Below the pieces are notes generated by a model that worked only from the letters and a program-made list of their open reading frames with translations, had not been told where the DNA came from and searched no databases. A program made the position numbers and the translations under genes. Positions 1 to 64,000 of a stretch of 64,000 bases of DNA are shown piece by piece (the first letter of the stretch is position 1; the number at the start of each line of letters is the position of its first letter). The DNA comes from an uncultured virus (IMG/VR IMGVR_UViG_3300025154_000091) (taxonomy: Duplodnaviria > Heunggongvirae > Uroviricota > Caudoviricetes), in the IMG/VR virus record IMGVR_UViG_3300025154_000091. One strand, given 5' to 3'.

Positions 1-92
1 TTGCGCTCTCTAGATAGGAACTCATCTACTACGACCTCAACCATTCCGAAGAAGTCTTCACACAATTGCTTACGCTCAGTATCAGTTAAGAT
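1..92 (-). CDS. 5' fragment of the sigma-like gene (copy 1, cut by window edge)
   Basis: Identical to the 5' end of 61863-62393. Confidence 0.8.
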   Translation of the reverse strand, partial: MLTDTERKQLCEDFFGMVEVVVDEFLSRER

Positions 93-106
93 ATTGTTCT
101 CCTTAT
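1..106. repeat. Exact 106-bp copy of 62302-62407 (genome wrap-around point; unit length about 62,301 bp)
   Basis: Direct comparison; first mismatch at 107 vs 62408. Confidence 0.95.
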
Positions 107-232
107 CTTTAGCACTACATATTCAGAAGATCCTGTCACAAAGTCGAACAAGTAATTATCTAATGGTTGATGACAGAAGTGCAGGTTGCCATAACCTCGT
201 CCCCCAACATATAAGATATAATAGAATCTCAT
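86..232 (-). CDS. LK[VI]RR-tail mini-protein, 48 aa
   Basis: Hand translation: MRFYYILYVGG...EYVVLKIRRTIS*. Confidence 0.75.
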   Translation of the reverse strand: MRFYYILYVGGRGYGNLHFCHQPLDNYLFDFVTGSSEYVVLKIRRTIS

Positions 233-267
233 ATCACTAAGGCTCTATTTATTATATAGTATCTCAT
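229..267 (-). CDS. 12-codon coupling mini-ORF containing a promoter-like motif
   Basis: MRYYIINRALVI*; overlaps both neighbours; conserved at 62679-62717. Confidence 0.45.
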   Translation of the reverse strand: MRYYIINRALVI

Positions 268-428
268 CACCTGATCTTCCTCCGAATCTTTAAGATAGTA
301 TAGTACTCCCTGCCCTCAGGAGATTTAATATAATGAGTAGTTGCAGTATCACTATAACGAGACCTATATAGGAACATATTCCTAGACCTATATCTATTTG
401 CTTCAGTCTCTAACAAGAATAAGTTCAT
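267..428 (-). CDS. LK[VI]RR-tail mini-protein, 53 aa
   Basis: MNLFLLETE...YYTILKIRRKIR*; TGATG overlap with polymerase stop. Confidence 0.75.
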   Translation of the reverse strand: MNLFLLETEANRYRSRNMFLYRSRYSDTATTHYIKSPEGREYYTILKIRRKIR

Positions 429-1513
429 CAATGTACCTCCGCCCAAGTCATTCCTACTTTCACATCAGCATCTATAGGGGTGATCAAGTTCAACTGACCT
501 TGTACCATATTGGCCCCAAGCTTAATGATTCTCGATGCTTCCTCCACATGTTCTGGCAGGCACCTGTAAGCATATTCATCATGATAGCAGATCATTTGTC
601 TACAGTATAAGCCAGTACCTTCAAGCATCTTATTAACATTAATACCCCACATCTTAAAGATGAGAGCAGCAGTCCCTTGGATGGCAGAGTTTAGCAACTT
701 ATACTCCTGCCTAATCTGCATCTTCCTTCCATCAAGACCTACAATGTACTTGTTCTTTTTATAAAACTTAGTTAGATAGTCTACAAGCATCTTCACTCCG
801 AGATTACCAGACCAAAAAGCTTCAATATATACTTCAGCTTCTTCTATTGTGCATCCAAGAATACTAGCAAGCTTAGGTGCTCTAGCTCCAAAATAGATTG
901 CATATTGAAAAGATTTCGCAATGTTTCTAGTACTTTGGATGAGGTCGGCATTGTATTGATGGAGATCTGGAACAGAACTTATCACCCTCCAATATTCTCC
1001 ACCATCAAACAGAGATGCCCAATGTGCTGTGACTCTCGCCTCTATCTGAGCAAGATCAGCACCTATCATTATGTATGGTGGCCACACCCTAAAGAGTGAT
1101 CTCATCTCCTTGCCATAGATAACTTTAGGATCAGCTTTCGGTACGTTGCAAATCGCACCAGCGTGGGTTGTCCTACCTGTTGGAGTATTACATGGCATCC
1201 CTTCAGCAGCTACACGTCCATCATCTCTTACCTTAGAGAGTATACCTTTATTCTCAGGATCCTTTAGGTTCTCGATGGTTCTCCTTCTATGTACAAGGAC
1301 ATTCCTTCGAGCAACTAACTGACCTAGCTCACCTTTGATAGAGCTGAACGAATCTTCAGTGAGCTTCGGGGATGTTATCTCTTTAGTCTTCTTATTTATA
1401 TTCCACTGAGTAGGGATCCACCCTACTGATAATAGGTAGGATTTCACTTGTTCGTGGCTATTCAAATTCAGGTCCATGTATTTTATCTTACAATACGGAC
1501 CTCTTATATTCAT
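428..1513 (-). CDS. DNA polymerase family A, polymerase half of a split gene
   Basis: Motif A ADLAQIEAR, motif B AKSFQYAIYFG, motif C YHDE. Confidence 0.95.
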   Translation of the reverse strand: MNIRGPYCKIKYMDLNLNSHEQVKSYLLSVGWIPTQWNINKKTKEITSPKLTEDSFSSIKGELGQLVARRNVLVHRRRTIENLKDPENKGILSKVRDDGRVAAEGMPCNTPTGRTTHAGAICNVPKADPKVIYGKEMRSLFRVWPPYIMIGADLAQIEARVTAHWASLFDGGEYWRVISSVPDLHQYNADLIQSTRNIAKSFQYAIYFGARAPKLASILGCTIEEAEVYIEAFWSGNLGVKMLVDYLTKFYKKNKYIVGLDGRKMQIRQEYKLLNSAIQGTAALIFKMWGINVNKMLEGTGLYCRQMICYHDEYAYRCLPEHVEEASRIIKLGANMVQGQLNLITPIDADVKVGMTWAEVH

Positions 1514-2074
1514 TTATAATTCTCCTTTTAAATATGAAATTGCAGATGATAAAATAGAAACATCATCATTAGCATGACCTACTAGTACGTTGCAGCTATT
1601 ACATAACAACCCTCTTATATTACCAGTTAGATGGTTGTGATCAACAGAATAACTTCTTTTAGAGTCTGGAGTAACTAGATCACATCCACAAATAGCACAA
1701 GCACCTTTCTGAATATTCATCATATCCATTAGAGAATCTTCAGATACTTTATACTTATACTTTAATTGGTAAAATCTCGACCTATCTGGGTTATCCTTCT
1801 GATATCTTGCATTTGCTTCGCTCAGCTTCTCTTTATTAGATTGATAATAAAGTTTATGATACTCCTTAGACTTATCCTTATTACTCTCCCTATACTCTTT
1901 TTGCTTTTCTAAAACCTTACCCTTGTTAGCATCCCTATAAGCCTTCACCCTCATAGATTCACAAGATTTGCATATACATCTCAGAACATCTTTCCCACTC
2001 TTACTAGTACGGACTTTATAAAAGTACTCTGATGTTGCTGGATATTCTGATCCACATTTTTTACAAATCTTCAT
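1514..2074 (-). CDS. Endonuclease VII-type HNH homing endonuclease
   Basis: CAICG...VDHNHLTGNIRGLLCNSCN; N-terminal CxxC. Confidence 0.9.
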   Translation of the reverse strand: MKICKKCGSEYPATSEYFYKVRTSKSGKDVLRCICKSCESMRVKAYRDANKGKVLEKQKEYRESNKDKSKEYHKLYYQSNKEKLSEANARYQKDNPDRSRFYQLKYKYKVSEDSLMDMMNIQKGACAICGCDLVTPDSKRSYSVDHNHLTGNIRGLLCNSCNVLVGHANDDVSILSSAISYLKGEL

Positions 2075-2115
2075 AGGTCCCTCCTAAAGGTTAAGTATGT
2101 AATGTTTTATTACAA

Positions 2116-2131
2116 CTATAACCTATATAGT
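2116..2131 (-). promoter_or_regulatory. ACTATATAG-N3-ATAG promoter-like motif upstream of the HNH gene
   Basis: ACTATATAGGTTATAG on the minus strand; motif recurs upstream of other transcription units. Confidence 0.65.
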
Positions 2132-2173
2132 TAATAGGAACCTGATCTTACAGTATGGTCCACGAATATTCAT
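2123..2173 (-). pseudogene. Remnant of the original polymerase 5' end
   Basis: MNIRGPYCKIRFLLTI*; first 10 aa identical to the polymerase start at 1513 but with different codons. Confidence 0.85.
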
Positions 2174-2176
2174 GTC

Positions 2177-2308
2177 CTATAAGGTTCTCCTCACTTTAAG
2201 TAGAGTATTCTGTCCGGGGAACTGTGCAGCTACACTACAATTAATAAGGATGGCTCTATTATGAGTAGTCCCACAACCATGCCACCCATGTCTTATGTAA
2301 AACTTCAT
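2177..2308 (-). CDS. LK[VI]RR-tail mini-protein, 43 aa
   Basis: MKFYIRHGW...HNRAIL...TLLKVRRTL*. Confidence 0.75.
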   Translation of the reverse strand: MKFYIRHGWHGCGTTHNRAILINCSVAAQFPGQNTLLKVRRTL

Positions 2309-2442
2309 AGTGTTCTCCTCACCTTTAGCACTATAAAGGTTGTTGGTGGAGGTCCGTAGTGTTCTGATAGAACTACAATGTTTCTATTGTATCTGCACAA
2401 CTGACTACAATTTTTCCACCCCTCTATACAGAAGACTCTCAT
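2305..2442 (-). CDS. LK[VI]RR-tail mini-protein, 45 aa
   Basis: MRVFCIEGW...YNRNIVV...IVLKVRRTL*. Confidence 0.75.
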   Translation of the reverse strand: MRVFCIEGWKNCSQLCRYNRNIVVLSEHYGPPPTTFIVLKVRRTL

Positions 2443-2627
2443 AGCACCCTCTTAACCTTTAAAAAGACTCCATGATTAGGGGCTATGATCCAACTCTTAT
2501 AGTGTACACTACTCTGATCTTCTGGGAACTTAATAAAATCCCTACAGAAACTATACATCCACTCGTTCCACCCAGGAGATAGTTCATGGGTTGTTTGATT
2601 ATACTCAAGTATCAGTAAGTATCTCAA
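2439..2627 (-). CDS. LK[VI]RR-tail mini-protein, 62 aa
   Basis: MRYLLILEY...VFLKVKRVL*. Confidence 0.75.
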   Translation of the reverse strand: MRYLLILEYNQTTHELSPGWNEWMYSFCRDFIKFPEDQSSVHYKSWIIAPNHGVFLKVKRVL

Positions 2628-3342
2628 TAGTTTCCTCTTGGTTTATCCACTTCTTTGTGGCTTCATTATATGTACCATCCTTCTTGTAAGGCATGGTCCC
2701 TTTCTCAATATTACCTACACCCTTTATCCTCATAGGACTCTTATCATACAAGAGTGTATCTAGCTGAGCAATTTCTTCATCTAATCGTACCAATAGATCC
2801 TTAGCCAACTCAACATCTATATCTACACCTTCAAGTTCTTGAGCTGCTCGATACATTGCGAAGTCTTGCTCTATGTTAAGAGATGTAATCCAGTTCCAAC
2901 TCTGGCAATACCTTTCTACTAGGTACTCATACACCATCTCGTTTATCTCAACATCCTCTGAGCACCTATGTAACATATCCTCAGAGAACACTGACCAATC
3001 CTCATGCACTGGTTTACTTCTTTTGAACTGCTCTCCGTATGACTCAAGAGAATGGCCCCCGAATCGTTCGGGGTTAAATAGCTTGGACATACAGAGAGTG
3101 TCCTTAAGCTTCTTGTGTGTGAATGTTGGATATAACTTCTTGATAGCAGGTATATCAAATCCACAGATGTTGTGACCGACCAACTGGTCAGCACTACTGA
3201 GAAGCTGAAGGCCCTCCTCTATTTGGTGTGGTCTAAACTTGAAGACCTCTTTGGTCTTGAGATCTTTAGCTACAATACAATGGATCTTAGTTATCTCATA
3301 GAGAAATCCATCTCCCTCAATATCTACAACGTATCTAGACAA
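2605..3342 (-). CDS. 3'-5' exonuclease half of the split family A DNA polymerase
   Basis: ExoI DIEGD, ExoII GHNICGFD, ExoIII-like RCSEDV; resembles T7 gp5 N-terminus. Confidence 0.92.
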   Translation of the reverse strand: MSRYVVDIEGDGFLYEITKIHCIVAKDLKTKEVFKFRPHQIEEGLQLLSSADQLVGHNICGFDIPAIKKLYPTFTHKKLKDTLCMSKLFNPERFGGHSLESYGEQFKRSKPVHEDWSVFSEDMLHRCSEDVEINEMVYEYLVERYCQSWNWITSLNIEQDFAMYRAAQELEGVDIDVELAKDLLVRLDEEIAQLDTLLYDKSPMRIKGVGNIEKGTMPYKKDGTYNEATKKWINQEETIEILTDT

Positions 3343-3472
3343 CTCTCCTCACCTTTAGGACTGTGTATCCCTCCTCAAATGTTAGGTAACAAACAGGACA
3401 ACCCATAGTAATTAATCTTCTACTATAACCAACACTCCAATAACAGTTCCCACGTAGAATCACGAAGACCAC
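3335..3472 (-). CDS. LK[VI]RR-tail mini-protein, 45 aa (GTG start)
   Basis: MVFVILRGNCYW...YSRRLI...YTVLKVRRVV*. Confidence 0.7.
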   Translation of the reverse strand: MVFVILRGNCYWSVGYSRRLITMGCPVCYLTFEEGYTVLKVRRVV

Positions 3473-3618
3473 TATAACTTTCTCTTAACCTTTAGGTTGA
3501 TATAATAGTCTCTCGGCTTTTTAAATTGTCTCCATATATAGAAACTTCTCACAGACATATCTCCCCATCCATAACCATCAGAATCTCTAACAGCTATAGT
3601 AAACCACACATGATTCAT
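3472..3618 (-). CDS. LK[VI]RR-tail mini-protein, 48 aa
   Basis: MNHVWFTIAV...YYINLKVKRKL*. Confidence 0.75.
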   Translation of the reverse strand: MNHVWFTIAVRDSDGYGWGDMSVRSFYIWRQFKKPRDYYINLKVKRKL

Positions 3619-3821
3619 CAATACCTCCGTCTTATTTGTAGCTCCTTCATCACCTCATAGGGAGGACTACTCACTCTCCAACGAATCTCATGAGGAGCGC
3701 CCTCCATCTCTATGGCTCTGAGATAATCAGCATTAGTATCCTCTCTAGCAAATGATCTACGATTTCTAGAGGTCCAGTCTGGGTCTTCCCTAAATGAATT
3801 ATACACAACCCAGAATCTCAC
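3618..3821 (-). CDS. LK[VI]RR-tail mini-protein, 67 aa
   Basis: MRFWVVY...RNRRSF...KELQIRRRY*. Confidence 0.75.
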   Translation of the reverse strand: MRFWVVYNSFREDPDWTSRNRRSFAREDTNADYLRAIEMEGAPHEIRWRVSSPPYEVMKELQIRRRY

Positions 3822-4048
3822 AGCCTCCTCCTGACCTTTAGAGGAATGAGTCTATCTACTGGTATGAATCCTCCAGATATCACGCCAAACCATTGAGCAA
3901 AGGATAACCCGTAGAATTCTGGAAGTTCATCATCTTCTTCATAGTCCTCTAGATCTATCTCCTCTTCCCTATAGAACATACCAGTCCATTGTTCAGGTGT
4001 AGCTGTTCCATAATCTAGATGCTTACATAGATAGAAATTAAAACTCAT
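3818..4048 (-). CDS. LK[VI]RR-tail mini-protein, 76 aa
   Basis: MSFNFYL...IPLKVRRRL*. Confidence 0.75.
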   Translation of the reverse strand: MSFNFYLCKHLDYGTATPEQWTGMFYREEEIDLEDYEEDDELPEFYGLSFAQWFGVISGGFIPVDRLIPLKVRRRL

Positions 4049-4730
4049 CGTCGCAGAACTCCTCCTCTAGTACTCCAGTTTCTTTATTGTACCTGAGAGG
4101 TATGTGTCCTGTGTTACCACCAAGTCTATCCTTTATGATAGATAATTTACACTTGTTCCTCTCTTCCAATGTGTCAGCTAACTGGTCCCTTGAGAGACCC
4201 CATAGCGCAGTAGAGTACTTCCATTGTGCCCTACTTCCCGAGAACTGTGAGCCATATACTTCACCACCAGCGCCATGATCCTTACCACTTGGAGGATTGT
4301 TCAAATGGTTAACACTAAAGAACGTCAGCCCCTGTTCTGTTCTAAACCTTCTCATATCTCTCATAACTTGACCCAAAGCCTGATTAGCTTCGGATGCAGA
4401 TAAATGTTCCACCAATGCAGATAGTGGGTCAATAAAGAATACCCTAATACCTTTGCTTGCAAAGTATCGTATATTATCCTTGACCTCTTCCCAATCCTCT
4501 GTGAGACCATCATAAAAATGAACCTTCCCCTCTAGAGTTGCACCTATTCTCCTCGCCTCCTCTACATCATAATCACAATCAGGTTTATGAATAGGCTTGT
4601 TCATTATGCTACCTATAATCTTCTTTAACGAGCCCTTTGCCTTCTCCTCTATATCAAATACAGCTATCTGCCTGTTGTGTACAAACATTAAGTGTTGTTG
4701 TATCTGCCTTACTAGTGTACTTTTACCTGT
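4038..4730 (-). CDS. Primase-helicase exon 2 (DnaB-like helicase)
   Basis: Starts TGKST (end of Walker A); FFIDPL Walker B; FSGS and KDR motifs. Confidence 0.92.
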   Translation of the reverse strand, partial: TGKSTLVRQIQQHLMFVHNRQIAVFDIEEKAKGSLKKIIGSIMNKPIHKPDCDYDVEEARRIGATLEGKVHFYDGLTEDWEEVKDNIRYFASKGIRVFFIDPLSALVEHLSASEANQALGQVMRDMRRFRTEQGLTFFSVNHLNNPPSGKDHGAGGEVYGSQFSGSRAQWKYSTALWGLSRDQLADTLEERNKCKLSIIKDRLGGNTGHIPLRYNKETGVLEEEFCDDEF

Positions 4731-4873
4731 CGCTTGTGTTACGAGGTGCTCGATTCCAGTACCTCTCTCAAGGTTTCCCATGAGGCCAGACTATATCATC
4801 ATCTTTTCAGATGCTATGCGCTTCGGACCCTCTTGAGTCCTACTCCCTCTCGGGATAGTCGTTACACTTTCTA

Positions 4874-5407
4874 CTACCAAGAGTATCTACAACTAACATG
4901 CTTCCAGTTTTGGCGACTTCTTATAGAGTAGTATAGCCTGAATGATAAGTTATCAAAAGAGCTAAGGATATCATCTCTACTAACCCTATTAGATATCATA
5001 TAACAAATAGTATCAACATCTTCATCTGACAGGATAGAGTTATGAATCTTCTCTCCCAGGCGAATGCGCCTTTTTCCAGATGCAAATGAATGGCATACAT
5101 TCTCGGAAGGAGATACCCACTCCAGATTAGAGACACAATTGTTACTCTTTATACCGTCTATATGATTAACCTCTTCTCCATCTTTATGATCTGGATTAAA
5201 AGTTTCCATAACTAATCTGTGAACTTGGTAAGTCTTCCTAAACCTCTCATACTGAAGAACAACAAGAAGATAACCCTGTCTATGCCTTCCAGGTTTTAAG
5301 ATTCTAGGAACTTTACCGTGGGTTGACATAACTCTTCCACAATCTGACACTTGATACTGGCCACCAAAACCTTCAACATGTTTCCAAACTTCCATCGCAT
5401 CCTCCAT
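4874..5407 (-). CDS. Intron-encoded NUMOD4-HNH homing endonuclease
   Basis: EVWKHVEGF..YQVSDCGRV; VHRLV; VNHIDGIKSNNCVSNLEW. Confidence 0.92.
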   Translation of the reverse strand: MEDAMEVWKHVEGFGGQYQVSDCGRVMSTHGKVPRILKPGRHRQGYLLVVLQYERFRKTYQVHRLVMETFNPDHKDGEEVNHIDGIKSNNCVSNLEWVSPSENVCHSFASGKRRIRLGEKIHNSILSDEDVDTICYMISNRVSRDDILSSFDNLSFRLYYSIRSRQNWKHVSCRYSW

Positions 5408-5431
5408 AGATTATTTGTATATTACATTCAA

Positions 5432-5447
5432 CTATAATCTATATAGT
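5432..5447 (-). promoter_or_regulatory. ACTATATAG-N3-ATAG motif upstream of the intron ORF
   Basis: ACTATATAGATTATAG on the minus strand. Confidence 0.65.
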
Positions 5448-5562
5448 ATGCAACACTCTGATAATAGCTTAGCTCGGGATTACCATATCTTAATAGACTT
5501 AGGCTTCCCCCGAATTCACATAGTTATTCGATGAGCATCTCTACTCAAAGGGGCAATTATTT

Positions 5563-6492
5563 ACCCGGTCCAGCCCCTATCGAAATTATCTCTCCCTCTT
5601 CCTCCTTAAGGCCATACGTAAGCTTCGTAAGCCTCTCGAAGGGGTAAGATAAGCCCCACGGTACAGGTTTAATAGTATCGGCCAAGATATCACCAACAGA
5701 TATAATATTACTAGGGCGATATTCTCTAGCGTTGAAGTAAGCATTGATGAACTCCTTCTGCTTTCCTTTTACCAGCATATCACTGGCATCTTTCTCTGAG
5801 ATGACCAAGACCCTAGCCCTCTCACCTATGACAGGTGCATACTTAGCCACAGCTGCCCTGCCAGCAGCATCCATATCAGTAGCTATGATGATCTCTTCAA
5901 AGCCCTTGAAGAACTCAAGACTCTCAGTCACCGTAGCCAATGAGGACTCTTCACCCCTTGGTAGAGACACTACTGCAGGTTCTACCTCAGGATACCTAGT
6001 CTTCAGCATCTCATAGGCAGCACACATATCCTCTTCACCACCAGTGATAAGCAACTTTCTGCCTGACATAGGACAGCAGTGGAGTCCTGATAGGTCAGGT
6101 ATCTTTCCCTTCTGATCTCCAATACTTGAGAACTTCTTAGGAAGTAATCTCTTCTTATATCCTATAAACTTACCGAGATGTGTCTCAGGGTAATAGATAG
6201 CTACTGGAATACCTGTAGCCTCTGAGAGCTCTGTTCGGATCTTGAAGTGCTTGTGTGTCTCAGCACTTATAAGTCTATCGGGATTACCGTAATAAGGAAG
6301 TCTCTTTATTTCATCTAACTCCATCTCTCCTCCTTTTTTAGAAGCATCACACACCTCTCCGTCTCTTTCGTAGTATGGCGGATGATAAGGTTTTAGGCAA
6401 GCTCGTGTTACACCGTCCTTCATCAACCATAGATGATCAGAGTTTGAATCATGCCCGAGCGACTTGCACACCTTACATTGGCGATTCTTCAT
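5563..6492 (-). CDS. Primase-helicase exon 1 (zinc-binding and TOPRIM primase)
   Basis: N-terminal CxxC; ITGGEED and DMD TOPRIM motifs; ends GAGPG; spliced product is 540 aa. Confidence 0.92.
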
Positions 6493-7120
6493 ATGATTCT
6501 AAATACTTAGCAGCTTTAAGGCAAGTATCTTTAGAGTCTTTTAAGAACCCTATACCAGAGTTACAAGAATTACATAACAACCCTCGGGCTTTTCCAGTAT
6601 CATGGTCATGATCTATAGAGAACATCTCAATAAAATCTATACCACATATAGCACATTTCCCAACTTGAGAGATTATCATACCCTCTAACCACTGCTCAGT
6701 TATATTGAAGATCTTAAGTCTTCGTCTGAAGAGAGTTTCGTTATAACCTTCGGTATCCTTATAAACTTCTCTATTTCTTATTATTCTATCTGCATTCTCC
6801 TCTCTATAGATAGCATCGTACTCTCTTTTCCATTCTGCATAACCCGGATCTGATCTCTTCCAAAGCGCATGGCACCTCTTAGAACAAAACTTAGTTCTTT
6901 TAGGCCCCCTCTTAGCTTGTATAATAACCTCTCCGCATATACAACATATCCCAGTTGTAGCTGTCTTGCATAGATCAACACACTCCTCTCCAGCTCTTCT
7001 AGCAAACTCAGCCTCTTCCTTATCCTTATAAGATCCTAGGTTTACACAACCAAGACTAGATCTTATAGATGCTTTCCATCTTTTCCTTGCCTTATTCCAA
7101 TGAACACCTTTCATAATCAT
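6473..7120 (-). CDS. AP2-like plus endonuclease VII-type homing endonuclease
   Basis: KGVHWNKARKRWKA..NLGSY (AP2-like); IDHDHDTGKARGLLCNSCN. Confidence 0.88.
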   Translation of the reverse strand: MIMKGVHWNKARKRWKASIRSSLGCVNLGSYKDKEEAEFARRAGEECVDLCKTATTGICCICGEVIIQAKRGPKRTKFCSKRCHALWKRSDPGYAEWKREYDAIYREENADRIIRNREVYKDTEGYNETLFRRRLKIFNITEQWLEGMIISQVGKCAICGIDFIEMFSIDHDHDTGKARGLLCNSCNSGIGFLKDSKDTCLKAAKYLESYEESPM

Positions 7121-7156
7121 CCCTCCAGTTGAATTAAAATATAAACCCTTTAAGGT

Positions 7157-7165
7157 CTATATAGT
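7157..7165 (-). promoter_or_regulatory. ACTATATAG motif upstream of the endonuclease
   Basis: About 37 nt before the ORF start. Confidence 0.55.
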
Positions 7166-7200
7166 AATCACGTTACTGAAGTGATAATTATGGGGATCAG

Positions 7201-7245
7201 TTACACATAAAACCCCCTACATTCAGGACATGGGCGATTGCTCAC
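7201..7245 (-). pseudogene. Remnant of the original primase 5' end
   Basis: GTG start, SNRPCPECRG.. vs current MKNRQCKVCK; SD AAGGAG upstream. Confidence 0.7.
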
Positions 7246-7370
7246 ATTCTCCTTTTCACCTTCAATAGTATAATATTAGGACTACCATTTATTCCACAAA
7301 TAATCCTCCTATGATTTCCAGGATACCACCAATCATTTAAGTGGTTGGATAAGATACAAAACCTTTTCAT
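7242..7370 (-). CDS. LK[VI]RR-tail mini-protein, 42 aa
   Basis: MKRFCIL...WWYPGNHRRII...ILLKVKRRM*. Confidence 0.75.
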   Translation of the reverse strand: MKRFCILSNHLNDWWYPGNHRRIICGINGSPNIILLKVKRRM

Positions 7371-7503
7371 AGATGCCTCTTAATCTTCAGTGCAATATAT
7401 GCCCTACACCCTTAGCCGAATAGCACCTCAACCTTCTACTCAAAGAGGGTGGCCAGTATCCGTCAGCTATATCCTTAGCCCATAGTATACAGAAGTTACT
7501 CAT
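7367..7503 (-). pseudogene. Frameshifted LK[VI]RR-tail mini-gene
   Basis: MSNFCILW...SLSRRL, tail YIALKIKRHL* in another frame; 137 nt, one short of in-frame. Confidence 0.65.
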
Positions 7504-7646
7504 AGCCTTTTCTTAACCTTTAGGATTATATACATCTCAGTATCATCTGAGATATCTTCATCCTCAAACATCACCCTTCTGGAATTGTAACTCCACCACC
7601 TTGAAGGTTCTGATGCACACCAAAGGATGATGAATAGGCCACTCAA
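7500..7646 (-). CDS. LK[VI]RR-tail mini-protein, 48 aa (TTG start)
   Basis: MSGLFIILW...WWSYNSRRV...YIILKVKKRL*. Confidence 0.7.
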   Translation of the reverse strand: MSGLFIILWCASEPSRWWSYNSRRVMFEDEDISDDTEMYIILKVKKRL

Positions 7647-7822
7647 TATTTTCTCCTAATCTTCAATTCCTTTAGGTTCAAGTACAGGCTAGAGTGTCTT
7701 CCATCACAGAAGGAATATGCAATATCACTTCTCGGATCCTTCTGCCTATAGATCATACCAATCTTCCAGTACAAGAAATCCATTAGATCAGCACCTGCTC
7801 TGTACCTATAGAAGAATCTCAC
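7643..7822 (-). CDS. LK[VI]RR-tail mini-protein, 59 aa (GTG start; track ORF over-extended)
   Basis: MRFFYRY...KELKIRRKY*. Confidence 0.75.
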   Translation of the reverse strand: MRFFYRYRAGADLMDFLYWKIGMIYRQKDPRSDIAYSFCDGRHSSLYLNLKELKIRRKY

Positions 7823-7956
7823 AACTTCCTCCTCACTCTTAAGCGTGTACAGTTTGTAATGTCTGTACTCACCTGGTATGCCCTCATGCATCTGCACATT
7901 GACCAATGCCAGAAGGTAGGGTTATCTACATCATATAAGAAGCAATAGATTCTCAT
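7819..7956 (-). CDS. LK[VI]RR-tail mini-protein, 45 aa
   Basis: MRIYCFLYDVDNPTFW...TRLRVRRKL*. Confidence 0.75.
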   Translation of the reverse strand: MRIYCFLYDVDNPTFWHWSMCRCMRAYQVSTDITNCTRLRVRRKL

Positions 7957-8102
7957 AGCTTCCTCTTAATTTTTAAGAACCTATAGTAGCATCTATCACC
8001 ATCTCTTATAGTCGTAGTATGTTTATAATGATCTATGTTTCTTCCATAGAACGGTATCCAAAATTCAGGATCATCTATATCATACAATAAAACAAAGTAC
8101 AT
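7953..8102 (-). CDS. LK[VI]RR-tail mini-protein, 49 aa
   Basis: MYFVLLYDIDDPEFW...YRFLKIKRKL*. Confidence 0.75.
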   Translation of the reverse strand: MYFVLLYDIDDPEFWIPFYGRNIDHYKHTTTIRDGDRCYYRFLKIKRKL

Positions 8103-8132
8103 ATCATCTCCACCACTATAGGTTCTTAAGAA

Positions 8133-9068
8133 CTACTGCATCATATGTCCGTAGTCTCTCCAGGCCTCGTCATCAGCCTGAGTTTTGAGTGCATCTTCGG
8201 CTGCCTTACGAGACGCTGCTGCTTTCTCCCTATTAGCTTTGATATTAGCTTGGGTGAGGTAAGCTGAGATAGTTGTCTTCATCCTGTTATGGATAGCTCC
8301 AGCTCTCTCAAGAGACTTCTTACACTCATCACAAATGATCATGATATCATCAGCAACACTATCCTGATAGGCGTTCATATCTTTGATCTGATGAATCTCA
8401 TTACAGTACTCACACATATCCCTTGTGTAGGCATTGATACTCCATGCTTCGGTGTTCGGCCTAGTTACTGGGAGGTTGTATGTCTTAGCACTATAGTACG
8501 TTTGAGTATAAATCTTCCTCTCCTTATAGGAATCATTACTCATCCAACACTTACCAAACCAATGACCCTTCTTCTTATTGTATATAGTGCAGTCACCCTC
8601 GATGTTCAGTACTGCCAGCTTAGATGCACCTATGAAGTCTTCAATAAGAGTAGCAATTGCACTATTGTACATCCACCCTTCAGGAAGTTCCCGAAGGATC
8701 TCTCTCTTGAACATTCGAGTATCTGACATAGTAGCATGTCGGGATACGCCACTGATGATTCCATTATGAATAAACACAGTATCATTATCAATCATAAAGG
8801 GATGACAGTTCGCTATATCCTTCTCACCATGAGTCTTGATTCTGAAGTGGATCAAGAATGGAGAGTCATTAGCTATACGAGTAGCCCTAAGGTACTGCTT
8901 ATAGAACGGCTCGAAGCTCATGTTCTTGTACATCTTAATCCTTTTGACACCCAGATGATCAGTATTAATATACGCAAAGCCAGCCCCATCCGGGTTATTA
9001 TTAAAGCAATTCTTCAACAGAACTTCACTAAGGAGCTCACCAGCTGGCTTGAAAATCGCAATACACAT
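8133..9068 (-). CDS. Class II (Ntn) glutamine amidotransferase
   Basis: N-terminal MC, NPDGAG, HFRIKTHG, NCHPF, HNG, SDT. Confidence 0.9.
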   Translation of the reverse strand: MCIAIFKPAGELLSEVLLKNCFNNNPDGAGFAYINTDHLGVKRIKMYKNMSFEPFYKQYLRATRIANDSPFLIHFRIKTHGEKDIANCHPFMIDNDTVFIHNGIISGVSRHATMSDTRMFKREILRELPEGWMYNSAIATLIEDFIGASKLAVLNIEGDCTIYNKKKGHWFGKCWMSNDSYKERKIYTQTYYSAKTYNLPVTRPNTEAWSINAYTRDMCEYCNEIHQIKDMNAYQDSVADDIMIICDECKKSLERAGAIHNRMKTTISAYLTQANIKANREKAAASRKAAEDALKTQADDEAWRDYGHMMQ

Positions 9069-9069
9069 A

Positions 9070-9218
9070 TTATATTCTCCTCTTTATCTTTAGCACTTTA
9101 TAGTAACCAACTTCCGGTACACACCTTGAGCAGCAGAGGATGAACCATATATATACTCATCCTCTTCTCCACTCCTGTCTCTAAAAGCAAAGTGTGTATG
9201 ATGTTTAATATCTTCCAT
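9070..9218 (-). pseudogene. Probable frameshifted LK[VI]RR-tail mini-gene
   Basis: Tail YYKVLKIKRRI* is one base out of frame with ATG at 9218 (149 nt). Confidence 0.5.
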
Positions 9219-9232
9219 ACAGTTATAACAGC

Positions 9233-11176
9233 TTATCGTCCATTATACTTCTGGACGAATGAGCTCCCATTAGGATAGATCTTGCTATTGCTCTCAATAA
9301 AATTCTTGAAGGCTGCGAGATCCTTAGAGAGATGGATAGGTACTTCCTTCTGGAAGGTGATCAAGGCATGAAGGAACTCTACCTTACTACGCAGCTCGAA
9401 CTCCTTAGTACAGCCAGCAAACAACCTGAACTCTACTGTGGTCCTGTTGGTCAGGTTGACCATGGCACGACGCTCAGTATTACCAGACTTACTATCCCTC
9501 AGGTGCTTAGAGGGTTTACTCTTCAGCTTAGCACAGTAACCATTGAAGCTACGACCAGCTATGTACGTGGTGAAGGTAGGGTTGGAGTGCAGAAAATTAA
9601 TAACCTTATACAGATGAACCTCAGAGATGAAAGAGTCGCGACCTATATGGATATGAAGGCCACAACTATCACTCTTCCTAATACCTTCAGGAAGAAGAGG
9701 ACCAAGATCCATTTTATGAAAGTACATCAGAGACATCGGTTGAGTGACAACCTCATATCCACTACCACTAATAGATCCATCACTCTTCGCTACAACTACT
9801 GTAGGGTCGTATACAGTGTACATCTCAGCCAATCTCTTATTCATCTTACTACTATCGGATGAGAACGTACATTCATTCTCAAACCCGAAGAAGATATTAC
9901 CACGCTTGATCTCCTTCTCCTTGTTATAGTTGAAGAAGACTCGAGGTTTATGACTATAGTTATAGATACCCATACCACCACACACCCTACAGTTGTGCCT
10001 CTCATCCTTAATCCTACCGCAACTGCTGCAGGAGTTGGTGACGTAAACCTTCTTGCAGATCTCGCACATATCTCCTGATCCAGAGGAGAGGGTGGAACAA
10101 CTGGAGCACTCCTTACCTGAAGCACACCGAGAGCACACTGTATGCACCCTCATAGTTCCTTTCACATACTTCTTAACCTTCGAGACACACTCCTTCTGGC
10201 AGCAATCGCAGGTGAAGAGAGTCTTTGTAGCACAGGAATCACACATAGTGTTCCTAACCATGCTTCCAGAGTCATCCAGATATTCTCGGAGCCTAATATG
10301 TGGGTGCTTGGTGTTACATACCGCGCAAGTCTCGAAAAAATCCCAACAACGAGGACAGTACTTCTTCGGAGATCCCTGATCTGCTGTGTAGCTATAGTTC
10401 TTACCACAATGCTCACACTGTTCGATCTCATAGAGCTTGAAGGCATTCTTCTTAGCCTCGAAGCATTCTTTACATACAGACTGTCCATACTTTCTGAAGA
10501 TACCAGCTCTGCGCATACCCTCAAGAGAATTGGCTGAGATGATATCATCTTTCTTCTTATAAGTGCTGCAACAACCACACAGCTTATAGTTCTTGGTAAG
10601 GCAGGTAGAACATATCTTCCTTCCATTAACATCTTTGATAGCATTGGAGGGCTTCTGAGTTCCACAATCCTCACAGACTGCAAAGTCAGTCATGCAGCTA
10701 CGACAATAGTGATCTCCGTTTCCAGTGTGAGTAGTCTCAGATGCAAGGACTGCATGCTGACAACCAGAACACACCTTCAGAAGTGCATAGCACCTCTCAC
10801 AATACGGACCAATCTCTACCTCAGGATAGTCCTCATTATAAAGGACAACGCGAAAGTTAGGATCGGTGATTTCAGCATGACAATTCAAACAAGGGCAGGG
10901 AGTAGGCATAGTAATAGTTTCCTTTTTGGTTAAGTAAGTGTATTCTCCGGGATAAACGTGCGCATCTGACCCATCAGTTCCGTAACATTGTATAACTTCA
11001 TCATCTTCAAGATTATAATCTTCATCTCCAATACCATCTCTCCAACCGTCGTCGTTCCAACTACACGGAACTATGTTCCTGACAATATCGAATTGGTATG
11101 GTGGGAAGTTGTATTCTCTACCAGATTCACCAACAATCAGTAGTATATCACCAAAATCTGGTATTCTATTACTCAT
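9233..11176 (-). CDS. Putative amidoligase (COOH-NH2 ligase family) with a long CxxC array
   Basis: FGFENE, DGS..GYEVVT, CGLHIH, TVEFR; about 18 CxxC motifs upstream. Confidence 0.85.
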   Translation of the reverse strand: MSNRIPDFGDILLIVGESGREYNFPPYQFDIVRNIVPCSWNDDGWRDGIGDEDYNLEDDEVIQCYGTDGSDAHVYPGEYTYLTKKETITMPTPCPCLNCHAEITDPNFRVVLYNEDYPEVEIGPYCERCYALLKVCSGCQHAVLASETTHTGNGDHYCRSCMTDFAVCEDCGTQKPSNAIKDVNGRKICSTCLTKNYKLCGCCSTYKKKDDIISANSLEGMRRAGIFRKYGQSVCKECFEAKKNAFKLYEIEQCEHCGKNYSYTADQGSPKKYCPRCWDFFETCAVCNTKHPHIRLREYLDDSGSMVRNTMCDSCATKTLFTCDCCQKECVSKVKKYVKGTMRVHTVCSRCASGKECSSCSTLSSGSGDMCEICKKVYVTNSCSSCGRIKDERHNCRVCGGMGIYNYSHKPRVFFNYNKEKEIKRGNIFFGFENECTFSSDSSKMNKRLAEMYTVYDPTVVVAKSDGSISGSGYEVVTQPMSLMYFHKMDLGPLLPEGIRKSDSCGLHIHIGRDSFISEVHLYKVINFLHSNPTFTTYIAGRSFNGYCAKLKSKPSKHLRDSKSGNTERRAMVNLTNRTTVEFRLFAGCTKEFELRSKVEFLHALITFQKEVPIHLSKDLAAFKNFIESNSKIYPNGSSFVQKYNGR

Positions 11177-11430
11177 AGCACTCTCTTCACTCTCAGAGGT
11201 ACAGCATTATCTAATCGGATTCCCCAATCGTTGTGGTGATCTGAGTATCTGTAGAATCTTAATGAAGATACTGTGCTAAAACCAGGATCATCATCATCGT
11301 CATCACCGTCTAATAGATGAGATACACACACCCTTCTAGATAAATAATTCATATTCTCCACCCATCTCCACCCTTCAGGGGAATTAGGAGTAGATGAATC
11401 TTTCCAAGAGTTTCCTATGAAATAGAGCAC
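11173..11430 (-). CDS. LK[VI]RR-tail mini-protein, 85 aa
   Basis: YFIGNSW...MNYLSRRV...VPLRVKRVL*. Confidence 0.75.
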   Translation of the reverse strand: MLYFIGNSWKDSSTPNSPEGWRWVENMNYLSRRVCVSHLLDGDDDDDDPGFSTVSSLRFYRYSDHHNDWGIRLDNAVPLRVKRVL

Positions 11431-11431
11431 A

Positions 11432-11647
11432 TTATATTCTCCTTTTTAATGTTAGTTTTATAGCCTCATCATAATCTACATACCAACTTCCGGATCTCTC
11501 TACAAAAGACACCTCATCGTCATCTAGATAAGAGGTAATCACCGCTCTAGATAAGTGGTTCATGCCTGGAACCCAAGATCCATCGTAGTAATCTTCTAGA
11601 TCTTCCTCCAACCAAGAGTTCCCTATAAAGTACTGTAGGGAGTCCAT
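11432..11647 (-). CDS. LK[VI]RR-tail mini-protein, 71 aa; tandem paralog of the previous gene
   Basis: YFIGNSW...MNHLSRAV...IKLTLKRRI*. Confidence 0.75.
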   Translation of the reverse strand: MDSLQYFIGNSWLEEDLEDYYDGSWVPGMNHLSRAVITSYLDDDEVSFVERSGSWYVDYDEAIKLTLKRRI

Positions 11648-11832
11648 TATATTACCCTAGCCAATCTCCCCTTATCGGTGATTACTTCAAGAGGTTTAAA
11701 CATCTTAGCCACCTCACCGTTCATGAGGTACAAAGTTCCAACAACCCCATGTACAGAGTCCTCAGCCGCTTTAGTCACTCCCTCCATCATTCTCTCAGAG
11801 AAGATGAGGTACTCACAGTACTTACAGTTCAT
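11647..11832 (-). CDS. Hypothetical protein
   Basis: Coupled ORF lacking the family tail. Confidence 0.6.
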   Translation of the reverse strand: MNCKYCEYLIFSERMMEGVTKAAEDSVHGVVGTLYLMNGEVAKMFKPLEVITDKGRLARVI

Positions 11833-12011
11833 ATCTTTCTCCTAATTTTAAAGATTGTAAATCTATAATGTTCATAGCCCTCTGATTGTACCCTACCACT
11901 GGACAGATTAAGTAATCTCACCTCTCTACTATCTCTATCGATAAAACAGAAGCTTTGTATGTAGAGATCTAAGGTGGTATCACAACTTTTGTATATAGCT
12001 ATCTCCCACAC
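11829..12011 (-). CDS. LK[VI]RR-tail mini-protein, 60 aa
   Basis: MWEIAIYK...FCFI...TIFKIRRKI*. Confidence 0.75.
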   Translation of the reverse strand: MWEIAIYKSCDTTLDLYIQSFCFIDRDSREVRLLNLSSGRVQSEGYEHYRFTIFKIRRKI

Positions 12012-12220
12012 TATAGCACCCTCCTCACCTTCAAGATAGTATAGAATCTCTCTAGGTCGTTCTTAGGGTAGATAGTATAATTCTCACAGAGTCCGTCTCC
12101 CGGTCTGTGATCCCAACCTCTAAACTTAACTTCAAGATTTTCTGTATTTATTAGGCAGAAGCACCCTTCAAAAATGTCAGTAGTACCTACACCGTACTTG
12201 TAGAAACTGAACTCCCACAT
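12011..12220 (-). CDS. LK[VI]RR-tail mini-protein, 69 aa; tandem paralog of the previous gene
   Basis: MWEFSFYK...FCLI...TILKVRRVL*. Confidence 0.75.
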   Translation of the reverse strand: MWEFSFYKYGVGTTDIFEGCFCLINTENLEVKFRGWDHRPGDGLCENYTIYPKNDLERFYTILKVRRVL

Positions 12221-13008
12221 TATTCATTAGCTGCCCTAATAACAGCTTCCACATAAGCCTCCAGCGTAGCACCTTCAAGTCCAGGAGCTGTGTTAATCTC
12301 GAATATCTTCACAGAGTTAGCGCTTAATGCAGCATCAACAGCACCAAACATAAGACCTAAAGCACCTACAGCAGCTATAGCAACTTGTTTTTCCTCATCT
12401 GGAATAGAGACTCCTTCACGGGCAAAAACCCACCCGTTTCCATGGGATCGCACATCATTGCTATAAGTGATTCCATCTTCAGCAAGACGCTCTTCACTCA
12501 TCTTCTTTTTCTGGGCAAAGGAGATAATCTCACTATTGAACACATGAATACGAACCTCTCTACGTCGAGGACATTTTCCAGTGTAGAGAGGTGCATCTAC
12601 CACCTCATCAACAGTATTAGCTACAACGATACCACGACCCTGAGAGGCCCGAATCAGAGTCCGACAATATACTGTAATGCCTGAAGCTGCCCACTCTTGG
12701 GCCTCCCTTTGATCAGTAGTAAACTTTGGAATATTATTTTCCATGCCAGACTCTTTCAGTTTCTGGAAGGTCTTAATCTTGTCACTCGCAATCTGAACTG
12801 CAAAGGGATCATTGATCATGTGGAACTGCGTATCAACAGATCTCCGTGAGTGGCAACCCCAGTTGAGGATGAGGTGATTGTTAGAACCCCTATAGGTGCT
12901 CCCCTCATACTTCAACCTTTTTACGTTAGCACCTCTCTCACGAAGAGCAGCAATAAGAGAGGTTACAGAGTCTGAAGGGCCGTAGGGGTTAATTCTTATG
13001 GGTCTCAT
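12220..13008 (-). CDS. ATP-grasp enzyme (RimK-like, phiEco32-type)
   Basis: LILNWG, ASDK, EVRIHVF, NGWVF, FGAVD, FEINTAPG. Confidence 0.9.
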   Translation of the reverse strand: MRPIRINPYGPSDSVTSLIAALRERGANVKRLKYEGSTYRGSNNHLILNWGCHSRRSVDTQFHMINDPFAVQIASDKIKTFQKLKESGMENNIPKFTTDQREAQEWAASGITVYCRTLIRASQGRGIVVANTVDEVVDAPLYTGKCPRRREVRIHVFNSEIISFAQKKKMSEERLAEDGITYSNDVRSHGNGWVFAREGVSIPDEEKQVAIAAVGALGLMFGAVDAALSANSVKIFEINTAPGLEGATLEAYVEAVIRAANE

Positions 13009-13196
13009 TTGTACGTCTCCTTACATTTGTTTGGTTTGAAATAAGTATTGGACTTCTCGTGAAATAGATTTCCTTTTATTATCATATCAATATGAGGGTT
13101 TACACATCTTACACAGCCATGATATAATATTTGCATAAAACAACAAGGTCTACAAGTATCACCTTCAGGAATATCTATAGGTATAAGGTGCTTCAT
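13005..13196 (-). CDS. Hypothetical Cys-rich protein
   Basis: SD GGAG; coupled to the ATP-grasp gene. Confidence 0.55.
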   Translation of the reverse strand: MKHLIPIDIPEGDTCRPCCFMQILYHGCVRCVNPHIDMIIKGNLFHEKSNTYFKPNKCKETYK

Positions 13197-13348
13197 AAAG
13201 ATTCTCCATCATTTTAGGTGTTTGGAACCCGATGTAGGGTCTATGTAGGGTGCTATAGCTATCCCTTCAGGTTGATAATCGGTTTAATGTGTGCAACTAC
13301 ATCTACCAGATCTTTCTGCATCTCCAGTCTTAAGGTCACACATATTCT

Positions 13349-13555
13349 CTACCTCTCATATTTATCAAACTGGTCTGAAACATACTCATCGATTACGCCC
13401 TCCTCTGCATCACAAGGTAAAGGGGGTTCGGTATCTGGCCACCTAGCTTCAGAGGGTGGATACTTACACTTAAGGCACTCTATCCTGTAATCAACCTTTA
13501 TACACACAATATCTCCTTTATAGTTTAAAATGGACGAGGATGCCTCTAAAATCAA
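13349..13555 (-). CDS. Hypothetical protein
   Basis: ORF track; same strand as neighbours. Confidence 0.45.
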   Translation of the reverse strand: MILEASSSILNYKGDIVCIKVDYRIECLKCKYPPSEARWPDTEPPLPCDAEEGVIDEYVSDQFDKYER

Positions 13556-13580
13556 CGATCACCTATAGGGCTATAGGATG

Positions 13581-13710
13581 CTATAGGTCTTCCTCCGCTT
13601 TACCACATATAGGACAATGAGGCTCCGTATAGGTGCAACCACAATAGCTGCACTTCTTAGGAGTTGCAAAAAAAAAAAACTATCGGTATAATTTCGTTCA
13701 TGATTTTCAT
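13581..13710 (-). pseudogene. Zinc-ribbon mini-gene frameshifted at a T12 tract
   Basis: With T11 it reads ...KKCSYCGCTYTEPHCPICG; paralog at 49760-49849. Confidence 0.55.
13689..13709 (+). repeat. 21-bp repeat TAATTTCGTTCATGATTTTCA (also 18068-18088; 14-bp inverted core at 13991-14004)
   Basis: Direct comparison. Confidence 0.8.
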
Positions 13711-14033
13711 AGTTGTATTGTTTTTAATATAAGATTCTCAAGAATGCTAAATATGCTTTGATTGATAGAACTAACAAGATTATCACTAATATGCTGTAGA
13801 TTATTTTCATGGTATATCCCTTCGTATAATAATCCCTAAGAATATTGTTCCAAACTGAAAACCATACAGCCTTGCATAGTATAGGTTATTAAATACATAT
13901 CTTCCGTACATATCTAATGCTACGCCTCTACTAGTCATTACGTACCTCCGCTTTAATCCAAAATGGAGTTTCATTTCATCTCCTTGTAGTAAATCATGAA
14001 CGAATCACTATTATACCCATTAAACATACAGGC

Positions 14034-14181
14034 ATAATAGCACCTACAAGAGTTCAATTATGTGCTTGAAGACTTGTAGGTGCTATTATTACTATAGTAA
14101 GAACTAAGAATAAAATAAATAAACGAACCTATAGAGCTATATGTCTGTAAGCACCTATAAGATTAGATGGTGCTTACAGAC
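14034..14181. repeat. Two long inverted repeats (17-bp and 13-bp perfect arms), both containing AGCACC
   Basis: 14034-14050/14073-14089 and 14143-14155/14169-14181. Confidence 0.8.
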
Positions 14182-14219
14182 CTATAGATTCTTATAGATA
14201 GTACATTTAGCCACCTGGC

Positions 14220-14235
14220 CTATCGGCTATATAGT
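14220..14235 (-). promoter_or_regulatory. ACTATATAG-N3-ATAG motif facing the replication operon
   Basis: ACTATATAGCCGATAG, the same 16-mer as 18091-18106. Confidence 0.65.
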
Positions 14236-14311
14236 AGACTTAATATTGATCTCAGATTTCTTAATCATACTAGATATGTAGATATACTGATAGGGTTCTA
14301 GCAACCCTACT

Positions 14312-14320
14312 ACTATATAG
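14312..14320 (+). promoter_or_regulatory. ACTATATAG motif upstream of the HNH gene
   Basis: 33 nt before the ATG. Confidence 0.55.
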
Positions 14321-14353
14321 TCATTAAGATAAACAATTAAAAGGAGAGTAAAA

Positions 14354-14917
14354 ATGGATGACCAAACTAAAAAAGAGAAAGCAGCTGCTTATTATAAAAC
14401 TTATAATGAGGTTCATAAGGAAGAAATAGCTGCACGTAGAAAGGTTTATAGAGAGGTTAATAGGGAGAAAATTTTAGAGAGTAAGAAATCATACAGAGAA
14501 TACAATAAGGAAGAAGTAGCTGCTAGAAAGAAAGAGTATAGGAGATTGAATAAAGAGAAGGTTGCTGAGGCGAGTAAAAAGTATCGTTTATCTAACCCTG
14601 AAAAGGTAAAAGCTTGGGAAAAAGAGTGGAGAGCTATCCCTACTAATGTTGTAAAATCTAGAGCTGGACAGATTAAAAGTAGATACGGTATTAGTATGGA
14701 AGATTTATCTAATATGCTTGACGAACAAAAAGGGTGCTGCAAGGTTTGTGGAGATAGTTTAATCTATCCAGACTCGAAAGTGGGGTATAGGATTGACCAT
14801 TGCCACACTACAGGAAAGGTTAGAGGCCTCCTTTGTCACAATTGCAACATAGCTCTAGGGCATCTTAAAGATAATATAGACACCCTAGAGCGTATGATTG
14901 ACTATCTCAAGGCTTAG
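14354..14917 (+). CDS. Endonuclease VII-type HNH endonuclease, antisense to its neighbours
   Basis: About 15-aa basic helical repeats; IDHCHTTGKVRGLLCHNCN; SD AAGGAG. Confidence 0.9.
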   Translation: MDDQTKKEKAAAYYKTYNEVHKEEIAARRKVYREVNREKILESKKSYREYNKEEVAARKKEYRRLNKEKVAEASKKYRLSNPEKVKAWEKEWRAIPTNVVKSRAGQIKSRYGISMEDLSNMLDEQKGCCKVCGDSLIYPDSKVGYRIDHCHTTGKVRGLLCHNCNIALGHLKDNIDTLERMIDYLKA

Positions 14918-15252
14918 CTTTCAGAGATCTATCCCTATAAGCTGCAGCCAATACCGAAGCTAACCGAACCTTCAACGGCCTCTGGACATACTGTCTCTTT
15001 ACTATAGGCTTTGAGGTGCTTTTAATCAATTCAGGTACGAACTGTACAAATCCAACAATCTTAGCACTCATGGTTGTATCTCCTTTACTAGAGTTTGGAA
15101 CTATTTCTTCTTTATCTCAACTACAGCCTTCTTAGTTTCTACCACCTTAGTGCAACAGGTGCAGCGAGCACCTTTATTGCAAAGGTTGAATACACGAATA
15201 CCCTTACCATGCATCTTGTCCTGTGAAACATGAACACAATCACAATGTCGTT

Positions 15253-15447
15253 TCATTTGATATTGTTCCTCCTTGTAATGTTTTTAATTTCTGACCAGAG
15301 AAGATCTGCTTTCTCTTTGCTTGTTGAAACGATTGTATGCACAAAATCTCCTCTAACACTCTCAATTGAGATAACTACACCAGCTCTCTCAATACTAGTG
15401 CCTGAAAGGTCTATAATATGATTATCTCGTACCAGAAAGCAGCTCAT
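15253..15447 (-). CDS. Hypothetical early protein
   Basis: ORF track. Confidence 0.5.
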   Translation of the reverse strand: MSCFLVRDNHIIDLSGTSIERAGVVISIESVRGDFVHTIVSTSKEKADLLWSEIKNITRRNNIK

Positions 15448-15609
15448 AAGATTAGCCTCTTACCATGTTTTTCATAGAAGATATCATCAAGGATCTCCAT
15501 CCGCCTAATAGCCAGATCAATAAACTCTTGACGCTCTTCCTCAGTGAACTCATCAAGCCTGTTCAACTCTTCAATACGAACTTCAACCTCTTGTAATGAT
15601 AATTCATTA

Positions 15610-15885
15610 TCAGTCAATTACACCGTTCTCCTTCAAATAGGACATCTCTTTATCTGATACTGGGCTAAAGATCCACCAGAACATTTTTATAGTGTAGCAA
15701 CCATCTACTACCCTATTCATAATATACTGGAAGTTAACCCAACCATCCTTTAATTCTGTTACTTGTACTATATGGTGCTTGTTCTTCAACCAAGGATCTA
15801 AGGGTGTTCCCTCGAACCTATAGTATCCTCCAACATTCGGAGGTTTCTTTAGGGCTGAGTACAAGACCATTCTCCGCATACTCAT
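15610..15885 (-). CDS. Hypothetical early protein
   Basis: SD GGAG; ORF track. Confidence 0.6.
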   Translation of the reverse strand: MSMRRMVLYSALKKPPNVGGYYRFEGTPLDPWLKNKHHIVQVTELKDGWVNFQYIMNRVVDGCYTIKMFWWIFSPVSDKEMSYLKENGVID

Positions 15886-15910
15886 AACATAATCTCCAAT
15901 CTTGAAAGGT

Positions 15911-15985
15911 TGGTACTCCCAATGAGAATCGAACTCATATAACTCGCTTATAAGGCAAGCCCTCTAACCATCGAGGTATGGGAGT
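15911..15985 (-). tRNA. tRNA-Ile, anticodon UAU
   Basis: Acceptor ACTCCCA/TGGGAGT, anticodon arm CTTGC-CTTATAA-GCGAG, TTCGATT loop, encoded CCA. Confidence 0.9.
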
Positions 15986-15996
15986 ACATTTAGAAC

Positions 15997-16179
15997 CTAT
16001 AGGACTATGAGTCCTTTTCTGTAAAACTCACTCTTTAAACTACTACGTTCATTCACAGCTTGATCATATCCAGAGGCCTTGATATCAACCTCTTGACGAA
16101 CTAAACGTCTTCCAATAACATCATCTCTCTTGACAATTACTATCGTCCTCTTTGCAGGTAATACTATCTTCTTTTTCAT
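15997..16179 (-). CDS. Hypothetical basic protein
   Basis: SD GAGG; ORF track. Confidence 0.55.
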   Translation of the reverse strand: MKKKIVLPAKRTIVIVKRDDVIGRRLVRQEVDIKASGYDQAVNERSSLKSEFYRKGLIVL

Positions 16180-16493
16180 AATATCCTCTCGATTTTAACT
16201 CTTTAAAGTACTCTCCACCACAAAGCACATTCCAACATAATGGGTCTTTGTATAGAGAACATCTTTCACAAATAAGCTCAAAACTTTCTCCGAATACGTG
16301 TGACATAGATATAAAAACCTGTTAGCACCTACTCGAACAATTCTCATAAAACCTCCTACTTTGATTTTACAGCCTAATATGAACCTCTCAGCACCCATTT
16401 TGAGAGGTTCAAATTAATCAGTAAGTCGAGGGTAACAAGCGCCTATCAGTCTCCAGGAGATCCAATCCACCTGACAGGTGCTTGTTGAGAGAG

Positions 16494-17093
16494 TTAATTG
16501 ATTACTGCTACCATCTCAGCGGGCTGCATGGGGATAATCGCTTCCGGGGCTGCAATGATTTCGTCGGTCTGGCCAAGGGCGATCATCAATTCATTGAACT
16601 CAGTGACACATCCCTTTTCCTCAGCGATCTTACCAAGGACCGAGTAATTCGACTGAATAATCATAGTCACCTGTTCAATACACAGGTTTTCCAAGACAGG
16701 TGCTGTAAGAACAACTTCCTTACCTTTCCTCAAGATAGTCTTTTTCTTCGGATCTGCTGCAACATGCTTAAGCTGCTTAATGCCCTTCAAGGTATCATAG
16801 TCACTGTAAGTCGTGTTAGCGAACTTCAGGAACTTCTGAAGGGATACATACCATGCTTTCATGGAAATCTCTTCCTCACGGATACCAGCTCTCCAGAGGC
16901 CAATCTCAGAGGCCCTATTCATCATAAACTTCTGAATGTCTTTGAAAGCAACCCCCTTTGCACGAAGCCTTGCAAGAAGCTGAATATTGAGCTTACGAGC
17001 ACTCACATAATGCCTTGAAGCATCTGCAAGAAGGCCGAAAAGATTGTCCGAGCATTCAAACATGACAATTGAAGTATTATTCGTTTTAGTCAT
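16494..17093 (-). CDS. Hypothetical protein, first gene of the leftward early arm
   Basis: SD GAGGTG; 199 aa. Confidence 0.75.
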   Translation of the reverse strand: MTKTNNTSIVMFECSDNLFGLLADASRHYVSARKLNIQLLARLRAKGVAFKDIQKFMMNRASEIGLWRAGIREEEISMKAWYVSLQKFLKFANTTYSDYDTLKGIKQLKHVAADPKKKTILRKGKEVVLTAPVLENLCIEQVTMIIQSNYSVLGKIAEEKGCVTEFNELMIALGQTDEIIAAPEAIIPMQPAEMVAVIN

Positions 17094-18200
17094 TTGTACA
17101 CCTCATAGTTGTAGGTCTATCAGACTTACCTGCCTATCAGGCAAATCTTAGCAGGTCGAACCTGCGGTTCTTGAACGAGATTAAATGTTAGCATCTTACA
17201 TCCACATAATGACCTTTAATCCATGCAGACCTTAAAGGTCACAATGCACTTGTAGAGCTATTTTCACCTATCAGCACCTTGCTAGGGTGATGATACCTAT
17301 CAGGACGGCTAGGCTAAGAAGAACGAACCTAGTAGAACCTAAATGGCTGGCTATCCGTATTTTCGTTTGTGAATAGTGCCGTTTGGATTCGGCACACGTC
17401 AGCTCTTTAGGCGGCTAATTGCCTTCAGACGTTTAACTGAGCCTGTCTGACCTAGCTCATGCTACATCCCTTTCAAAACTGTCCAAGTGGTTTGCATGGA
17501 CTCGTCGGATGGAGGGGACTCTAGACCCCGTTGTCAAGTCTACCTTGGGGCAGACTCCACCCTTCAGCTATCTGGTGACTGCATCGGTTCGACACCGATT
17601 ACCCAGAAACCTAGCCTAGACCTCGAAGGTCTGAAGGGCTCGAGGCTCTCTAACTTATCGAGCCTCTAGGGAGCCTGTAGGGGCATTCCCTACACCCCTT
17701 ATAGGGTTTCCGACAGTTTCGACCGGGGTGGGGATGTTATCCTTCGAGGTGCCACCACCCCTGCAGCACCTGAGAGCCCCCTCCGTGCGCCTGCGTGGGG
17801 TGTCTCTAGCCCCAAATATTCCTGTAGAACTTTCAGCCCTTTAGCACCTCTTAGTCCTGTCGAAAGACTCCCCGAAATCCCACCAAATATTTTCATTTAG
17901 GCCTTTTAGCACCCGGTAGGTTCTTTTCCCTACAGCTCTACCAGCCAAACTACCACCAGTAGGCACCCGGTAGGTCCAATATACTACATATAGAGGTGCT
18001 ACGAGAAGTTTATTGGTGGTACAAGGCCCCGAAAGAACTACTAAAGTACAAATAAGTTACCAACATTTAATTTCGTTCATGATTTTCAGTACTATATAGC
18101 CGATAGTAAACAAGAACATACACCATATAGGGTACTAACCCTCCTAAGATGTGCCCAAACCTCTGGTATGATCGTGAGTCATATTATGTTCGGGCTTAGA
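17094..18200. other. Non-coding divergent control region (possible genome ends or origin), hairpin-rich
   Basis: No convincing ORF; transcription diverges here; several short inverted repeats; GCACCCGGTAGGT at 17909 and 17963. Confidence 0.55.
18091..18106 (+). promoter_or_regulatory. ACTATATAG-N3-ATAG motif heading the morphogenesis operon
   Basis: ACTATATAGCCGATAG directly after the 21-bp repeat. Confidence 0.65.
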
Positions 18201-18205
18201 TATTC

Positions 18206-18283
18206 GCCCTCGTACTCGAATTTGGCATAGAGAGCTGGCTTAGACCCAGTGTTTTGGAGGTTCGACTCCTCTCGAGGGTACCA
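18206..18283 (+). tRNA. tRNA-Leu, anticodon UAG, short variable loop
   Basis: Acceptor GCCCTCG/CGAGGGT, arm GCTGG-CTTAGAC-CCAGT, TTCGACT loop, encoded CCA. Confidence 0.88.
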
Positions 18284-18302
18284 AATTATTTATAAGAACC
18301 TA

Positions 18303-19088
18303 ATGACAACCACTATAGTCAAGAAAGCTGTTGATAACATCACAGCCAAGAGCAAATACGAGATCATTGATGACTATATCTATAGCAACCTCACTAATCT
18401 AGAGATTGCTGAGAAGTATGGCACCTCTGAGAAGAACGTAGGTCTCATTATCGCTAGACACTACAAGGCTCTGGCTAATGTACGTGAGACTAAGATGCTT
18501 CTTCAGACTCAGGTAGGTAATCAGAGGTTCACAATGTCTAAGAGTGAAGTCTTAGATACAGATAAGATCAATGAAGCTTTCCTTAACCTATTATCTGAAC
18601 CTGATTCTATTACGTTGACTGATAATGAGCTAGTATTCTGTGAGCTCTACAATGATGATGGTGATGATGTAAGAGCTCTTGAGGAATCAGGACTACATGC
18701 TGGGCTTAAGAAGACTAAAGATATTCGAGATAGAGAAGAGTACCAACATGCCCTACAGCTTCGTTCGTTTTATCTTCGTAGGAAACCTAATGTAGGTGCC
18801 TATCTGCTACAGATCAAGCAGGATAAGATTAAGTCGATTACTGATGGTAAGCAATTCGTTCAATCAGAGCTACTGGCTGTAATAGAGAGGCTCAAGGCTC
18901 ATGGATCAACTCAGTCTCTCTCAACTTACCTAAAGGCTGTAGAGTCTTTGGGTAGAACCTTTGGGGCCTTCGATGATAAGCTGATTGTTGAGGGGCTATC
19001 GGGTGACTCAGCCCTAGATAAGATCATAGCTAGGACTCAGGAAGCTAAAGCTCGACTAGTAGGTGAAGGGGAGCTATTAGATGGCTAA
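18303..19088 (+). CDS. Probable terminase small subunit
   Basis: HTH-like EIAEKYGTS; LTDNELVFCELY; directly upstream of TerL; start moved past the tRNA. Confidence 0.65.
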   Translation: MTTTIVKKAVDNITAKSKYEIIDDYIYSNLTNLEIAEKYGTSEKNVGLIIARHYKALANVRETKMLLQTQVGNQRFTMSKSEVLDTDKINEAFLNLLSEPDSITLTDNELVFCELYNDDGDDVRALEESGLHAGLKKTKDIRDREEYQHALQLRSFYLRRKPNVGAYLLQIKQDKIKSITDGKQFVQSELLAVIERLKAHGSTQSLSTYLKAVESLGRTFGAFDDKLIVEGLSGDSALDKIIARTQEAKARLVGEGELLDG

Positions 19089-20493
19089 GATGACTCAGGC
19101 TCAGTTCGATGACTTCTTAGTGATGGCAGCTAATGATCATGTCTTCGGAATTGAAACACTGTTTTCAGTTACACTAACAGAACAACAGAGAAAGCTAGTA
19201 AGAGACTCCAGACCCCAGGCAGCACGTGTAGCTGTCTCATCTTGTACAGGCTCTGGTAAGTCAGCAGTACTAAGTATGATGACCTTCATCTTCTTAATGG
19301 TGCTGCCAGACTGTAGGATCCTAATCACAGCACCTTCTAGTAACCACCTTGAACGAGTCTTTCGATCTGAACTCGAGAAGTGGTACAGGAAGATGCCGAT
19401 TGATATTCAGAACATGTTCGATTTGACTCTTCGTAAGATTGAATACAAGACTAAGACCTTTGTTAATTTTGCATCTCTTGTTACTGCCAGCGTTGATAGC
19501 GTAGAGAATCTGGCAGGTGGTCATGCTGAGAATTATATCATCATGGCTGATGAGGCTTCAGGTATCTCTGAGGAGGCTTTCGATATTCTACTAGGAACAC
19601 TCTCCACCGGTAAGGGTGGTAGGTTCCTTCAGGTGTCGAACCCTCAGAGAGCATCAGGTAGGTTCTTCGAGATCTTTCAAAGAGATCTTGGAACCTGGAC
19701 TAAGATTTACTTCTCCGCTTATGACAGTCCTAATGTCAACAATGAGTGGATAGATGAGATGAAAGAAACCTACGGGGATGATAGTGATATCTTCCGTATG
19801 CGTGTTCTTGGTCAGTTTCCTAGAGTTGGTGTATCTCAATTCATCTCAGCTGATGATGTTGAGGATGCTGTAAGGAACAGGCTGGAGTATAAAGACTACA
19901 TAAACTTCCCGAAGCTAATGGGTGTGGATGTAGCTCGATTTGGTGATGACCTTACAGCCATAGTCATCAGGCAGGGTCCGAAGATTATTGACATTAAGAC
20001 CTATAGGGGTCTTGATACAATGAGTGTTGCAGCTAAGGTTTCAGAGATTAACTCCTACCACCAGTGTGTGAATATCTTCATTGACTCTATTGGAGTAGGT
20101 GCTGGGACAGCAGACAGGCTTAGACAACTAGGACTACCAGTTAAAGATGTTGTAGTAAGTAACAAGAGTACAGACCCCAACACCTACTCGAACCTAAGGG
20201 CACAGCTTTGGGGGAAACTTCGTGAATGGCTTTCTATGGGAGGAGCCGACATCCCTATAGAGGCCACAGATAAAGAGGCGAACCTAGCAGCACAACTCAC
20301 CTCTATGGAGTATGGATACAACAATAAGATGCAAATCCAACTCCTATCTAAAAAGGATCTTAAAAAGATGGGACACGCCTCTCCAGATATAGCTGACGCA
20401 TTATCGTTTACATTTGCTGAAGCTATCTTCGAGCACAGACCTAGGAATAGGTTTAGAAAAGAGATACGAAGGGGTAAATTCTTGTGGGTATAA
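19081..20493 (+). CDS. terL: Terminase large subunit
   Basis: Walker A GSGKS, Walker B ADEA, nuclease GVDVARFGDD, SPDIADA. Confidence 0.95.
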   Translation: MAKMTQAQFDDFLVMAANDHVFGIETLFSVTLTEQQRKLVRDSRPQAARVAVSSCTGSGKSAVLSMMTFIFLMVLPDCRILITAPSSNHLERVFRSELEKWYRKMPIDIQNMFDLTLRKIEYKTKTFVNFASLVTASVDSVENLAGGHAENYIIMADEASGISEEAFDILLGTLSTGKGGRFLQVSNPQRASGRFFEIFQRDLGTWTKIYFSAYDSPNVNNEWIDEMKETYGDDSDIFRMRVLGQFPRVGVSQFISADDVEDAVRNRLEYKDYINFPKLMGVDVARFGDDLTAIVIRQGPKIIDIKTYRGLDTMSVAAKVSEINSYHQCVNIFIDSIGVGAGTADRLRQLGLPVKDVVVSNKSTDPNTYSNLRAQLWGKLREWLSMGGADIPIEATDKEANLAAQLTSMEYGYNNKMQIQLLSKKDLKKMGHASPDIADALSFTFAEAIFEHRPRNRFRKEIRRGKFLWV

Positions 20494-20945
20494 AAGTGTG
20501 CAGTAAGTGTAAAGAACCTCTTGAAGATGCTTCTGAGTTCTACAACAAGTGTGCATCTAGTAAGGACGGCTTACAGCCAATGTGCAGAATCTGCCAAGGA
20601 ATATTAAGCACTGTATATGGCAGAAAGAATTCAGAAAAGAGAAAGAGGTTTAGAAAAGATAATCCACATATAAAAAGATTCGACCACCTTAAGAGGAGGT
20701 ACAATACTGATATAGAAAGTATCTCTAATATAATGAATGAACAGAGGGGTATTTGTCCTATATGTGAGAAGTCTTTAGTGTATCCAGATTCGAGAATAAA
20801 CTATAGTATAGATCATAATCACAACACAGGGAAAGTCAGAGGTCTCCTGTGTGGAGATTGTAACAGAGCTTTAGGTATAATGAAAGAAGATAAGAAAGCT
20901 ATATTAGCTATGGTATCATACTTAGAGAAATACGAGGATACATAA
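20484..20945 (+). CDS. Endonuclease VII-type HNH endonuclease
   Basis: IDHNHNTGKVRGLLCGDCN. Confidence 0.9.
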   Translation: MGIKVCSKCKEPLEDASEFYNKCASSKDGLQPMCRICQGILSTVYGRKNSEKRKRFRKDNPHIKRFDHLKRRYNTDIESISNIMNEQRGICPICEKSLVYPDSRINYSIDHNHNTGKVRGLLCGDCNRALGIMKEDKKAILAMVSYLEKYEDT

Positions 20946-20946
20946 T

Positions 20947-23262
20947 TTGGATACGTATAATGACCGTCCAGCTCTTGTCATAGCAAATGCGGATGAAGTA
21001 GATGAGATGCAGAAGAGGCTAAGGCGATACGATGAAGAAGAGCCTGAGGAGAAAGAGGAAGAGTACTCAGCTCTATCAACCTACATAAGAGGAATCTATC
21101 AAGAGAATAGGGATGCAAGAACTTCCTCTGGTATTGAAGAGAAGATGTTCCAGAGTCTTAGAGCCTATAATGGTAACTATGACCCTGAGGACCTAGCACT
21201 TATACGGGCATCTGGTGGTTCTGAGATCTACATGAACCTAACTCCGACCAAATGCCGTGCAGCTATGTCATGGATCAGAGACATCATGATGCCGGCTAAG
21301 GAGATTGCTTGGGGCTTTGAGCCTACATCAGTGCCTGATCTTCCTCAAGAGATTGTAGACCAGATAGAGCAACACATCAATGCACTGGCCAACGAGGAAG
21401 CTACTATGCCTCCAGGCCCTGAAGGTCAGCCACAGAAACCATCAGCTCAAGGTGCAGCCCAGAAGCTTCAGGAGATTAATCAGCTGAAGAGGGATGTTGA
21501 AGATGCTATCCAGGATGAGATCTTTAAGGTAGCTCAGGCTGAGGTTAAGAAGTTTGAAAGGGTAGTAGCTGATCAACTTGCAGAGGGTAATTGGGATAAG
21601 GCACTCTCTGAATTCATTGAAGATTTTTGTGTGTTCCCTGTTGCGCTCCTCAAGGGTCCGATTATCACCAAGAAGAAACGATTGACTTATGTCAATGGTA
21701 CGGCTGAAGAGGTTGAGGATTATGTCTTCCTAAACAAGAGAGTATCTCCTTTTGATATCTACCCATCGGCCAGTGCTACAGATGTCCAGGATGGTGACCT
21801 CTGCGAGCACTTAAGGTTTGATAAGAAGACCCTATACAACATGATAGGGACGAAGCATTATAAAGAAGATGCAATCAGAAAGGTACTCGCTGATGAGGCT
21901 GGGTACTGTGGGGTTATAGCTGATAACGGAATTGAGTCAGAAAAAATTATAGAGGAGATGAGGGGCGATACTTTTAGAGCTAATAAGGGAATCATCCATG
22001 GTATTCATTTCTTCGGTAGTGTACCATATAGTGAGCTAAAGGATTGGGGATTCGACGAGGAAACTATAGGAACTGATGAGGATAAGCAGTTTGAGGTCGA
22101 AGCAATATTAGCTGGAAATGAAGTCATCAAGTGTGTAATTAATGATGATCCTCTCCTCCGGCGACCTTACTATAAAGCATCCTTTCAGAACATACCGGGT
22201 AGTTGGTGGGGAAGATCTCTCCCAGAGATGATGAGAGATATTCAGCGAATGTGCAACGCTACAGCTCGCGCCTTAGCTAATAACATGGGGATTGCGTCTG
22301 GCCCTCAGATTGAGATCTATGTTGACAGGCTTGCAGATGATACAGGCATTGATAGCATACAACCCTTCCATGTCTGGCAGCTCACCTCAGACCCTTCAGG
22401 CTCTGGAGGAAGAGCAGTCAACTTCTGGCAGCCTACGTCAAATGCCCAAGAGCTCCTCGCAGTATACAAAGAGTTTGAAATCAGAGCAGATGATGCTACA
22501 GGAATCCCAAGATATGCATACGGAAATGAGAGAACAGGTGGAGCAGCTCAGACAGCTAGTGGCCTCTCGATGCTTCTTGAGTCAGCAGCTAAAGGAATTA
22601 AGGATTCAGTACGAAACATTGATTATGGGGTCATTAAGCCCCGAGTAGAATACCAGTTCTATTACAATGTAGTTAGTAACGATAGTGTTAGCTTTACAGG
22701 AGATATTAATGTAATCCCACGTGGGTCAGAGATGCTGACCATGAAGGGTGCTAGTGAGATGAGACGTAATGAGTTCATCCAGATTCTAGCAAATCCGATG
22801 TATGTTGATATTGTAGGTATGGAAGGTATCGCAGATATCTTAAGGGAGATGGCTAAGTCACTAGGACTTGGACATAACATCGTACCTAGTAGATTGGAGC
22901 TGAAGAAGAAACAAGAAGAAGCTAAACAGGCCCAGGCTCAGGCACAGGAAGCTCAGGCTCAAGAGACTCAGACCAAAGCGCAAGTTAGTCTACAGGCTAC
23001 TCAGATGCAGGTACAGGGTCAGGATGCTATGAACCAGAGGTCACTACAACTCAAGGCTGAAGAGATCAAGGCGAAGATTGACCAGAGCGAGAAAGACCGA
23101 CAGGTTAAGATAATTGAACTCGAGCAAGCTAGAGAGAATAGTATTTCTAAGGAGACTTCATCGCTACAGAAACAACAGATGATTGAGGCTAACAAGGCCT
23201 TGGCCATGGATAAACAAATTGCACTAAGCCTACAGACTGATGATAAGGTCAATGCACAATGA
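20947..23262 (+). CDS. Portal protein (podovirus type)
   Basis: Size, position after TerL, PGSWWGRSL and TASGLSML segments, Q-rich helical C-terminus. Confidence 0.85.
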   Translation: MDTYNDRPALVIANADEVDEMQKRLRRYDEEEPEEKEEEYSALSTYIRGIYQENRDARTSSGIEEKMFQSLRAYNGNYDPEDLALIRASGGSEIYMNLTPTKCRAAMSWIRDIMMPAKEIAWGFEPTSVPDLPQEIVDQIEQHINALANEEATMPPGPEGQPQKPSAQGAAQKLQEINQLKRDVEDAIQDEIFKVAQAEVKKFERVVADQLAEGNWDKALSEFIEDFCVFPVALLKGPIITKKKRLTYVNGTAEEVEDYVFLNKRVSPFDIYPSASATDVQDGDLCEHLRFDKKTLYNMIGTKHYKEDAIRKVLADEAGYCGVIADNGIESEKIIEEMRGDTFRANKGIIHGIHFFGSVPYSELKDWGFDEETIGTDEDKQFEVEAILAGNEVIKCVINDDPLLRRPYYKASFQNIPGSWWGRSLPEMMRDIQRMCNATARALANNMGIASGPQIEIYVDRLADDTGIDSIQPFHVWQLTSDPSGSGGRAVNFWQPTSNAQELLAVYKEFEIRADDATGIPRYAYGNERTGGAAQTASGLSMLLESAAKGIKDSVRNIDYGVIKPRVEYQFYYNVVSNDSVSFTGDINVIPRGSEMLTMKGASEMRRNEFIQILANPMYVDIVGMEGIADILREMAKSLGLGHNIVPSRLELKKKQEEAKQAQAQAQEAQAQETQTKAQVSLQATQMQVQGQDAMNQRSLQLKAEEIKAKIDQSEKDRQVKIIELEQARENSISKETSSLQKQQMIEANKALAMDKQIALSLQTDDKVNAQ

Positions 23263-23453
23263 AGGTAACTACAGAACAGAAGAAGAGGATTGGGCATGGA
23301 GATTTCCATACTCTTAAGAGTCTTCTTCTTATAGAACTGGAGGATATAAAAAAGGATCTCTTAGTGTTTAAGCCTGAGAGATCCGAGTATGATAACATCC
23401 TGAGAGGTAGAGGTCTACTTGCTCAGGAGCTAATTAACTTGCTCAGTGAATGA
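23259..23453 (+). CDS. Small hypothetical protein after the portal
   Basis: Coupled ORF. Confidence 0.65.
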   Translation: MKVTTEQKKRIGHGDFHTLKSLLLIELEDIKKDLLVFKPERSEYDNILRGRGLLAQELINLLSE

Positions 23454-23540
23454 GCAGTAACAACCAATCTAGAAAGTAAGCAAACGCCTGATCACCTATA
23501 AGGTCCAGAGCACCCCTGCTGAAAACCTACTGGAGAGTAT

Positions 23541-24515
23541 ATGTCGTTAAAAAGAGCACTAGCTGAAGAAGCAGAGTTGGAAAAGCAATTTCTTGCTGAG
23601 GTAACTGACCCCGATCCGTCGACCAGTGCCCCTATCCCGAATGTGGATACCTTTAATCTCGATGAAGATGATGGTGATCCTACTGACTCCAATGTGGAAC
23701 CTCAGGTAAGTACGGAAAGTGAAGCTGACAAGAAGAGTAGACAGTCTTGGAAACAGAGATTTGCAAACTATAAAGGATCCACAGATAAGACAATCTCAAA
23801 CCTTCGTAAGGATAACTTGGTTTTGATCGGCCAACTATCTGATGCCCGCAAAGAAATCGACAGGCTTGCAGCCCGTATCGCTGAGATACAGAACAGCGGT
23901 AAAGATCTTTTTGGAGACTCGATCACTCCTGAAGATGTCGAGACTATTGGAGTTGAAGCAGTAGATATTGTTAAGAAGGCCACTAAGAAGGCAACTGAAG
24001 CTGCAGTCAACCCCCTTATGGAGGAGATCAACAAGCTTAAGGCTAAAGAGCTTGCAATGATCAAGAAGAGCGCTGAAGAGCGTAGAGCAGCTGAGTATAA
24101 ACTATTCACAGCAGATCTTGGAAGACTTGTCCCAGACTATCAAGCAATCAATCTCGACCCCGGCTTTGAAGTCTTTATGATGGCAACAGATCCCACGACT
24201 GGTGAACGTAGGTTGGATTCTTTTAGGAGAGCCGAAGATTATCTGGATGCTGATAGGGTAGCCGACTTCTTCTCAGATTATAAAGCTAGTATTCCGAAGA
24301 GTAAAAAAGATATGTTGGAAGATAAAATTACACCTAATGGTGCGGCTTCCAGCTCAGCACCTACTGTTACTAAGAAAGAGACCTTCTCTATTAGAGAAGT
24401 GAATAAGTTCTTTGATGATGTTAACAAAGGTGCTTATAGAACTAGAATGAAAGAAGCAGACGAACTTGAGGCTAGGATTACAAAAGCTTATGTTGAAGGT
24501 AGAATTACTGATTAA
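23541..24515 (+). CDS. Capsid scaffolding protein
   Basis: Acidic coiled coil ending AYVEGRI; sits before the capsid gene. Confidence 0.75.
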   Translation: MSLKRALAEEAELEKQFLAEVTDPDPSTSAPIPNVDTFNLDEDDGDPTDSNVEPQVSTESEADKKSRQSWKQRFANYKGSTDKTISNLRKDNLVLIGQLSDARKEIDRLAARIAEIQNSGKDLFGDSITPEDVETIGVEAVDIVKKATKKATEAAVNPLMEEINKLKAKELAMIKKSAEERRAAEYKLFTADLGRLVPDYQAINLDPGFEVFMMATDPTTGERRLDSFRRAEDYLDADRVADFFSDYKASIPKSKKDMLEDKITPNGAASSSAPTVTKKETFSIREVNKFFDDVNKGAYRTRMKEADELEARITKAYVEGRITD

Positions 24516-24559
24516 GTTTAAACTCTAGCCTAATAAAATAAATTATTAGGAGATTTCTA

Positions 24560-25498
24560 ATGGCTAATGGTCCCGCTCGTGAAGTAGGTTATGTAAATTA
24601 TGCATCTGATGGTACCTCGAAGTTCACTCCTCAGCTCTTTTCCAAGAAGATGCTGCGGAATTTCTATCAGACGACTGCATTTTCCGAGATCGCGAATACT
24701 GATTATGAGGGTGAGATTGGTAAGGTTGGTGACTCTGTCATCATCCGCACGACTCCAGTCATCACCATTAGTGACTATGTTGTTGGTCAGACCACTCTGA
24801 CCTACCAGGAACCCGCATCTGCCAATATCTCTCTCACGATTGATAAGGCTAAGTCCTGGTCGTTTAGGATTGATGATATTGATAAGTTCCAGACAGACCT
24901 CGATCTGGTTAACAAGTTCACCGCTGATGCTGGTGAGCGGCTGAAGATTGCTATTGATACTGATTGTTTTGACTACATCTCTACCCTGCCGGCATCCACC
25001 AATAAGGGCGCTACTGCTGGTGCTATCAGTGTGAATATTGATCTTGGATCTGCAGGTGCTCCGGTAGTTGTAACTAGTACCAACGCTACTGATCTCATTG
25101 TAGATGTTAACTTGGTTCTTGACGAAGCCAATATCCCCGATGCTGATAGGTTCCTCGTACTTCCTGCATGGTATATTGCTATGCTGAAGAAGGGCGACCT
25201 GAAGGCTGCTAATATCACTGGTGATTCTACTGGTGTTATTCGGTCTGGTATCGTTGGTATGGTTGATCGTACTAAGATCATACAGAGTAACCTCCTGAAG
25301 GTTGTTGTTGATGGTGCTGACAATGTTACCTATGCAATGGGTGGCACCAAAGAGGCTATCACCTTCGCGTCTCAGTTGACCAAGACTGAGAACCTTAGGA
25401 TCCAAGAGTCCTTCGGTGAGTATATGCGTGGTCTGGCTGTCTATGGCCGTGAGGTTGTACAGCCCGAAGCTCTCGTAGCTCTATACGTAACGAAGTAA
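24560..25498 (+). CDS. Major capsid protein
   Basis: FTPQLFSKK, NTDYEGEI..GDSV, C-terminal YGREVVQPEAL; strong SD. Confidence 0.9.
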   Translation: MANGPAREVGYVNYASDGTSKFTPQLFSKKMLRNFYQTTAFSEIANTDYEGEIGKVGDSVIIRTTPVITISDYVVGQTTLTYQEPASANISLTIDKAKSWSFRIDDIDKFQTDLDLVNKFTADAGERLKIAIDTDCFDYISTLPASTNKGATAGAISVNIDLGSAGAPVVVTSTNATDLIVDVNLVLDEANIPDADRFLVLPAWYIAMLKKGDLKAANITGDSTGVIRSGIVGMVDRTKIIQSNLLKVVVDGADNVTYAMGGTKEAITFASQLTKTENLRIQESFGEYMRGLAVYGREVVQPEALVALYVTK

Positions 25499-25555
25499 TA
25501 ACAACACCCCCCTACGTAACTCGTGAGATCTACGCACCAAGGAGATTACTAACTG

Positions 25556-25610
25556 GCCCCTCTAAGAATTCCATATCCTCAAGGTATTGATTACTTAGAG
25601 GGGCTTTTCT
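25556..25610 (+). terminator. Probable terminator after the capsid gene
   Basis: GCCCCTCTAAG...CTTAGAGGGGC followed by TTTTCT. Confidence 0.55.
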
Positions 25611-25633
25611 ATTTGAGTAAAGGAAAGATATAA

Positions 25634-25825
25634 ATGTTTGTATATGCTAAGGATAGAAAGGATAAGACTGTAAGTTGTATCTCTAAGGAAGAGTGTGATG
25701 CTAAGCCTTGGAGGTGGGAACTTCTTCATGAGGCTAATGGCAAGGTAGAAGTTAATAAAGTGACAGAGGTAGTAGAGGAAGATGTAATCAAGGTTGAACC
25801 TAAGAAGAGGGTATCTAAGAAATAA
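25634..25825 (+). CDS. Hypothetical protein
   Basis: SD and coupling to the next gene. Confidence 0.6.
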   Translation: MFVYAKDRKDKTVSCISKEECDAKPWRWELLHEANGKVEVNKVTEVVEEDVIKVEPKKRVSKK

Positions 25826-26487
25826 TGAACTTCCTAAAGATGGCTCAAGATGTAAGACTCAAAAGTGGAGTACAAGGAACTGGACCATCTTCAGCAGATA
25901 CTACTGGATACGACCAGATCTTCTTGGTGATAGTGAGAGATGTTTGGAGAGATATCCAAACCTCCAAGAAGACTTGGAAGTGGATGAGGGTTTCAGGCTC
26001 TATAGCCACACAGGTTGACAAAACAGCCTACACTCCAGCTGAAGTATTTGGTCCTACAAACAGATTCAAAAAATACTACAATCATACATTCTTCATTGAG
26101 AAGGATGGAAAGAAGTCAGAGCTTAGGTATCTACCCTATGATTACTATATTAGGAAGCATATAAATGATACTACCTCAGTAACTCCTTCAGAGTTCACTA
26201 TAAGAGAATCGGATAATGCACTGCTCTTCCCTAAACCTAACGGTGCTTACTGGATCTATTTTGATTATCACAAAACCTCCCAGAACCTAGTAGCAGCTAC
26301 AGACACTCCAGAGTGCCCAGAGGATTATCATAACGTTATTGTATACGGTGCTACAGCTTCTTACTGTTTGAGTATGAGCATGTCTGCTCTACAGCAAGAA
26401 TACTCTCAAAGGTTTACTGAAGGTTACGACCAGATGGTACGCGAGCAAGTACCTAGAGAAATATTTAAGATAGGTGGAATAGCATGA
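25825..26487 (+). CDS. Head-tail adaptor / tail tubular protein A-like
   Basis: Position; PECPEDYHNVIVYGA motif. Confidence 0.7.
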   Translation: MNFLKMAQDVRLKSGVQGTGPSSADTTGYDQIFLVIVRDVWRDIQTSKKTWKWMRVSGSIATQVDKTAYTPAEVFGPTNRFKKYYNHTFFIEKDGKKSELRYLPYDYYIRKHINDTTSVTPSEFTIRESDNALLFPKPNGAYWIYFDYHKTSQNLVAATDTPECPEDYHNVIVYGATASYCLSMSMSALQQEYSQRFTEGYDQMVREQVPREIFKIGGIA

Positions 26488-28103
26488 CGACACCACGGAG
26501 AATAAGTTTTCCAGAAGTAAAGACAGAGGTTGTACCGTTTGATGGAGGGCTTAATGAGACTGTATCTTCTCTTGAGATGAAGCCTGGAGAACTTATCCTC
26601 TGTAAAAACTACTACATAACTGAGGGATCTACAGGCGGTTATGTATCTCTTTCAGGATATGAAAGGTATGATGGTCAGCTCTCACCATCAGAAGTAGATG
26701 CAACACTAGGCGATCATGCAGCTAGAGATGCTGCAAGAGCAGCTATAGGTGAGGTAGGTGGTATAGGTGGAGAAGGCCCTGTGAGAGGAGTCTTTACCTT
26801 CCAAGGTAATGTATATGCCTTTAGAGATAAGGTTGGTGGGATAATTGCTGGAATGTATAAAAGCACCCTAGCTGGTTGGGTTGAGATAGATACATCAGCA
26901 GAACCTTTAGTCGCTGGAGGAACCTACACCTTCTCAGAGAACTATTATGCTGAGGTCGGACTTGGTGCTGTAGTGCTGTGGGCTAATGGTGTAGATAATG
27001 CTAGAATCTTTGATGGAACTACAGTAACTAAGATTGTAAATGCAGGGATGGGAGTTGACGATAAACCAGTATTCATTCTTGGAACTTGGGATAGAGCTGT
27101 AGTATCCTACCCGGGTGGATCTGTGCAGATGTCTAAGACTAGTGATCCTAGAGATTGGACTGTTGGGACAGTAGAGCTTCAGACAGGGTATGAGGTTACT
27201 TCACTCACATCCATGGTTGGAGATACTGTAGTGGTTACTGGTAGAACTAGAATAAGTATTATAAGAAGGGTTGATGCTGTCGACTATTCTGTCGAAACCT
27301 TCTCAGATGTTGTTGGTGCCTACCCATATACTGTCCAGAAACTGTTCGATACTATTGTGTTCATGAGTGATATGGGTGTTACTACCCTACAAGCATCTCA
27401 AGACTTCGGTGACTTCGCTACAGCCTCTGTGTCTGAAAAGATTAAAAGAACCTTACTTAGATATAAAGACAAGATAACCTGCTCTGTAGTAGTGAGACCT
27501 CTTAATCAGTATAGGCTGTACTTCAGTGATGGAAGGTTCTTAGTCTTCTCATTCTATAATAAGAAGCTAAGAGGTGTGACACTTTGTCAGTACCCAAACC
27601 CAGTGCTCTCAGCTACTGAAGGGAAGGATGTTTCTGGGAACCCTATAATGTTCTTCGCTTCTCTTCAAGGGTTTTTATATAAGATGGAGATAGGTACTTC
27701 ATTTGATGGAGCACCTATAGATACTAAAATGTCTACACCCTATTATCACTATAAGGCTCCTAGACATTGGAAGAGTTTCCAACAGATCACTCTAGAGGTA
27801 GCTTCTATAGATGAGTTGACTTTCGGAGTTCGGCCATCTTTTGATTATCTAGCGAGAGGAACTACTAGAGCAGCTGAAGAGTTCTTTGATATTATGGGAG
27901 CTGGTAGTGTGTATGGAGAAGATGAGTGGGGGGCAGCTACTTCTATATGGGGTGGTTCTGAATCCACTAACAGGGTTATGTATAAGTTTCATGGAATAGG
28001 TTCTAATATGAGCGTATCTCTCTACACCATTACAGCATATAATAGATTTCATACTGTGCAGAATCTGATCACAGACTTCACTATCCTTGGGAGACAGATG
28101 TAA
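26484..28103 (+). CDS. Tail nozzle / stabilization protein
   Basis: FDGGLN N-terminus; beta-rich 539 aa; position. Confidence 0.7.
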   Translation: MTTPRRISFPEVKTEVVPFDGGLNETVSSLEMKPGELILCKNYYITEGSTGGYVSLSGYERYDGQLSPSEVDATLGDHAARDAARAAIGEVGGIGGEGPVRGVFTFQGNVYAFRDKVGGIIAGMYKSTLAGWVEIDTSAEPLVAGGTYTFSENYYAEVGLGAVVLWANGVDNARIFDGTTVTKIVNAGMGVDDKPVFILGTWDRAVVSYPGGSVQMSKTSDPRDWTVGTVELQTGYEVTSLTSMVGDTVVVTGRTRISIIRRVDAVDYSVETFSDVVGAYPYTVQKLFDTIVFMSDMGVTTLQASQDFGDFATASVSEKIKRTLLRYKDKITCSVVVRPLNQYRLYFSDGRFLVFSFYNKKLRGVTLCQYPNPVLSATEGKDVSGNPIMFFASLQGFLYKMEIGTSFDGAPIDTKMSTPYYHYKAPRHWKSFQQITLEVASIDELTFGVRPSFDYLARGTTRAAEEFFDIMGAGSVYGEDEWGAATSIWGGSESTNRVMYKFHGIGSNMSVSLYTITAYNRFHTVQNLITDFTILGRQM

Positions 28104-29537
28104 ATGGCAAGTACTTATTACGACAGTGTAGGTAAAACAGTAAATGACGGGGATGTGATATACGCTGCTGATTTGAACACTATCAATTCTGCAGTAGATA
28201 CAGCCCTACAGCAGGTAGAGGTTGACATAAGCACTGTAGCAGTTAATCAGTCATTCTACTCAGACCTAGCTCAGAAGTGGGCTGAGAATACTGAAGATAC
28301 AGAAGTTGAGCCCGGGTCTTATTCAGCACTTCATTGGGCTGCTAAGTCTGAGGATCACGCTATTGATGCCTCAGCTCAGGTTGGTTTAGCTGCAGCTCAG
28401 GTTGGTTTAGCAACTACCCAAGCTGGTTTAGCAACCACTCAAGCTGGTATAGCTACTACCCAAGCTGGTATAGCTACTACACAGGCAGGCACTGCAACCA
28501 CTCAGGCTGGTATAGCTACTACACAGGCTGGTATAGCTACTACCAAAGCCGGGGAGGCTTCAGACAATGCTGCTGCTTCTCTAGCCTCAGAGGTTGCTGC
28601 AGAGGCATCAGCCCTTGAGGCAGCTACGTATATTAATGGAAAGATAGATTATGTTGTGGATGGGGATTTTAACTCGTGGTTGGACGGAACATCACACAGC
28701 ACTTCTGGATACGGATCAGCAACTATGTGGGGAATAGCGAAGACACTTTCTACCCTTACATTGAGCAGACAGGATTTTACTATCGGTCAGGTCGATGTGC
28801 CTGGAGGAAATACTTATTACGCACGTTCAGTAGTTTCTGACTCTGGAGGAATATCTTTTGCTGGTATATATAATATTATAGAGGGTGTTAAGACATTAGC
28901 CAATAAAGATATCACACTATCCTTCTATGCAAAAGCAGACGCAAGTAAACCTATGGGGTTCTACTTACTTCAGAGCTTTGGAACTGGAGGATCTAGTGGT
29001 GTATCTTTTGGGAAGACTCTCGTTAATCTAACAACATCTTGGACTAAATTTGACATAACGATAAACGCACCATCTATCTCTGGAAAGACTATTGCTGGTG
29101 GTAACGACGGCCTTTATATATATTTCATATTCGATGATTATGATGCAGCTCCCATAATCCCAGGAATGAGTGGGCAATCGGGGACTTTCGATATAGCTAG
29201 GGTTAGGCTAGTAGAAGGGAGTAGAGATGGTGACAGTATTCAGCACACTGTAGCAGAAGATGCTTTGATGGTTAGTAGATACTATCAAGTAGGATTTGGA
29301 AGTATATTTAGTGGCAATATAACTAATGGAAGTACTTATGCAGTGTCAACACCTTTCCAAGGCATTATGAGAGGGGTTCCAGAAATAACTGTAGCAAATG
29401 CTTTAAACTCCTCCTTTCCGGCAACCACTGGAATTATTACCGCTCATGGTAATAACTATGTAGAGAGTAGGGTGGCTAGTGCAACAGTATCCGCTGGATA
29501 CTATGGATCTACTTACAAACTAAACGCTAGGTTATAA
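28104..29537 (+). CDS. Tail fiber protein
   Basis: YSALHWA motif, heptad repeats, carbohydrate-binding-like C-terminus. Confidence 0.8.
   Translation: MASTYYDSVGKTVNDGDVIYAADLNTINSAVDTALQQVEVDISTVAVNQSFYSDLAQKWAENTEDTEVEPGSYSALHWAAKSEDHAIDASAQVGLAAAQVGLATTQAGLATTQAGIATTQAGIATTQAGTATTQAGIATTQAGIATTKAGEASDNAAASLASEVAAEASALEAATYINGKIDYVVDGDFNSWLDGTSHSTSGYGSATMWGIAKTLSTLTLSRQDFTIGQVDVPGGNTYYARSVVSDSGGISFAGIYNIIEGVKTLANKDITLSFYAKADASKPMGFYLLQSFGTGGSSGVSFGKTLVNLTTSWTKFDITINAPSISGKTIAGGNDGLYIYFIFDDYDAAPIIPGMSGQSGTFDIARVRLVEGSRDGDSIQHTVAEDALMVSRYYQVGFGSIFSGNITNGSTYAVSTPFQGIMRGVPEITVANALNSSFPATTGIITAHGNNYVESRVASATVSAGYYGSTYKLNARL
28374..28559 (+). repeat. About 9 imperfect 21-bp coding repeats (TQAGIAT)
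   Basis: Visible tandem units. Confidence 0.85.
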
Positions 29538-30077
29538 ATGAAAAAATATGCACTAGAATCTGACGGAACATATACTGATAATGAGTCTGGAGCTAGGAAT
29601 ATTCATCCTGGAAGTTCCTCATGGTCATCTGTAGAACTATGGCTGTCCGATGGCAATACCCCAGTACCGCCCAAGCCGTCTGATTATCATGATCTTATAG
29701 GTGATAATTGGATCCTAAACCTCGAGAGAGCTAAAGATACTATGTGGGAAAAGATTAAAGCTGAGAGGGATTTGAGGAAGAATGGAGGGTTTAAAGTTGG
29801 AGGTAAGTGGTATCACTCTGATCAGGACTCTAGAATCCAGCAGCTAGGATTGCTTATAGCTGGTGCTGCTATCCCACTCATCCCTTGGAAGACTATGGAT
29901 GGTACATTTGAGACTCTTACCCCAGCTCTTGTCAATCAAATCTTTCAGGCTGGATTCGCCTTAGATACAGCTCTATTCGCTCAGGCAGAGCAGCATAGAA
30001 CTCTTATGATGAACAGCTCTGACCCTCTCAACTATAACTACAAGGTTGGTTGGTCTGAGAACTTCTTAGGTGTGTAA
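29538..30077 (+). CDS. DUF4376-like tail fiber-associated protein
   Basis: WEKIKAERD..GGFKVGGKWYHSD..WKTMDG. Confidence 0.75.
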   Translation: MKKYALESDGTYTDNESGARNIHPGSSSWSSVELWLSDGNTPVPPKPSDYHDLIGDNWILNLERAKDTMWEKIKAERDLRKNGGFKVGGKWYHSDQDSRIQQLGLLIAGAAIPLIPWKTMDGTFETLTPALVNQIFQAGFALDTALFAQAEQHRTLMMNSSDPLNYNYKVGWSENFLGV

Positions 30078-30078
30078 T

Positions 30079-30576
30079 ATGAAATATGAAGATGTAAGAT
30101 CTACAATAACTAGTGGAGATATTGTAGCATTTACACATACGGGTTGGAGCTCTTGGAGTGATGTAGAGTCTCAGATTGTAAGAATGGCAACTAGATCAGA
30201 ATTCTCCCACGTTGCTATGGCGTGGGTAGTTGCTGAGAGAGTGTTCATCATAGAAGCAGTAGTCCCTGAGATTCGTATATTCCCACTATCTAATTTCAAA
30301 GAATTCTTCCTACTAAGAAGCCATACACCACTTAGTATAGATGCAGAAGAGTTTGCGCTCTCTAGGGTTGGGGAGAGATATTCTAAATGGGAAGCTATTA
30401 AGGGATATTTTGGTAGAAACAAAGATGATAGGTACTGGCAGTGTGCAGAGTTTGTTAGTTCAGTGCTGAGTAAGGATGGGATAGATCTTCCTGGCAGAGA
30501 TACACCTACAGATCTTGTAAGAGGTGCTATGGATATGCTTGGATGTAACTTAGAATTAATTACAAATAGAGGTTAA
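30079..30576 (+). CDS. Permuted papain-like NlpC/P60 protein
   Basis: GDIV..SHVAM..IEA..CAEFV (His before Cys). Confidence 0.75.
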   Translation: MKYEDVRSTITSGDIVAFTHTGWSSWSDVESQIVRMATRSEFSHVAMAWVVAERVFIIEAVVPEIRIFPLSNFKEFFLLRSHTPLSIDAEEFALSRVGERYSKWEAIKGYFGRNKDDRYWQCAEFVSSVLSKDGIDLPGRDTPTDLVRGAMDMLGCNLELITNRG

Positions 30577-30578
30577 AT

Positions 30579-31589
30579 ATGGCAGACTATGGATTGCTCT
30601 TAGGTCCAAACCCAACACCCAGCACTCCGCTTCCTCAACAGCCTATGCAGACTCCAACAACTACAGCACCTGAAACTGCAGTACCTGAAACTACAGCACC
30701 CACAACAACTATTAATCAAAGTGCTCAGGATGTCGCAGCAGCTCAAGGAGTTTCATACGAAGATATAGCTACATCAGCTCAGGAGGCTCCTACAAATACA
30801 GCACCGGTTTATGATGCTACTAGAGTCGCATCTCAGATTGCAGATGCTGCAGCCATTAAGACTGGAACATCGTATTACGATGAGGCTAAAGGTACTGTAG
30901 CTGGTAGGCTCACTTCGTTACTAAATAACGAAAGTCCCTATATGAAGCAGGTAGAGCAAAGATCTAAAGAGGCTGCTTCACGTAAAGGACTGCTTAATAC
31001 ATCTATAGCTGTTCAGTCAGGACAGGCAGCTGCCTATGAGGCAGCTATTCCTATAGCAACTACAGATGCTACTGAGTTTAATAAGTTTGGACTACAGCAG
31101 CAGACAGCAGAGAATCAGCAGAAAACTATACAGTCAGAGGCTATCGTATCTGGTGAGATGACTCAGCAGAAAGCAGCTATAGCTCAGCAATCTCAGAATA
31201 TTCAGAATGCTTTTAATGCTAGATTGTCAGGTGCTAATGAGGAAAGTAAAGCTTGGCTGGAGGGTATGGCACAAAATCACGATAAGGCTATGAAAGATCT
31301 TGAACAGAGTCAGAACCTTGTGCTCCAGCAGTTCCAGAATGATCTTGAGAAACAGAAGACTGCATCTACACTTGCCTCACAGACCATGCAGAACTATCAG
31401 ATCTCTGTAGAGAACCTTATGACTGATCCGGACTTTATGGACCTAGGTCCTACAGCTATGAACAATGCTATAAATCAAATGCAGATCCTTGCAAAAAACT
31501 CTATCAAGTTTATTGGTGCAGCTGCTAATATCCCTAACTTCTCTCAGTGGGCTAATACGTATCTCACTGCCCTGAACGTGGCCTCTTAA
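30579..31589 (+). CDS. Probable internal virion / ejection protein
   Basis: Q/A-rich; GLLNTSIAV motif; position. Confidence 0.6.
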   Translation: MADYGLLLGPNPTPSTPLPQQPMQTPTTTAPETAVPETTAPTTTINQSAQDVAAAQGVSYEDIATSAQEAPTNTAPVYDATRVASQIADAAAIKTGTSYYDEAKGTVAGRLTSLLNNESPYMKQVEQRSKEAASRKGLLNTSIAVQSGQAAAYEAAIPIATTDATEFNKFGLQQQTAENQQKTIQSEAIVSGEMTQQKAAIAQQSQNIQNAFNARLSGANEESKAWLEGMAQNHDKAMKDLEQSQNLVLQQFQNDLEKQKTASTLASQTMQNYQISVENLMTDPDFMDLGPTAMNNAINQMQILAKNSIKFIGAAANIPNFSQWANTYLTALNVAS

Positions 31590-32032
31590 TGAACCCTTGT
31601 ACGATACTAGACCTAAGTAAGGTGGCCGATGTTGCAACTAAGCATTTTGGTGAAGACGCTACTCTTTGGGCACGTACTAAACTATATAGCCCTATAGATA
31701 AGTTATTTTATTTTAATGAAAATTTAGTACTTCTCATAGAGGCTATAGGTGACTACAAGTTCTCTATCCACACTATAGGAAGTACTAATAAGGTAAAAGA
31801 ATACAGGGACTTTACAATCAATGCAGGTTCTTGGATGTTTGATAACACTACATGTACATGTCTCATAGCTTTTGCAGCTGCTAGTAATCTAAGGATGCAG
31901 AGGTTCATAGGTCTTACAGGTGGTAAGAGAGTTGGTGTCATTCCTGATGCTGGCGGAATAGAAGATGAAATTATGTATGTCTACCCTATTAGGGATAGAA
32001 TAGAATTGGAGGAAAGGATATGCCGGCAGTAG
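31589..32032 (+). CDS. Possible GNAT-like protein
   Basis: Weak C-terminal GNAT-like pattern; typical position. Confidence 0.4.
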   Translation: MNPCTILDLSKVADVATKHFGEDATLWARTKLYSPIDKLFYFNENLVLLIEAIGDYKFSIHTIGSTNKVKEYRDFTINAGSWMFDNTTCTCLIAFAAASNLRMQRFIGLTGGKRVGVIPDAGGIEDEIMYVYPIRDRIELEERICRQ

Positions 32033-32850
32033 CATTAGGTGGGATGTTTCTAACATCAGCATTTGCAGCCACCACTATTGGTACTATAACAGCTGGACTG
32101 ATTGGTGGAGCCCTTATAGGTGCTGCTATTGGTGGTATCTCTGCAGCTGTAATGGGTGGAGATATTGGTAAAGGTATGCTCTTCGGTGCTGTAGGTGGTG
32201 CCGTTATGGGTGGTATTGGTGGTTGGGTTGCAGGACCATCCGCTACTGGGGCTTCTGGTCTAACCATGGGTGCATCTACAGCTCATGAAGCTGCTAGAGG
32301 TGGTGTGCTTGCTGCCACTCAGGGTGTTGGTCAGACGATTGCAGGAGGTACAGGAACTAGTATGTTTGGGGATATGGGTACTGGAGCAGCTCTAGTCACT
32401 ACAGGTGGTCAGATGCTGATGGGTGCCTTTGATGACTCAGGAGAAGTAGCAGCCTCTGAAGCAGAGAAAGCTAGAGCTCACTCCAGAGAGCTGGCACAGC
32501 TTCAAGCAGAGACTCAACTTAAGATAGCAGAGATGTCAGGTAAAAGTGGTGGTTCTAGTTCTGATGCAGCTAAGTATGCTGCAGATCTACAGCTCCTGAA
32601 TGCTAGAGAGCAGAGACAGCAGGATTATAAATTGAAATCTGAAGAGTGGTCAATGCTTGAAGCCTCTCGTAATCGTAGGAGAGCAGCTGTAGAGGGAATC
32701 AGTTTCAAAGAAGCTCAAGAGCCTCAAGCTACTCAGCCTGGACCTGTAGCTCCTGGAGTAATGAATCCAGTAGCAGCTCAACCGATCCCATATGCACCGG
32801 CCCAGCAGGGCATGCTGCAGCAGCCTCAGGAGGTTCCAGTTGGCCAATGA
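32020..32850 (+). CDS. Gly/Ala-rich ejection protein
   Basis: Glycine-zipper hydrophobic N-terminus. Confidence 0.6.
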   Translation: MPAVALGGMFLTSAFAATTIGTITAGLIGGALIGAAIGGISAAVMGGDIGKGMLFGAVGGAVMGGIGGWVAGPSATGASGLTMGASTAHEAARGGVLAATQGVGQTIAGGTGTSMFGDMGTGAALVTTGGQMLMGAFDDSGEVAASEAEKARAHSRELAQLQAETQLKIAEMSGKSGGSSSDAAKYAADLQLLNAREQRQQDYKLKSEEWSMLEASRNRRRAAVEGISFKEAQEPQATQPGPVAPGVMNPVAAQPIPYAPAQQGMLQQPQEVPVGQ

Positions 32851-33679
32851 TACTAGAGGTGGAGTCCTTCGAGGGGACGCTAGAGCCCGTACCGGTGTAG
32901 AAGGACAAGATATTAGAACAAGTATGGGAAGAGAAGATCATCTAAGTAGAGGATCCTTTGTCAACTACTATGATGATCTTGGGATATCTACTACAGCTTC
33001 AGGTGCTAAAGAGATTAGAGCTAATGAAGCTAAGTTTAATCAAACTATAGCAGATCAGCAGGGTAAAGTAAGTGGTGCTAGGAGTGAAATAGACAGTGCT
33101 TATAAAGCTGGACAGTCTCAAATCTCTGCAGCATGGGAGAGTCTACCAGGATATAAGGAAGCTATTAGTGAGTCTTGGAACAAGACACAAAAGGGCTTAA
33201 CCCCCATCCATGTAGTTCATGGAACTGGAGATGACTTTGTTACTGAAGGAACTTACTACTTACCTAAAGAAGCTCTTGATGAGATACAAAAGCAAGAGGG
33301 AGTAGCTTATAGGTGGGATGATAAGGGTAACTTCTACGTGGATGTAAAGACTAGTAAGGGTGATAGGACTATAGGACAAGAACTTCACGATGCCTTCAGG
33401 CAGGGGCAAGAAGATTACTACAACTCTTGGTACTCACAGGCAGCTCCCACTATAGCACAGCAGATTAATCAAGGTGCATCAGCGCTTAATGCAGCCTCTA
33501 GTCAACTAGAGTCTTCTTATGCATCTCAGAGTGGAGAGATAGGCACTGCACAGAGTATTATAGATTCTGCAACTGGTCAAAGAAATATGGATTGGGCAAA
33601 GATGAGAGAAGATTACGCAAGGAAGAAAGCTACTATAGCTGAGATCTTTGGCAACTTTAATGTAGCGGAGGCTAAGTAA
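32840..33679 (+). CDS. Hypothetical virion protein (TTG start after AGGAGG)
   Basis: ORF track with start refined. Confidence 0.6.
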   Translation: MANDTRGGVLRGDARARTGVEGQDIRTSMGREDHLSRGSFVNYYDDLGISTTASGAKEIRANEAKFNQTIADQQGKVSGARSEIDSAYKAGQSQISAAWESLPGYKEAISESWNKTQKGLTPIHVVHGTGDDFVTEGTYYLPKEALDEIQKQEGVAYRWDDKGNFYVDVKTSKGDRTIGQELHDAFRQGQEDYYNSWYSQAAPTIAQQINQGASALNAASSQLESSYASQSGEIGTAQSIIDSATGQRNMDWAKMREDYARKKATIAEIFGNFNVAEAK

Positions 33680-34344
33680 TGGAGAAAGAGTATGCAGCAC
33701 AAGAAGCTCTTCAGCCTGGAGGCGGTGTAATAGCCCCTCCTGTGCAGGAAGTACAAGCCCCCGCACCTGCACCTACAGCACCTGAAGAGGGTGTAATGGG
33801 TGGTTCTGAACAGGCTACTGAAGAGATGATGAGTAAGGCTGATCAAGCTTACATTGGCGGTCTGATGAAGATGCTCCATAGTAAAGAGACAGCACCTCTA
33901 GTTGAAGAGATGCTTGCAGCTGGTCCTCCAGATAAGTCGATACCTACTATCGCCAATCAGGTTAATGCTCAGATGGAAGCAGCTGTAGGTAAGAAGCCCT
34001 CCCTTGAGACAGCTCTTATGGGTGGAGTATATTTGGTACAGGATCTTGCAGAGATTGGAACGACTGCAGGATACTTCGAGCCTTTAGCTGAAGAGCAGAT
34101 GAAACCTATCCTCCAGCAGACTATGCAGATGTATATTGAGGCTGGACTTAAGGATGGTAGTATAGATCCTGTAGAACTTCAAGAGAAGGTAGAGCCTCTA
34201 ATGGATGATGACCAGAGAGCTACAGGTATGCAAGCTGCTGAGATGACTGGTGTATCTCCTAAGGCTACTGAGCAGACTGCAATGGCTGCTTATGGTAGAC
34301 AGAAAGAAAGACAGGGTATGATGAAGAGTGGAGGTAAAGCATAA
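33679..34344 (+). CDS. Hypothetical virion protein
   Basis: Coupled ORF. Confidence 0.65.
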   Translation: MEKEYAAQEALQPGGGVIAPPVQEVQAPAPAPTAPEEGVMGGSEQATEEMMSKADQAYIGGLMKMLHSKETAPLVEEMLAAGPPDKSIPTIANQVNAQMEAAVGKKPSLETALMGGVYLVQDLAEIGTTAGYFEPLAEEQMKPILQQTMQMYIEAGLKDGSIDPVELQEKVEPLMDDDQRATGMQAAEMTGVSPKATEQTAMAAYGRQKERQGMMKSGGKA

Positions 34345-35495
34345 TGGCTTTTAACTTCGGTGGTATGATGAGAGGTCTAGGTGCTGGTCTTACACAGACA
34401 GGCGCCTGGATGAAGGAACAGGAGAAGTTAGATTGGGAGACTCAGCAAGCTACTCTCAGGTATGAGAGAGAGATGCACATGGAAGCTCTTAGAACTAAAG
34501 CTGCTAAGGAGTCGCAGCAAGCTGGATTCACTCACGCTGAGACTCTTCAAGCTGGATCACTCGGTCATGCTGAGAAGATGACTGAGATGCAGATAGGTGC
34601 TAATAGAGAGACAGCTGATAGAGCTTATGGGTTGGACCTTAAACGCCTTAGCATCCAAGAGCAAGAGGCTGCAGCTAATGCAAGTGCCAGAGGTGTCGCT
34701 GCTTCTAATGACTCTGCAAGGCTGAAGATTGCACAAGATCAGGCCGCTATGGAGGCTGAGAAGTATAACGCCTCCAAACCTGAAGCTCAGATAGCTATGA
34801 GAGAGAAGCAAAGATCTGCCCTAGTAGAGAGTGGTATTCCTAAAGAGTATGTAGAGGTTTATGTTCAGACAGGCAACTTAACTCTTCCAAAGAAAGATGG
34901 TAAAGATATCTCAGTGAATGGTGAGAACATCTTGAAGGCTAAGGAGATGGGAACAGCCGCATATGATCTTATGGATGAAGCTGAACAAACCAGATTCAAT
35001 ACTGAGAATGGAATAAAGGGTAATGATAAAGCAGCTGGTAGGAAAGCTATGGGAGATATGTCAGTAAGCGATCTCCTATATACAGCTACTGGATCTGGTG
35101 GAACACCTACAGGTGGTATACTAGCTGGTGTACCCAAATCTGGAGGTAAAGTAAACCTGAGAGAAGAGATACAAAAAGCAACAGCTGGAGATGCTGAGGC
35201 TGAGGGAAGGCTTCAAGCTTTGCAGAAGCAGAACCCTACAGACCCATTAGTAATAGACGCTAACAGAGAAGTTGCTGCATCTAAACAGAAGAAAGTGCCA
35301 GAAGCCTCTAGTCCCTCGACAACTAGAGCGCCTTCAGCTAAGCAAACACAGGCTGCTGTAAAGAAATCTACAGCCACTGAGGTAGCTATTAGAGGAACTG
35401 CAGAAGAGAACGACCTAGCACTTAAGAATCACGGTAAAGAGTTTAAGTATCTTACTGCTAAACAGCAGAGCCAAATTAGAAAAATGGTGGATTAA
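34344..35495 (+). CDS. Probable ejection protein
   Basis: Gly-rich start, coiled coil, precedes the giant protein. Confidence 0.6.
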   Translation: MAFNFGGMMRGLGAGLTQTGAWMKEQEKLDWETQQATLRYEREMHMEALRTKAAKESQQAGFTHAETLQAGSLGHAEKMTEMQIGANRETADRAYGLDLKRLSIQEQEAAANASARGVAASNDSARLKIAQDQAAMEAEKYNASKPEAQIAMREKQRSALVESGIPKEYVEVYVQTGNLTLPKKDGKDISVNGENILKAKEMGTAAYDLMDEAEQTRFNTENGIKGNDKAAGRKAMGDMSVSDLLYTATGSGGTPTGGILAGVPKSGGKVNLREEIQKATAGDAEAEGRLQALQKQNPTDPLVIDANREVAASKQKKVPEASSPSTTRAPSAKQTQAAVKKSTATEVAIRGTAEENDLALKNHGKEFKYLTAKQQSQIRKMVD

Positions 35496-38400
35496 TGGAT
35501 AGGTTTGATGTAGAGTACGAGTACACTCCGAGTTATGAAAGCTTTGATGCAGGAGTAGTAGAATCTCCTTACGCACCTGAGCGTTGGGATATTACCGACA
35601 TTATGAGCTCGTTGTGGAAAGGTACTGGCGAGACTGCTAGGGTTTTAGGTAGAGGTACTGGTATTGAAACACTTGAGAGTGCTGGTAAATCTATCTCCTC
35701 AAGTCAGTTTGCTAAGCCTGATGAAAGTACCTACTTCGGACAAGACTCATATACCAAGAGCATCCTCATGGGCGCAGCTGAGGCTACCCCTCTTACAGCA
35801 ACCTTAGCTGGTGCTGGTGCTGTAGGTACACTGGCTGGACCTATAGGGACTGTAGCAGGATTAGGTGCTGTAGGTGGTGCCCTTGGTAGGGGTCTGTATC
35901 TTGATAACATAGACCGTTATTGGGAAGAGCATCCTGATGGAAACTTAGAAGATGCTCAACAGTATGCTGCTATGCATGCTGGTGTAGAGGCACTGACTGA
36001 GGTTGGTGGTGCTGCACTAGGTTTTGGAGCTCTTAAACTTGGTGGTAAGGTGGCTAAGCCTTTCTTGATTAATGCTATCGAGAAGGGTGCTATCTCTACT
36101 ACTGATGTTCTTGAGACTGTAGCTGCTAAGTCTGGTACATCTAACTTCATGAAGAGGATGTTTGGTGCTACTCTTCCTGAAGGTGGTGAGGAAGTTGTAG
36201 CCTCTTACCTTCAGCACAAGTTAGATACATCCTATAATATGAAGACTGAAGCTCCTGATTATTTCAAGACCTTCATGATTGGTGCTGTAGCCTCTGGACC
36301 TTTTGCTGTTGTTGGTGCTAAAGTAACTGGAGATGCTCAGAATAAGATTAGAACTAATATAGAGAAGGGCCTTCAGTCTGATGTTGTGGAAGAAAGACTC
36401 CACATGGTCAAGCAGGTATATGATACTATTAATAAAGTATCCCCTGATGGCGCTAAGAATTGGGACAACTACGCTAGTGCTGCAGCACTCAATGGCCCTA
36501 TAAGTCTTGATGGTGCTATAGATCCTTCTCTTGCATGGAAGAAACATCTTGCTGATTGGCAGAAGTCTAGAAGGACTGCAGAAGATTATGATAAGATCAC
36601 TAGAGATCCTGCAGATATTCTCAAAGGTAAAGGAATTCCTTCAGGTACTGCAGAGATGCAGACCTCTACAGACCCTTATGGAAAGGGCATAGCACCTCCA
36701 GAAGAGTCTAAGATAGATGAGATCCTTAAGAAGCCTGTAAGTTCTAATTACTGGAAAGAGAAGCTTGCTCTCTGGAAACAGAAGGAAGCTGAGCCTGAGT
36801 ACGTAAAGCCCTATAGCCCCTACTCCATGTCGGCTGCTATGGGTGAGGTAGAGCCTGATACTAATATAGTGCCTCCACCTCCTGTAGAACCTGAGCCAGT
36901 TATTGAAGAGAAGAAGACTCTTGCCCAGAAGCAAGCTGATAAGGTAGCTAAAAAGGCCGAGGTTGTGCCTACAGTCGCTGCAGCTGCTGATGTAGTACCT
37001 ACTACTGAAGAGGTTGTAACTGAAGACTCAGAGTACTCTAAAGACGACTTAGAGGGTATTGAAGTTGAAGTACCCATCGGTAAGGATAAGAAGACTGGTG
37101 AGGTAAAGAAGAAGCTTGGAGTACCAGCTTATGAGGCCCTTGAAGAGATCCGTAAAGATGAGGAGAAGTGGCAAGCAGTTATAGATACAGCTACAGATCC
37201 TGATGTTGCTAAGAAGGCTGAAGCTAGGCTTAAGACTATTAGTGTCCGTAGAAAGTCTGTAGAGAAACAGATAGGACAAGTAGCTAAGACAGGTACTAAA
37301 GAGGATAGAATCAAAGAGCAGATGGTTGATCATGCTGGAGTCATCAATGACCCTTCATCGACCGATAAGCAGAAGAAGAAAGCTAAGGCTGAGATGGAGA
37401 GGCTTGAGAGTCTTCTCCAGAAAGATACCTCAGGGATTGCTAAAGGTGCTACTACTGGTATCACAGCATCTGGAGAGAAACAAGTAGTTCAGTATTCTGA
37501 CAAGGCCTCTGATTGGAAACCGATAAGTAAGGATAAACCTAATGTCCTTATAAATCAGAACAGTATTATTATTAAGAACAATGATAATAACTGGACTGTC
37601 TTTCAAAGAGACGAGGCCGGAAAGGCTGTACTTGTTGGTAGAGGATTTAAGAGGAAGAGCCATGCTATAGAAGCTTTGAGATCTGGACAGACTAAGGAAG
37701 AGTATTACGGTGCTAATCCCGAAGCTGCACCCAAACCCCTGACAGACTCTCAGAAGAAGCTTGTAGATAGTATTGATAATCTTAGAACTTTTGTCGGCTC
37801 TCGTATCAATAGGGTAGTTGATCTTCGAGGAGATCCAGAAGCTGATGGTATAGCCACTGATGCAGTGTTTGAGGCAGCTGGTAAGTTTAAAGAAGATAAA
37901 GGTGCATCCTTTAAGACCTTTGCTACATCTATAGTCGACTCAAGGCTTAAAGAATATAATGAGAATAGATACAAATTCGAGACCCAGGGTGTTGAGAGTA
38001 CTGAGTCTTCAACCGGCACTATAGACTCTGCAACTCGTGAAGATGTTTATGAAACTCCAGTAACTAATGTAATAGAGAAAGAGAAAGCACCACTGCCTGA
38101 AGTCACTAAGGTGGATGTATCTTCTTTATCTCCGGAGCTTCTAGCACGATATGGGCAGGGAAGTATAGTAGAGAAGAAGACTCTTGCTGAACAAAAGGCT
38201 GAACTTGAGGCCAGGAAGCAGTCTGAGAAAGCTAGTACTCTTGAGGTAGACTCCCCTATATTCGAAGAGGAGGTTAAGCCTACTAAAGAGGTTAAAGAGG
38301 TTCCTAAGAAAAAGGAAGCTGCTAAGCCTAAAGCCGAGAAGAAAGCACCAGCTAAGAAGAAGCCTACCCTTGCAGAGAAGAAAGCAGCTGAAGTTAAAGC

Positions 38401-41400
38401 TAAGGTTGATGAGGGTATTGCAAAGCTTGAAGAAGCTAAAGCAGCTATAGGTGCTGAGAAGGACAAGGATTTTAGAGAGGTAGCTAAGATCCCATTCCCT
38501 AATCATATTAAGACTAGAGAGGATGCTATAGCTCATATAGATAGTATGATCTCTCTACTTAGTGGGGCACCTAAGACTGACGCATCTCCTGTAATCCTTC
38601 GTAGGGCTAAAGCCAAAGAGGCATTCGTAGACACTAAAAAGAAAGAGGAGATCTTAAGCACCGAAGAGGTAAACAAGGCCAGAGAGATCCTAGATCGAAC
38701 CAGAGGTAATAAGGAAGAGGCTTACAGAGTAGCAGCTTACATCAAGGATGATGCATTCAGAGCTAAGGTCAGAGCTCAGATAGAGGTTATGAACTATACG
38801 AACCTCTCTAGTATCCTTGAACCATTTCTTAAAAAGGATAAGTCCTCAAAAGAATATCAGCTAGCTGCTTGGATTAACAAGCTTTTACTTGACTCTGGTA
38901 AAAAGAATATCAATGTAATTGTAGATCCTACAGCAGAGTATGAGCAGTTCTCTCATGCTGGCAAGGGTACTGTAATAGTTAAAGCCCTCAATACTACTAA
39001 CGTGAACCTGCATGAAGTCATGCATGCTATCACCAGTAGGGAGATGGACATCTCTCCTGAGTTGAAGGCACGAGTAAGAACCCTCATAGACCTTGTAGAA
39101 AAGGCCGCCCTTGAGCGTTCTGATATAAACATAGATAAGGGTATGCTTAAGAGACTTCGTTCAATAGAGCCCACTTCAGCAGCCTTTAGGAAGGAGTTTG
39201 GAAATGAGGATCTCGGAGAGCATGGAGGAATTCTATATGCCCTGCTTAACGAGAAGGAGTTCCTCGCACAGGTAATGAATGATAAGACCTTCCAGAATCT
39301 CTTGATGGAGATAGAGGTTCCTAAGGTTGGTCTTATGAAATCTTTGTTCGATCATGTTGTTGACATCTTCCTTAAGATCTTTGGTAAGGCTAAGATACAA
39401 CACAATGCTATGAAGGAAGCCTTACAGTTGATGGCTGAACTCTCTAGGGTCAATCTGCCTAATGGACCTGTTGTGTCTAACAAGGTTGATGGATTAATGG
39501 TTGGAGAGAGGTCTCATGGAATCCAGATGGGTACACTTCTTGATGCTCAGTTCAGGGACTCGAGAGGTGACAACATGGAAACTATCAGAAAGGATACTGG
39601 ATGGTATAAGGATCCTATAGATGATAAGTGGAGATATGAGATCTCCGATCATGAAGCTGAGTGGTTGAATCCTTGGGAATCCCTAGAGACCTATGAGGCT
39701 GGGACTGATGGTGAGTTCAAGCTGTTTGATATTCTTATTCATGATAAACTCTTTGAGGCCTATCCTGAAGTTAGGAATATTATGGTCTATAAGGAAGACT
39801 TTGGTAGGGATAATCTTCTCGGAGAGTACAGACCTTATAGTAAGTCTATTGCTGTGAGTGATAAACTGAGTAGTGAAGAAGCTCTCAGTACTATCATGCA
39901 TGAGATACAGCACCTTATTCAGCAGAAAGAGGGGTTTGCCCTTGGCGGTGATATAGGTACTGTAGATATTTTTAATAACATAGAACCTATACGAAGATTT
40001 CTTGAAGAGAAGATAGGAAGAAATTTATCTATAGGAACAGATAGGGGAGTGAGAAATGCTAAAGAGTTGGAGTTCACTCTAAAAGAGTTGGAGTTCCTGG
40101 ACACTGTTGAGAATAAGAATCCAGCTATTATTGGTAACAACCTAAAATACTTTGCTTATAAACTTATAGCTGGTGAAGCTGAGGCTAGAGCTATTCAGAA
40201 GAGAATGAAGTGGGACTCAGCTAAGAGAAGAGATATCTCACCCCTAGAGACTCTTGATGTACCTGCAGATGCTAGAATCTTAGCACCTTCAGATCACTCA
40301 GTGTCTATGTCTTCCAGATCTAAACCTCCTGAGAAGACCCTTGCAGAACGAGCTAAGGTGCTGAGGGAGAATGATGTAAAGGATACAAAGCTCGGAGCCC
40401 TTAAGAACTTCTTCACAGATGACATGTCCAAAGCTATTAAAGGAATGGCTATGGGTATGACAGAAGCTCTTAGGAGAATAGATCCCCGTCTTCTCAACTA
40501 TGTACGTAAGTTTGAGATGGCGATTATTAATTACAATGTTAAGTATCAGAGACTAGCTGACCCATTCGTTAAGAAGTTTAAAGCACTCTCTAAGGATGAT
40601 CAGAGAATGTTGGGTCTGGTTCTTCTCAATAACTTTCCTCAGGATGTAGAGACAAGGTATGAGATCCTGAAGAGAAATAATATGGTATCTGAGTATGAGA
40701 AGGTAGTAGAAGTACTCAAAGATATCCAGAAGCGTAAGAAGATGGTATCTCTTGGAGACTACAAGGAGATTGAGAACTACTTTCCTAGAACTATTAAGGA
40801 TCGTATGGGACTCCTTCAAGCCCTTGAGAGTGATCCCAATTATGGTATCATAGAAGCAGAACTCTCTGAGGCTGGCCTTAATGAAGCTGATAGGGCTAAA
40901 GCCATAGAGAAGTTACTGCACACTGGTAGATACCCCGCACTTGCACTGATGAAGCCAGGATCTAGTAAGAAAAGAAGTATCGAAAGGGTATCCTCAGAGT
41001 GGGCACATTTCTATGAGAACCCTATAGATAGTCTTCTTAGTCACATCTATGAAAACAATGAGGCCATTGAGGCACGTAACATGTTTGGTGATACTAGGCG
41101 TAAGAACCTAGTAGCTGAGCGAGATGCTAAGATGAAAGAGCTTGAAGCAGATAAACTTTCTGCTGGAAAGAGGAAATCTTTGGTAGCTCAGATAGTAGCC
41201 TTGGAGAATGAACTAGATGTATACAACACTACAGAGGGAAAGGAAGCTGCATGGAATGATGGTATAGCAGATCTCTTATCCAAGGAGGGCCATAAATACA
41301 CCGCCAATCAACAGATGGAGATCATCGCACTCATACGTGCGCGTCTTACTCAAAGGGGCATGAGCGGTGCTTGGCAGGTTTTAAGGAACGTATCTCTTAT

Positions 41401-42508
41401 GACAGCTCTTGGTAACCCTACATCAGCTGTTACACAGCTTACAGAGTTTGTAATATCAGTTCATACAAATGGTCTGAAGAATACTCTGAGTAGTATGTTT
41501 GGGGATCAGGTAATTACCACACAGGATCTTGATCTGTCTCACAGCCTTAGAGAGTTCCAGAGTACAGGAAGTGCTGCAGTGTTGGATAAGGTTCTACACT
41601 ATTCAGGTTTGAAGTATATGGACCTGAAGGCTAAGAACACCTTCATGAATGCAGCTATGAAGAAAGCTAAGGGTCAAACCCTAGAGCAGTTTGAGAAAGA
41701 GTGGGGAAAGACTTTAGCTGGAGATACTAAACAAACCTATGAGGAATTGAAGGAAGGTAAGAACTCTGACAGGACTAGGTTCTTTGCATTCAATGCCCTA
41801 TCTGAGTTTGCACCTGTATCTCTCTCTGAGATGCCTATTGGGTATCTGACAGCAGGTAACTATAGACTCTTCTATGCCTTGAAGAGTTATAATATTAAGA
41901 TGATCAACGTGTATGCTCGTAAGCTGTTCTATGGAATGAAGACAGCTAAGACTAAGGGTGAGAAAGCAGCAGCCATTAAGGATGCTATATCTCTCCTGAT
42001 TCTTATGACCCTTGCAGGTGCTGGAGCAGATGAGTTGAAAGATTTTATCATGAACAGAGACGTAGAGTTCAATGATAATGTTCACAACAATCTCCTTAAA
42101 GCATTCTTCATGAATACTTATATGTTGGAGCAGGGAAGCAAGAAGAGTATGGTTAAGACTATGATTACTGATACGCTCTTACCACCTACTAGGTTGTATG
42201 ACGATGCTTATAAAGATCTCAAGAACCTCATAGATATGGACCCTGATACTGAAACAACTATTAAGTTCCTGAAGAGTGTACCTTGGGGTGGTATAGCATA
42301 TGCATGGACTACTGAAGATGCAAACAAAGTAAACTTCACCAATATGAAGAGTGGCATCTCTAAGGATCTGAAGGGAGGTGCTTCTATTGGTGATGTAAGA
42401 AGTAGAATGCTTAAGTACAATAAGTGGGCTAAGCAGTCTGGGGAGGCTCTTATCACCTACTCTACCTTAAAGAATATGAAGAATAAGAGTAGAGATCAGA
42501 AGAAATAA
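35495..42508 (+). CDS. Large polyvalent internal virion protein (2337 aa)
   Basis: Two HExxH motifs (HEVMH, HEIQH), LPD23-like TGWYKDPIDDKWRYEISD, sigma region-2-like segment. Confidence 0.8.
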   Translation: MDRFDVEYEYTPSYESFDAGVVESPYAPERWDITDIMSSLWKGTGETARVLGRGTGIETLESAGKSISSSQFAKPDESTYFGQDSYTKSILMGAAEATPLTATLAGAGAVGTLAGPIGTVAGLGAVGGALGRGLYLDNIDRYWEEHPDGNLEDAQQYAAMHAGVEALTEVGGAALGFGALKLGGKVAKPFLINAIEKGAISTTDVLETVAAKSGTSNFMKRMFGATLPEGGEEVVASYLQHKLDTSYNMKTEAPDYFKTFMIGAVASGPFAVVGAKVTGDAQNKIRTNIEKGLQSDVVEERLHMVKQVYDTINKVSPDGAKNWDNYASAAALNGPISLDGAIDPSLAWKKHLADWQKSRRTAEDYDKITRDPADILKGKGIPSGTAEMQTSTDPYGKGIAPPEESKIDEILKKPVSSNYWKEKLALWKQKEAEPEYVKPYSPYSMSAAMGEVEPDTNIVPPPPVEPEPVIEEKKTLAQKQADKVAKKAEVVPTVAAAADVVPTTEEVVTEDSEYSKDDLEGIEVEVPIGKDKKTGEVKKKLGVPAYEALEEIRKDEEKWQAVIDTATDPDVAKKAEARLKTISVRRKSVEKQIGQVAKTGTKEDRIKEQMVDHAGVINDPSSTDKQKKKAKAEMERLESLLQKDTSGIAKGATTGITASGEKQVVQYSDKASDWKPISKDKPNVLINQNSIIIKNNDNNWTVFQRDEAGKAVLVGRGFKRKSHAIEALRSGQTKEEYYGANPEAAPKPLTDSQKKLVDSIDNLRTFVGSRINRVVDLRGDPEADGIATDAVFEAAGKFKEDKGASFKTFATSIVDSRLKEYNENRYKFETQGVESTESSTGTIDSATREDVYETPVTNVIEKEKAPLPEVTKVDVSSLSPELLARYGQGSIVEKKTLAEQKAELEARKQSEKASTLEVDSPIFEEEVKPTKEVKEVPKKKEAAKPKAEKKAPAKKKPTLAEKKAAEVKAKVDEGIAKLEEAKAAIGAEKDKDFREVAKIPFPNHIKTREDAIAHIDSMISLLSGAPKTDASPVILRRAKAKEAFVDTKKKEEILSTEEVNKAREILDRTRGNKEEAYRVAAYIKDDAFRAKVRAQIEVMNYTNLSSILEPFLKKDKSSKEYQLAAWINKLLLDSGKKNINVIVDPTAEYEQFSHAGKGTVIVKALNTTNVNLHEVMHAITSREMDISPELKARVRTLIDLVEKAALERSDINIDKGMLKRLRSIEPTSAAFRKEFGNEDLGEHGGILYALLNEKEFLAQVMNDKTFQNLLMEIEVPKVGLMKSLFDHVVDIFLKIFGKAKIQHNAMKEALQLMAELSRVNLPNGPVVSNKVDGLMVGERSHGIQMGTLLDAQFRDSRGDNMETIRKDTGWYKDPIDDKWRYEISDHEAEWLNPWESLETYEAGTDGEFKLFDILIHDKLFEAYPEVRNIMVYKEDFGRDNLLGEYRPYSKSIAVSDKLSSEEALSTIMHEIQHLIQQKEGFALGGDIGTVDIFNNIEPIRRFLEEKIGRNLSIGTDRGVRNAKELEFTLKELEFLDTVENKNPAIIGNNLKYFAYKLIAGEAEARAIQKRMKWDSAKRRDISPLETLDVPADARILAPSDHSVSMSSRSKPPEKTLAERAKVLRENDVKDTKLGALKNFFTDDMSKAIKGMAMGMTEALRRIDPRLLNYVRKFEMAIINYNVKYQRLADPFVKKFKALSKDDQRMLGLVLLNNFPQDVETRYEILKRNNMVSEYEKVVEVLKDIQKRKKMVSLGDYKEIENYFPRTIKDRMGLLQALESDPNYGIIEAELSEAGLNEADRAKAIEKLLHTGRYPALALMKPGSSKKRSIERVSSEWAHFYENPIDSLLSHIYENNEAIEARNMFGDTRRKNLVAERDAKMKELEADKLSAGKRKSLVAQIVALENELDVYNTTEGKEAAWNDGIADLLSKEGHKYTANQQMEIIALIRARLTQRGMSGAWQVLRNVSLMTALGNPTSAVTQLTEFVISVHTNGLKNTLSSMFGDQVITTQDLDLSHSLREFQSTGSAAVLDKVLHYSGLKYMDLKAKNTFMNAAMKKAKGQTLEQFEKEWGKTLAGDTKQTYEELKEGKNSDRTRFFAFNALSEFAPVSLSEMPIGYLTAGNYRLFYALKSYNIKMINVYARKLFYGMKTAKTKGEKAAAIKDAISLLILMTLAGAGADELKDFIMNRDVEFNDNVHNNLLKAFFMNTYMLEQGSKKSMVKTMITDTLLPPTRLYDDAYKDLKNLIDMDPDTETTIKFLKSVPWGGIAYAWTTEDANKVNFTNMKSGISKDLKGGASIGDVRSRMLKYNKWAKQSGEALITYSTLKNMKNKSRDQKK

Positions 42509-42509
42509 T

Positions 42510-42527
42510 ACTATATAGACCTATAGG
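42510..42527 (+). promoter_or_regulatory. ACTATATAG motif upstream of the second late unit
   Basis: ACTATATAGACCTATAGG in a 200-bp intergenic gap. Confidence 0.55.
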
Positions 42528-42716
42528 TACTAGGAGATAAGTAAGAACCTTACAGCACCTCTTAGTGCCTATAGTACTATAGAACTTATAGTTCATTTAT
42601 TTCATCTTATATAATACATATATAAGAACCTATTAGCACCTATAGAGCTTTAGCCCCTGTAGGGCTAGTAGTCTCTATACGGAGATAATTATTGTAACTT
42701 ACGAAAGGATTAACTA

Positions 42717-43043
42717 ATGTCTGATTGTGTAAAGAATTGTGAAGCACACTTGTTCATGGTTGAGACAGTAAAAGAAATAAAGACCATGAACCTCGAGCTG
42801 ATGAGGAGTCAACAAGTCTTGGAAAACTCAATCATTAAACTAACAGAAAACCTAAATGAACTACAAAGGATGAATAGTCGTATAGATAATATAATGGAAA
42901 AACAAGAAGAGAAAGAGGCAGCACAAGATCTAGAGATCTCTAACCATAGAGACTTTATGAATAAAGCTTTAGGTAGTTTAGTTCTTGCAACTTTCATTAT
43001 TCCTATTCTCGTATCTCTTGTTGTCTCACTCTACCTTAGATAA
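42717..43043 (+). CDS. Coiled-coil protein with C-terminal TM helix (holin-like)
   Basis: Hydrophobic C-terminus. Confidence 0.55.
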   Translation: MSDCVKNCEAHLFMVETVKEIKTMNLELMRSQQVLENSIIKLTENLNELQRMNSRIDNIMEKQEEKEAAQDLEISNHRDFMNKALGSLVLATFIIPILVSLVVSLYLR

Positions 43044-43052
43044 GGAAATAAA

Positions 43053-43349
43053 ATGGATTATATTGATGTAGTTTTAGGAGCTAATGAGTCTTCTGATAAG
43101 TTTCATGTAACAGGATATTGTGATGTGATCATCTCAGGGCTTACTTCAGGTGCTGTTAAGTTACAGTATCTCCTTCACCCTACAGCAGCCCTACCAATAC
43201 CTGCATGGACTGACTTTCCTGAAGGTTCCTTTAGTGAGAATACCTTTAAGACTATCTACTTATGCTCTCATGGTGTGTACTTTAAGTTTGTTGGTGTAGC
43301 TAATAACGCTGGTGTGTACGTAAAGATTGCTAGAGGGCGGGATGAGTAA
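43053..43349 (+). CDS. Hypothetical beta-rich virion protein
   Basis: SD AAGGA. Confidence 0.6.
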   Translation: MDYIDVVLGANESSDKFHVTGYCDVIISGLTSGAVKLQYLLHPTAALPIPAWTDFPEGSFSENTFKTIYLCSHGVYFKFVGVANNAGVYVKIARGRDE

Positions 43350-44724
43350 GATTACTAATAAGATATTTCCTAAGATCTTTCCAAACTTGTATAGTCCATT
43401 TAGCAGCAATAAGGTTGCTATGAGTACTTACTCCTCTAACCTACTAAGCTTATGGAATGCTTCTACACCTCCTAAATCTATAGTAGGTCCTCAAATAGTC
43501 TACTCAGTAGTCGGTAACCAGCCCGACGCTGACGGCAACATGGCCGCGTGGCCTGTCAATCATCCTGGGAAAGGGGTGATGGTTACTCCTGCCTATGCCC
43601 AGATGTTACAGAACTCCAAGTTTGAGGGGGCTGTGAGTGGGACGCCGGGGATATTGCCTACCAACTGGATACTTGGGACTAGCAGCGGAACGGCATCTAT
43701 CACAGTGGCCGATTTGACTGTAGGAAAGGCTATTACTTACACAATAGTGGATGGCAGAATCATCCACAGTCAGATATTCACTGCTGCGATAAACTCGACA
43801 TATAGATTTGATATAGTTGCAAATTGCGACGGCGTGTTGGTCATGTCTGATATAATCTACATGACAGGGCTACCGGCTAACAGCACGCTGAAGCTATACA
43901 AGGATGGTGTAGAGGTGATTATTTCCCATATCCCGGCAGCAGGACAGTACACGCTATCTGCAATCCTCGTCACCACAGATACAGCAGGTAACCCATCTGT
44001 GCGGATTGGCGCAGGAGTAAACAACACCAGAACGGGAACAGTAACCATCTCCAAACCCCAACTCGTAGCCTCCCCCTACCAAATGCCCTACGCAGCATCA
44101 GGCGCAGGCGCAACCACCTCAGTAACCTCCACAGCAGCCACCAGCGGCGGCAACGGACTGGCGATACCGCTGAATGCAGCTATGACCGCTGCCCTGTGCG
44201 GGGGTGCGTTTACTGCTGCGGCATTGTGCTGGATGGGTGTGAGGAGTGCGGAAATGAGTGCCACAAACGATGAAGTGGTACTATCCGTTAGAAATGCCAA
44301 TCCAGACCTTCTCTATTGTCGAAATTTTGCTGATTATACATCACGAACTTATGACGGAACTACAGCGACTGGTGTTGGTGGATCGATCGCTTGGAGTCGT
44401 GGAGAGATCCACCTCCGAGTAGTCCAGACTAATGTAGCAAAAACTCAATACAGAGTAGGCTATCGCCGCTACACCTCAGCAACGACACCCATAGATGCAA
44501 ATATAGTCTGGGGCAGTTGGACAGCTTACGATGGCAGCATGAACCCTTTGACACACCTGCGATTCGGGTACAATCTCACAGTGCCTATAGGCTTCTTGCA
44601 GACCCAACTGTGGAACAAGTCTGCGAGTGATGCGGAGATACTGAGTGTTTTGGAAGAAGCTATAGATAATACAGTTTTTGAAGACAACCTTGAAATGCTA
44701 GACAACTTGGAGTTACTCGGATGA
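43342..44724 (+). CDS. Putative tail appendage / adhesin-like protein
   Basis: Thr/Gly-rich; carbohydrate-binding-like segments. Confidence 0.55.
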   Translation: MSKITNKIFPKIFPNLYSPFSSNKVAMSTYSSNLLSLWNASTPPKSIVGPQIVYSVVGNQPDADGNMAAWPVNHPGKGVMVTPAYAQMLQNSKFEGAVSGTPGILPTNWILGTSSGTASITVADLTVGKAITYTIVDGRIIHSQIFTAAINSTYRFDIVANCDGVLVMSDIIYMTGLPANSTLKLYKDGVEVIISHIPAAGQYTLSAILVTTDTAGNPSVRIGAGVNNTRTGTVTISKPQLVASPYQMPYAASGAGATTSVTSTAATSGGNGLAIPLNAAMTAALCGGAFTAAALCWMGVRSAEMSATNDEVVLSVRNANPDLLYCRNFADYTSRTYDGTTATGVGGSIAWSRGEIHLRVVQTNVAKTQYRVGYRRYTSATTPIDANIVWGSWTAYDGSMNPLTHLRFGYNLTVPIGFLQTQLWNKSASDAEILSVLEEAIDNTVFEDNLEMLDNLELLG

Positions 44725-45695
44725 AGAAACTACTGACAGTTCTATTGATACTTTTACTCCCAACACTCTCAATAGCAGCACAACAGACTATCTTAGGAGG
44801 GTCTGGGGTGTTGTGGGGAGATGAGAAGGTTAAGCTTAATTCAAACTTTACTGAGATCTATGGTTGGGTGGATCAGAATGTCAAGACTACTAGCAATCCG
44901 TCGTTTGTTAGTATTCATGCAACTGGAGGGAATCTAGCAGCCAGCAATGCACAAGTAACTAAGAAGTGGATTACAGCGCTACCTTACGTAGCTAATGTAA
45001 CCTCTGTTATTCATGGTGGTAAGATGTATATCTGCACTAGTAGTCATACCTCTGGTGCTACTACTGAACCTGGAGTTGGAACTAGCTGGGCTACTGTGTG
45101 GACTATAGGGTATATGGGAGCTTCTGATGTTTCAGTAATTGCTACAGGGTTTGATGGAAATCTTGCTGCTACTGATAATACCTTACAACTTGTAGCTCAG
45201 AGGGTAGATGACCTAGCGGTTTCAGGACTCGCCTCTCTCCCCACAGCCGACAATCAACTGATGCAGGCTACCGGATCAGGAACCTATGCATGGACCAGCA
45301 CACTTGAGGGCATAGGCAGCATAGAAGCAACCGGCACCCTGCAGGGCCGAATGGTCTTCAACTCCTACGCCACAGATACGGCTCTGACCGCTGACAGCAA
45401 CAACTCGGCTGTCGTCCAGCTTACTGTCGCTGGCGAGGCTACCATGTGGGACTGCGAGGCTGCCAACGTCGGTGACTTCGTCATGCTCTGGGCGCGAGAC
45501 GCGGAGAAAATCGAGGTTGTACCGGCATCCGGGGATCATTTCAACCTCTTCGCTGGTACAACCCTGACTGCAGATTACGAGCTTGATATGGCAGCGACTG
45601 CGGGAACAAAGGTTACGTTGATGTGTACCGCCGACGATACGTGGTCGGTGTATTCTGAGACCGCTGCCTGTGCTGATGGAGGAGTAGCTGACTAA
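44721..45695 (+). CDS. Signal-peptide protein with CBM5/12-like module
   Basis: MKKLLTVLLILLLPTLSIA; W...Y....V.HGG.MY.C...HTS. Confidence 0.6.
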   Translation: MKKLLTVLLILLLPTLSIAAQQTILGGSGVLWGDEKVKLNSNFTEIYGWVDQNVKTTSNPSFVSIHATGGNLAASNAQVTKKWITALPYVANVTSVIHGGKMYICTSSHTSGATTEPGVGTSWATVWTIGYMGASDVSVIATGFDGNLAATDNTLQLVAQRVDDLAVSGLASLPTADNQLMQATGSGTYAWTSTLEGIGSIEATGTLQGRMVFNSYATDTALTADSNNSAVVQLTVAGEATMWDCEAANVGDFVMLWARDAEKIEVVPASGDHFNLFAGTTLTADYELDMAATAGTKVTLMCTADDTWSVYSETAACADGGVAD

Positions 45696-46387
45696 TGAAG
45701 AAAACCATACTGATTTTAATACTATGCTTGTGGGCCTCGGCTTCGTGGGCATTTCCTCCTGGGTTTATTGGGGCGAGTTCACAGGGGACGGCTAGTGGAA
45801 CACCTGATCCATCTATCACCTACGAAACCTATTCCAGCAACAGCGGGACGGGAGCTGCTGTAACCTTCACCACTCCTATAGGAACCACAGACGGTGACCT
45901 TCTGGTTATGGTGGTCAACGAGGACGCAGGAAACGGCATCACGCCACTTGCAGGGTGGACACAGATTGCCTATGTTGATAATTATGCGTCCGCCGACGCG
46001 GGGGTATATTACCGAGTATTTCAGACCGGTGATGCGGTTCCGTCCGCTACCTTAGGTTTATCTACCGAGTGGTCAGGGGTTGTGGTGAGATTGAGCAAAA
46101 CATCTGGAACGTGGTCGATAGATGACTTCGCTGCCGCTGGAACGCTAGTTCCGCTTACAGTCACTGCGACAAGCCCAGGAATGTTGCTCTTCTTGTGGGG
46201 GTCTGATGATCCAGCCACTATCAACACTCCTCCCGCTGGTATGGCAGAGGTAGTGATAGTCACTCCCGCCAGTAGTCGTGCTGGTGCTTGGAGGCAGAAT
46301 GTTTCTTCGGCTGGCGATTACGAAAAAGCACTAAACGTAACCGACCAAAACGCTCACTTTCTGGTAGCCCTAGGGCTGACGCCATGA
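45695..46387 (+). CDS. Signal-peptide beta-rich protein
   Basis: MKKTILILILCLWASASWA; GDLLV...GWT motif. Confidence 0.6.
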   Translation: MKKTILILILCLWASASWAFPPGFIGASSQGTASGTPDPSITYETYSSNSGTGAAVTFTTPIGTTDGDLLVMVVNEDAGNGITPLAGWTQIAYVDNYASADAGVYYRVFQTGDAVPSATLGLSTEWSGVVVRLSKTSGTWSIDDFAAAGTLVPLTVTATSPGMLLFLWGSDDPATINTPPAGMAEVVIVTPASSRAGAWRQNVSSAGDYEKALNVTDQNAHFLVALGLTP

Positions 46388-48156
46388 TTATTAGATTGCT
46401 ACTCTTACTGTCGCTTCTCAGCTGTCCGGGTCTGTCTTTCGGGGCAGTTCATGATATCACCGGCCTGCCGATCACAGCTTCAGGGTGGATTGACTTTGCC
46501 ACAATTACCGGGGAAGGCGCTTACGCAACCTCTCGCGTCATCTTTGTTTCCTCAACAGACGGCAATGATGGGACCGGGACACCAGACACAATCGCCAACG
46601 TCTTGTTCGATGTCTACGGGTCTTTTCAGTCAACCGGAACCATCCATCCTTACGCCACGGTAGCCGCTGGATACGCTCAACTGAGAGACGGGTATGCAGA
46701 TATCCTTTTGCTCAAGAGGGGGAACAACTGGGTGACACGGTTTTCTACTGGCGGGGTTGGCAACTGGACAAAATCCGGGGCCTCGACATCTGCCAGGATG
46801 ATAGTATCCAGTTACGGGACAGGTGAGAGGGCAAAGATAACATCTGACGAAGCGGGCAACGAGGCGCTGAAGATCTACGGAGGAGACAATCTGATATTTT
46901 CCTCAGTGTGGTTTTACTGTCCAACGTGGGAGTCCAGTACCCCTGGCATAAGTGTCCTGCTCGACTCGAATGATATCCTTTTTGAGGATCTTTTTGTCGA
47001 GAAGCATTGGAAGAACGTCATCCAGGGTGACACCGTAAACATGGGCATTTTCGTCAACAACCTTGCCATCAGGAGATCAACCTTTTCTGAGATGTCCGCC
47101 CATGATGGAATGTGGTACGCGGCAATTGCCGATAACGTCCTGTTTGAAGAGAGCATATTTTATAAGCCGCACGACCCCGACGCCCTTGCCCCTGCTGTTG
47201 AGGGTAGGCATTTTTACCTATCACCAGACGGCCCGAATGGTGACACGCACCACGACCTCACCAATGTAGTCATGAGAGGAAACATCCTCTATTACTCCGA
47301 CCGTGGGGGGGTTGACGGAAGGTCTGGAGGACTGTTCGACAACAACCTCTTCGTTCAAGCTCCTGTAAATGTCGGAGGGTTTGGCGGAAGCTCGGGATCA
47401 ATCCAGTCGGGAACAGTAATAAGAAACAATGTATTCGCAGAAGGCTCGGCAAATACCGGGGAGGGGACAAAACTCAAGCTCATCAATATGTTGAACACTG
47501 AGGTGCATCACAACATATTCATCGACCCCGTTGGCGTAACGGCATCCACTTACGGCATAACTCTTTTAGGTGATGGAGAGGGGTTAAACTATTCGGAGAA
47601 CGTCAGCATCCACGACAACGTGATGTATAACATCAAGGGGTCTGGGTCAGGGCGAGGGATTTATATTTACGGCCTCACCTCAGTTACCGGGAACAGCATC
47701 TATGATAACGATATCCAGATGCCAGCAGGATCAACCGACCTCATCGGGGTTTACAGCACCTCAATGGCGGGCTTCAGCTTTTCCGGCAACAGATACTTTA
47801 CCTCAGCCGCTGCCGGGGACTGGTTCGAACCCGGAGGAACTGTCGCGGGATGGGTAACGGCTAGCGGGGAGACTGGGCACTCGACAACGGAAGTTGCGTA
47901 CACGGATGCAACCCGGACGGTCAAGACCTACAACGTCACACTTGGAGGTACAGCCTCAACTCCAGAGTTTATGGCTGCAACGCTCGCTCAATCGCGCCAG
48001 AACTGGCAAACCGAATACACAGCTGATGCGGTCAATGACTACATCCGGATTGGGTTTGGATTGGAGGAACAAGGCTGGGTTCCTGGTGTAGGAATGGGAC
48101 TGAATGGCGCAGGTAGCATGCCACTCTCTGGTGCTGGAACGATGGGGTTGCAATAA
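46384..48156 (+). CDS. Signal-peptide right-handed beta-helix protein (depolymerase-like)
   Basis: Hydrophobic N-terminus; ILLLKRG..W, SSYGTG, repeated IxxN/NN units. Confidence 0.7.
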   Translation: MIIRLLLLLSLLSCPGLSFGAVHDITGLPITASGWIDFATITGEGAYATSRVIFVSSTDGNDGTGTPDTIANVLFDVYGSFQSTGTIHPYATVAAGYAQLRDGYADILLLKRGNNWVTRFSTGGVGNWTKSGASTSARMIVSSYGTGERAKITSDEAGNEALKIYGGDNLIFSSVWFYCPTWESSTPGISVLLDSNDILFEDLFVEKHWKNVIQGDTVNMGIFVNNLAIRRSTFSEMSAHDGMWYAAIADNVLFEESIFYKPHDPDALAPAVEGRHFYLSPDGPNGDTHHDLTNVVMRGNILYYSDRGGVDGRSGGLFDNNLFVQAPVNVGGFGGSSGSIQSGTVIRNNVFAEGSANTGEGTKLKLINMLNTEVHHNIFIDPVGVTASTYGITLLGDGEGLNYSENVSIHDNVMYNIKGSGSGRGIYIYGLTSVTGNSIYDNDIQMPAGSTDLIGVYSTSMAGFSFSGNRYFTSAAAGDWFEPGGTVAGWVTASGETGHSTTEVAYTDATRTVKTYNVTLGGTASTPEFMAATLAQSRQNWQTEYTADAVNDYIRIGFGLEEQGWVPGVGMGLNGAGSMPLSGAGTMGLQ

Positions 48157-48177
48157 CAAGACTGTGAGGTACAATAT

Positions 48178-48663
48178 ATGATAGTAAATAGAGGACCATC
48201 ATTTGGAGTCTACTACCTTGTAGACCCTACAGCACCTAATAAACTATTCGGTGCTAGGTGGGAGAACTATTGGTATATGGGAAGTGGTGTGTCCTTCTTC
48301 ATCTTACTAAAGGATCTGTCAGGTGTACCAGATAATCCAGTTCATTCAGAATCCTTCGATGTGGATTTGTCTACTGCAGATGATCTAGCAACTATGACTC
48401 TGTTTCAATCCCTGTTGTTCGGGAGTGTCCTATACCTTGAAGGATTAAAACCAGTACCTAGATACTTGGTAGAGTTAGATATTGCTGAAGGGCTTACAGG
48501 CCCTGAGATAATCGACAAGAGGGCAGCTATACTTGTGCCTGAGTTCTTAGGGTTCAAGTTAGCTGACGTTCTTAGAGACTTCCCAGAACTCTGGAGCCCT
48601 ACGATAGATGAAGATGGAAACGAAGTTCCAAACATAATGAGGTGTAGTCTTGAAATGGCTTAA
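48178..48663 (+). CDS. Hypothetical protein
   Basis: SD GAGGT. Confidence 0.6.
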   Translation: MIVNRGPSFGVYYLVDPTAPNKLFGARWENYWYMGSGVSFFILLKDLSGVPDNPVHSESFDVDLSTADDLATMTLFQSLLFGSVLYLEGLKPVPRYLVELDIAEGLTGPEIIDKRAAILVPEFLGFKLADVLRDFPELWSPTIDEDGNEVPNIMRCSLEMA

Positions 48664-49138
48664 TGTACTACTGGTGGTATTGATGTTGGGAGTATTCACC
48701 ACAGGTTGTGACGGTGGTGGAGATGAGCCAACAATGATTGAAGAGAACGATCCTAATAGCATCTATAACAAGGAGCTTGATAGGCTTAAGAATGCTCCAC
48801 CCACTGATGTTCCTACAACCCCAACAGTAACTCCTCCTAGTTCTAATAGGTCTGAGACGTTTACTAGTTACGGTGAAAGGAATGGTGGTAGGAAAGCATG
48901 GAGGATTAATAAGAAAGGCCCTCAGTTCGGTAAGAGGATTAAGGTAGTCTTTAGTAATGGCCATACAGTTATGGTGAATGACACATCTCACAACTATAGA
49001 GAGGGTGATGGGTTTGTATTCAAGCCCGGTATCGGGCCTAATGGAACAGGTGACAGTGACACAGGTACAGCTCATGGTGGAGTGTACCTACATGCACCTT
49101 ATGGCAATAACAGCAACACAGTAACCTTCTACTTCTAA
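48650..49138 (+). CDS. Putative lipoprotein
   Basis: Signal peptide ending FTTGC. Confidence 0.6.
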   Translation: MKWLNVLLVVLMLGVFTTGCDGGGDEPTMIEENDPNSIYNKELDRLKNAPPTDVPTTPTVTPPSSNRSETFTSYGERNGGRKAWRINKKGPQFGKRIKVVFSNGHTVMVNDTSHNYREGDGFVFKPGIGPNGTGDSDTGTAHGGVYLHAPYGNNSNTVTFYF

Positions 49139-49147
49139 GAGGAATAT

Positions 49148-49648
49148 ATGAATAAGAAAACTATCTTTATCCTTATAGCAGCTGTAGTGTTGCTGGTAGG
49201 GTGCGGAACTAAAGAGTATAATGATGCTGTAAAGGATATGAATACGATGAACAGGAAGGCTTATGCTGAGGGTATGGCTGCCTGTAAGGGTGATCCTGCA
49301 TGTCAGGTAGGTCTCTCAGCAGCTTACTTCGGTAATGCTGGACAGGTGCCTCTAGCTAAGCCAGACACGGTCCTCGACTATGCTAAGGCTGCACTCCCTT
49401 TCGCGCAGCTCTGGGTGCAGTGGGATGGTTCTGGTAACTCAGCTGGTAGTGGTGGAGTCACCTTTAGGAATGTGAAGTTTGGTAGAGATGCTGTCATCAG
49501 CGGATTCAATACTACCAAGAGCACTACCATCACTGAAGATAACAATGACAGGGAGTTCTCCCTTCAGGCACCTCCAGGTACTAGCGGAATCAGTGATGGT
49601 GGAGTTACATCATTCGAACCTATTAACCCTGCTCCTCCTGCTCTGTAA
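49148..49648 (+). CDS. Putative lipoprotein
   Basis: Lipobox LVGC. Confidence 0.7.
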   Translation: MNKKTIFILIAAVVLLVGCGTKEYNDAVKDMNTMNRKAYAEGMAACKGDPACQVGLSAAYFGNAGQVPLAKPDTVLDYAKAALPFAQLWVQWDGSGNSAGSGGVTFRNVKFGRDAVISGFNTTKSTTITEDNNDREFSLQAPPGTSGISDGGVTSFEPINPAPPAL

Positions 49649-49773
49649 TGAAACAACTAGTCCTCATAGTCCTTATACTTCTACTAGCATCTTGCTCTAG
49701 GACTATGACCTGTGAGGATTACTTACAATCTATAACTGGAGAGTACATAGAGTGTCCTCATGAAAACTTGTAG
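49648..49773 (+). CDS. Small putative lipoprotein, 41 aa
   Basis: MKQLVLIVLILLLASC lipobox (hand translation). Confidence 0.6.
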   Translation: MKQLVLIVLILLLASCSRTMTCEDYLQSITGEYIECPHENL

Positions 49774-49849
49774 CTATTGTAATAGGAAGTATAGAGAACC
49801 TCACTGTCCTATATGTGGTATGTCGGAGGTAGATGATGGTTGTGGTTGA
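49760..49849 (+). CDS. 29-aa zinc-ribbon mini-protein
   Basis: MKTCSYCNRKYREPHCPICG. Confidence 0.5.
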   Translation: MKTCSYCNRKYREPHCPICGMSEVDDGCG

Positions 49850-50096
49850 CTTGTTCAAAGCTATTAAGAAGGGTAAGGAGCTGAAGGACTCTAAGACTTG
49901 GAGTAATGTCCAGGCTCTAAGCTCTGTCTTTGTAGCTATCGTAGCATTTGGTGTAGGTGCAGCTCGTCTATTAGGTGTAGAGATTCCTATTACTGATGAG
50001 CAAATTATAGTATTCAGTGGTGGACTAGCTGGTGTGGCATGGACTATTAATGGTGTCATCTCTGTAGCCACCCATAAAGATGCAGGAGTTGAATAA
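49833..50096 (+). CDS. Probable holin
   Basis: Two TM segments, SKTW motif, upstream of lysozyme. Confidence 0.65.
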   Translation: MMVVVDLFKAIKKGKELKDSKTWSNVQALSSVFVAIVAFGVGAARLLGVEIPITDEQIIVFSGGLAGVAWTINGVISVATHKDAGVE

Positions 50097-50365
50097 TGGA
50101 TAAGCTTAAGTTTTTGTTCTCGTCTGTCTGGGAGTTCCTTCTTCCTTTGATTAAGATCCTCATGACTGATGCAGGTGCTGTACTATCTAAAGCAGCTGCA
50201 GATGCTGTGAGTACTGTAGCTGTCACACTGGCTGATAAGGATGGGGCTACAAAGCGCGAGGCTGCCTTTAAAATGATCGTTGCTACTCTTACGGCTGCAG
50301 GTATTACCTTATCTAAAAGGTTCGTTAATGCTGCCTTAGAGGCTGCTGTGCTGCGATTGAAATGA
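50096..50365 (+). CDS. Holin-like / lysis-associated protein
   Basis: Hydrophobic N-terminus, GATKREAA..EAAV pattern. Confidence 0.5.
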   Translation: MDKLKFLFSSVWEFLLPLIKILMTDAGAVLSKAAADAVSTVAVTLADKDGATKREAAFKMIVATLTAAGITLSKRFVNAALEAAVLRLK

Positions 50366-50383
50366 ATCCCTGAAGGTGATACT

Positions 50384-50776
50384 ATGTATGAGATGTTGAA
50401 GAGACATGAAGGGTTCAGAAGTAAGATGTATAAAGACTCTGTCGGAGTGTGGACTATAGGGTATGGTCTGAACCTAGAGGCTGGTATCACCGAAGAGGAA
50501 GCTGCATACTTACTAGATATGAGGGTGAAGAAGATTGAGGAAAGGTTAAGTAAATCCTTACACTTCTGGAATGATCTATCACCAATAAGGAAAGAAGTCT
50601 TAATCAATATGGCCTATAATCTAGGTGTTGATGGGCTCTTAAAGTTTCATACAACCTTAAGGCTTGTTGGAGAGAAGAGGTACGAGGAAGCATCTAATCA
50701 AATGCTAAACAGCTTATGGGCTAGACAGGTCCCTACTAGGGCTAAAGAACTCTCTAACTTATTCAAGGGCGGGTGA
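50384..50776 (+). CDS. Endolysin, GH24 (T4-type) lysozyme
   Basis: HEG..YKDSVGVWTIGYG, NMAYNLG, SLWARQV. Confidence 0.93.
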   Translation: MYEMLKRHEGFRSKMYKDSVGVWTIGYGLNLEAGITEEEAAYLLDMRVKKIEERLSKSLHFWNDLSPIRKEVLINMAYNLGVDGLLKFHTTLRLVGEKRYEEASNQMLNSLWARQVPTRAKELSNLFKGG

Positions 50777-51375
50777 TGGGATCATATAATATTGCATCTC
50801 AATTAAATGTAGGGAACGTATCAGGGAATAGTTACTTTAGAATAGAGGAGGATGGGAGCATACAGATGCTAGGAGATGCATCTATGTGGGAAGATCTTAG
50901 ATTTCCAGCTACTCAGACTAAACTAGGAGCTAACCTAAAACCAGATTTTGACTTTACTGACATAGGATTACTCTTCCCACAGAATAACACAGGTGAAGTT
51001 GTGTATATGGTAGTCCAACTTCCACATAACTACAAGCTTGGCACATCTCTTCGTCCTCATATACACTTTATCCAGAGTGCAGCTACAGTACCGGTGTTTA
51101 AGATTAGTTATAGGTGGATAAACAATAGTGGAACTGTTGGGAGCTTTACTACTATAGCAACTACAACACTTAGATATACGTACACTAGTGGTAGTATACT
51201 TCAGGTAGCAGAATTCCCAGAGGTAGTAGCACCTACTGGTGTAAAGCTATCTTCTATGCTAGATATAAAACTTTACAGAGAGGATAATGTCGTAACAGGT
51301 GATGTGCTGGTGAAGGAGTTTGATATTCACTATCAGCTAGATTCTTTTGGATCTAGAACAGTAGGAACTAAATAA
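50773..51375 (+). CDS. Hypothetical virion-associated protein
   Basis: WEDLRFP..QLPH..PHIH..FDIHY. Confidence 0.6.
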   Translation: MMGSYNIASQLNVGNVSGNSYFRIEEDGSIQMLGDASMWEDLRFPATQTKLGANLKPDFDFTDIGLLFPQNNTGEVVYMVVQLPHNYKLGTSLRPHIHFIQSAATVPVFKISYRWINNSGTVGSFTTIATTTLRYTYTSGSILQVAEFPEVVAPTGVKLSSMLDIKLYREDNVVTGDVLVKEFDIHYQLDSFGSRTVGTK

Positions 51376-51392
51376 TCTATAGGAGCTAACGA

Positions 51393-52217
51393 ATGGCAAG
51401 GAAAGAAATACGTGGTGTATCTATCAACAGCGATGAGAGGGATGATCTTAATTCGAACTTCACTGAGCTGTATAGTAATCTTGGTATTGTGGGAGTAACC
51501 GCAAGTGCTGCTGAGCTAAACATCCTTGATGGTGTTACTGCTACTGCAGCTGAACTTAACTATTTGGATATTGCTTCCCTCGGAACGGGAGCTGCTAGTA
51601 AGGCTGTAGTTCTTGATGCTAACTCTGATTGGACAGCTCCAGTTAATAGTGTCATTAAGTACTTCCAACTTAAAGATGCTGATGATACTCTGCTGTCTAC
51701 TACCCTTGAGTATATAAACCAGAACTGTGATCCTACACTCCAGCAGATGACTCCTGGTGCTGGCTTCAAGGGTGTCAACACTATTCATAAGGTTGGTGTA
51801 CGTCTCACAGGTGCTGTGAAGAAGACTGAGATCATGATCGATCTTACGGATGCTAAGTCTGTAGCTACAGATCTGGATATCATCGGTCTCTCTGGCGTAT
51901 CTCATATCGGACAGATCACAGCAGCTCTGAATGGTACGGTCCTTATGGGTAAGGTCACTTGCCTTGAGGTTCCTGTAGGGGGTGCTGTTGATATCGACCT
52001 CTATACTGCTACTGAAGGTACTGGTGCATATGATGGTCTTGTCACTGATCTTACAGAGACTGCTCTTGTAACTGCTGGTGGTAACTGGACTCTTGGTCTG
52101 GAGAAGACTATGGCTGCTGTCCCTGCTGCTAATGCTTATCTGTATCTGACTTCAGGCGCAGCTACTGCAGGTACCTACTCAGCTGGTAAGTTCTTGATTG
52201 AGTTCTGGGGATATTAA
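51393..52217 (+). CDS. Putative fiber / decoration protein
   Basis: TASAAELNILDG repeats. Confidence 0.65.
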   Translation: MARKEIRGVSINSDERDDLNSNFTELYSNLGIVGVTASAAELNILDGVTATAAELNYLDIASLGTGAASKAVVLDANSDWTAPVNSVIKYFQLKDADDTLLSTTLEYINQNCDPTLQQMTPGAGFKGVNTIHKVGVRLTGAVKKTEIMIDLTDAKSVATDLDIIGLSGVSHIGQITAALNGTVLMGKVTCLEVPVGGAVDIDLYTATEGTGAYDGLVTDLTETALVTAGGNWTLGLEKTMAAVPAANAYLYLTSGAATAGTYSAGKFLIEFWGY

Positions 52218-52230
52218 TATTTATTAATCT

Positions 52231-52280
52231 AAACGCAAAAAGGCCCTATAGGTTTGATTCCTATAGGGCCTTTGTTGTTT
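52231..52280. terminator. Bidirectional rho-independent terminator
   Basis: AAAGGCCCTATAGG / CCTATAGGGCCTTT between convergent operons. Confidence 0.88.
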
Positions 52281-52295
52281 GTAGTGTATTAATTC

Positions 52296-54182
52296 TTACA
52301 GTTCACACTGTCCTCCAGCACATGCATACTCTTGTGAGGATGTAGTATTATCCTCCACCTCATAGTCCTTCAATCTTTCCCAATCAATCGTAGGAAATGT
52401 AGATGCTACTAGCTCATACTCCTCTTGTGTACATGGATTATATGGATTGATCTCATAGACTGAGCTGTCTACTGGGAAGAATGATAATCCTCCAATACAA
52501 TCCCAGTTCTTCCAGACCCAAGCTTGTACCTCTGGGAAATCCTTATCAGTATAGTAGATAGTCTGACTAGGGTTACCATCGCACCAATGATCCCTATAGG
52601 TCTTCCAGAGTTCTAGCTGTTCTATAGGTCCCATATCACCCTGAGTAATAGAACCTTCAGGTGCTCTGATGGGGAAGGAGAAGTAAGTCTTATCACCTTT
52701 TATTTGATGAGGAACTCCTTGGTCTTTGAGCATCTTAGTGAGAGGGTCTTTATTATCTTGCGTAACTTTGCGGATAAAGAACTTGCTGTACCTTGGGTGC
52801 ATCCCCGAACTGGAGTCGACCAGTTGAGATACAGTACCACTAGGCTTAACAAGAGTAAGTTGCACAGAAGGACTAATGCCAAGTCTTTCAGCCCACAATC
52901 CATTAGTAGATCTTGCTTCCTCCTTTAATATAACTAACACATCTTTAAGTGTTTGCCAGGAATGGCCGGCCATGAAATGACCTCTTCCACTCATTACAGG
53001 GTGATCCATTACACCTGTAAGGCTCACACCTAATAGTCTTTCATCCTCTGCATTCTTCTTCCAAACCTTACGTATGTATCTAAAATCTGTGAGTGTGGAC
53101 TGTAAGGTTCCTATGATAGTTGCAACCCTCACCTTCTCCTTCAAGGTTTCAAGAGTATCATCGGGTCTTACCACTACCTCAGTGAGATTACATAACCCAC
53201 CAGAGCTACGGAGAATTGCTTCGCCGCAAGGATTCAAGATGTAGTGCATCTCAGGATCTCTACCACACTCTATAGCCTTCTGCCTTAGAGCTTCCTGATT
53301 AATCATCCCCCTCTCACCAGCCTTACTCTTATACATACTCCTGAACTCACCCAAGAAGGAATCAAGGTCAGGTCTCTCAGTGTACATTACTGAGTTGTTA
53401 GCTAAGAACCTCTGAGGATCTGTCAGGTAGAACTCTCCCGTCTTACAACGTCGCATCCTATCATCAGTAAGATTAGAAATAGAGATGCATGCAGATCTCC
53501 TAACTCCTCCCACGATAACCGTGTCAGCAATCTGACAGATGAGATCATGACACTCGAGACTATTAAGCTTCCTACCAACAGCCCTATTGAACAGCGCAAC
53601 AACTTTCCTAAACAATAGATCAAGCGGCTCCGGTCCACTACTTCTGCCTCCAAAGGTTTTAAGTCTAGCACCTGCAGGTCTCACTAAACTAAGATCCCAC
53701 TTAGGTACATCTCCATTGTACAGCAGGGCTATTAGTTCCTTTAGCGCCTTGCTCCAGCCTTCCTTACTGTCTTGAACTACAATGGTTGTATCTGTAGCAT
53801 GCATATCCTCAGAGACTACAGGCATCTTAGTAATGAACTGTCTCTCTACTGAGAACCCTACACCACTACCATTCATTAGGATGTAGAAGATCTCATCGAA
53901 GGCACGAGGATGATCTATAGCGATGCCGGCACAGTTATACCCTGCAAGGTTGTCCCTCTTCAAGGCACGACCAGCAGTCATCATGGCTCTCATACTTGGC
54001 ATGACTTCCATATTGTAGATGGCATCACCTATAAGCATACCATCTGTATCATCAATCATACCTGTATCTATGAAGAACCCTACATACCTATCTACTGTTT
54101 CATCCCAAGTCTCTCTACGCTTCAGCTTATCCCTAAAGCGGGCATACTTACTAATATGAATGTAGCGCATATAGTCATTCAT
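52296..54182 (-). CDS. nrdJ: Class II (cobalamin-dependent) ribonucleotide reductase
   Basis: NPCGE, CNL, KPSGT, C-terminal CAGGQC; no beta subunit gene present. Confidence 0.9.
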   Translation of the reverse strand: MNDYMRYIHISKYARFRDKLKRRETWDETVDRYVGFFIDTGMIDDTDGMLIGDAIYNMEVMPSMRAMMTAGRALKRDNLAGYNCAGIAIDHPRAFDEIFYILMNGSGVGFSVERQFITKMPVVSEDMHATDTTIVVQDSKEGWSKALKELIALLYNGDVPKWDLSLVRPAGARLKTFGGRSSGPEPLDLLFRKVVALFNRAVGRKLNSLECHDLICQIADTVIVGGVRRSACISISNLTDDRMRRCKTGEFYLTDPQRFLANNSVMYTERPDLDSFLGEFRSMYKSKAGERGMINQEALRQKAIECGRDPEMHYILNPCGEAILRSSGGLCNLTEVVVRPDDTLETLKEKVRVATIIGTLQSTLTDFRYIRKVWKKNAEDERLLGVSLTGVMDHPVMSGRGHFMAGHSWQTLKDVLVILKEEARSTNGLWAERLGISPSVQLTLVKPSGTVSQLVDSSSGMHPRYSKFFIRKVTQDNKDPLTKMLKDQGVPHQIKGDKTYFSFPIRAPEGSITQGDMGPIEQLELWKTYRDHWCDGNPSQTIYYTDKDFPEVQAWVWKNWDCIGGLSFFPVDSSVYEINPYNPCTQEEYELVASTFPTIDWERLKDYEVEDNTTSSQEYACAGGQCEL

Positions 54183-54756
54183 TTATATGCTCCGAGATTT
54201 TCCTACACATATCTATAAAATCTTCTTGACTCATATCTTGTTTCATTATATTTATACGCTTATCTACAAATTGTATATTAGATTTAACATACCCGACATT
54301 AGAATCTATCCTATCTACCGAAGCACTTCCTCTGGGTTTTGTCACATCAGAGTATTGCACCTCCGAGAAGCACAACTCAACACCACTTAGGGCGCATTTA
54401 CCATCTTGCTTCACCCACTGCTCCTCTAAATCTTCTATAGAAATAGAACACTCTAATACCCTACCTCTATTCAATGTATTGCGTATTTTGGCAAGCACTG
54501 AGTGAGGAACCACATTAACACCTTTCCAATGAGGGCTGCTACTTCCCCTTTTAGATTCTCCATTACACTTCCTACAAGACCTAGGAGAGTTCTTTCCAAA
54601 CAACGTAGAGGGCTGTATAAATCTTTTAAATCCGCACTTACATTCTACCTCCCACATTTGATATCCTGTAGGTTCAACAATCTTCTCCGTACTAAGTATA
54701 GTCCAGTCGTGAACTATACTACCACAACTAGTCTGTATATCATATTTTCCATTCAA
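54175..54756 (-). CDS. HNH-like endonuclease
   Basis: CALSG..SVDRIDSNVGYVKSNIQFV..IN.MK. Confidence 0.8.
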   Translation of the reverse strand: MNGKYDIQTSCGSIVHDWTILSTEKIVEPTGYQMWEVECKCGFKRFIQPSTLFGKNSPRSCRKCNGESKRGSSSPHWKGVNVVPHSVLAKIRNTLNRGRVLECSISIEDLEEQWVKQDGKCALSGVELCFSEVQYSDVTKPRGSASVDRIDSNVGYVKSNIQFVDKRINIMKQDMSQEDFIDMCRKISEHINE

Positions 54757-54839
54757 ACCATCTTACCTCTCAATAAAGAACCACCATATTAGCACGAACA
54801 CTGCTATGTATATCTCTGCTCCTGGCCATGATACTTCCA

Positions 54840-55313
54840 CTAGTCTTTTCCCGAAAGACTCTTCTGCTTATTGAGCTTAGTGATAATCAACTCTAAAGTA
54901 GCTAGGGCATTCCAAGCCCTATGAGCTGCATGCAATAGTCCTGACTCAGGGTCTTTCTCCTCACCACTATGAAGTGCCAGATCATGCCTACCAAGGGCAT
55001 CCTCGTATCTATCAAGAGCGTTATCCACAAATCTCCAAGACCCGGGTTGTTTGTATTTCTCCACCCCATAAGTAGTCACTCCAGCTACCAACTCTAAAGC
55101 CTTAGAGAAGTCAGACTTCATAAGGCCTACCATCGCCTTGCCCTGATCATACTTCTTATCTTTGGCACCTGTAGGATCTTCTTCAACACTCAGCTCTTTA
55201 AGGAAATCTACATCCCAATGATAGACAATAGGATTGGAACTCATCGGCCTGACAGCAGTACCTTTCATCTGATTCATCCACTCTTTATAATCAAACACAG
55301 GATTTACCTCCAT
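54840..55313 (-). CDS. DUF5664-like dATP/dGTP diphosphohydrolase domain protein
   Basis: KYDQGK..TYGVEKY..DPESGLLHAAH.AWN. Confidence 0.8.
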   Translation of the reverse strand: MEVNPVFDYKEWMNQMKGTAVRPMSSNPIVYHWDVDFLKELSVEEDPTGAKDKKYDQGKAMVGLMKSDFSKALELVAGVTTYGVEKYKQPGSWRFVDNALDRYEDALGRHDLALHSGEEKDPESGLLHAAHRAWNALATLELIITKLNKQKSLSGKD

Positions 55314-55743
55314 TGATCTCGGACTCCTTAATGGCTAATAGTTTAAACGGACTAACACCTTTAGAGTGATAGACTTCGCTAGCAGATCTCCTCAGTTGTG
55401 GTCTTACACTCCACCCTACGGGGGTTGGTTCTGATTCACAGAGCTGATTAAGGATATCTAGATCCTCTGAAGATATACTAGGAGCAGGTTCTGGTCTACG
55501 CTCTGAGTACTCACACACTATGCCGGGACTAATCTGTGCATCACTAGGACTAGATACAACATACGCTTCAGGACCTGAGGTTGCTCTATCTACCTGCCTC
55601 CTATACGTATCCTCACGATTCCTAGTATATTCCTGATACCACATCTCATACCTAGAAGGTGATGTAGACCTAGATGCTGTGGAAGACTCTACAGCTCTCC
55701 TTGCAGCTACTAAATACTCCCCATATGAATTAACACTAGGCAT
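55291..55743 (-). CDS. Hypothetical protein
   Basis: Coupled ORF. Confidence 0.55.
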   Translation of the reverse strand: MPSVNSYGEYLVAARRAVESSTASRSTSPSRYEMWYQEYTRNREDTYRRQVDRATSGPEAYVVSSPSDAQISPGIVCEYSERRPEPAPSISSEDLDILNQLCESEPTPVGWSVRPQLRRSASEVYHSKGVSPFKLLAIKESEINGGKSCV

Positions 55744-55984
55744 TATTCAAATCCCAGTTAGTATCTTCAACACCTCTAGGGTCATCACCTATAGTCCTAG
55801 AGTAGTTATCCTTACTCCAACAGAACCCTTTAAGGACGAATCCAGCACACCCTACACCCCGGGTAATATTAAATCCTTCACACTCAGGGCATGGCATCTC
55901 TATTGGGTTATCTCTTTGTGCTACTGGAAGGAGTTCTTCCCACTTATGTTTACAATCTAGACAACTGTATGTATAGGTTGGCAT
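55736..55984 (-). CDS. FmdB-family zinc-ribbon protein
   Basis: MPTYTYSCLDC..CPEC..FVLKG. Confidence 0.8.
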   Translation of the reverse strand: MPTYTYSCLDCKHKWEELLPVAQRDNPIEMPCPECEGFNITRGVGCAGFVLKGFCWSKDNYSRTIGDDPRGVEDTNWDLNNA

Positions 55985-56132
55985 TAATAATGGTCCTCCA
56001 TATCTTCATCATCTTCACTATCAATCAATTCAATCATATCATTAACCTCTTCATAGAGATCTTCAAGGTTACTAATCTCAGCAGTGATAGATGTAGCTAC
56101 AGCAGTAAGCTTACGAACTACAGTCTTCTTCT

Positions 56133-56822
56133 TCATATCTCAAGGTTCTCCGTATTCTTATCAAGTCTTAATCTTTTAAAGCGTGGATGCCTCATCTTCA
56201 TACCGGGGGTCCATCCCATCATCTCTACCTCAATAATACACCCCATAAGATCGCTATCCCAATATGCATCTCTCTGAAAATCAGATAACCCCGAACCCAC
56301 ATCACCATAATTGGTGATAAAGGATCCTAGTTTTCCTGTATACTTACCATCACCCTCTATCCTGCCAGTAATCCTTACATCAATAGTGTATACAGGCTTT
56401 ACTTTATACATAGTAGATCCTTGGTAAAGTACAAGACCCTCTTCACCTCGGAGCAATGCATCCTTAAGGCACTGCATGATGAGAGTTTCACTAGGTTCAT
56501 CTACTAGTGATAGGATCATGCGATTATCTATAACATCTGCATGACCTATAGAATATAGATGTGAACCATTCACAGTGTAAGCTCCTCTCTTCTTAACCAA
56601 AGAGATTGAGGTCTCCCAATTAATATCGAAGACCTCGAAGGTTCCTTTAAGTGTAGGAAACCTATCGAAGATATCTTCAAAGTTATATAGAGGCTTATCA
56701 TTCCTACTCATAGCTGATCTGGTAGAGGAATCTATAGTCACGTTGACTCCATCCAGCTTCTTTGTTATCAACCAAGTACCTTTTAGACTACCACCATTAT
56801 AAGGCTTCATCTTCATCTTCAT
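56133..56822 (-). CDS. ATP-dependent DNA ligase (minimal)
   Basis: KLDG, EGLVL, KVKP, VGSG, RHPRF; start refined. Confidence 0.88.
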   Translation of the reverse strand: MKMKMKPYNGGSLKGTWLITKKLDGVNVTIDSSTRSAMSRNDKPLYNFEDIFDRFPTLKGTFEVFDINWETSISLVKKRGAYTVNGSHLYSIGHADVIDNRMILSLVDEPSETLIMQCLKDALLRGEEGLVLYQGSTMYKVKPVYTIDVRITGRIEGDGKYTGKLGSFITNYGDVGSGLSDFQRDAYWDSDLMGCIIEVEMMGWTPGMKMRHPRFKRLRLDKNTENLEI

Positions 56823-57000
56823 AATCGTCTTCCCTTTCAGGTGGTGTATAGATAGTTCTCCAACAGTTCCTACTCTTATACATACCACACTCCCTAGAGA
56901 AGTCATCCCAATCAAAGATGTGGGCTCTCCTAGAGAGGTGGCATTTATGACGTGAGCAGGTTCTTATGAGGCAATCAAATGCGGTACAATATACTCTCAC
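56797..57000 (-). CDS. Hypothetical Cys-rich protein
   Basis: Coupled ORF. Confidence 0.5.
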   Translation of the reverse strand: MRVYCTAFDCLIRTCSRHKCHLSRRAHIFDWDDFSRECGMYKSRNCWRTIYTPPEREDDYEDEDEAL

Positions 57001-57416
57001 CTACCAGTACTGCCCATACCTCCAGCACCCCTTATAGTTTCTGATAGGGTAGTCACCACCTCTAAATCTCCAGCATAGTGAGGAACAAATGTGATCTGTG
57101 CGAACCTATCACCCTTCTTAAGATGAGCTCCATCGGTCCCATGATTGAACATCTTCACCTTAACCTCCCCCGTATAGTCGCTATCCACAACTCCGAGAGA
57201 TGCTACACACTCAAGCCTAAAGGCCATAGAGGAGCGGTGGGTAAGAAGCCCTAACCACCCCTTGTCTATCTCAAATGCAACGCCTGTACCTATAACCTCG
57301 CTCATTCCTGGAAGGATTAGGATATCCTCGGTGCTATAAAGATCGTAAGCACCAGCCCACATAGAACCTTTAGTAGGAACGATAGAGTCTTTCTGCAACT
57401 TCATTACCTTAACCAT
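56997..57416 (-). CDS. dut: Trimeric dUTPase
   Basis: AGAYDL, RSS, GVVDSDYTGE, RFAQ, RGAGGMGSTG. Confidence 0.95.
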   Translation of the reverse strand: MVKVMKLQKDSIVPTKGSMWAGAYDLYSTEDILILPGMSEVIGTGVAFEIDKGWLGLLTHRSSMAFRLECVASLGVVDSDYTGEVKVKMFNHGTDGAHLKKGDRFAQITFVPHYAGDLEVVTTLSETIRGAGGMGSTGR

Positions 57417-57511
57417 TCAATACTCCTGCTAATACCCAACCTAAGCACCAAGCTAATGCAGCAGCTACAGCAAGTGCGATAAAGTAATACACCTTACTAT
57501 CAAGTAGTTTC

Positions 57512-57733
57512 TTAAACATGATATTCCTCCAAGTAAAGACTTCCTAAGAAATCAGTCTTGAATACATTATGCACTGAGCACCTAGGACAGGTAGCTACAG
57601 CACCATGAGTGGTAAGAGCTACGATACTATCCATCCTACCACCACATTCGTATTCTCCATGACCATAGTCTGATAACATTGTCAACTCATGGTGCCACAC
57701 TACACACTTACCGGACACTGTAGAGAAACTCAT
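57512..57733 (-). CDS. Hypothetical protein
   Basis: ORF track. Confidence 0.45.
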   Translation of the reverse strand: MSFSTVSGKCVVWHHELTMLSDYGHGEYECGGRMDSIVALTTHGAVATCPRCSVHNVFKTDFLGSLYLEEYHV

Positions 57734-58238
57734 AATATTTTAACCCCTTCATAGCTTCACAAAATGTACTCCACTCTGGAAGTTTGTGATTACTCCTCTG
57801 ATTAATAATATTCTTCAAGGTCTTATAGTTAGTACATACTATTCGCTCCTGAATGAATCCACATGGAAGCATTTTCTTTATGAAAGATGTCGGTGCATTA
57901 CCATCAATACAACTATTAAGATAGTTGAGATATGAACTGGGTATACCCTCCTCGAAATCTTCCTGAAGCAGTGGTCGCTTCTTTATAGTGTGCATCGTTG
58001 ACTCACTCTGCTTCGTGACCCCTACCCTGTATGTGTCAAATTGTATATGGAAATCTAAAGGTGCTGTTACACTCATCCACACTACCATACTTTCGAGAAA
58101 CTTATCGTGGCCGCCACCTCCGAGCTTAGCTAACTTAAGAGCCACCCCATACATATTATCAGGGTTCGCATTATAAGACAATGCAAGTCCCCTCATAGCA
58201 CAATCAAACCCTGCCTCATCAAGTATCTTAATCTTCAT
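57708..58238 (-). CDS. ThyX-like flavin-dependent thymidylate synthase homolog
   Basis: GHDKFLES, QFDTYR, SESTMH, NYKTL..QR..HKLPEW. Confidence 0.75.
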   Translation of the reverse strand: MKIKILDEAGFDCAMRGLALSYNANPDNMYGVALKLAKLGGGGHDKFLESMVVWMSVTAPLDFHIQFDTYRVGVTKQSESTMHTIKKRPLLQEDFEEGIPSSYLNYLNSCIDGNAPTSFIKKMLPCGFIQERIVCTNYKTLKNIINQRSNHKLPEWSTFCEAMKGLKYYEFLYSVR

Positions 58239-58616
58239 TTATCCTCACAGAATATGACAGTTGTACCACTGGAGGAACTCATCCCTATCAGTAGCTTCTT
58301 CTATCAGCATGGTTGAACTCTTCCGCAACTCATTCTTACTAAAGATATCGTAGGAGTTACCAGAGTTAGTAAGTACATACATCTCATCCCTCTTAGTGAC
58401 ATCACGAATAGTATGACATAAGGTGCCGTTGTACGCCCTACTCGCCACCTCTATACCTCTTCGTGATGCTGAAGCCTGATACAACCTCGAGTGACCTAAT
58501 CTTTTCAGTCTCTGGAAACGTGAGTAGGAAGTCATTCAGTTCCTCTTTGTTGGGGAACTCCTGTACAAAAGTATCACCAGTGCTCATATCAATGATGAGC
58601 CAGAATTTAGGATTCA

Positions 58617-58814
58617 TTAAAGCTTACACCTATCATCTATTTTATACTCATCACGAATCCTAAAGTTTTTATCAAACCCCTTATTCCCCGGGTGTGTGCA
58701 CCACCAAATGGTTGGGTAAGGCTCTGAAGTAAACGCACAATCGTGCTCTATTGAGCTGTTTGTTACATAGTGACAATCTCTACACCTACTAATATTTAAA
58801 GTAATAATCTTCAT
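58617..58814 (-). CDS. Hypothetical Cys-rich protein
   Basis: Coupled ORF. Confidence 0.5.
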   Translation of the reverse strand: MKIITLNISRCRDCHYVTNSSIEHDCAFTSEPYPTIWWCTHPGNKGFDKNFRIRDEYKIDDRCKL

Positions 58815-59500
58815 TATTTACCCATAGGAATCATGATAGGTCTACCCTCAACGATGGCAGCACAACCCCTGATAGGCCTACCAAGCTGAGTCTTATTGTA
58901 CCTATAGGGACTACCCTTATCCGAGATAAGACACCCTGCATCGAGACCCCACAGCAGCTTCTCTCCATTATCAAATGCAGTAGCACCAAACTTGGTGTGC
59001 GAGTGACCTAAGACTACAGACCTGTTAAGAATCTTAGCAGCCGAGATAGCACCTCCATTCAGTGTATGAGCAAACAACCAATTACTTCTATCAGAATCTA
59101 CTGTCAACCTTAACTCCTTCTTTAACCTCCACCCTTCAGGTGCCCCTACCACCTCCATGTAAGGGATCATGAACTCTCTAGGAACTCCTGCAACCCTAGA
59201 AGCTTTATAAGCTCTATCATCATGATTAGATGATAAGATCTCTAGGGATGGAAAGATCTTTGCTAGGTCCTGCACAAACTTCCTACCCTTTTTAAGTTCA
59301 TCAGACCAAGTATCCTTATGCTCAATACTCTTGGGGAAGGAACTGACGGAGTAGATGTCAAGAAGGTCGCCTAGATGGATAACCCTATCAGGCTTGTAGT
59401 AAGCCGCTGCATCTCTTACGAAATCTAAAGTATCTTTATGGTGATAGGGGCTGTGGGTGTCTCCGACAATGAGGAGTGAGTTGTTACTATAGCGTTTCAT
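58814..59500 (-). CDS. Calcineurin-like metallophosphoesterase
   Basis: GDTH, GDLLD, NHD, GHSH. Confidence 0.9.
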   Translation of the reverse strand: MKRYSNNSLLIVGDTHSPYHHKDTLDFVRDAAAYYKPDRVIHLGDLLDIYSVSSFPKSIEHKDTWSDELKKGRKFVQDLAKIFPSLEILSSNHDDRAYKASRVAGVPREFMIPYMEVVGAPEGWRLKKELRLTVDSDRSNWLFAHTLNGGAISAAKILNRSVVLGHSHTKFGATAFDNGEKLLWGLDAGCLISDKGSPYRYNKTQLGRPIRGCAAIVEGRPIMIPMGK

Positions 59501-59999
59501 AGATCTCCTGTTTGTATTTTCTTAAATCCTCAATAGTCCAGACACCATCTCTCAGTACATCAGGGAATGTATCAGGTGTAAAGTAGATGATCTTATTCTT
59601 ATAGCACCATTCAGCCAGCGATAAATAAGTACCATCCTTACGCATCTTACATCCAGCATAAGCCTTCTTATTAGGATCACTGAAGAGGAACACAAGCTCC
59701 TTCTCAGGGTTGTCTCTAATAATAGAGAGATACTTCTGGCAATCAGCACTACCCTTCTGAAAGTAACCTTTAACCTCGATCAGGATATTAGGGTGCTGTG
59801 GGTGTACGAAGTCTGGGTTATAGATATGAGGTACTGTATAGCTCACCTTTGATTCTTTAGGTTCATAGAGGTAATTGCAGAGACACTCTCTAGCAACCTT
59901 TACCTCTAATGTGGATTTGTAAGGAGTGCCCTTAGCCTTGCGGATCTCAAGATCTTCCTTACTGCAGTAGGTTCTCTTTTTTCTATAGGTTCTCGACAA
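59487..59999 (-). CDS. T7 endonuclease I-like resolvase
   Basis: YKSTLE, YNPDF, IEVKG; start refined. Confidence 0.85.
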   Translation of the reverse strand: MSRTYRKKRTYCSKEDLEIRKAKGTPYKSTLEVKVARECLCNYLYEPKESKVSYTVPHIYNPDFVHPQHPNILIEVKGYFQKGSADCQKYLSIIRDNPEKELVFLFSDPNKKAYAGCKMRKDGTYLSLAEWCYKNKIIYFTPDTFPDVLRDGVWTIEDLRKYKQEIYETL

Positions 60000-60798
60000 G
60001 CAATATCTCCTTGTAGTATGGCTCTCTCTTCTGCATGATCCACAATAGATCACAATTCTCTTTCATGAACTGCTCCCAATAACTACCAAACCTACACTGA
60101 TACTCTTTAGCTGCTAGATCAAACATCTCCTGTGCAGTCTTACAGTTATTAATATTATCTAATACCTTAGCCTTAGCACCCAGACCATAGATGCCTGGGA
60201 TATTATCAGTAGGGTCACCGGTTATAACTTGTCTATAGAAAGCTGCATCAGCTTCTTGTTCTGACACCTCATACAACCTCTCTTCGGCCCAGTTAAAATG
60301 GCTACCGGGAATACAATTAAGATCTTTATCTAATGTGGCTATGATATCTACACCGGGAGTATGAGCAATCCCTATAGCATCATCAGCCTCCATACCTACT
60401 GATACATCAGCGTCATAGTTATCTACAAGGAACTGACGGATACCATCCAAATGTACAGGCTTCTGAATAGATACTCGGTTACCTTTATAGGGCTGAATGG
60501 TTGCAACTTGGTATCTGAAGTTACTCTTACCAGTTAGATACACCTTGTAGTCTATACCAACCTTCTCTATGATCCCCTCGATATAGGACATGGTAGACTT
60601 GACTACCTTATCCCACGGCTCAGGTTCATAGAAGATCTCTATGGCTGAGTCATCTACACCATCAGCCTTTAGGATCTTGTTGAGTTGTGTCTTACTATCA
60701 AAGACTGTACCCTTGTAGCGATACTTCTTCCCATCACAGGCTGAGGATACTGCATAGCAGCAGATATCCCCATCTATGTGAGCTATAGCATCTTTCAT
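59983..60798 (-). CDS. 5'-3' exonuclease (T7 gp6-like)
   Basis: IDGD, YKGNR, EADD, DKD, GDPTDNIPG..G.G.KA. Confidence 0.92.
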   Translation of the reverse strand: MKDAIAHIDGDICCYAVSSACDGKKYRYKGTVFDSKTQLNKILKADGVDDSAIEIFYEPEPWDKVVKSTMSYIEGIIEKVGIDYKVYLTGKSNFRYQVATIQPYKGNRVSIQKPVHLDGIRQFLVDNYDADVSVGMEADDAIGIAHTPGVDIIATLDKDLNCIPGSHFNWAEERLYEVSEQEADAAFYRQVITGDPTDNIPGIYGLGAKAKVLDNINNCKTAQEMFDLAAKEYQCRFGSYWEQFMKENCDLLWIMQKREPYYKEILLVENL

Positions 60799-60961
60799 TT
60801 CTTATTCACAATAGATATAAACAGCAAAGCTGGGGCAGCAAGACCTATTATAAGAACTACAGGAATATCAATCAGCCCCGACTTCTGCTCATTCTCTTTT
60901 AAAACATCTAGGGTAAGAGCAACACCAAACACCCACCACAATAGAAGTGCCAATTGAAAGA

Positions 60962-61225
60962 TCATGGTTTCCTTATCTCTTCCCAATGCATCTGGCATCG
61001 ATGTGCATCGTATACATTGTTGTATCTATACCTACCATCAGGAGATACCCACCATATACCATCCTTCTTCCAGCCTCTGTCAGTTATTAGATTCCATGAC
61101 CTGACATATGAAGATTCATATTCACCTATATCTTCTTTAGGAATATTAACCACCTCCCCTGAGTCATCGTATTTAACCCACCAGTCAAACGTTGATGTGC
61201 CTTCTCTAATCTTCTGCTCAGTCAT
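60962..61225 (-). CDS. Hypothetical protein
   Basis: Coupled ORF. Confidence 0.55.
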   Translation of the reverse strand: MTEQKIREGTSTFDWWVKYDDSGEVVNIPKEDIGEYESSYVRSWNLITDRGWKKDGIWWVSPDGRYRYNNVYDAHRCQMHWEEIRKP

Positions 61226-61371
61226 CTAGCTCCTCTGTATCATCATCTTGGAATATAGCCACAGCTTCATCATAGCCCTCCCAACTATCTACACCACAAA
61301 TAAGTAGGCAAGACAAGAAATTCTCATGAGCGACGAGCCCGTCGTATTCGTCTTTTGATATTGTAACAGTA

Positions 61372-61866
61372 TCAGAACTCTTCGTTGTCTTCATCATTGC
61401 TGCCAGTACCTTCAGTCTCATCATTGAACTCATCAGTTCCATCAACAACATCGAACTCATCAGAGTCCTGATCTCCACCACCTGCATAGGCTACAAGGTC
61501 TACGATCTGAATGGCCTGAAGGTCAGCACTCAAACCCTTCTTACCTTTATACTCCCAAGCAAACGGAGCGAACTGTACATTAACAATACTACCATTCCCG
61601 ATAATACCATTGAAGGTATTCTTACCAGCATCTACTACTCGGGGTGGTGGGTTCTCACCTACTACAGCACCTGCTTTCTTCTTATCTACATTCCGTTTGA
61701 ACTTGTACTCATACACATCATCATCGTTCCGCTTCACCTTCAGCCCTGCAGCCTTTAGCTTCTTAGCTTCATCATCTGACAGCAGAAGAGTAACCCTCCA
61801 ACAAGGATCAAACTTAGTATCTGCTTGCTTGGTATAGGCCCACATTGCAATTCCAGTAGTCTTCAT
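61372..61866 (-). CDS. Single-stranded DNA-binding protein (gp2.5-like)
   Basis: IGNGS.V.V, LQAIQI, acidic tail ending in F. Confidence 0.85.
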   Translation of the reverse strand: MKTTGIAMWAYTKQADTKFDPCWRVTLLLSDDEAKKLKAAGLKVKRNDDDVYEYKFKRNVDKKKAGAVVGENPPPRVVDAGKNTFNGIIGNGSIVNVQFAPFAWEYKGKKGLSADLQAIQIVDLVAYAGGGDQDSDEFDVVDGTDEFNDETEGTGSNDEDNEEF

Positions 61867-62393
61867 ATTGTAACTCCCATCTTTAATTGAATTTCTTTGA
61901 TGATACGCTTCTTCATATAACCAGCTTTCCTAATAGTAACCTTAGCAGCCTTGGCCACCTCAGCCTTAGGATCACTATGGATAATCAAACCATAGTATAT
62001 AATTCTATCCAGTTTATCTTTAGGTGCTAGACCCTCTATGATACCATCGTAATCATCATTCTCCTCATAGTTATGTTCTGTTCTTGGTTCGTCATCAGTA
62101 TCTACAAGACTATCTATAGGTACCTCGATCTCTTCTCTGCGCTGCAGCTTCTTGATGTGAGCTATCATCTCATAGCGGATACTATTAGATGCATAAGTAT
62201 TAAACTGAAAGCCCCTAGCAGGATCGTACTTCAATGAAGACTTCCTCAAGGCTATCATACCTATCCCCATCAGATCTTCTCGGTGCCCTTGCCACCTCCT
62301 GTTGCGCTCTCTAGATAGGAACTCATCTACTACGACCTCAACCATTCCGAAGAAGTCTTCACACAATTGCTTACGCTCAGTATCAGTTAAGAT
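61863..62393 (-). CDS. Sigma-70-like phage transcription factor (probable ATC start)
   Basis: Region 2: EDLMGIGMIAL..YDPARGFQFNTYA..IR; C-terminal HTH. Confidence 0.8.
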   Translation of the reverse strand: MLTDTERKQLCEDFFGMVEVVVDEFLSRERNRRWQGHREDLMGIGMIALRKSSLKYDPARGFQFNTYASNSIRYEMIAHIKKLQRREEIEVPIDSLVDTDDEPRTEHNYEENDDYDGIIEGLAPKDKLDRIIYYGLIIHSDPKAEVAKAAKVTIRKAGYMKKRIIKEIQLKMGVTI

Positions 62394-62536
62394 ATTGTTC
62401 TCCTTATTTTTAGCATTGTATACCTCTTATGATTCTTCTTAACAAAGATCTGTAGATGGTTGTCTAGACGTTGATGACAGAATTTCATATTGTGCCTGTT
62501 CTCTCCACCTATGTATAAGATGTAACAGAATCTCAT
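62387..62536 (-). CDS. LK[VI]RR-tail mini-protein, 49 aa (ortholog of 86-232)
   Basis: MRFCYILYIGG...YTMLKIRRTIS*. Confidence 0.75.
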   Translation of the reverse strand: MRFCYILYIGGENRHNMKFCHQRLDNHLQIFVKKNHKRYTMLKIRRTIS

Positions 62537-62682
62537 ATCACCCTCTTAATCTTTAGTATCTTATAAGTACTAGGTCTCCCTAATACATAATCTACAAGAC
62601 GACCACCATCTAGACTATCTACAAGGATGACTCTGTTATCCCTACCCTCATTACTTAGGTAGATAATAAAATACTTTCTCAT
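62533..62682 (-). CDS. LK[VI]RR-tail mini-protein, 49 aa, absent from copy 1
   Basis: MRKYFIIY...DNRVIL...KILKIKRVI*. Confidence 0.75.
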   Translation of the reverse strand: MRKYFIIYLSNEGRDNRVILVDSLDGGRLVDYVLGRPSTYKILKIKRVI

Positions 62683-62717
62683 ATCATTAAGACTCTATTT
62701 ATTATATAGTAACTCAT
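62679..62717 (-). CDS. 12-codon coupling mini-ORF (copy 2)
   Basis: MSYYIINRVLMI*. Confidence 0.45.
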   Translation of the reverse strand: MSYYIINRVLMI

Positions 62718-62878
62718 CACTCGATTGTCCTCCGAATCTTTAAGGTAGTATAGAACATTCTTCCAGACTTTGAGTCTAGGTAAGGGCCTGTAGTCCTATC
62801 ATCTGGGAGAATATATAGAGGAACCACTGACCTACCTGTTCGTTCAACACCCTCTAACATGATTAAGAATCGTCTCAT
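62717..62878 (-). CDS. LK[VI]RR-tail mini-protein, 53 aa (ortholog of 267-428)
   Basis: MRRFLIMLE...YTTLKIRRTIE*. Confidence 0.75.
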   Translation of the reverse strand: MRRFLIMLEGVERTGRSVVPLYILPDDRTTGPYLDSKSGRMFYTTLKIRRTIE

Positions 62879-63360
62879 CAATGCACCTCTGCCCAATTTT
62901 TTCCAGAAAGTATTCCAGCTATCGCTCCTGATGGGTATCCGAAAAAGACTAAACACTTTCTCCTATACCCTATTGATATTAAAAGTTTTATATCCCTTAC
63001 CTCATCTTCTGTCAGTAAAGCTCTAGAGTTTCTAACACCCTTAGCAGATCTATTACCTAAGCTATAAGAGTGTTTTATATTCTCACTATGAGATACCCAC
63101 CTAAGATTATCTACACTATTGTTCAATCGAACACCATCAATATGATCTACATCTGAGAAATGATATGGGTTTGGGAGATAAACCTCTGCCACTAATCTGT
63201 GTACAGCCTTACACACCCTACCCCTATCGGTGTTTATATTTACAGTAAGATAACCTCTCCCATTATCGGAAGATTTTATTAACTTACCAAACTTATTAAA
63301 CACCTCTCCATCTTTTGTTACATGATACGAGTAATAGTTTGAGATCATAGCACACCACAC
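62878..63360 (-). CDS. HNH homing endonuclease ending in the captured polymerase C-terminus
   Basis: VHRLVAE, VDHIDGVRLNNSVDNLRW; ends WAEVH*. Confidence 0.9.
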   Translation of the reverse strand: MWCAMISNYYSYHVTKDGEVFNKFGKLIKSSDNGRGYLTVNINTDRGRVCKAVHRLVAEVYLPNPYHFSDVDHIDGVRLNNSVDNLRWVSHSENIKHSYSLGNRSAKGVRNSRALLTEDEVRDIKLLISIGYRRKCLVFFGYPSGAIAGILSGKNWAEVH

Positions 63361-63399
63361 TTGAGTTTAGATTATAATACATTAGAGTATCCTTACGAA

Positions 63400-63415
63400 C
63401 TATAATCTATATAGT
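63400..63415 (-). promoter_or_regulatory. ACTATATAG-N3-ATAG motif upstream of the HNH gene
   Basis: ACTATATAGATTATAG, same as 5432-5447. Confidence 0.65.
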
Positions 63416-63422
63416 GTGATGA

Positions 63423-64000
63423 TTAGTGAACGTCGGCCCAGGTCATCCCTATTTTCACATCAGCATCTATAGGTACTATAAGATTGAGCTGACCTTGGAC
63501 CATGTTAGCACCAAGCTTTATAATCTTTGAAGCTTCTTCAGCATGCTCAGGTAAGCACCTATAAGCGGCCTCATCGTGGTATTCCAGCATCTGCCTACAA
63601 TAAATACCAGTACCCTCAAGCATTTTATTAGTATTTATTAACCACATCTTAAAGATTAGAGCTGCTGTAGATTGTATAGCTGTATTAAGAAGCTTATACT
63701 CTTGTCTAACTTGAATCTTCCTACCATCAAGCCCGACTATATACTTATTCTTCTTGAAGAACTTGGACAAGTAGTCGACAACCATCTTTACTCCTAGATT
63801 GCCAGACCAAAATGAGTCTATATATTCTTCAGCTTTCTCTTCTGAACAACCAAGAATCCTTGAGAGCTTAGGAGCTCTGGCTCCGTAGAATATTGCATAC
63901 TGAAAACTCTTCGCAACATCCCTAGTATTCTGTATAAGATCGGCATTATATTGGTGAAGATCAGGGACCGAATTGATAACATTCCAGTAGGCACCACCAT
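63423..64000 (-). CDS. Second, divergent DNA polymerase A copy (3' part; open to the window edge)
   Basis: Frame stays open beyond the track ORF; last 120 aa differ at 18 positions from copy 1. Confidence 0.92.
   Translation of the reverse strand, partial: GGAYWNVINSVPDLHQYNADLIQNTRDVAKSFQYAIFYGARAPKLSRILGCSEEKAEEYIDSFWSGNLGVKMVVDYLSKFFKKNKYIVGLDGRKIQVRQEYKLLNTAIQSTAALIFKMWLINTNKMLEGTGIYCRQMLEYHDEAAYRCLPEHAEEASKIIKLGANMVQGQLNLIVPIDADVKIGMTWADVH

Follow-up and report, generated by a model that had tools for sequence, protein, structure and literature searches.

Why does a phage place about twenty small genes among its replication genes, and why do nearly all of these genes end in the same few residues? 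We addressed this question in a 64,000-nucleotide stretch of DNA (the window), which is the wrapped, approximately 62.3-kb genome of a novel uncultured groundwater phage, its two ends coming from two strains. A megablast of positions 1–12500 against phage records gave zero matches. Four sequencing runs are listed with this DNA, all of them DNA runs from a single study, and no RNA run is listed. For comparison we used L002, which is a strain variant of the window, the relatives G002, G003 and L056, and the sister lineage L059.

The family comprises 23 small minus-strand ORFs of 42–85 aa, 20 of them in 86–12220 and 3 in 62387–62878 (Table 1). They share an N-terminal strand, a near-invariant internal Arg and the C-terminal tail L-K-[VI]-[KR]-R-x-hydrophobic-stop, and 20 of the 105 crude genes of the window bear this tail. 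A preliminary description had proposed about twenty hypervariable mini-genes in this region, two of them frameshifted. We confirmed the ORFs at its coordinates, with m11 frameshifted and m16 broken, except that one gene inside the last array has no family tail. The ORFs at 62387–62878, which it took for three further mini-genes, are the second strain's allele of 86–428, because the window wraps a genome of about 62.3 kb with ends from two strains. A regular-expression scan for the tail in all six frames matched 25 ORFs, of which 22 are the minus-strand ORFs marked in Table 1; the other three (two plus-strand ORFs of 19–25 aa and one out-of-frame ORF at 61530) look like chance matches.

Table 1. 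Mini-genes and associated features of the window (yes, tail found by the regular expression).
Feature	Coordinates	Strand	Tail regex	Details
m01	86–232	-	yes	48 aa, tail LKIRRTIS; upstream of sigma-factor gene (gene start ambiguous)
12-aa remnant ORF	229–267	-		MRYYIINRALVI then stop; joins m02 (TGATG overlap) to m01 (ATGA overlap)
m02	267–428	-	yes	at most 53 aa, with an uncertain start; tail LKIRRKIR
HNH/EndoVII-type homing endonuclease gene	1514–2074	-		fills a cassette slot; missing from L002
Polymerase N-terminal stub	2126–2173	-		16 aa, left by HNH insertion; fed by m03 tail
m03	2177–2308	-	yes	m03–m05 (2177–2627) between exonuclease and polymerase genes
m04	2305–2442	-	yes
m05	2439–2627	-	yes
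m06	3335–3472	-	yes	m06–m09 (3335–4048) between helicase and exonuclease genes
m07	3472–3618	-	yes
m08	3618–3821	-	yes
m09	3818–4048	-	yes
HNH/EndoVII-type gene	4874–5407			missing from L002
HNH/EndoVII-type gene	6473–7120			missing from L002
Primase stub	7201–7245	-		14 aa; fed by m10 tail
m10	7242–7370	-	yes	m10–m15 (7242–8102) between amidotransferase and primase genes
m11	7367–7503	-		frameshifted
m12	7500–7646	-	yes
m13	7643–7822	-	yes
m14	7819–7956	-	yes
m15	7953–8102	-	yes
m16	9070–9218	-	yes	degraded, zinc-ribbon type; tail retains SD of amidotransferase gene (start at 9068)
m17	11173–11430	-	yes	m17–m21 (11173–12220) between RimK-like ATP-grasp and amidoligase-like genes
m18	11432–11647	-	yes
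Small tail-less gene	11647–11832	-		within array
m20	11829–12011	-	yes
m21	12011–12220	-	yes
m22	62387–62536	-	yes	m22–m24: second strain's m01 and m02 versions plus one additional cassette
m23	62533–62682	-	yes
m24	62717–62878	-	yes

When profile A1, with 45 members, was run on the 1630 six-frame ORFs from the window, 23 scored E ≤ 0.03. These were all minus-strand ORFs of the arrays, and the next matches lay at E of about 0.9; 21 of the 23 had been in the training set, the exceptions being the frameshifted copies at 7387–7503 and 9070–9156. Alignment A3 (33 sequences) shows an invariant tail Leu, at least 90% conservation of both the internal and the tail Arg, and a consensus Trp in the first turn, bearing out the shared motifs proposed earlier. 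In alignment A4, which holds orthologues from lineages whose exonucleases are 46–55% identical, M1, R22, W48 and P54 are invariant. Searches with 22 mini-proteins gave a best E of 0.055 in Pfam-A and 0.083 in PHROG, all below the curated cut-offs, and a search of the ESM Atlas with m14 gave zero usable matches. In 1.84 billion proteins the profile matched only this phage clade, with one 756-aa match (P0004) left out. The profile search called for in the preliminary description thus recovered no already characterised family, and its remark that the family was not recognisable held for Pfam, PHROG, the PDB and the ESM Atlas.

Beyond the tail the homology is weak. A tail-less profile of 19 divergent relatives placed family members as the top six window matches, with E values of only 4e-4 to 0.13, and missed the longer members, and the zinc-ribbon member, whose orthologue in L002 is an intact 55-aa CxxC...CxxC protein, seems to share nothing but the tail with the rest. 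It may therefore be that some members are non-homologous bodies that have only the cassette ends in common. AlphaFold2 modelled m14 with a mean pLDDT of 79 and three strands (residues 3–6, 24–27 and 37–39), and the structured part stops at the tail Leu. The preliminary description had asked whether the N-terminal strand and the tail pair into a common fold; in this model the residues beyond the tail Leu lie outside the fold. The longer m08 subfamily (9 sequences) gave a pLDDT of 52.7, too weak for use, and structure comparisons, which also covered similarity to SH3-like small beta-barrels, were uninformative (best VIA-align Z 2.7, rmsd 2.9 over 38 residues, with a GINS B-domain; best Foldseek E 6.6 against the PDB). 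The mini-proteins are probably all-beta: the strand at the N-terminus, M-[RK]-x-[FYW]-x-[ILV]-[ILV], would lead into a Trp-containing turn, and the near-invariant Arg would open strand 2, followed by a variable loop and a last strand [YF]-x-x-L.

We calculated dN/dS between the window and L002 for 11 orthologue pairs (568 codons). The pooled value was 0.26, compared with 0.04–0.10 for five adjacent enzyme genes. By region it was 0.08 for the N-terminus, 0.30 for the middle (392 codons) and 0.36 for the tail. Purifying selection thus acts on the mini-proteins overall, but conservation in the tail does not exceed that in the middle, in answer to a check proposed in the preliminary description. 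Codons at the N-terminus show 3-nt periodicity, their third positions carrying about 0 bits. These values bear on the view that the ORFs are not genes but arise by chance, or that a repeated DNA element (a promoter, an RNA structure or a recombination site) happens to read as protein. The conserved parts do fall at gene junctions, and nucleotide-level signals exist in the tail codons (see below). Nevertheless, the pooled dN/dS, the free third positions at the N-terminus and at the tail Val/Ile, and reading frames that are intact in 4–5 diverged lineages make this view highly improbable. Sigma-70-like promoter matches numbered 25 against 37.2 expected and fall outside the tails, none being systematic within them, so that a sigma-70 promoter hidden in the tail was rejected. 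A hairpin sequestering the Shine-Dalgarno sequence (SD), or any conserved RNA structure at the junction, was likewise rejected (consensus energy −0.11 kcal/mol). The comparisons support a real, clade-restricted, tandemly amplified and fast-evolving protein family.

Next to the tail lies the start of another gene. Most mini-gene junctions have stop/start overlaps of −4 or −1 nt, and the tail carries ARGAGR 5 nt ahead of the next start, with anti-SD duplex energies of −3.3 to −12.7 kcal/mol, as the preliminary description had stated for the SD and the overlaps. The next ORF can be another mini-gene or a primase-helicase, exonuclease, polymerase, amidoligase-like or amidotransferase gene; tails stand directly ahead of the exonuclease, amidoligase-like and amidotransferase starts, the primase and polymerase stubs and the 12-aa remnant. 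For the TTG start of the exonuclease, the SD sits in the m06 tail. Behind each tail comes a start codon, whether of a gene, of a stub or of the remnant, except for m01 and m22, where the start is ambiguous. We had considered that some tails are uncoupled, and hence purely peptide features, which was ruled out by the remnant and the two stubs downstream. A second candidate, that the tail SDs are unusually strong, was also dropped (−7.8 against −6.3 kcal/mol for other SDs of the genome, p = 0.11, with two of the 19 positions mis-set). The tail-before-start arrangement occurs in L002, G003, L056 and L059 as well, and the degraded copies m11 and m16 retain the tail nucleotides.

We then analysed the codons of 47 tails, after excluding three of 50 that failed the regular expression. 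Two residues separate the tail from the stop in 41 of the 47 members, three in 5 and one in 1. In the codons of the tail Leu and Val/Ile, T occupies the second position in 47/47, and the Val/Ile third position is free (0.2 bits). The tail Arg codon is AGR in 44/47, compared with 72% genome-wide. The Leu codon is YTA in 33/47, compared with 25% of Leu codons in large genes, and so it is not freely synonymous as had been stated. At tail position −2, which lies two codons ahead of the Leu, 38/47 members have A as the first codon letter irrespective of the amino acid. The dS of the tail (0.59) is not below that of the middle (0.44); therefore the RNA-level constraint on the tail is modest. Our reading of these patterns is that the tail is dual-coded, with Leu and Val/Ile kept hydrophobic, and with the putative SD, spacer and ATGA overlap provided by the K/R-R codons together with the constant two-residue distance to the stop. 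The common tail would then be largely the ribosome-binding site of the next gene read as protein. Selection at the protein level, for which the preliminary description had argued, is thus borne out for Leu and Val/Ile; the basic half and the stop spacing coincide with SD, spacer and overlap.

The preliminary description had suggested that the tail is a docking or targeting tag on an effector library. In its general form, L-K-[VI]-[KR]-R-x-L on variable bodies would be recognised by a single partner, which might be an adaptor for a protease, a factor for packaging or secretion, or an enzyme that modifies proteins, and the SD would be secondary. The tail is indeed family-specific: none of the 50 other translationally coupled genes of the window has it (0/50), so coupling in general does not produce it as a by-product. 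The family has K/R in 68% and D/E/G in 0% at positions −5 to −3, whereas the other coupled genes have K/R in 14%, D/E in 13% and G in 10%. GAG or GGA would serve equally well as SD, yet E and G never occur in the basic pair of the 47 tails; the need for an SD alone is thus insufficient to account for this pair, and a peptide-level role for its positive charge is possible. The invariant hydrophobic class of Leu and Val/Ile, the position of the post-Leu residues outside the predicted fold, as expected for a free tail, and the presence of the tail on possibly non-homologous bodies such as the zinc-ribbon protein fit a tag too. ClpX recognises the C-motif-2 (MuA-like) degron, in which basic residues are followed by a hydrophobic C-terminus; our tails, in which L, I, V, M or Y comes after the basic residues and the mean charge is +3.2, resemble it in composition only. 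Against a tag stand the lack of extra conservation in the tail between orthologues, the nucleotide-level codon bias, the identity of tail-to-stop and SD-to-start spacing, and the start that follows every tail (m01 and m22 being ambiguous). Moreover, the cassettes in the same slots of L059 end in L-K-R-K-E, with AAGGAG or AGGAAA as SD, no candidate partner is known, and two known phages with the same neighbouring enzyme trio have no such proteins. We therefore regard the tag and effector library as unsupported and the underlying idea as improbable.

If the tail mainly serves the next gene, the mini-genes could be leader or adapter ORFs that load and meter ribosomes onto replication genes with weak starts by termination-reinitiation, their peptides mattering little. 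A tail-bearing mini-gene lies directly before nearly every core operon gene in five lineages (window, L002, G003, L056 and L059), exonuclease, primase and polymerase genes often begin with TTG or GTG, and degraded copies keep the tail. However, a single leader per gene would be enough, yet slots hold 1–7 cassettes; the middle region is under purifying selection; some members are kept as orthologues across the diverged lineages of alignment A4; and in G002 the ORF immediately upstream of the polymerase gene is tail-less. Taken together, this makes a pure leader function unlikely.

Comparison between strains showed how the arrays change. Of the 12 internal homology breakpoints between the window and L002, 8 are no more than 25 nt away from a cassette junction, and the remaining 4 flank HNH insertions. 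L002 has a 370-nt insertion of two cassettes, and the 33-nt junction at 3812–3844 aligns to either end of it. Whole mini-genes are gained, lost and swapped between strains at the junction of about 30 nt.

We therefore consider it probable, though far from certain, that the mini-genes are self-contained translational cassettes of a clade-restricted orphan family, with dual-coded tails and junction-bounded exchange. The proposal builds directly on what was observed: the ORFs form one family, their coupling has a set geometry, their codons are constrained, purifying selection acts on them, and indels are bounded by the junctions. In this model a mini-gene would start on an overlap with the preceding stop (ATGA, GTGA or TAATG), and its last seven codons, L-K-[VI]-[KR]-R-x-hydrophobic, would hold in frame the SD (ARG AGR), a 5-nt spacer and the next stop/start overlap. 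Ribosome binding and termination-reinitiation would maintain the basic pair and the stop distance, and translation of the downstream gene would depend on the tail. The common junction of about 30 nt would provide homology for recombination, and thus strains could gain, lose or replace cassettes with no polar effect on the replication genes. The position, size and turnover of the genes lead us to infer that the mini-proteins may be accessory binders of host or defence targets. More tentatively, the mini-genes might be selfish, self-propagating coupling cassettes. Such a unit would carry its own start context and an initiation region for the downstream gene, and would spread and shuffle through the junction; it would be addictive since the essential primase-helicase, exonuclease and polymerase genes would now rely on its tail as ribosome-binding site. 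We see this as a doubtful variant.

Several known systems resemble parts of this arrangement. RimK/ATP-grasp substrates of the ribosomal protein S6 type have an acidic C-terminus (Glu-Glu) that the ligase extends. The mini-proteins do not match such substrates, and a link to the adjacent ATP-grasp, amidoligase and amidotransferase genes is unsupported: the tails are basic and then hydrophobic, and in Kuravirus SGF2 and Aquaneticvirus APT65 the three enzymes occur without family members (best profile E 1.1 among 1338 ORFs). The internal proteins of T4 are diverse, small and encoded in a hypervariable locus, and share an N-terminal capsid-targeting sequence of demonstrated role that the prohead protease cleaves. 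Here, too, diverse small proteins share a short terminal peptide, but it is C-terminal, overlaps an SD and lies in a replication operon. T7-like phages have small class II genes, for example for host takeover and anti-defence, among their replication genes. Those genes are unrelated to each other, whereas about 20 from one family, with common ends, lie here among the primase-helicase, exonuclease and polymerase genes. Huber et al. (2019, PMC6728339) describe termination-reinitiation coupling in which ATGA or TGATG overlaps are combined with an SD that lies within the upstream ORF; the −4/−1 nt overlaps and an SD 5–10 nt upstream in the preceding coding region are alike, but here coupling is read from sequence, and one family employs a single in-frame solution, L-K-V/I-K/R-R-x-L, about 20 times in a genome. 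PeSLs of T4-type phages, as described by Arbiol et al. (2010, PMC2839356), are mobile regulatory cassettes, intergenic promoter-plus-terminator units that act on transcription. As with PeSLs, non-essential ORFan genes are flanked by a conserved expression signal of short length, which bounds indels and replacements between close relatives; in contrast, our common unit, made up of the SD, the stop/start overlap and the first codons, is translational and lies within coding sequence, with no promoter or hairpin found. Narrow word searches of the literature, which cannot prove absence, found no earlier description of such tails.

About one gene in five of this phage thus belongs to a single orphan family that is wired into the translation of its replication genes. 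Conserved C-terminal 'tags' of phage mini-proteins may be in-frame ribosome-binding sites, which calls for caution in their interpretation. The family also offers natural scaffolds of roughly 45 residues with variable loops, whose targets are worth seeking. If the cassette model is true, it would provide a testable mechanism by which small accessory genes are added, swapped and discarded in essential operons while expression stays intact.

We identify the window, judged from its large ORFs, as deriving from a tailed phage; terminase, portal and major head genes are present, as are genes for ribonucleotide reductase, ligase and dUTPase. The phage is distant from every deposited one: megablast of positions 1–12500 against phage records returned no match and the best tblastn identities were below 40%. 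The genome unit is approximately 62.3 kb and is wrapped by the longer window, whose ends represent two co-occurring strains. The IMG/VR contig L001 matches window positions 11513 to 1 at 100% and continues into 62541 to 52732 at 99.5%, the strain variant L002 is 100% identical to the right end (62765–64000), and in the overlap of 1–726 with 62302–63721 the identity is 97%, 86% and 74%. Thus, 62387–62878, described before as a further mini-gene array, is instead the second strain's version of 86–428 plus one extra cassette, i.e. a mini-gene with its start context and tail.

Coordinates of annotated features in the window
Feature	Coordinates	Remark
Polymerase gene of split T7-type DNA polymerase	428–1513	
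Exonuclease gene of split T7-type DNA polymerase	2605–3342	
Helicase gene	4038–4781	
Primase gene	5557–6492	
HNH/EndoVII-type homing endonuclease genes	1514–2074, 4874–5407, 6473–7120	All three absent from L002
Further HNH/EndoVII-type homing endonuclease genes	14354–14917, 54175–54756, 62878–63360	
Class-II glutamine amidotransferase	8133–9068	Pfam
Amidoligase_2-like protein, 647 aa	9233–11176	Pfam
Small ORF without tail, inside array	11647–11832	
RimK-like ATP-grasp protein	12220–13008	Pfam
Sigma-70 region-2 protein (Sigma70_r2), phage sigma factor gene	61863–62366	Pfam

Counting both strands, the window contains the 7-mer AGGTGCT 66 times, whereas dinucleotide shuffles gave 10.5 ± 3.1 copies and at most 19. 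The 7-mer is spread over the whole window (e.g. 14039–14156, 35863–35869, 42554–42641), is often lengthened to YAGGTGCTR or CTATAGGTGCTGTAGG, and its excess could reflect a DNA-level signal or odd codon-pair usage. The palindrome CCTATAGG has 12 sites compared to 2.3 expected. A tail-fibre-like gene (28104–29537) carries nine or more 21-nt (7-aa) tandem repeats at 28335–28586, and 35495–42508 encodes a 2337-aa structural-module protein with LPD23 and M78/IrrE-like peptidase domains.

The mini-genes are small minus-strand ORFs that end in the tail L-K-[VI]-[KR]-R-x-hydrophobic before the stop. A six-frame regex scan recovered the tail on 22 minus-strand ORFs, all where the preliminary description had placed them, and three further matches are probably due to chance. 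With a 45-member profile, 23 of 1630 six-frame ORFs scored at E ≤ 0.03, every one on the minus strand and within the arrays, and the next ORF followed at E ~ 0.9; 21 of these 23 were training sequences, while the two frameshifted copies stood outside the training set. The mini-gene observation is confirmed, including the two broken copies reported earlier, m11 (7367–7503) and m16 (9070–9218). The latter is intact in L002, where it encodes a 55-aa CxxC...CxxC protein. An alignment of 33 archetype-length members shows an N-terminal strand M-[RK]-x-[FYW]-x-[ILV]-[ILV], a first turn with Trp, an Arg conserved in at least 90% of members, and an invariant Leu within the tail L-K-V-K-R-x-L.

Substitution rates, codon periodicity and frame integrity indicate that these ORFs are genes. 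Across 11 mini-genes with orthologues in L002 (568 codons) dN/dS was 0.26, being 0.08 in the N-terminus; for five neighbouring enzyme genes it was 0.04–0.10. The N-terminal codons display codon periodicity, with third positions at about 0 bits, and the frames are unbroken in diverged relatives. The AlphaFold2 model of one mini-protein, m14 (7819–7956), calculated with 33 sequences, had a mean pLDDT of 79 and three strands (residues 3–6, 24–27 and 37–39), and its structured part stops at the tail Leu. Fold searches with the mini-protein model (Foldseek, VIA-align) were uninformative, and a second model, of the longer m08 subfamily, was too weak for use. The mini-proteins contain 15% aromatic residues and carry a charge of about 0 in the body and about +3.2 in the tail. 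A tail-less profile built from divergent relatives ranked family members at the top, but weakly, and missed the longer ones; some bodies may therefore be unrelated to each other.

Whole mini-genes are the unit of difference between strains. The slot between the helicase and exonuclease genes holds seven mini-genes in L002 versus four in the window, and the exonuclease–polymerase slot four versus three; m11 is absent from L002. At the sites of the window's HNH genes L002 has mini-genes, and its primase-helicase is a single 536-aa ORF there. In the window, the polymerase and primase-helicase genes are interrupted by HNH/EndoVII-type genes, which left duplicated N-terminal stubs at 2126–2173 and 7201–7245. 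Between the two strains, 8 of 12 internal homology breakpoints are no more than 25 nt away from a cassette junction, and the other four flank HNH insertions; a two-cassette insertion of 370 nt in L002 has at each end a stretch that aligns to window 3812–3844. Slots between core genes are filled in every lineage compared, with 1–7 copies each, the sole exception being the ATP-grasp-to-amidoligase slot of the sister lineage L059. A 103-aa deaminase-like gene lies within the exonuclease–polymerase array of the relative G003 (L040:2693–3004), so the slots take unrelated cargo too. Junction-bounded shuffling is shared with the PeSL cassettes of T4-type phages (PMC2839356). However, no promoter or stem-loop was found at mini-gene tails or junctions, and because of this the mini-genes do not belong to the PeSL kind.

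A start follows every tail with one exception. Downstream lie other mini-genes or the exonuclease, amidoligase-like and amidotransferase genes. Three tails seemed to lack a start: one precedes a 12-aa remnant ORF, MRYYIINRALVI, and the other two a 14-aa primase stub and a 16-aa polymerase stub, both leftovers of HNH insertions. The exception is m01/m22, followed by a sigma-factor gene without a canonical start where the relative G002 has ATG. The window reads ATC TTA in frame at this position (62366–62390), and the conserved N-terminus of the sigma factor (TD.ERK.LCE.FF) reaches upstream of its first canonical start.

The tail is not merely a by-product of such coupling. In a crude census, 63 of 105 genes were coupled to a downstream start; the 20 genes that carried the tail all belong to the family, and it was absent from each of the 50 other coupled genes. 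At positions -5 to -3 these 50 genes have 14% K/R, 13% D/E and 10% G; the family has 68% K/R and 0% D/E/G. We then considered 50 tails, of which three did not fit the regex and were dropped (n = 47). At the peptide level, the Leu and Val/Ile codons both have T in the middle in 47/47 tails, and the third position of the Val/Ile codon is almost unconstrained (0.2 bits). At the nucleotide level, the two codons after Val/Ile are AAG/AGG and then AGR; Arg is AGR in 44/47 tails versus 72% genome-wide, and Leu is YTA in 33/47 versus 25%. Exactly two residues follow the tail in 41/47, so that ARGAGR lies 5 nt upstream of a start codon overlapping the stop. This coupling geometry is the same as that of the termination-reinitiation pairs described in PMC6728339. 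Conservation of the tail did not exceed that of the middle between the window and L002 (dN/dS 0.36 in the last nine codons versus 0.30), and tail dS was not depressed (0.59). We conclude that the tail is dual-coded, forming the end of the last strand and, in frame, the Shine-Dalgarno site (SD) and spacer. The SD role leaves the basic pair's constant avoidance of E/G codons without explanation. The earlier proposal of an effector library with a docking tag is unproven, and is partly explained away by the dual coding.

We also assessed how widely the family is distributed. In L059 (exonuclease 46% identical) the same slots hold mini-genes with the tail L-K-R-K-E and an SD of AAGGAG or AGGAAA, and in L083, a phage even further removed, two small ORFs end in LKARRIL and MKGKRIL. 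Among 1.84 billion representative proteins the profile gave nine matches at E ≤ 1e-3, eight being 43–67-aa proteins identical or near-identical to members of this clade and the ninth a 756-aa protein. In 26 viral loci found via the exonuclease, matches occurred only where the exonuclease was at least 53% identical, bar one edge match (E 0.017), and in 80 metagenome loci (13,109 ORFs) only in four, all of this clade. The ATP-grasp, amidoligase and amidotransferase genes also occur in Kuravirus SGF2 and Aquaneticvirus APT65, two phages in which the profile search detected no family members. In the window, this operon (8133–13008; ATP-grasp, Amidoligase_2-like, amidotransferase), arranged as in phiEco32-like phages, is interleaved with mini-genes. 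The mini-genes encode a protein family that is new and restricted to this clade.

Follow-up and report, generated by a model that had tools for sequence, protein, structure and literature searches.

A probable free-standing homing-endonuclease cassette carrying a foreign gene start in the DNA polymerase gene of an uncultured groundwater phage

In fungal mitochondria, elements known as mORFs form gene hybrids, as in atp6 of Allomyces macrogynus (as cited) and in atp6, atp9, cox2 and nad3 of Glomus (PMC3630166). These elements encode a LAGLIDADG or GIY-YIG endonuclease outside any intron, lie inside a coding gene and bring in a foreign copy of its 3' end. Among T4-type phages, intronless homing relies on seg and mob genes, optional nuclease genes beside essential replication genes, which the accessible text of a review tabulates as intergenic and as cutting at a distance (PMC2988022). 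Aeh1 mobE sits inside nrdA and splits that gene (PMC7344957). The DHHRN family is defined by a CX2-4C ... D-H-x-H ... R ... CX2C-N motif, and the accessible text of PMC6083498 presents one studied homing member; the genome of F-CphI, which belongs to this family, is protected by a psbA intron (collaborative homing). The mitochondria of Tremella fuciformis harbor 'introns with N-terminal duplication', kilobase-sized mobile elements, several of them non-splicing, that carry and exchange a foreign piece of the host gene (PMC7315562). Our search of accessible, mostly open literature, which included passages of PMC10055350, PMC2988022, PMC2993671, PMC7344957 and PMC12724721, found no phage for which the layout reported below is described. 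The accessible text of the review of T4 elements contains no wording of duplication (PMC2988022).

The stretch of DNA analysed here, the window, comprises 64,000 nt (about 64 kb) from an uncultured virus (IMG/VR IMGVR_UViG_3300025154_000091) and represents a podovirus-like phage genome with its replication genes on the - strand (Table 1). Neither its polymerase nor its nuclease was matched at 60% identity or more in a tblastn search against 50,697 cultured-phage records. Four public runs contain the stretch, all of them groundwater metagenomes from a single study; all carriers and most of the empty alleles may derive from one sampling campaign. The window is a composite of two strains, as its end (62765-64000; 1,236 nt) is 100% identical to the empty-allele contig L005 and 74% identical to the window's own polymerase copy (1-1005). 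Small - strand ORFs occupy the gaps between replication genes and differ between strains; nineteen ORFs of 42-87 aa (between 86-12220 and 62387-62956) nearly all end in an L-K-V/I-R/K-R/K-like motif, found at 19 ORF ends on the - strand and at 0 on the + strand, apparently because its codons double as the SD of the next gene, and the relatives are alike in this respect. A tandem 21-nt repeat (28382-28552, +) codes for ATTQAGI units within a 477-aa ORF.

Table 1. Positions of the two cassettes, their parts and related features (window coordinates unless a contig is named).
Feature	Position	Strand	Description	Basis
Polymerase-domain gene	428..1513	-	family A, intact, 361 aa	PF00476, E 3.5e-34
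Second window-specific polymerase tract	1115..1198	-	codons 106-133; possible site of a distant cut or of immunity	84 nt with 10 window-only sites (0-2 in each relative)
Foreign replacement polymerase 5' end	1415..1513	-	codons 1-33	divergence break, window-only sites, tree
Nuclease ORF	1514..2074	-	186 aa, Endo VII motif (DHHRN), C-terminal; putative homing endonuclease	PF02945, E 1.1e-21
Polymerase SD	1522..1526	-	AGGAG, 8 nt before the ATG, within the last codons of the nuclease	read from the sequence
Cassette leader	2075..2142	-	68 nt: anti-SD arm, promoter-like motif, nuclease SD AGGAGG (2080-2085)	
Probable core of a phage-specific (late?) promoter	2123..2131	-	ACTATATAG	
Orphaned native polymerase 5' end (remnant)	2143..2173	-	31 nt: codons 1-10 plus one base	match to empty relatives
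Exonuclease domain	2605-3342	-	separate gene	
Second cassette	6330..7245	-	same build, in the primase gene; right edge approximate	
Primase cassette, replacement N-terminus	from 6492	-		
Primase cassette, nuclease ORF	6473-7120	-	Endo VII motif	
Primase cassette, promoter-like motif	7157-7165	-		
Primase cassette, remnant	from 7245	-	MSNRPCPEC	
Copies of ACTATATAG	2123, 5439, 7157, 14227, 14312, 18091, 31681, 42510, 63407			
Replication genes		-	primase-helicase, separate exonuclease-domain and polymerase-domain genes, SSB, sigma factor, ribonucleotide reductase	
Interruption of the polymerase frame in relatives	L009 4627; L010 4633-4971; L011 947-1212; L012 4521-5378			

The cassette comprises 728 nt placed after base 31 of the gene for the polymerase domain of a phage PolA, and it contains a phage promoter motif, a hairpin that would hide a ribosome-binding site, an intact nuclease ORF with an Endo VII (DHHRN) motif and a foreign 5' end of 99 nt. 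The preliminary description of this DNA had drawn attention to two copies of the peptide MNIRGPYCKI that differ in six codons. Both copies are present (2144-2173 and 1484-1513, - strand; 7 of 30 nt differ), and no other exact 10-aa repeat exists in the 64 kb translated in six frames, if one tandem-repeat gene and the overlap of the two-strain ends are set aside. A stop had been placed directly behind the upstream copy, which is not the case: the remnant continues with RFLLTI and reads into the cassette as a 16-aa peptide, with its stop at codon 17 (2123-2125). It retains its native SD inside an upstream 43-aa ORF, and the empty relative L109 has the same ORF at the same spacing to the ATG. The polymerase SD is supplied by the element, as had been proposed, and is encoded by the final codons of the nuclease, whose stop abuts the polymerase ATG. 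The replacement is not confined to the ten codons first noticed; it spans 33 codons, and because these carry their own SD and join the native gene in frame at about codon 34, the predicted polymerase remains whole. Its gene is as long as those of L005 and L006, two empty relatives.

The first codon of the polymerase-domain gene does not correspond to the start of a full-length PolA. We considered the cassette as the cause of the split between exonuclease and polymerase and rejected it, since the exonuclease gene is separate throughout the phage family, including the cassette-free starts, and the split is thus older than the cassette. In several relatives the polymerase frame is broken at the same place, at about codon 206 (after ..QYAL / ..IYAL), by a putative intron (Table 1); many database proteins of 202-235 aa span just 57% of the polymerase query, which fits an interruption at that codon.

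All five close relatives (L005/L002, L006, L009, L109 and L136; 81-91% aa identity) are nuclease-free and have a single start; the presence of both copies in such relatives, which the preliminary description had named as the observation that would refute it, was not seen. The same description had expected such relatives to begin with the codons of the remnant, and this was borne out. The 31 nt of the remnant are identical in L005 (= L002) and L009 (31/31), nearly so in L109 (30/31), and match at 26/31 in L006 and at 24/31 in L136, where the first codon is a placeholder; the working copy matches the remnant at 24/31. A wider screen covered 159 loci; after 111 had been left out (duplicates, or start motif unrecognised), 48 distinct 5' regions remained. 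Thirty-two of these had a free start (8 of the 32 reach less than 700 nt upstream), and a nuclease with a duplicate was present only in the window's own strain (L004). The empty allele was also recovered as a joint 1456-2143 in both of the runs examined (X1 and X2, of four listed), at depths of 4.45 and 5.43, where the cassette allele had 16.5 and 9.47. The cognate site is thus optionally occupied, both among the close relatives (nuclease absent in 5/5) and within the samples (empty allele in 2/2 runs).

A second carrier of the polymerase cassette was not found among 15 nuclease loci in viral contigs (one being the own strain) or among 27 proteins (one being the nuclease itself), and a degenerate pattern of the 10 codons gave four stretches on three contigs, which correspond to two empty relatives and the own strain. 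The nearest relatives of the nuclease are at most 53% identical over part of their length, the best-scoring match being 40% identical. The observations that bear on lateral transfer of the polymerase cassette are this restriction to one carrier and the low GC3 of its nuclease, 0.26, where the six host genes for which GC3 was determined have 0.39-0.47.

A sister cassette lies at the start of the primase gene. In the empty relative L002 (903-), the primase begins MSNRHCPEC without a nuclease, the body of the window's primase is 92% identical to it, and run X2 contains an empty joint across 6326-7217. Another phage, L179 (2350-3330), holds the same cassette at 674/723 nt identity (93%), with the same left edge and its own remnant, MNKACPEC. 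The surroundings of the two are far more diverged: upstream DNA is 70-72% and the helicase, exonuclease and polymerase genes are 77-80% identical. Lateral movement of the primase cassette is indicated because 93% identity is retained between phages whose neighbouring genes are 70-80% identical, and we regard this comparison as good evidence for the mobility of such cassettes and for the remnant being the recipient's own. Both carriers share a left edge at the CPEC codons, and all three nuclease-bearing alleles lack this motif (CKVC, CPIC, CPVC). A third locus, L181 (1207-2677), has a different nuclease at the primase start and a replaced N-terminus, with no visible remnant. When duplicated ends were scored at 11 Endo VII loci from five records (L195 gave no row), only the polymerase cassette stood out clearly (72); the primase cassettes scored 28 and 25, near the background of 15-27, and hence rest on the DNA comparison with L002. 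These comparisons show that the native polymerase gene is interrupted after base 31, that empty alleles exist, one of them in the same samples, and that the sister cassette is common to two diverged phages.

Three further nuclease ORFs occur in the window (14354-14917, 20484-20945 and 54175-54756; two with an Endo VII motif, one before ribonucleotide reductase), and that at 20484 sits between terminase and portal. No duplicated gene ends were seen by eye at 14354, 20484 or 54175-54756. In the co-occurring strain, an HNH ORF (window 62878-63423, -; L006 5086-5631) follows the polymerase. The polymerase of that strain ends GMTWADVH and the HNH ORF ends GKNWAEVH; the HNH ORF overlaps the next gene as the polymerase does in the nuclease-free L112 and in the window's first strain. 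This arrangement is possibly a mirror image, at the 3' end, of the gene-end swap. HNH proteins often end in a motif similar to GKNWAEVH, a caveat for this comparison.

The polymerase-cassette ORF had been called an HNH gene. A nuclease is indeed present, with an Endo VII motif (PF02945, DHHRN type) and not a classical HNH motif: the classical signature (a central Asn between two His, HNH_3-type) is absent and PF02945 is the sole match, whereas the ORF at 4874-5407, which lies within an intron, matched HNH_3. All the defining residues of the DHHRN motif are found, and C126/C129, D145, H146, H148, R154, C158/C161 and N162 are invariant in 16/16 aligned sequences. The PF02945 match covers residues 104-183 of 186, and this C-terminal placement assigns the protein, by position, to the endonuclease clade and not to the resolvase clade. 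Profile matches include Hpy99I (E 4.9e-18) and T4 Endo VII (E 6.9e-12). The fold model used (pLDDT 91.9; a single-sequence fold with pLDDT 43 was set aside), compared with the beta-beta-alpha-metal fold of these two enzymes in view, gave Hpy99I (E 1.0e-3) and T4 Endo VII (4.5e-3) as top Foldseek rows, weak matches with none under 0.001. The ORF would not be needed as a resolvase, because the phage also has a phrog_945 endonuclease (59487-60053) and four Endo VII-motif paralogues. By the sequence criteria set out in the accessible text of PMC6083498, it is a putative free-standing DHHRN homing endonuclease.

The element had been credited with a promoter-like motif. A phage-wide motif, ACTATATAG, is present, and it is not a sigma-70 consensus; when 1300-2400 was scanned for sigma-70 promoters, 4 sites were found where 5.3 were expected, and the spacer or leader contained none of them. 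The window holds 10 copies of ACTATATAG against 1.94 expected, a number reached in 0 of 100 shuffles, and the motif is found 33-58 nt before the start codon used by five nuclease ORFs as well as ahead of + strand structural genes. We infer that it serves as a promoter. The phage has its own sigma factor gene (61863-62366), for which ACTATATAG is a candidate promoter core. The leader is predicted to fold (region 2060-2200, z -2.64; 0 of 200 shuffles as stable), and the probability that the nuclease SD is unpaired is 0.20 in a read-through transcript against 0.46-0.53 if the transcript starts after the motif. In the leader of the primase cassette the corresponding values are 0.11 and 0.45-0.60. 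The stand-alone ORF at 14354 is unlike the cassette leaders, its SD being unpaired at 0.92.

Taken together, we consider it probable that the insertion is a free-standing, non-splicing homing-endonuclease cassette, which cuts the empty gene start near codons 10-11, swaps the start of its target gene and carries a foreign start that lacks the site. During co-infection, the nuclease would cut the empty allele within the first 33 or so codons, most likely across the junction of codons 10 and 11. Repair would draw on the short conserved gene start as homology on the left and on the gene body on the right, the cassette would be copied in, and the foreign start would restore the protein. With the site broken by the insertion in the remnant and altered in the foreign start, the carrier would be immune. 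The remnant would derive from the recipient at each invasion, which is our proposed reason for its identity at 31/31 to a co-occurring empty allele that is 24% different over the polymerase gene. The nuclease would probably be made late, its ribosome-binding site being closed by pairing in read-through mRNA but accessible once transcription starts at the ACTATATAG promoter. As for its origin, a nuclease gene just upstream of the polymerase start of a distant relative was probably recombined in together with that start. Several observations weigh against this homing cassette with a cut site at the gene start. It is known from the single carrier, with nuclease kin at 53% identity or below, so that its own mobility is presumptive; the L181 locus is a primase carrier without a visible remnant; and a donor of codons 1-33 was not found among the 19 starts compared, the best being 71% identical in nt.

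The main rival is a free-standing homing endonuclease of the ordinary kind, in the style of T4 seg and mob, that cuts at a distance, for example in codons 106-133, in which case the remnant and the foreign start would be a scar of the first acquisition with no part in immunity. According to the accessible text of PMC2988022, free-standing T4 endonucleases have cut sites that lie hundreds to thousands of bases away from the genes encoding them, a point for the distant site and against a cut at codons 10-11. The polymerase gene is also mosaic elsewhere, at codons 106-133 and at about 261-310, so that the foreign 5' block could be a product of ordinary recombination; the first of these tracts lies in a conserved motif region (Table 1), and the new start shows no excess of synonymous change. 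However, no window-only tract in codons 1-168 is stronger than the 5' block (23 against 10 sites): among five sequences, 23 window-only sites fall in codons 1-33, where each relative has 0-2 of its own, and 5, 1, 10 and 5 in the next blocks. Moreover, the layout of remnant, nuclease and foreign start recurs at the primase start with a shared left edge at CPEC, a motif lost in the three nuclease-bearing alleles. We therefore regard the distant site as unlikely, if clearly the most credible of the alternatives.

The preliminary description went further and read the working start as a recoded duplicate, which, taken literally, would mean a start duplicated in place at insertion and then selected for synonymous changes that resist self-cleavage. 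The ten codons are indeed identical in protein, including a YCKI typical of the close clade, and yet six of them differ. The divergent block is, however, 99 and not 30 nt long. Compared with that of L109, the window's gene has 35 differences in the first 99 nt and 56 in the 405 nt that follow (Fisher p 3.4e-6). The break is best placed at nt 99, and an equally strong one arose in 3 of 1000 codon permutations. In codons 2-33 the working copy is just 64-71% identical to the close relatives and has 6-7 aa differences from them (25-26 of 32 residues identical); at codon 26, for instance, it has Y, as do most of the distant relatives, against F in all five close ones. The tree of codons 34-111 (14 sequences) groups the window with L109 (95/91), and that of codons 2-33 places it outside the clade of its four closest relatives (87/99). 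Holding the window with three close relatives was rejected at p-AU 0.044, modest support from a short tree with no starred branch; this modest support also weighs against the homing cassette with its foreign start. Special recoding of the new start was rejected on the synonymous differences: their fraction of 0.58-0.68 (14/24 to 17/25) sits on the family curve of 0.50-0.65 at 24-27 identical residues, and no special re-spelling is needed, because this divergence is ordinary for that amino acid distance in the family. The remnant is also nearly unmutated, which leaves little time for recoding in place. In-place recoding is accordingly very improbable, and the working 5' end is, on the available alignments, a borrowed foreign allele and not a demonstrable re-spelling.

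Even less credence is due to the readings as a domesticated resolvase or as a self-splicing intron that is degenerate or has escaped recognition. According to the accessible text of PMC6083498, some nucleases with an Endo VII motif do serve as resolvases and others are found within group I introns in polymerase genes of phages, and this phage has a group I intron nearby. That intron, at about 4727-5562 (-), carries a NUMOD4-HNH ORF (4874-5407) and interrupts the primase-helicase gene at its Walker A codons; it matches Rfam RF00028 at E 3.2e-4, short of the gathering score, and L002 has the 536-aa gene uninterrupted. The Rfam search that detected this helicase intron as a control gave no match at E up to 1 in 1400-2200, and the group I core motifs (GACTA/ATAGTC) are absent from the 68 non-coding nt, in agreement with the earlier claim of a non-splicing element. 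The nuclease is a separate ORF with its own start and stop, outside any intron or intein, and the downstream polymerase gene is complete without splicing. Against a resolvase, the ORF is missing from 5/5 close relatives and its motif is C-terminal, unlike in resolvases. Finally, that an assembly chimera set the gene start of one strain before the nuclease of another is barely conceivable: the window does join two strains at its ends and contigs break at the shared remnant, where bridging pieces are short (they extend some 30 letters into the remnant where the rule asks for 31), but 2/2 runs examined, which may be the window's source, give a mismatch-free contig that starts at 300, crosses the nuclease and reaches 2172 within the remnant, the depth of the upstream piece pairs with that of the cassette allele (15.6 with 16.5; 10.3 with 9.47) and not with that of the empty allele, and the separately deposited contig L001, possibly from the same source, is identical over 6,513 nt.

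A broader generalization is tentative, and we hold it to be slightly more doubtful than probable. Phages would have a distinct and general class of non-splicing mobile elements that enter essential genes within about ten codons of either end, in which the foreign end provides both repair and immunity and the displaced end is renewed in each recipient as a homology arm; the phage family studied here would employ such elements three times at one replisome (DHHRN at the polymerase and primase 5' ends, and HNH at the polymerase 3' end in the co-occurring strain). If true, distant phages would routinely trade protein termini, the zinc-binding domain of the primase among them, by means of such cassettes. 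Beside introns or inteins and gene splitting, the homing cassette would represent a third way for a homing endonuclease to reside inside an essential phage gene. It is unusually testable, with carrier and empty alleles from the same samples, boundaries mapped to the base and a sister cassette that points to lateral movement, and a candidate target of about 100 bp can be named for an uncharacterised DHHRN enzyme. For annotators, gene starts of this kind would be foreign, and short orphan starts upstream of nucleases would mark past invasions.

Compared with the systems described at the outset, the cassette appears to combine a principle already known from fungal mitochondria with features of T4 intronless homing. 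As in the mORFs, a non-intron endonuclease element lies inside a coding gene and brings a foreign copy of the gene end. The orphaned native end matches the empty relatives, and the carried end is foreign and in frame: displaced and carried ends agree with an empty relative at 91-98% and 64-81% in the Glomus mORFs and at 31/31 and 24/31 here (PMC3630166, accessible text). The phage cassette differs in acting at the 5' end with a DHHRN enzyme and in also supplying the ribosome-binding site. It would thus work like an mORF mirrored to the 5' end without being a member of that group, from which organelle, end and enzyme set it apart. With the T4-type elements it shares the optional nuclease gene at an essential replication gene, the lack of an intron, signals of the downstream gene inside the nuclease ORF, and a predicted hairpin over the ribosome-binding site with a putative internal promoter, a control that parallels T4 I-TevI, segB and Aeh1 mobE (PMC2988022, section 12); unlike them, it lies inside the gene. 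Where Aeh1 mobE splits nrdA, the cassette replaces a gene end (PMC7344957). Like F-CphI, its nuclease has all the defining residues and a C-terminal motif, is free-standing and is accompanied by another likely resolvase, although it is known here from its sequence, and protection would come from the swapped gene start in place of a psbA intron (PMC6083498). The elements of Tremella have a geometry unlike that of the cassette, the duplicated fragment being at the element's 5' end and homologous to the following exon; they share with it the carriage and exchange of a foreign piece of the host gene (PMC7315562).

Follow-up and report, generated by a model that had tools for sequence, protein, structure and literature searches.

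The window analysed here is a 64,000-nt stretch of DNA from an uncultured virus of the Caudoviricetes (IMG/VR IMGVR_UViG_3300025154_000091); the records used here are groundwater metagenomes. Near its start (copy 1), a polymerase gene (428..1513, minus strand; Pfam DNA_pol_A) ends in the tail W-A-E-V-H-stop at 428-445, to whose stop a mini-gene of 53 aa (mini-gene 1; 267..428, minus strand) is coupled. At its far end (copy 2), the 3' part of a family A DNA polymerase gene (63423..64000, minus strand; Pfam DNA_pol_A) ends in W-A-D-V-H-stop (63423-63440) and is followed by a 74-nt spacer, a free-standing I-HmuI-like HNH homing-endonuclease gene of 156 aa (62878..63348, minus strand; Pfam HNH_3, E 4e-11) and a second mini-gene 1, also of 53 aa (62717..62878, minus strand), coupled to the HNH stop. 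The HNH start is likely the ATG at 63348, giving 156 aa as in P0335, and not the in-frame GTG at 63360. The last codons of the HNH gene (62878..62895, minus strand) read W-A-E-V-H-stop in frame, and both WAEVH ends overlap the start of their mini-gene (TGA-TG). A six-frame search of the window gave exactly three instances of W-x-[DE]-x-H-stop (428-445, 62878-62895 and 63423-63440, all minus), and the coordinates and codons of the three gene ends quoted in the initial annotation were borne out. The polymerase is split in copy 1 (window 428-3342), its parts at 2605-3342 and 428-1513 having mini-genes in between; such a split is common among relatives, and an EndoVII gene of copy 1 (1514-2074) that lies in it is absent from copy 2 and from the related phage L089.

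The initial annotation had read the two copies as parts of one genome, which was not upheld; that copy 1 represents the empty state of the locus was supported. Window positions 1-106 are identical over 106 nt to 62302..62407 (no strand assigned), a flank common to both strains that forms the edge of an assembly bubble. An independent contig, L009, was identical to copy 1 across 4126 nt, its continuation into window 62407-59733 had a single mismatch over 2676 nt, and copy 2 was identical to contig L001 across 1236 nt. Read depths of the empty allele, the occupied allele and the shared flank were 27.9, 8.5 and 36.5 in run X1 and 80.5, 15.9 and 85.9 in run X3, and just one 151-nt piece was present in runs X5 and X6; the runs used for depth, X1 and X3 included, may be the source of the window. 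Because of the flank identity, the continuity of L009 and the additive depths, the window is a single full turn around a phage genome of roughly 62.3 kb, followed by the allele of a second strain. Both alleles are natural, yet they do not sit in one genome. Tandem phages or a true duplication were rejected, since depths sum in the bubble and each allele has its own contig. A run X3 contig leaves copy 2 at the polymerase stop (window 63423) and continues with a Shine-Dalgarno sequence (SD) and a start codon of its own, a hint that a third empty allele, this one uncoupled, may exist.

The only PDB match of the HNH protein was I-HmuI (1u3e), both by profile (E 2.7e-18) and by fold (E 1.5e-7; model pLDDT 84); the nuclease domain with its intact motif and I-HmuI fold identifies the product as an I-HmuI-like enzyme. 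No match to the group I intron model RF00028 was obtained up to E 1 within 61000-64000, and an insertion in the helicase gene of the same window does match the group I intron model. The HNH gene is not contained in an intron or intein, neighbours an essential gene and is present or absent among relatives, as befits a free-standing homing endonuclease. The helicase insertion splits a primase-helicase gene at Walker A (window 4038-6492), carries a NUMOD4-HNH gene (4874-5407) and matches the group I intron model weakly; L089 and L355 are uninterrupted there.

A third phage, L089, repeats the occupied layout, with a polymerase ending in WADVH, a 74-nt spacer, an HNH gene ending in WGDVH and a coupled mini-gene. 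Its HNH gene is 74% identical in DNA, and its stop-to-stop cassette is 545 nt, the same as in the window. The cassette is thus placed between polymerase and mini-gene 1 in two phages. Occupied loci for which DNA was found numbered two, and close empty loci one; L172 is a second empty, coupled relative. In L014, an HNH gene of the same family but with a native tail lies directly behind an intact polymerase, a precursor-like state, although the HNH tree does not place L014 among the close relatives. HNH-like genes without a polymerase-like tail were also seen directly behind the phage polymerases of L125, L235 and L251, as in L014.

The HNH tail matches the copy 1 polymerase tail at 16/18 nt and that of its own polymerase at 13/18; across both occupied alleles, HNH tails match the empty tail at 16/18 and 15/18 nt and their own polymerase tails at 13/18. 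The host 3' end is therefore duplicated around the endonuclease, with the downstream piece nearer the empty allele, over a span of only 18 nt. The tryptophan that begins this piece, W156, was invariant across 22 aligned HNH proteins, and all 19 of the 19 aligned relatives (42-57% identity) extend at least 8 residues beyond it, typically as W-x-x-I-S-x-x-Y-x-F. Of 120 distinct full-length HNH homologues, a W lay close to the C-terminus in 104 (a later W was picked in about 7 rows of this count). One homologue search gave mainly multi-domain HNH proteins. W-x-x-[VI] was present in 69/104 and a stop at W+4 in 17/104, 13 of them outside the lineage (e.g. WKEVA, WVEVK). The ending W-x-x-x-H-stop was confined to four rows that represent three proteins of one clade (the window protein, P0001 and P0002/L089) and occurred in 0/100 others, while 100/120 polymerase hits end in [WY]xxxH. 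The initial annotation had named HNH proteins ending in WAEVH at unrelated loci as a refutation; the check did not refute the capture, the ending being restricted to the clade among the homologues compared, and its caveat that W-x-x-V is common in the family was partly right. The proposal that the HNH has a polymerase-derived C-terminus stood, supported by the family tails and the clade-restricted ending. Judged by these comparisons, capture of the polymerase tail is real, the HNH having kept its own W and had its family tail replaced from W on. The three-protein clade had support of 100/100 and 100 in two trees built with tails trimmed and not rooted on evidence, the second made without three distant rows; the fusion has a single origin.

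The polymerases P0091 and P0092 end in GKNWAEVH, identical to the last eight HNH residues, and the HNH relatives P0019 and P0023 have GKNW, so the G-K-N-W codons (62893..62904, minus strand), common to the HNH family and related polymerases, appear to have offered microhomology at the probable junction.

The mini-genes on either side of the comparison share 36% identity. When 55 candidate mini-ORFs taken from four records were compared, each of the two was the other's best hit (score 69.5, with 40-42 for the next), which supports the orthology originally claimed for them; copy 1, copy 2 and L089 all carry orthologues of mini-gene 1. A ribosome-binding site for mini-gene 1 is predicted inside the captured tail (62884-62889), as it is in the copy 1 polymerase tail (435-440). 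With what we take to be the anti-SD sequence, the predicted duplex energy was -10.9 kcal/mol for the empty tail and -9.5 (window) and -8.6 kcal/mol for the HNH tails; those of the occupied polymerase tails were weaker, at -2.4 (copy 2) and -4.5 kcal/mol. Over 74 polymerase tails, which are non-independent, the association of SD with coupling was a weak trend (7/15 vs. 12/59, p 0.05-0.06), and L172 is coupled without an SD. The copied last five polymerase codons probably keep the next gene translated. About 20 paralogous mini-genes of 40-76 aa occupy window 86-12220 and 62387-62878 (minus strand); they have ends of the L-K-[IV]-[KR]-R type, are mostly stop-start coupled with last codons that often spell the SD of the next gene, and occur in sets that differ strongly between strains.

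Upstream of the HNH gene, a promoter-like motif, TCR-N11-ACTATATA, was found at 63408..63429 (minus strand). The window holds 10 matches (at 253, 2124, 5440, 7158, 8581, 14228, 18077, 42496, 62703 and 63408) vs. 0.18 expected, and the motif stands before all four endonuclease-like genes of the window. Among related genomes it was recovered at 8/14 sites in G003, 3/3 in G005, 2/4 in G002 and 0/1 in G004. We infer that it acts as a promoter, and a sigma-like protein with a sigma-70 region 2, encoded at 61863-62366, is a candidate for its reader. In both occupied alleles the TCA of the motif (63427-63429 in the window) sits in the last two codons of the polymerase (Val and His in copy 2); since TCA is present at that junction in 29/74 polymerase tails, selection is not needed and pre-adaptation would suffice. 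The 74-nt spacer is predicted to fold into an RNA hairpin (63353..63421, minus strand) over the predicted ribosome-binding site of the HNH gene, with a folding energy of -24 kcal/mol (z -4.0; 0/200 shuffles as stable). Between copy 2 and L089, the only two sequences compared, one A-U to G-C compensatory pair was present in the main stem. For a shorter transcript, the predicted folding energy changed from -36 to -7, and the SD was barely freed (unpaired 0.32 to 0.38-0.40).

Taken together, the observations are probably best explained by a free-standing homing cassette of the I-HmuI-like HNH type that sits at the 3' end of a phage family A polymerase gene and has an 18-nt duplication of the gene end. 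The donor would have had an intact polymerase with the HNH gene immediately after it, and a recombination event in the shared G-K-N-W codons would have joined the HNH gene to the last polymerase codons and downstream mini-gene of the recipient; a crossover there between an L014-like donor and another polymerase end would yield the layout seen. For mini-gene 1, the captured tail would preserve both the stop-start overlap and the ribosome-binding site. The donor polymerase tail would supply the upstream half of the HNH promoter, and the hairpin may silence read-through translation, as in T4 homing endonucleases. The enzyme would then nick empty alleles in motif C, some 156 nt upstream of the stop, and the HNH gene would spread together with a long stretch of the donor's polymerase sequence.

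An alternative that we consider unlikely is a one-off illegitimate recombination in a tail and mini-gene region prone to it, the HNH gene being a passenger that no longer homes here. At L176:1935-2006, where there is no HNH, a 23-aa ORF consists of the start of a sigma-like gene fused through 8 shared nt to the last 14 codons of the polymerase; here a polymerase tail was captured through microhomology with no HNH involved, which shows that the junction type occurs in these phages and also supports the origin proposed above. The accident would also agree with the single origin of the fusion and with the position of the copy 1/copy 2 exchange boundary, some 470 nt past the tail, but a mere passenger would fit poorly with an intact reading frame and HNH residues invariant between proteins 76% identical, with a promoter motif and hairpin that are retained, the latter with its compensatory change, and with the presence of the cassette in polymerase alleles merely 80% identical.

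Scans of the collections recovered the same lineage. The duplicated-tail pattern, tested for a gap of 510-540 nt only, was found at 5 viral loci, two belonging to this lineage and the other three being copies of a single chance match, and at 17 genome loci with no HNH in the matched frames; no further lineage with a tail fusion was found within the tested gap range. The tail-plus-promoter pattern returned the same 2 loci, and a tail profile run over all loci returned 4 distinct pairs (L001, L089, L176 and the cellular polA of L382). In L382 and L387, short repeats of the final codons of a cellular polA gene come after that gene, with no HNH in the matched frames. Leftover tails sought behind four other downstream HNH-like genes gave at best 12-14/20 nt, a weak test in which the window cassette itself reached just 13/20. 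The metagenome scan yielded no additional occupied or close empty allele.

The initial annotation had proposed that the HNH cuts and inserts at the last codons of the polymerase, whose end was locally recoded and immune; we consider this decidedly improbable. None of the four tail codons (0/4) that encode the same residue in copy 1 and copy 2 is identical, as against 139/277 in codons 1-346, the D-V-H codons are common to both occupied alleles, and P0065, a polymerase 95% identical to that of copy 2, ends in WAEVH, as an empty sister allele might. Set against this, the copy 1 and copy 2 polymerases are 76% identical with divergence spread evenly along the 1086-nt gene, and 158/356 six-codon windows between them match at 13/18 or worse, as divergent as the tail, so a locally recoded end was not borne out. 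The co-conversion gradient expected near the tail was absent as well: divergence is uniform over the gene rather than sharply confined to a replaced 3' part, and the divergent block spans the entire 8-kb copy-2 contig, which is 76-92% identical to copy 1 and carries neither its two EndoVII genes nor its helicase insertion. WADVH also terminates the polymerases P0066, P0075, P0077 and L235. Given this whole-gene divergence without a gradient, the copy 2 polymerase end is most simply taken to be the allele of the donor itself. Among the matches listed, no isolated phage polymerase exceeded 35% identity. Convergence, in which the HNH's own W-x-x-V tail was shortened and selection for a ribosome-binding site gave E-V by chance, could draw on the frequent W-x-x-[VI] and the W+4 stops outside the lineage but is very improbable and largely refuted by a histidine before the stop that recurs in polymerases and in none of the other HNH proteins, by the 16/18 nt match and by the same overlap with an orthologous mini-gene.

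As to where the enzyme of the proposed homing cassette cuts, the polymerase region that we take to be motif C (YHDE; 63568..63590, minus strand) is a candidate resistant target: 23 nt are identical in both occupied alleles, and copy 1 has 10 differences. This patch was rejected as proof of the target, because 216/2000 permutations reach it gene-wide; LEYHDE also occurs in P0065-P0068, be they occupied or empty, which speaks against it. Another patch shared by the occupied alleles, at codon 11 (25/2000 permutations), adjoins the EndoVII gene of copy 1. Two HNH relatives (47-49% identity) lie inside insertions at motif C with junctions of the group I type, the exon ending in T and the insert in G, at a site 156 nt upstream of the polymerase stop; with Rfam, an intron was supported in L255 at a score under gathering, and none was detected in L010. 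Because related intron HNHs sit there, motif C is the likelier target, which further argues against cutting at the last codons. We place the target in motif C at slightly better than even chances, with a site elsewhere plausible though less probable and the tail, which the sequences suggest is less likely than motif C, improbable. The polymerases of L175, L176, L255 and L356 are interrupted after residue 206, which we take to be motif B; in L175 the interruption is a group I intron confirmed by Rfam, and in L356 another HNH-like ORF lies after residue 206.

Replacement of a gene's 3' end is not new in kind, having been described for yeast WHO elements and fungal mORF hybrids. The layout here is that of the WHO elements of Torulaspora and Lachancea, for which the accessible text describes a LAGLIDADG enzyme that cuts at base 668 of FBA1 and a long fragment that serves as a homology arm and does not have to be translated (PMC7282813; 10.64898/2026.08.13.744650). 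Whereas WHO elements have a LAGLIDADG and zinc-finger enzyme at yeast FBA1, the window enzyme is an HNH at a phage polymerase, and its piece is 18 nt and is translated as the nuclease's own C-terminus. In fungal mitochondria, mobile endonuclease ORFs make gene hybrids, among them Allomyces atp6 and Glomus atp6, atp9, cox2 and nad3, and in Glomus atp9 the ORF abuts a 52-nt native end (PMC3630166). As in the window, a foreign C-terminus and endonuclease lie upstream and the native C-terminus, nearer the empty relative, downstream; the hybrids differ in being mitochondrial, with LAGLIDADG or GIY-YIG enzymes and duplications of about 50-280 nt, and the accessible part of their description mentions no leftover piece that both terminates the nuclease and serves a coupled gene (PMC3630166). 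The cassette is likened to WHO elements and fungal hybrids and not classed as a member, because divergence is not confined to the end and a homology-arm role is only a candidate.

Among phages, the free-standing endonucleases of T4 (intronless homing) likewise lie beside an essential gene, and their cut site far from the gene and long co-conversion are both features proposed for the window HNH (PMC2988022; PMC10448857). The T4 late promoter and RBS-sequestering hairpin are resembled by the predicted motif and hairpin here (PMC2988022), whereas a duplicated gene end does not appear in the available portions of the T4 descriptions (PMC2988022; PMC10448857). T4 mobA, according to the accessible text, has a homologous replacement region, but its own gene is split (10.1101/2022.08.31.505936). 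The window HNH is like I-HmuI, I-BasI, I-TslI and I-PfoP3I in sequence, fold (PDB 1u3e) and association with phage family A polymerases; those nicking HNHs are intron-encoded, in the text available, whereas it is free-standing and would nick by analogy (PMC3428280). In the literature consulted, mostly non-subscription papers with supplements aside, no phage nuclease ending in a displaced host terminus was found.

A more elaborate and, taken jointly, doubtful reading is that the cassette is a WHO-type element in minimal phage form, tied into the 18-nt gene end at both of its copies. The incoming tail would be half of the nuclease promoter, and the displaced tail would be the nuclease C-terminus, the ribosome-binding site of the next gene and a reusable right-hand recombination arm. 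Homing into relatives with other downstream genes would then swap nuclease tails (WAEVH vs. WGDVH), and divergence of the repeats (13/18) would suppress precise excision. In the one strain pair that bears on the arm, the exchange boundary lies beyond the tail and mini-gene 1, as noted, is poorly conserved, few alleles being available for this point.

The tail fusion is a very small phage form of the gene-end swapping known from yeasts and fungal mitochondria. For the reading of metagenomic records it is a caution that both alleles in one window can come from an assembly walk through a strain bubble; because empty and occupied strains are found together in one sample, both alleles needed for a cleavage test are available. 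Only six codons are duplicated, those with the signals of the next gene. The locus suggests that neither an intron nor an intein is needed for a selfish nuclease to enter a phage operon with translational coupling, and it takes the gene-end replacement described from yeasts and fungal mitochondria down to its smallest form.
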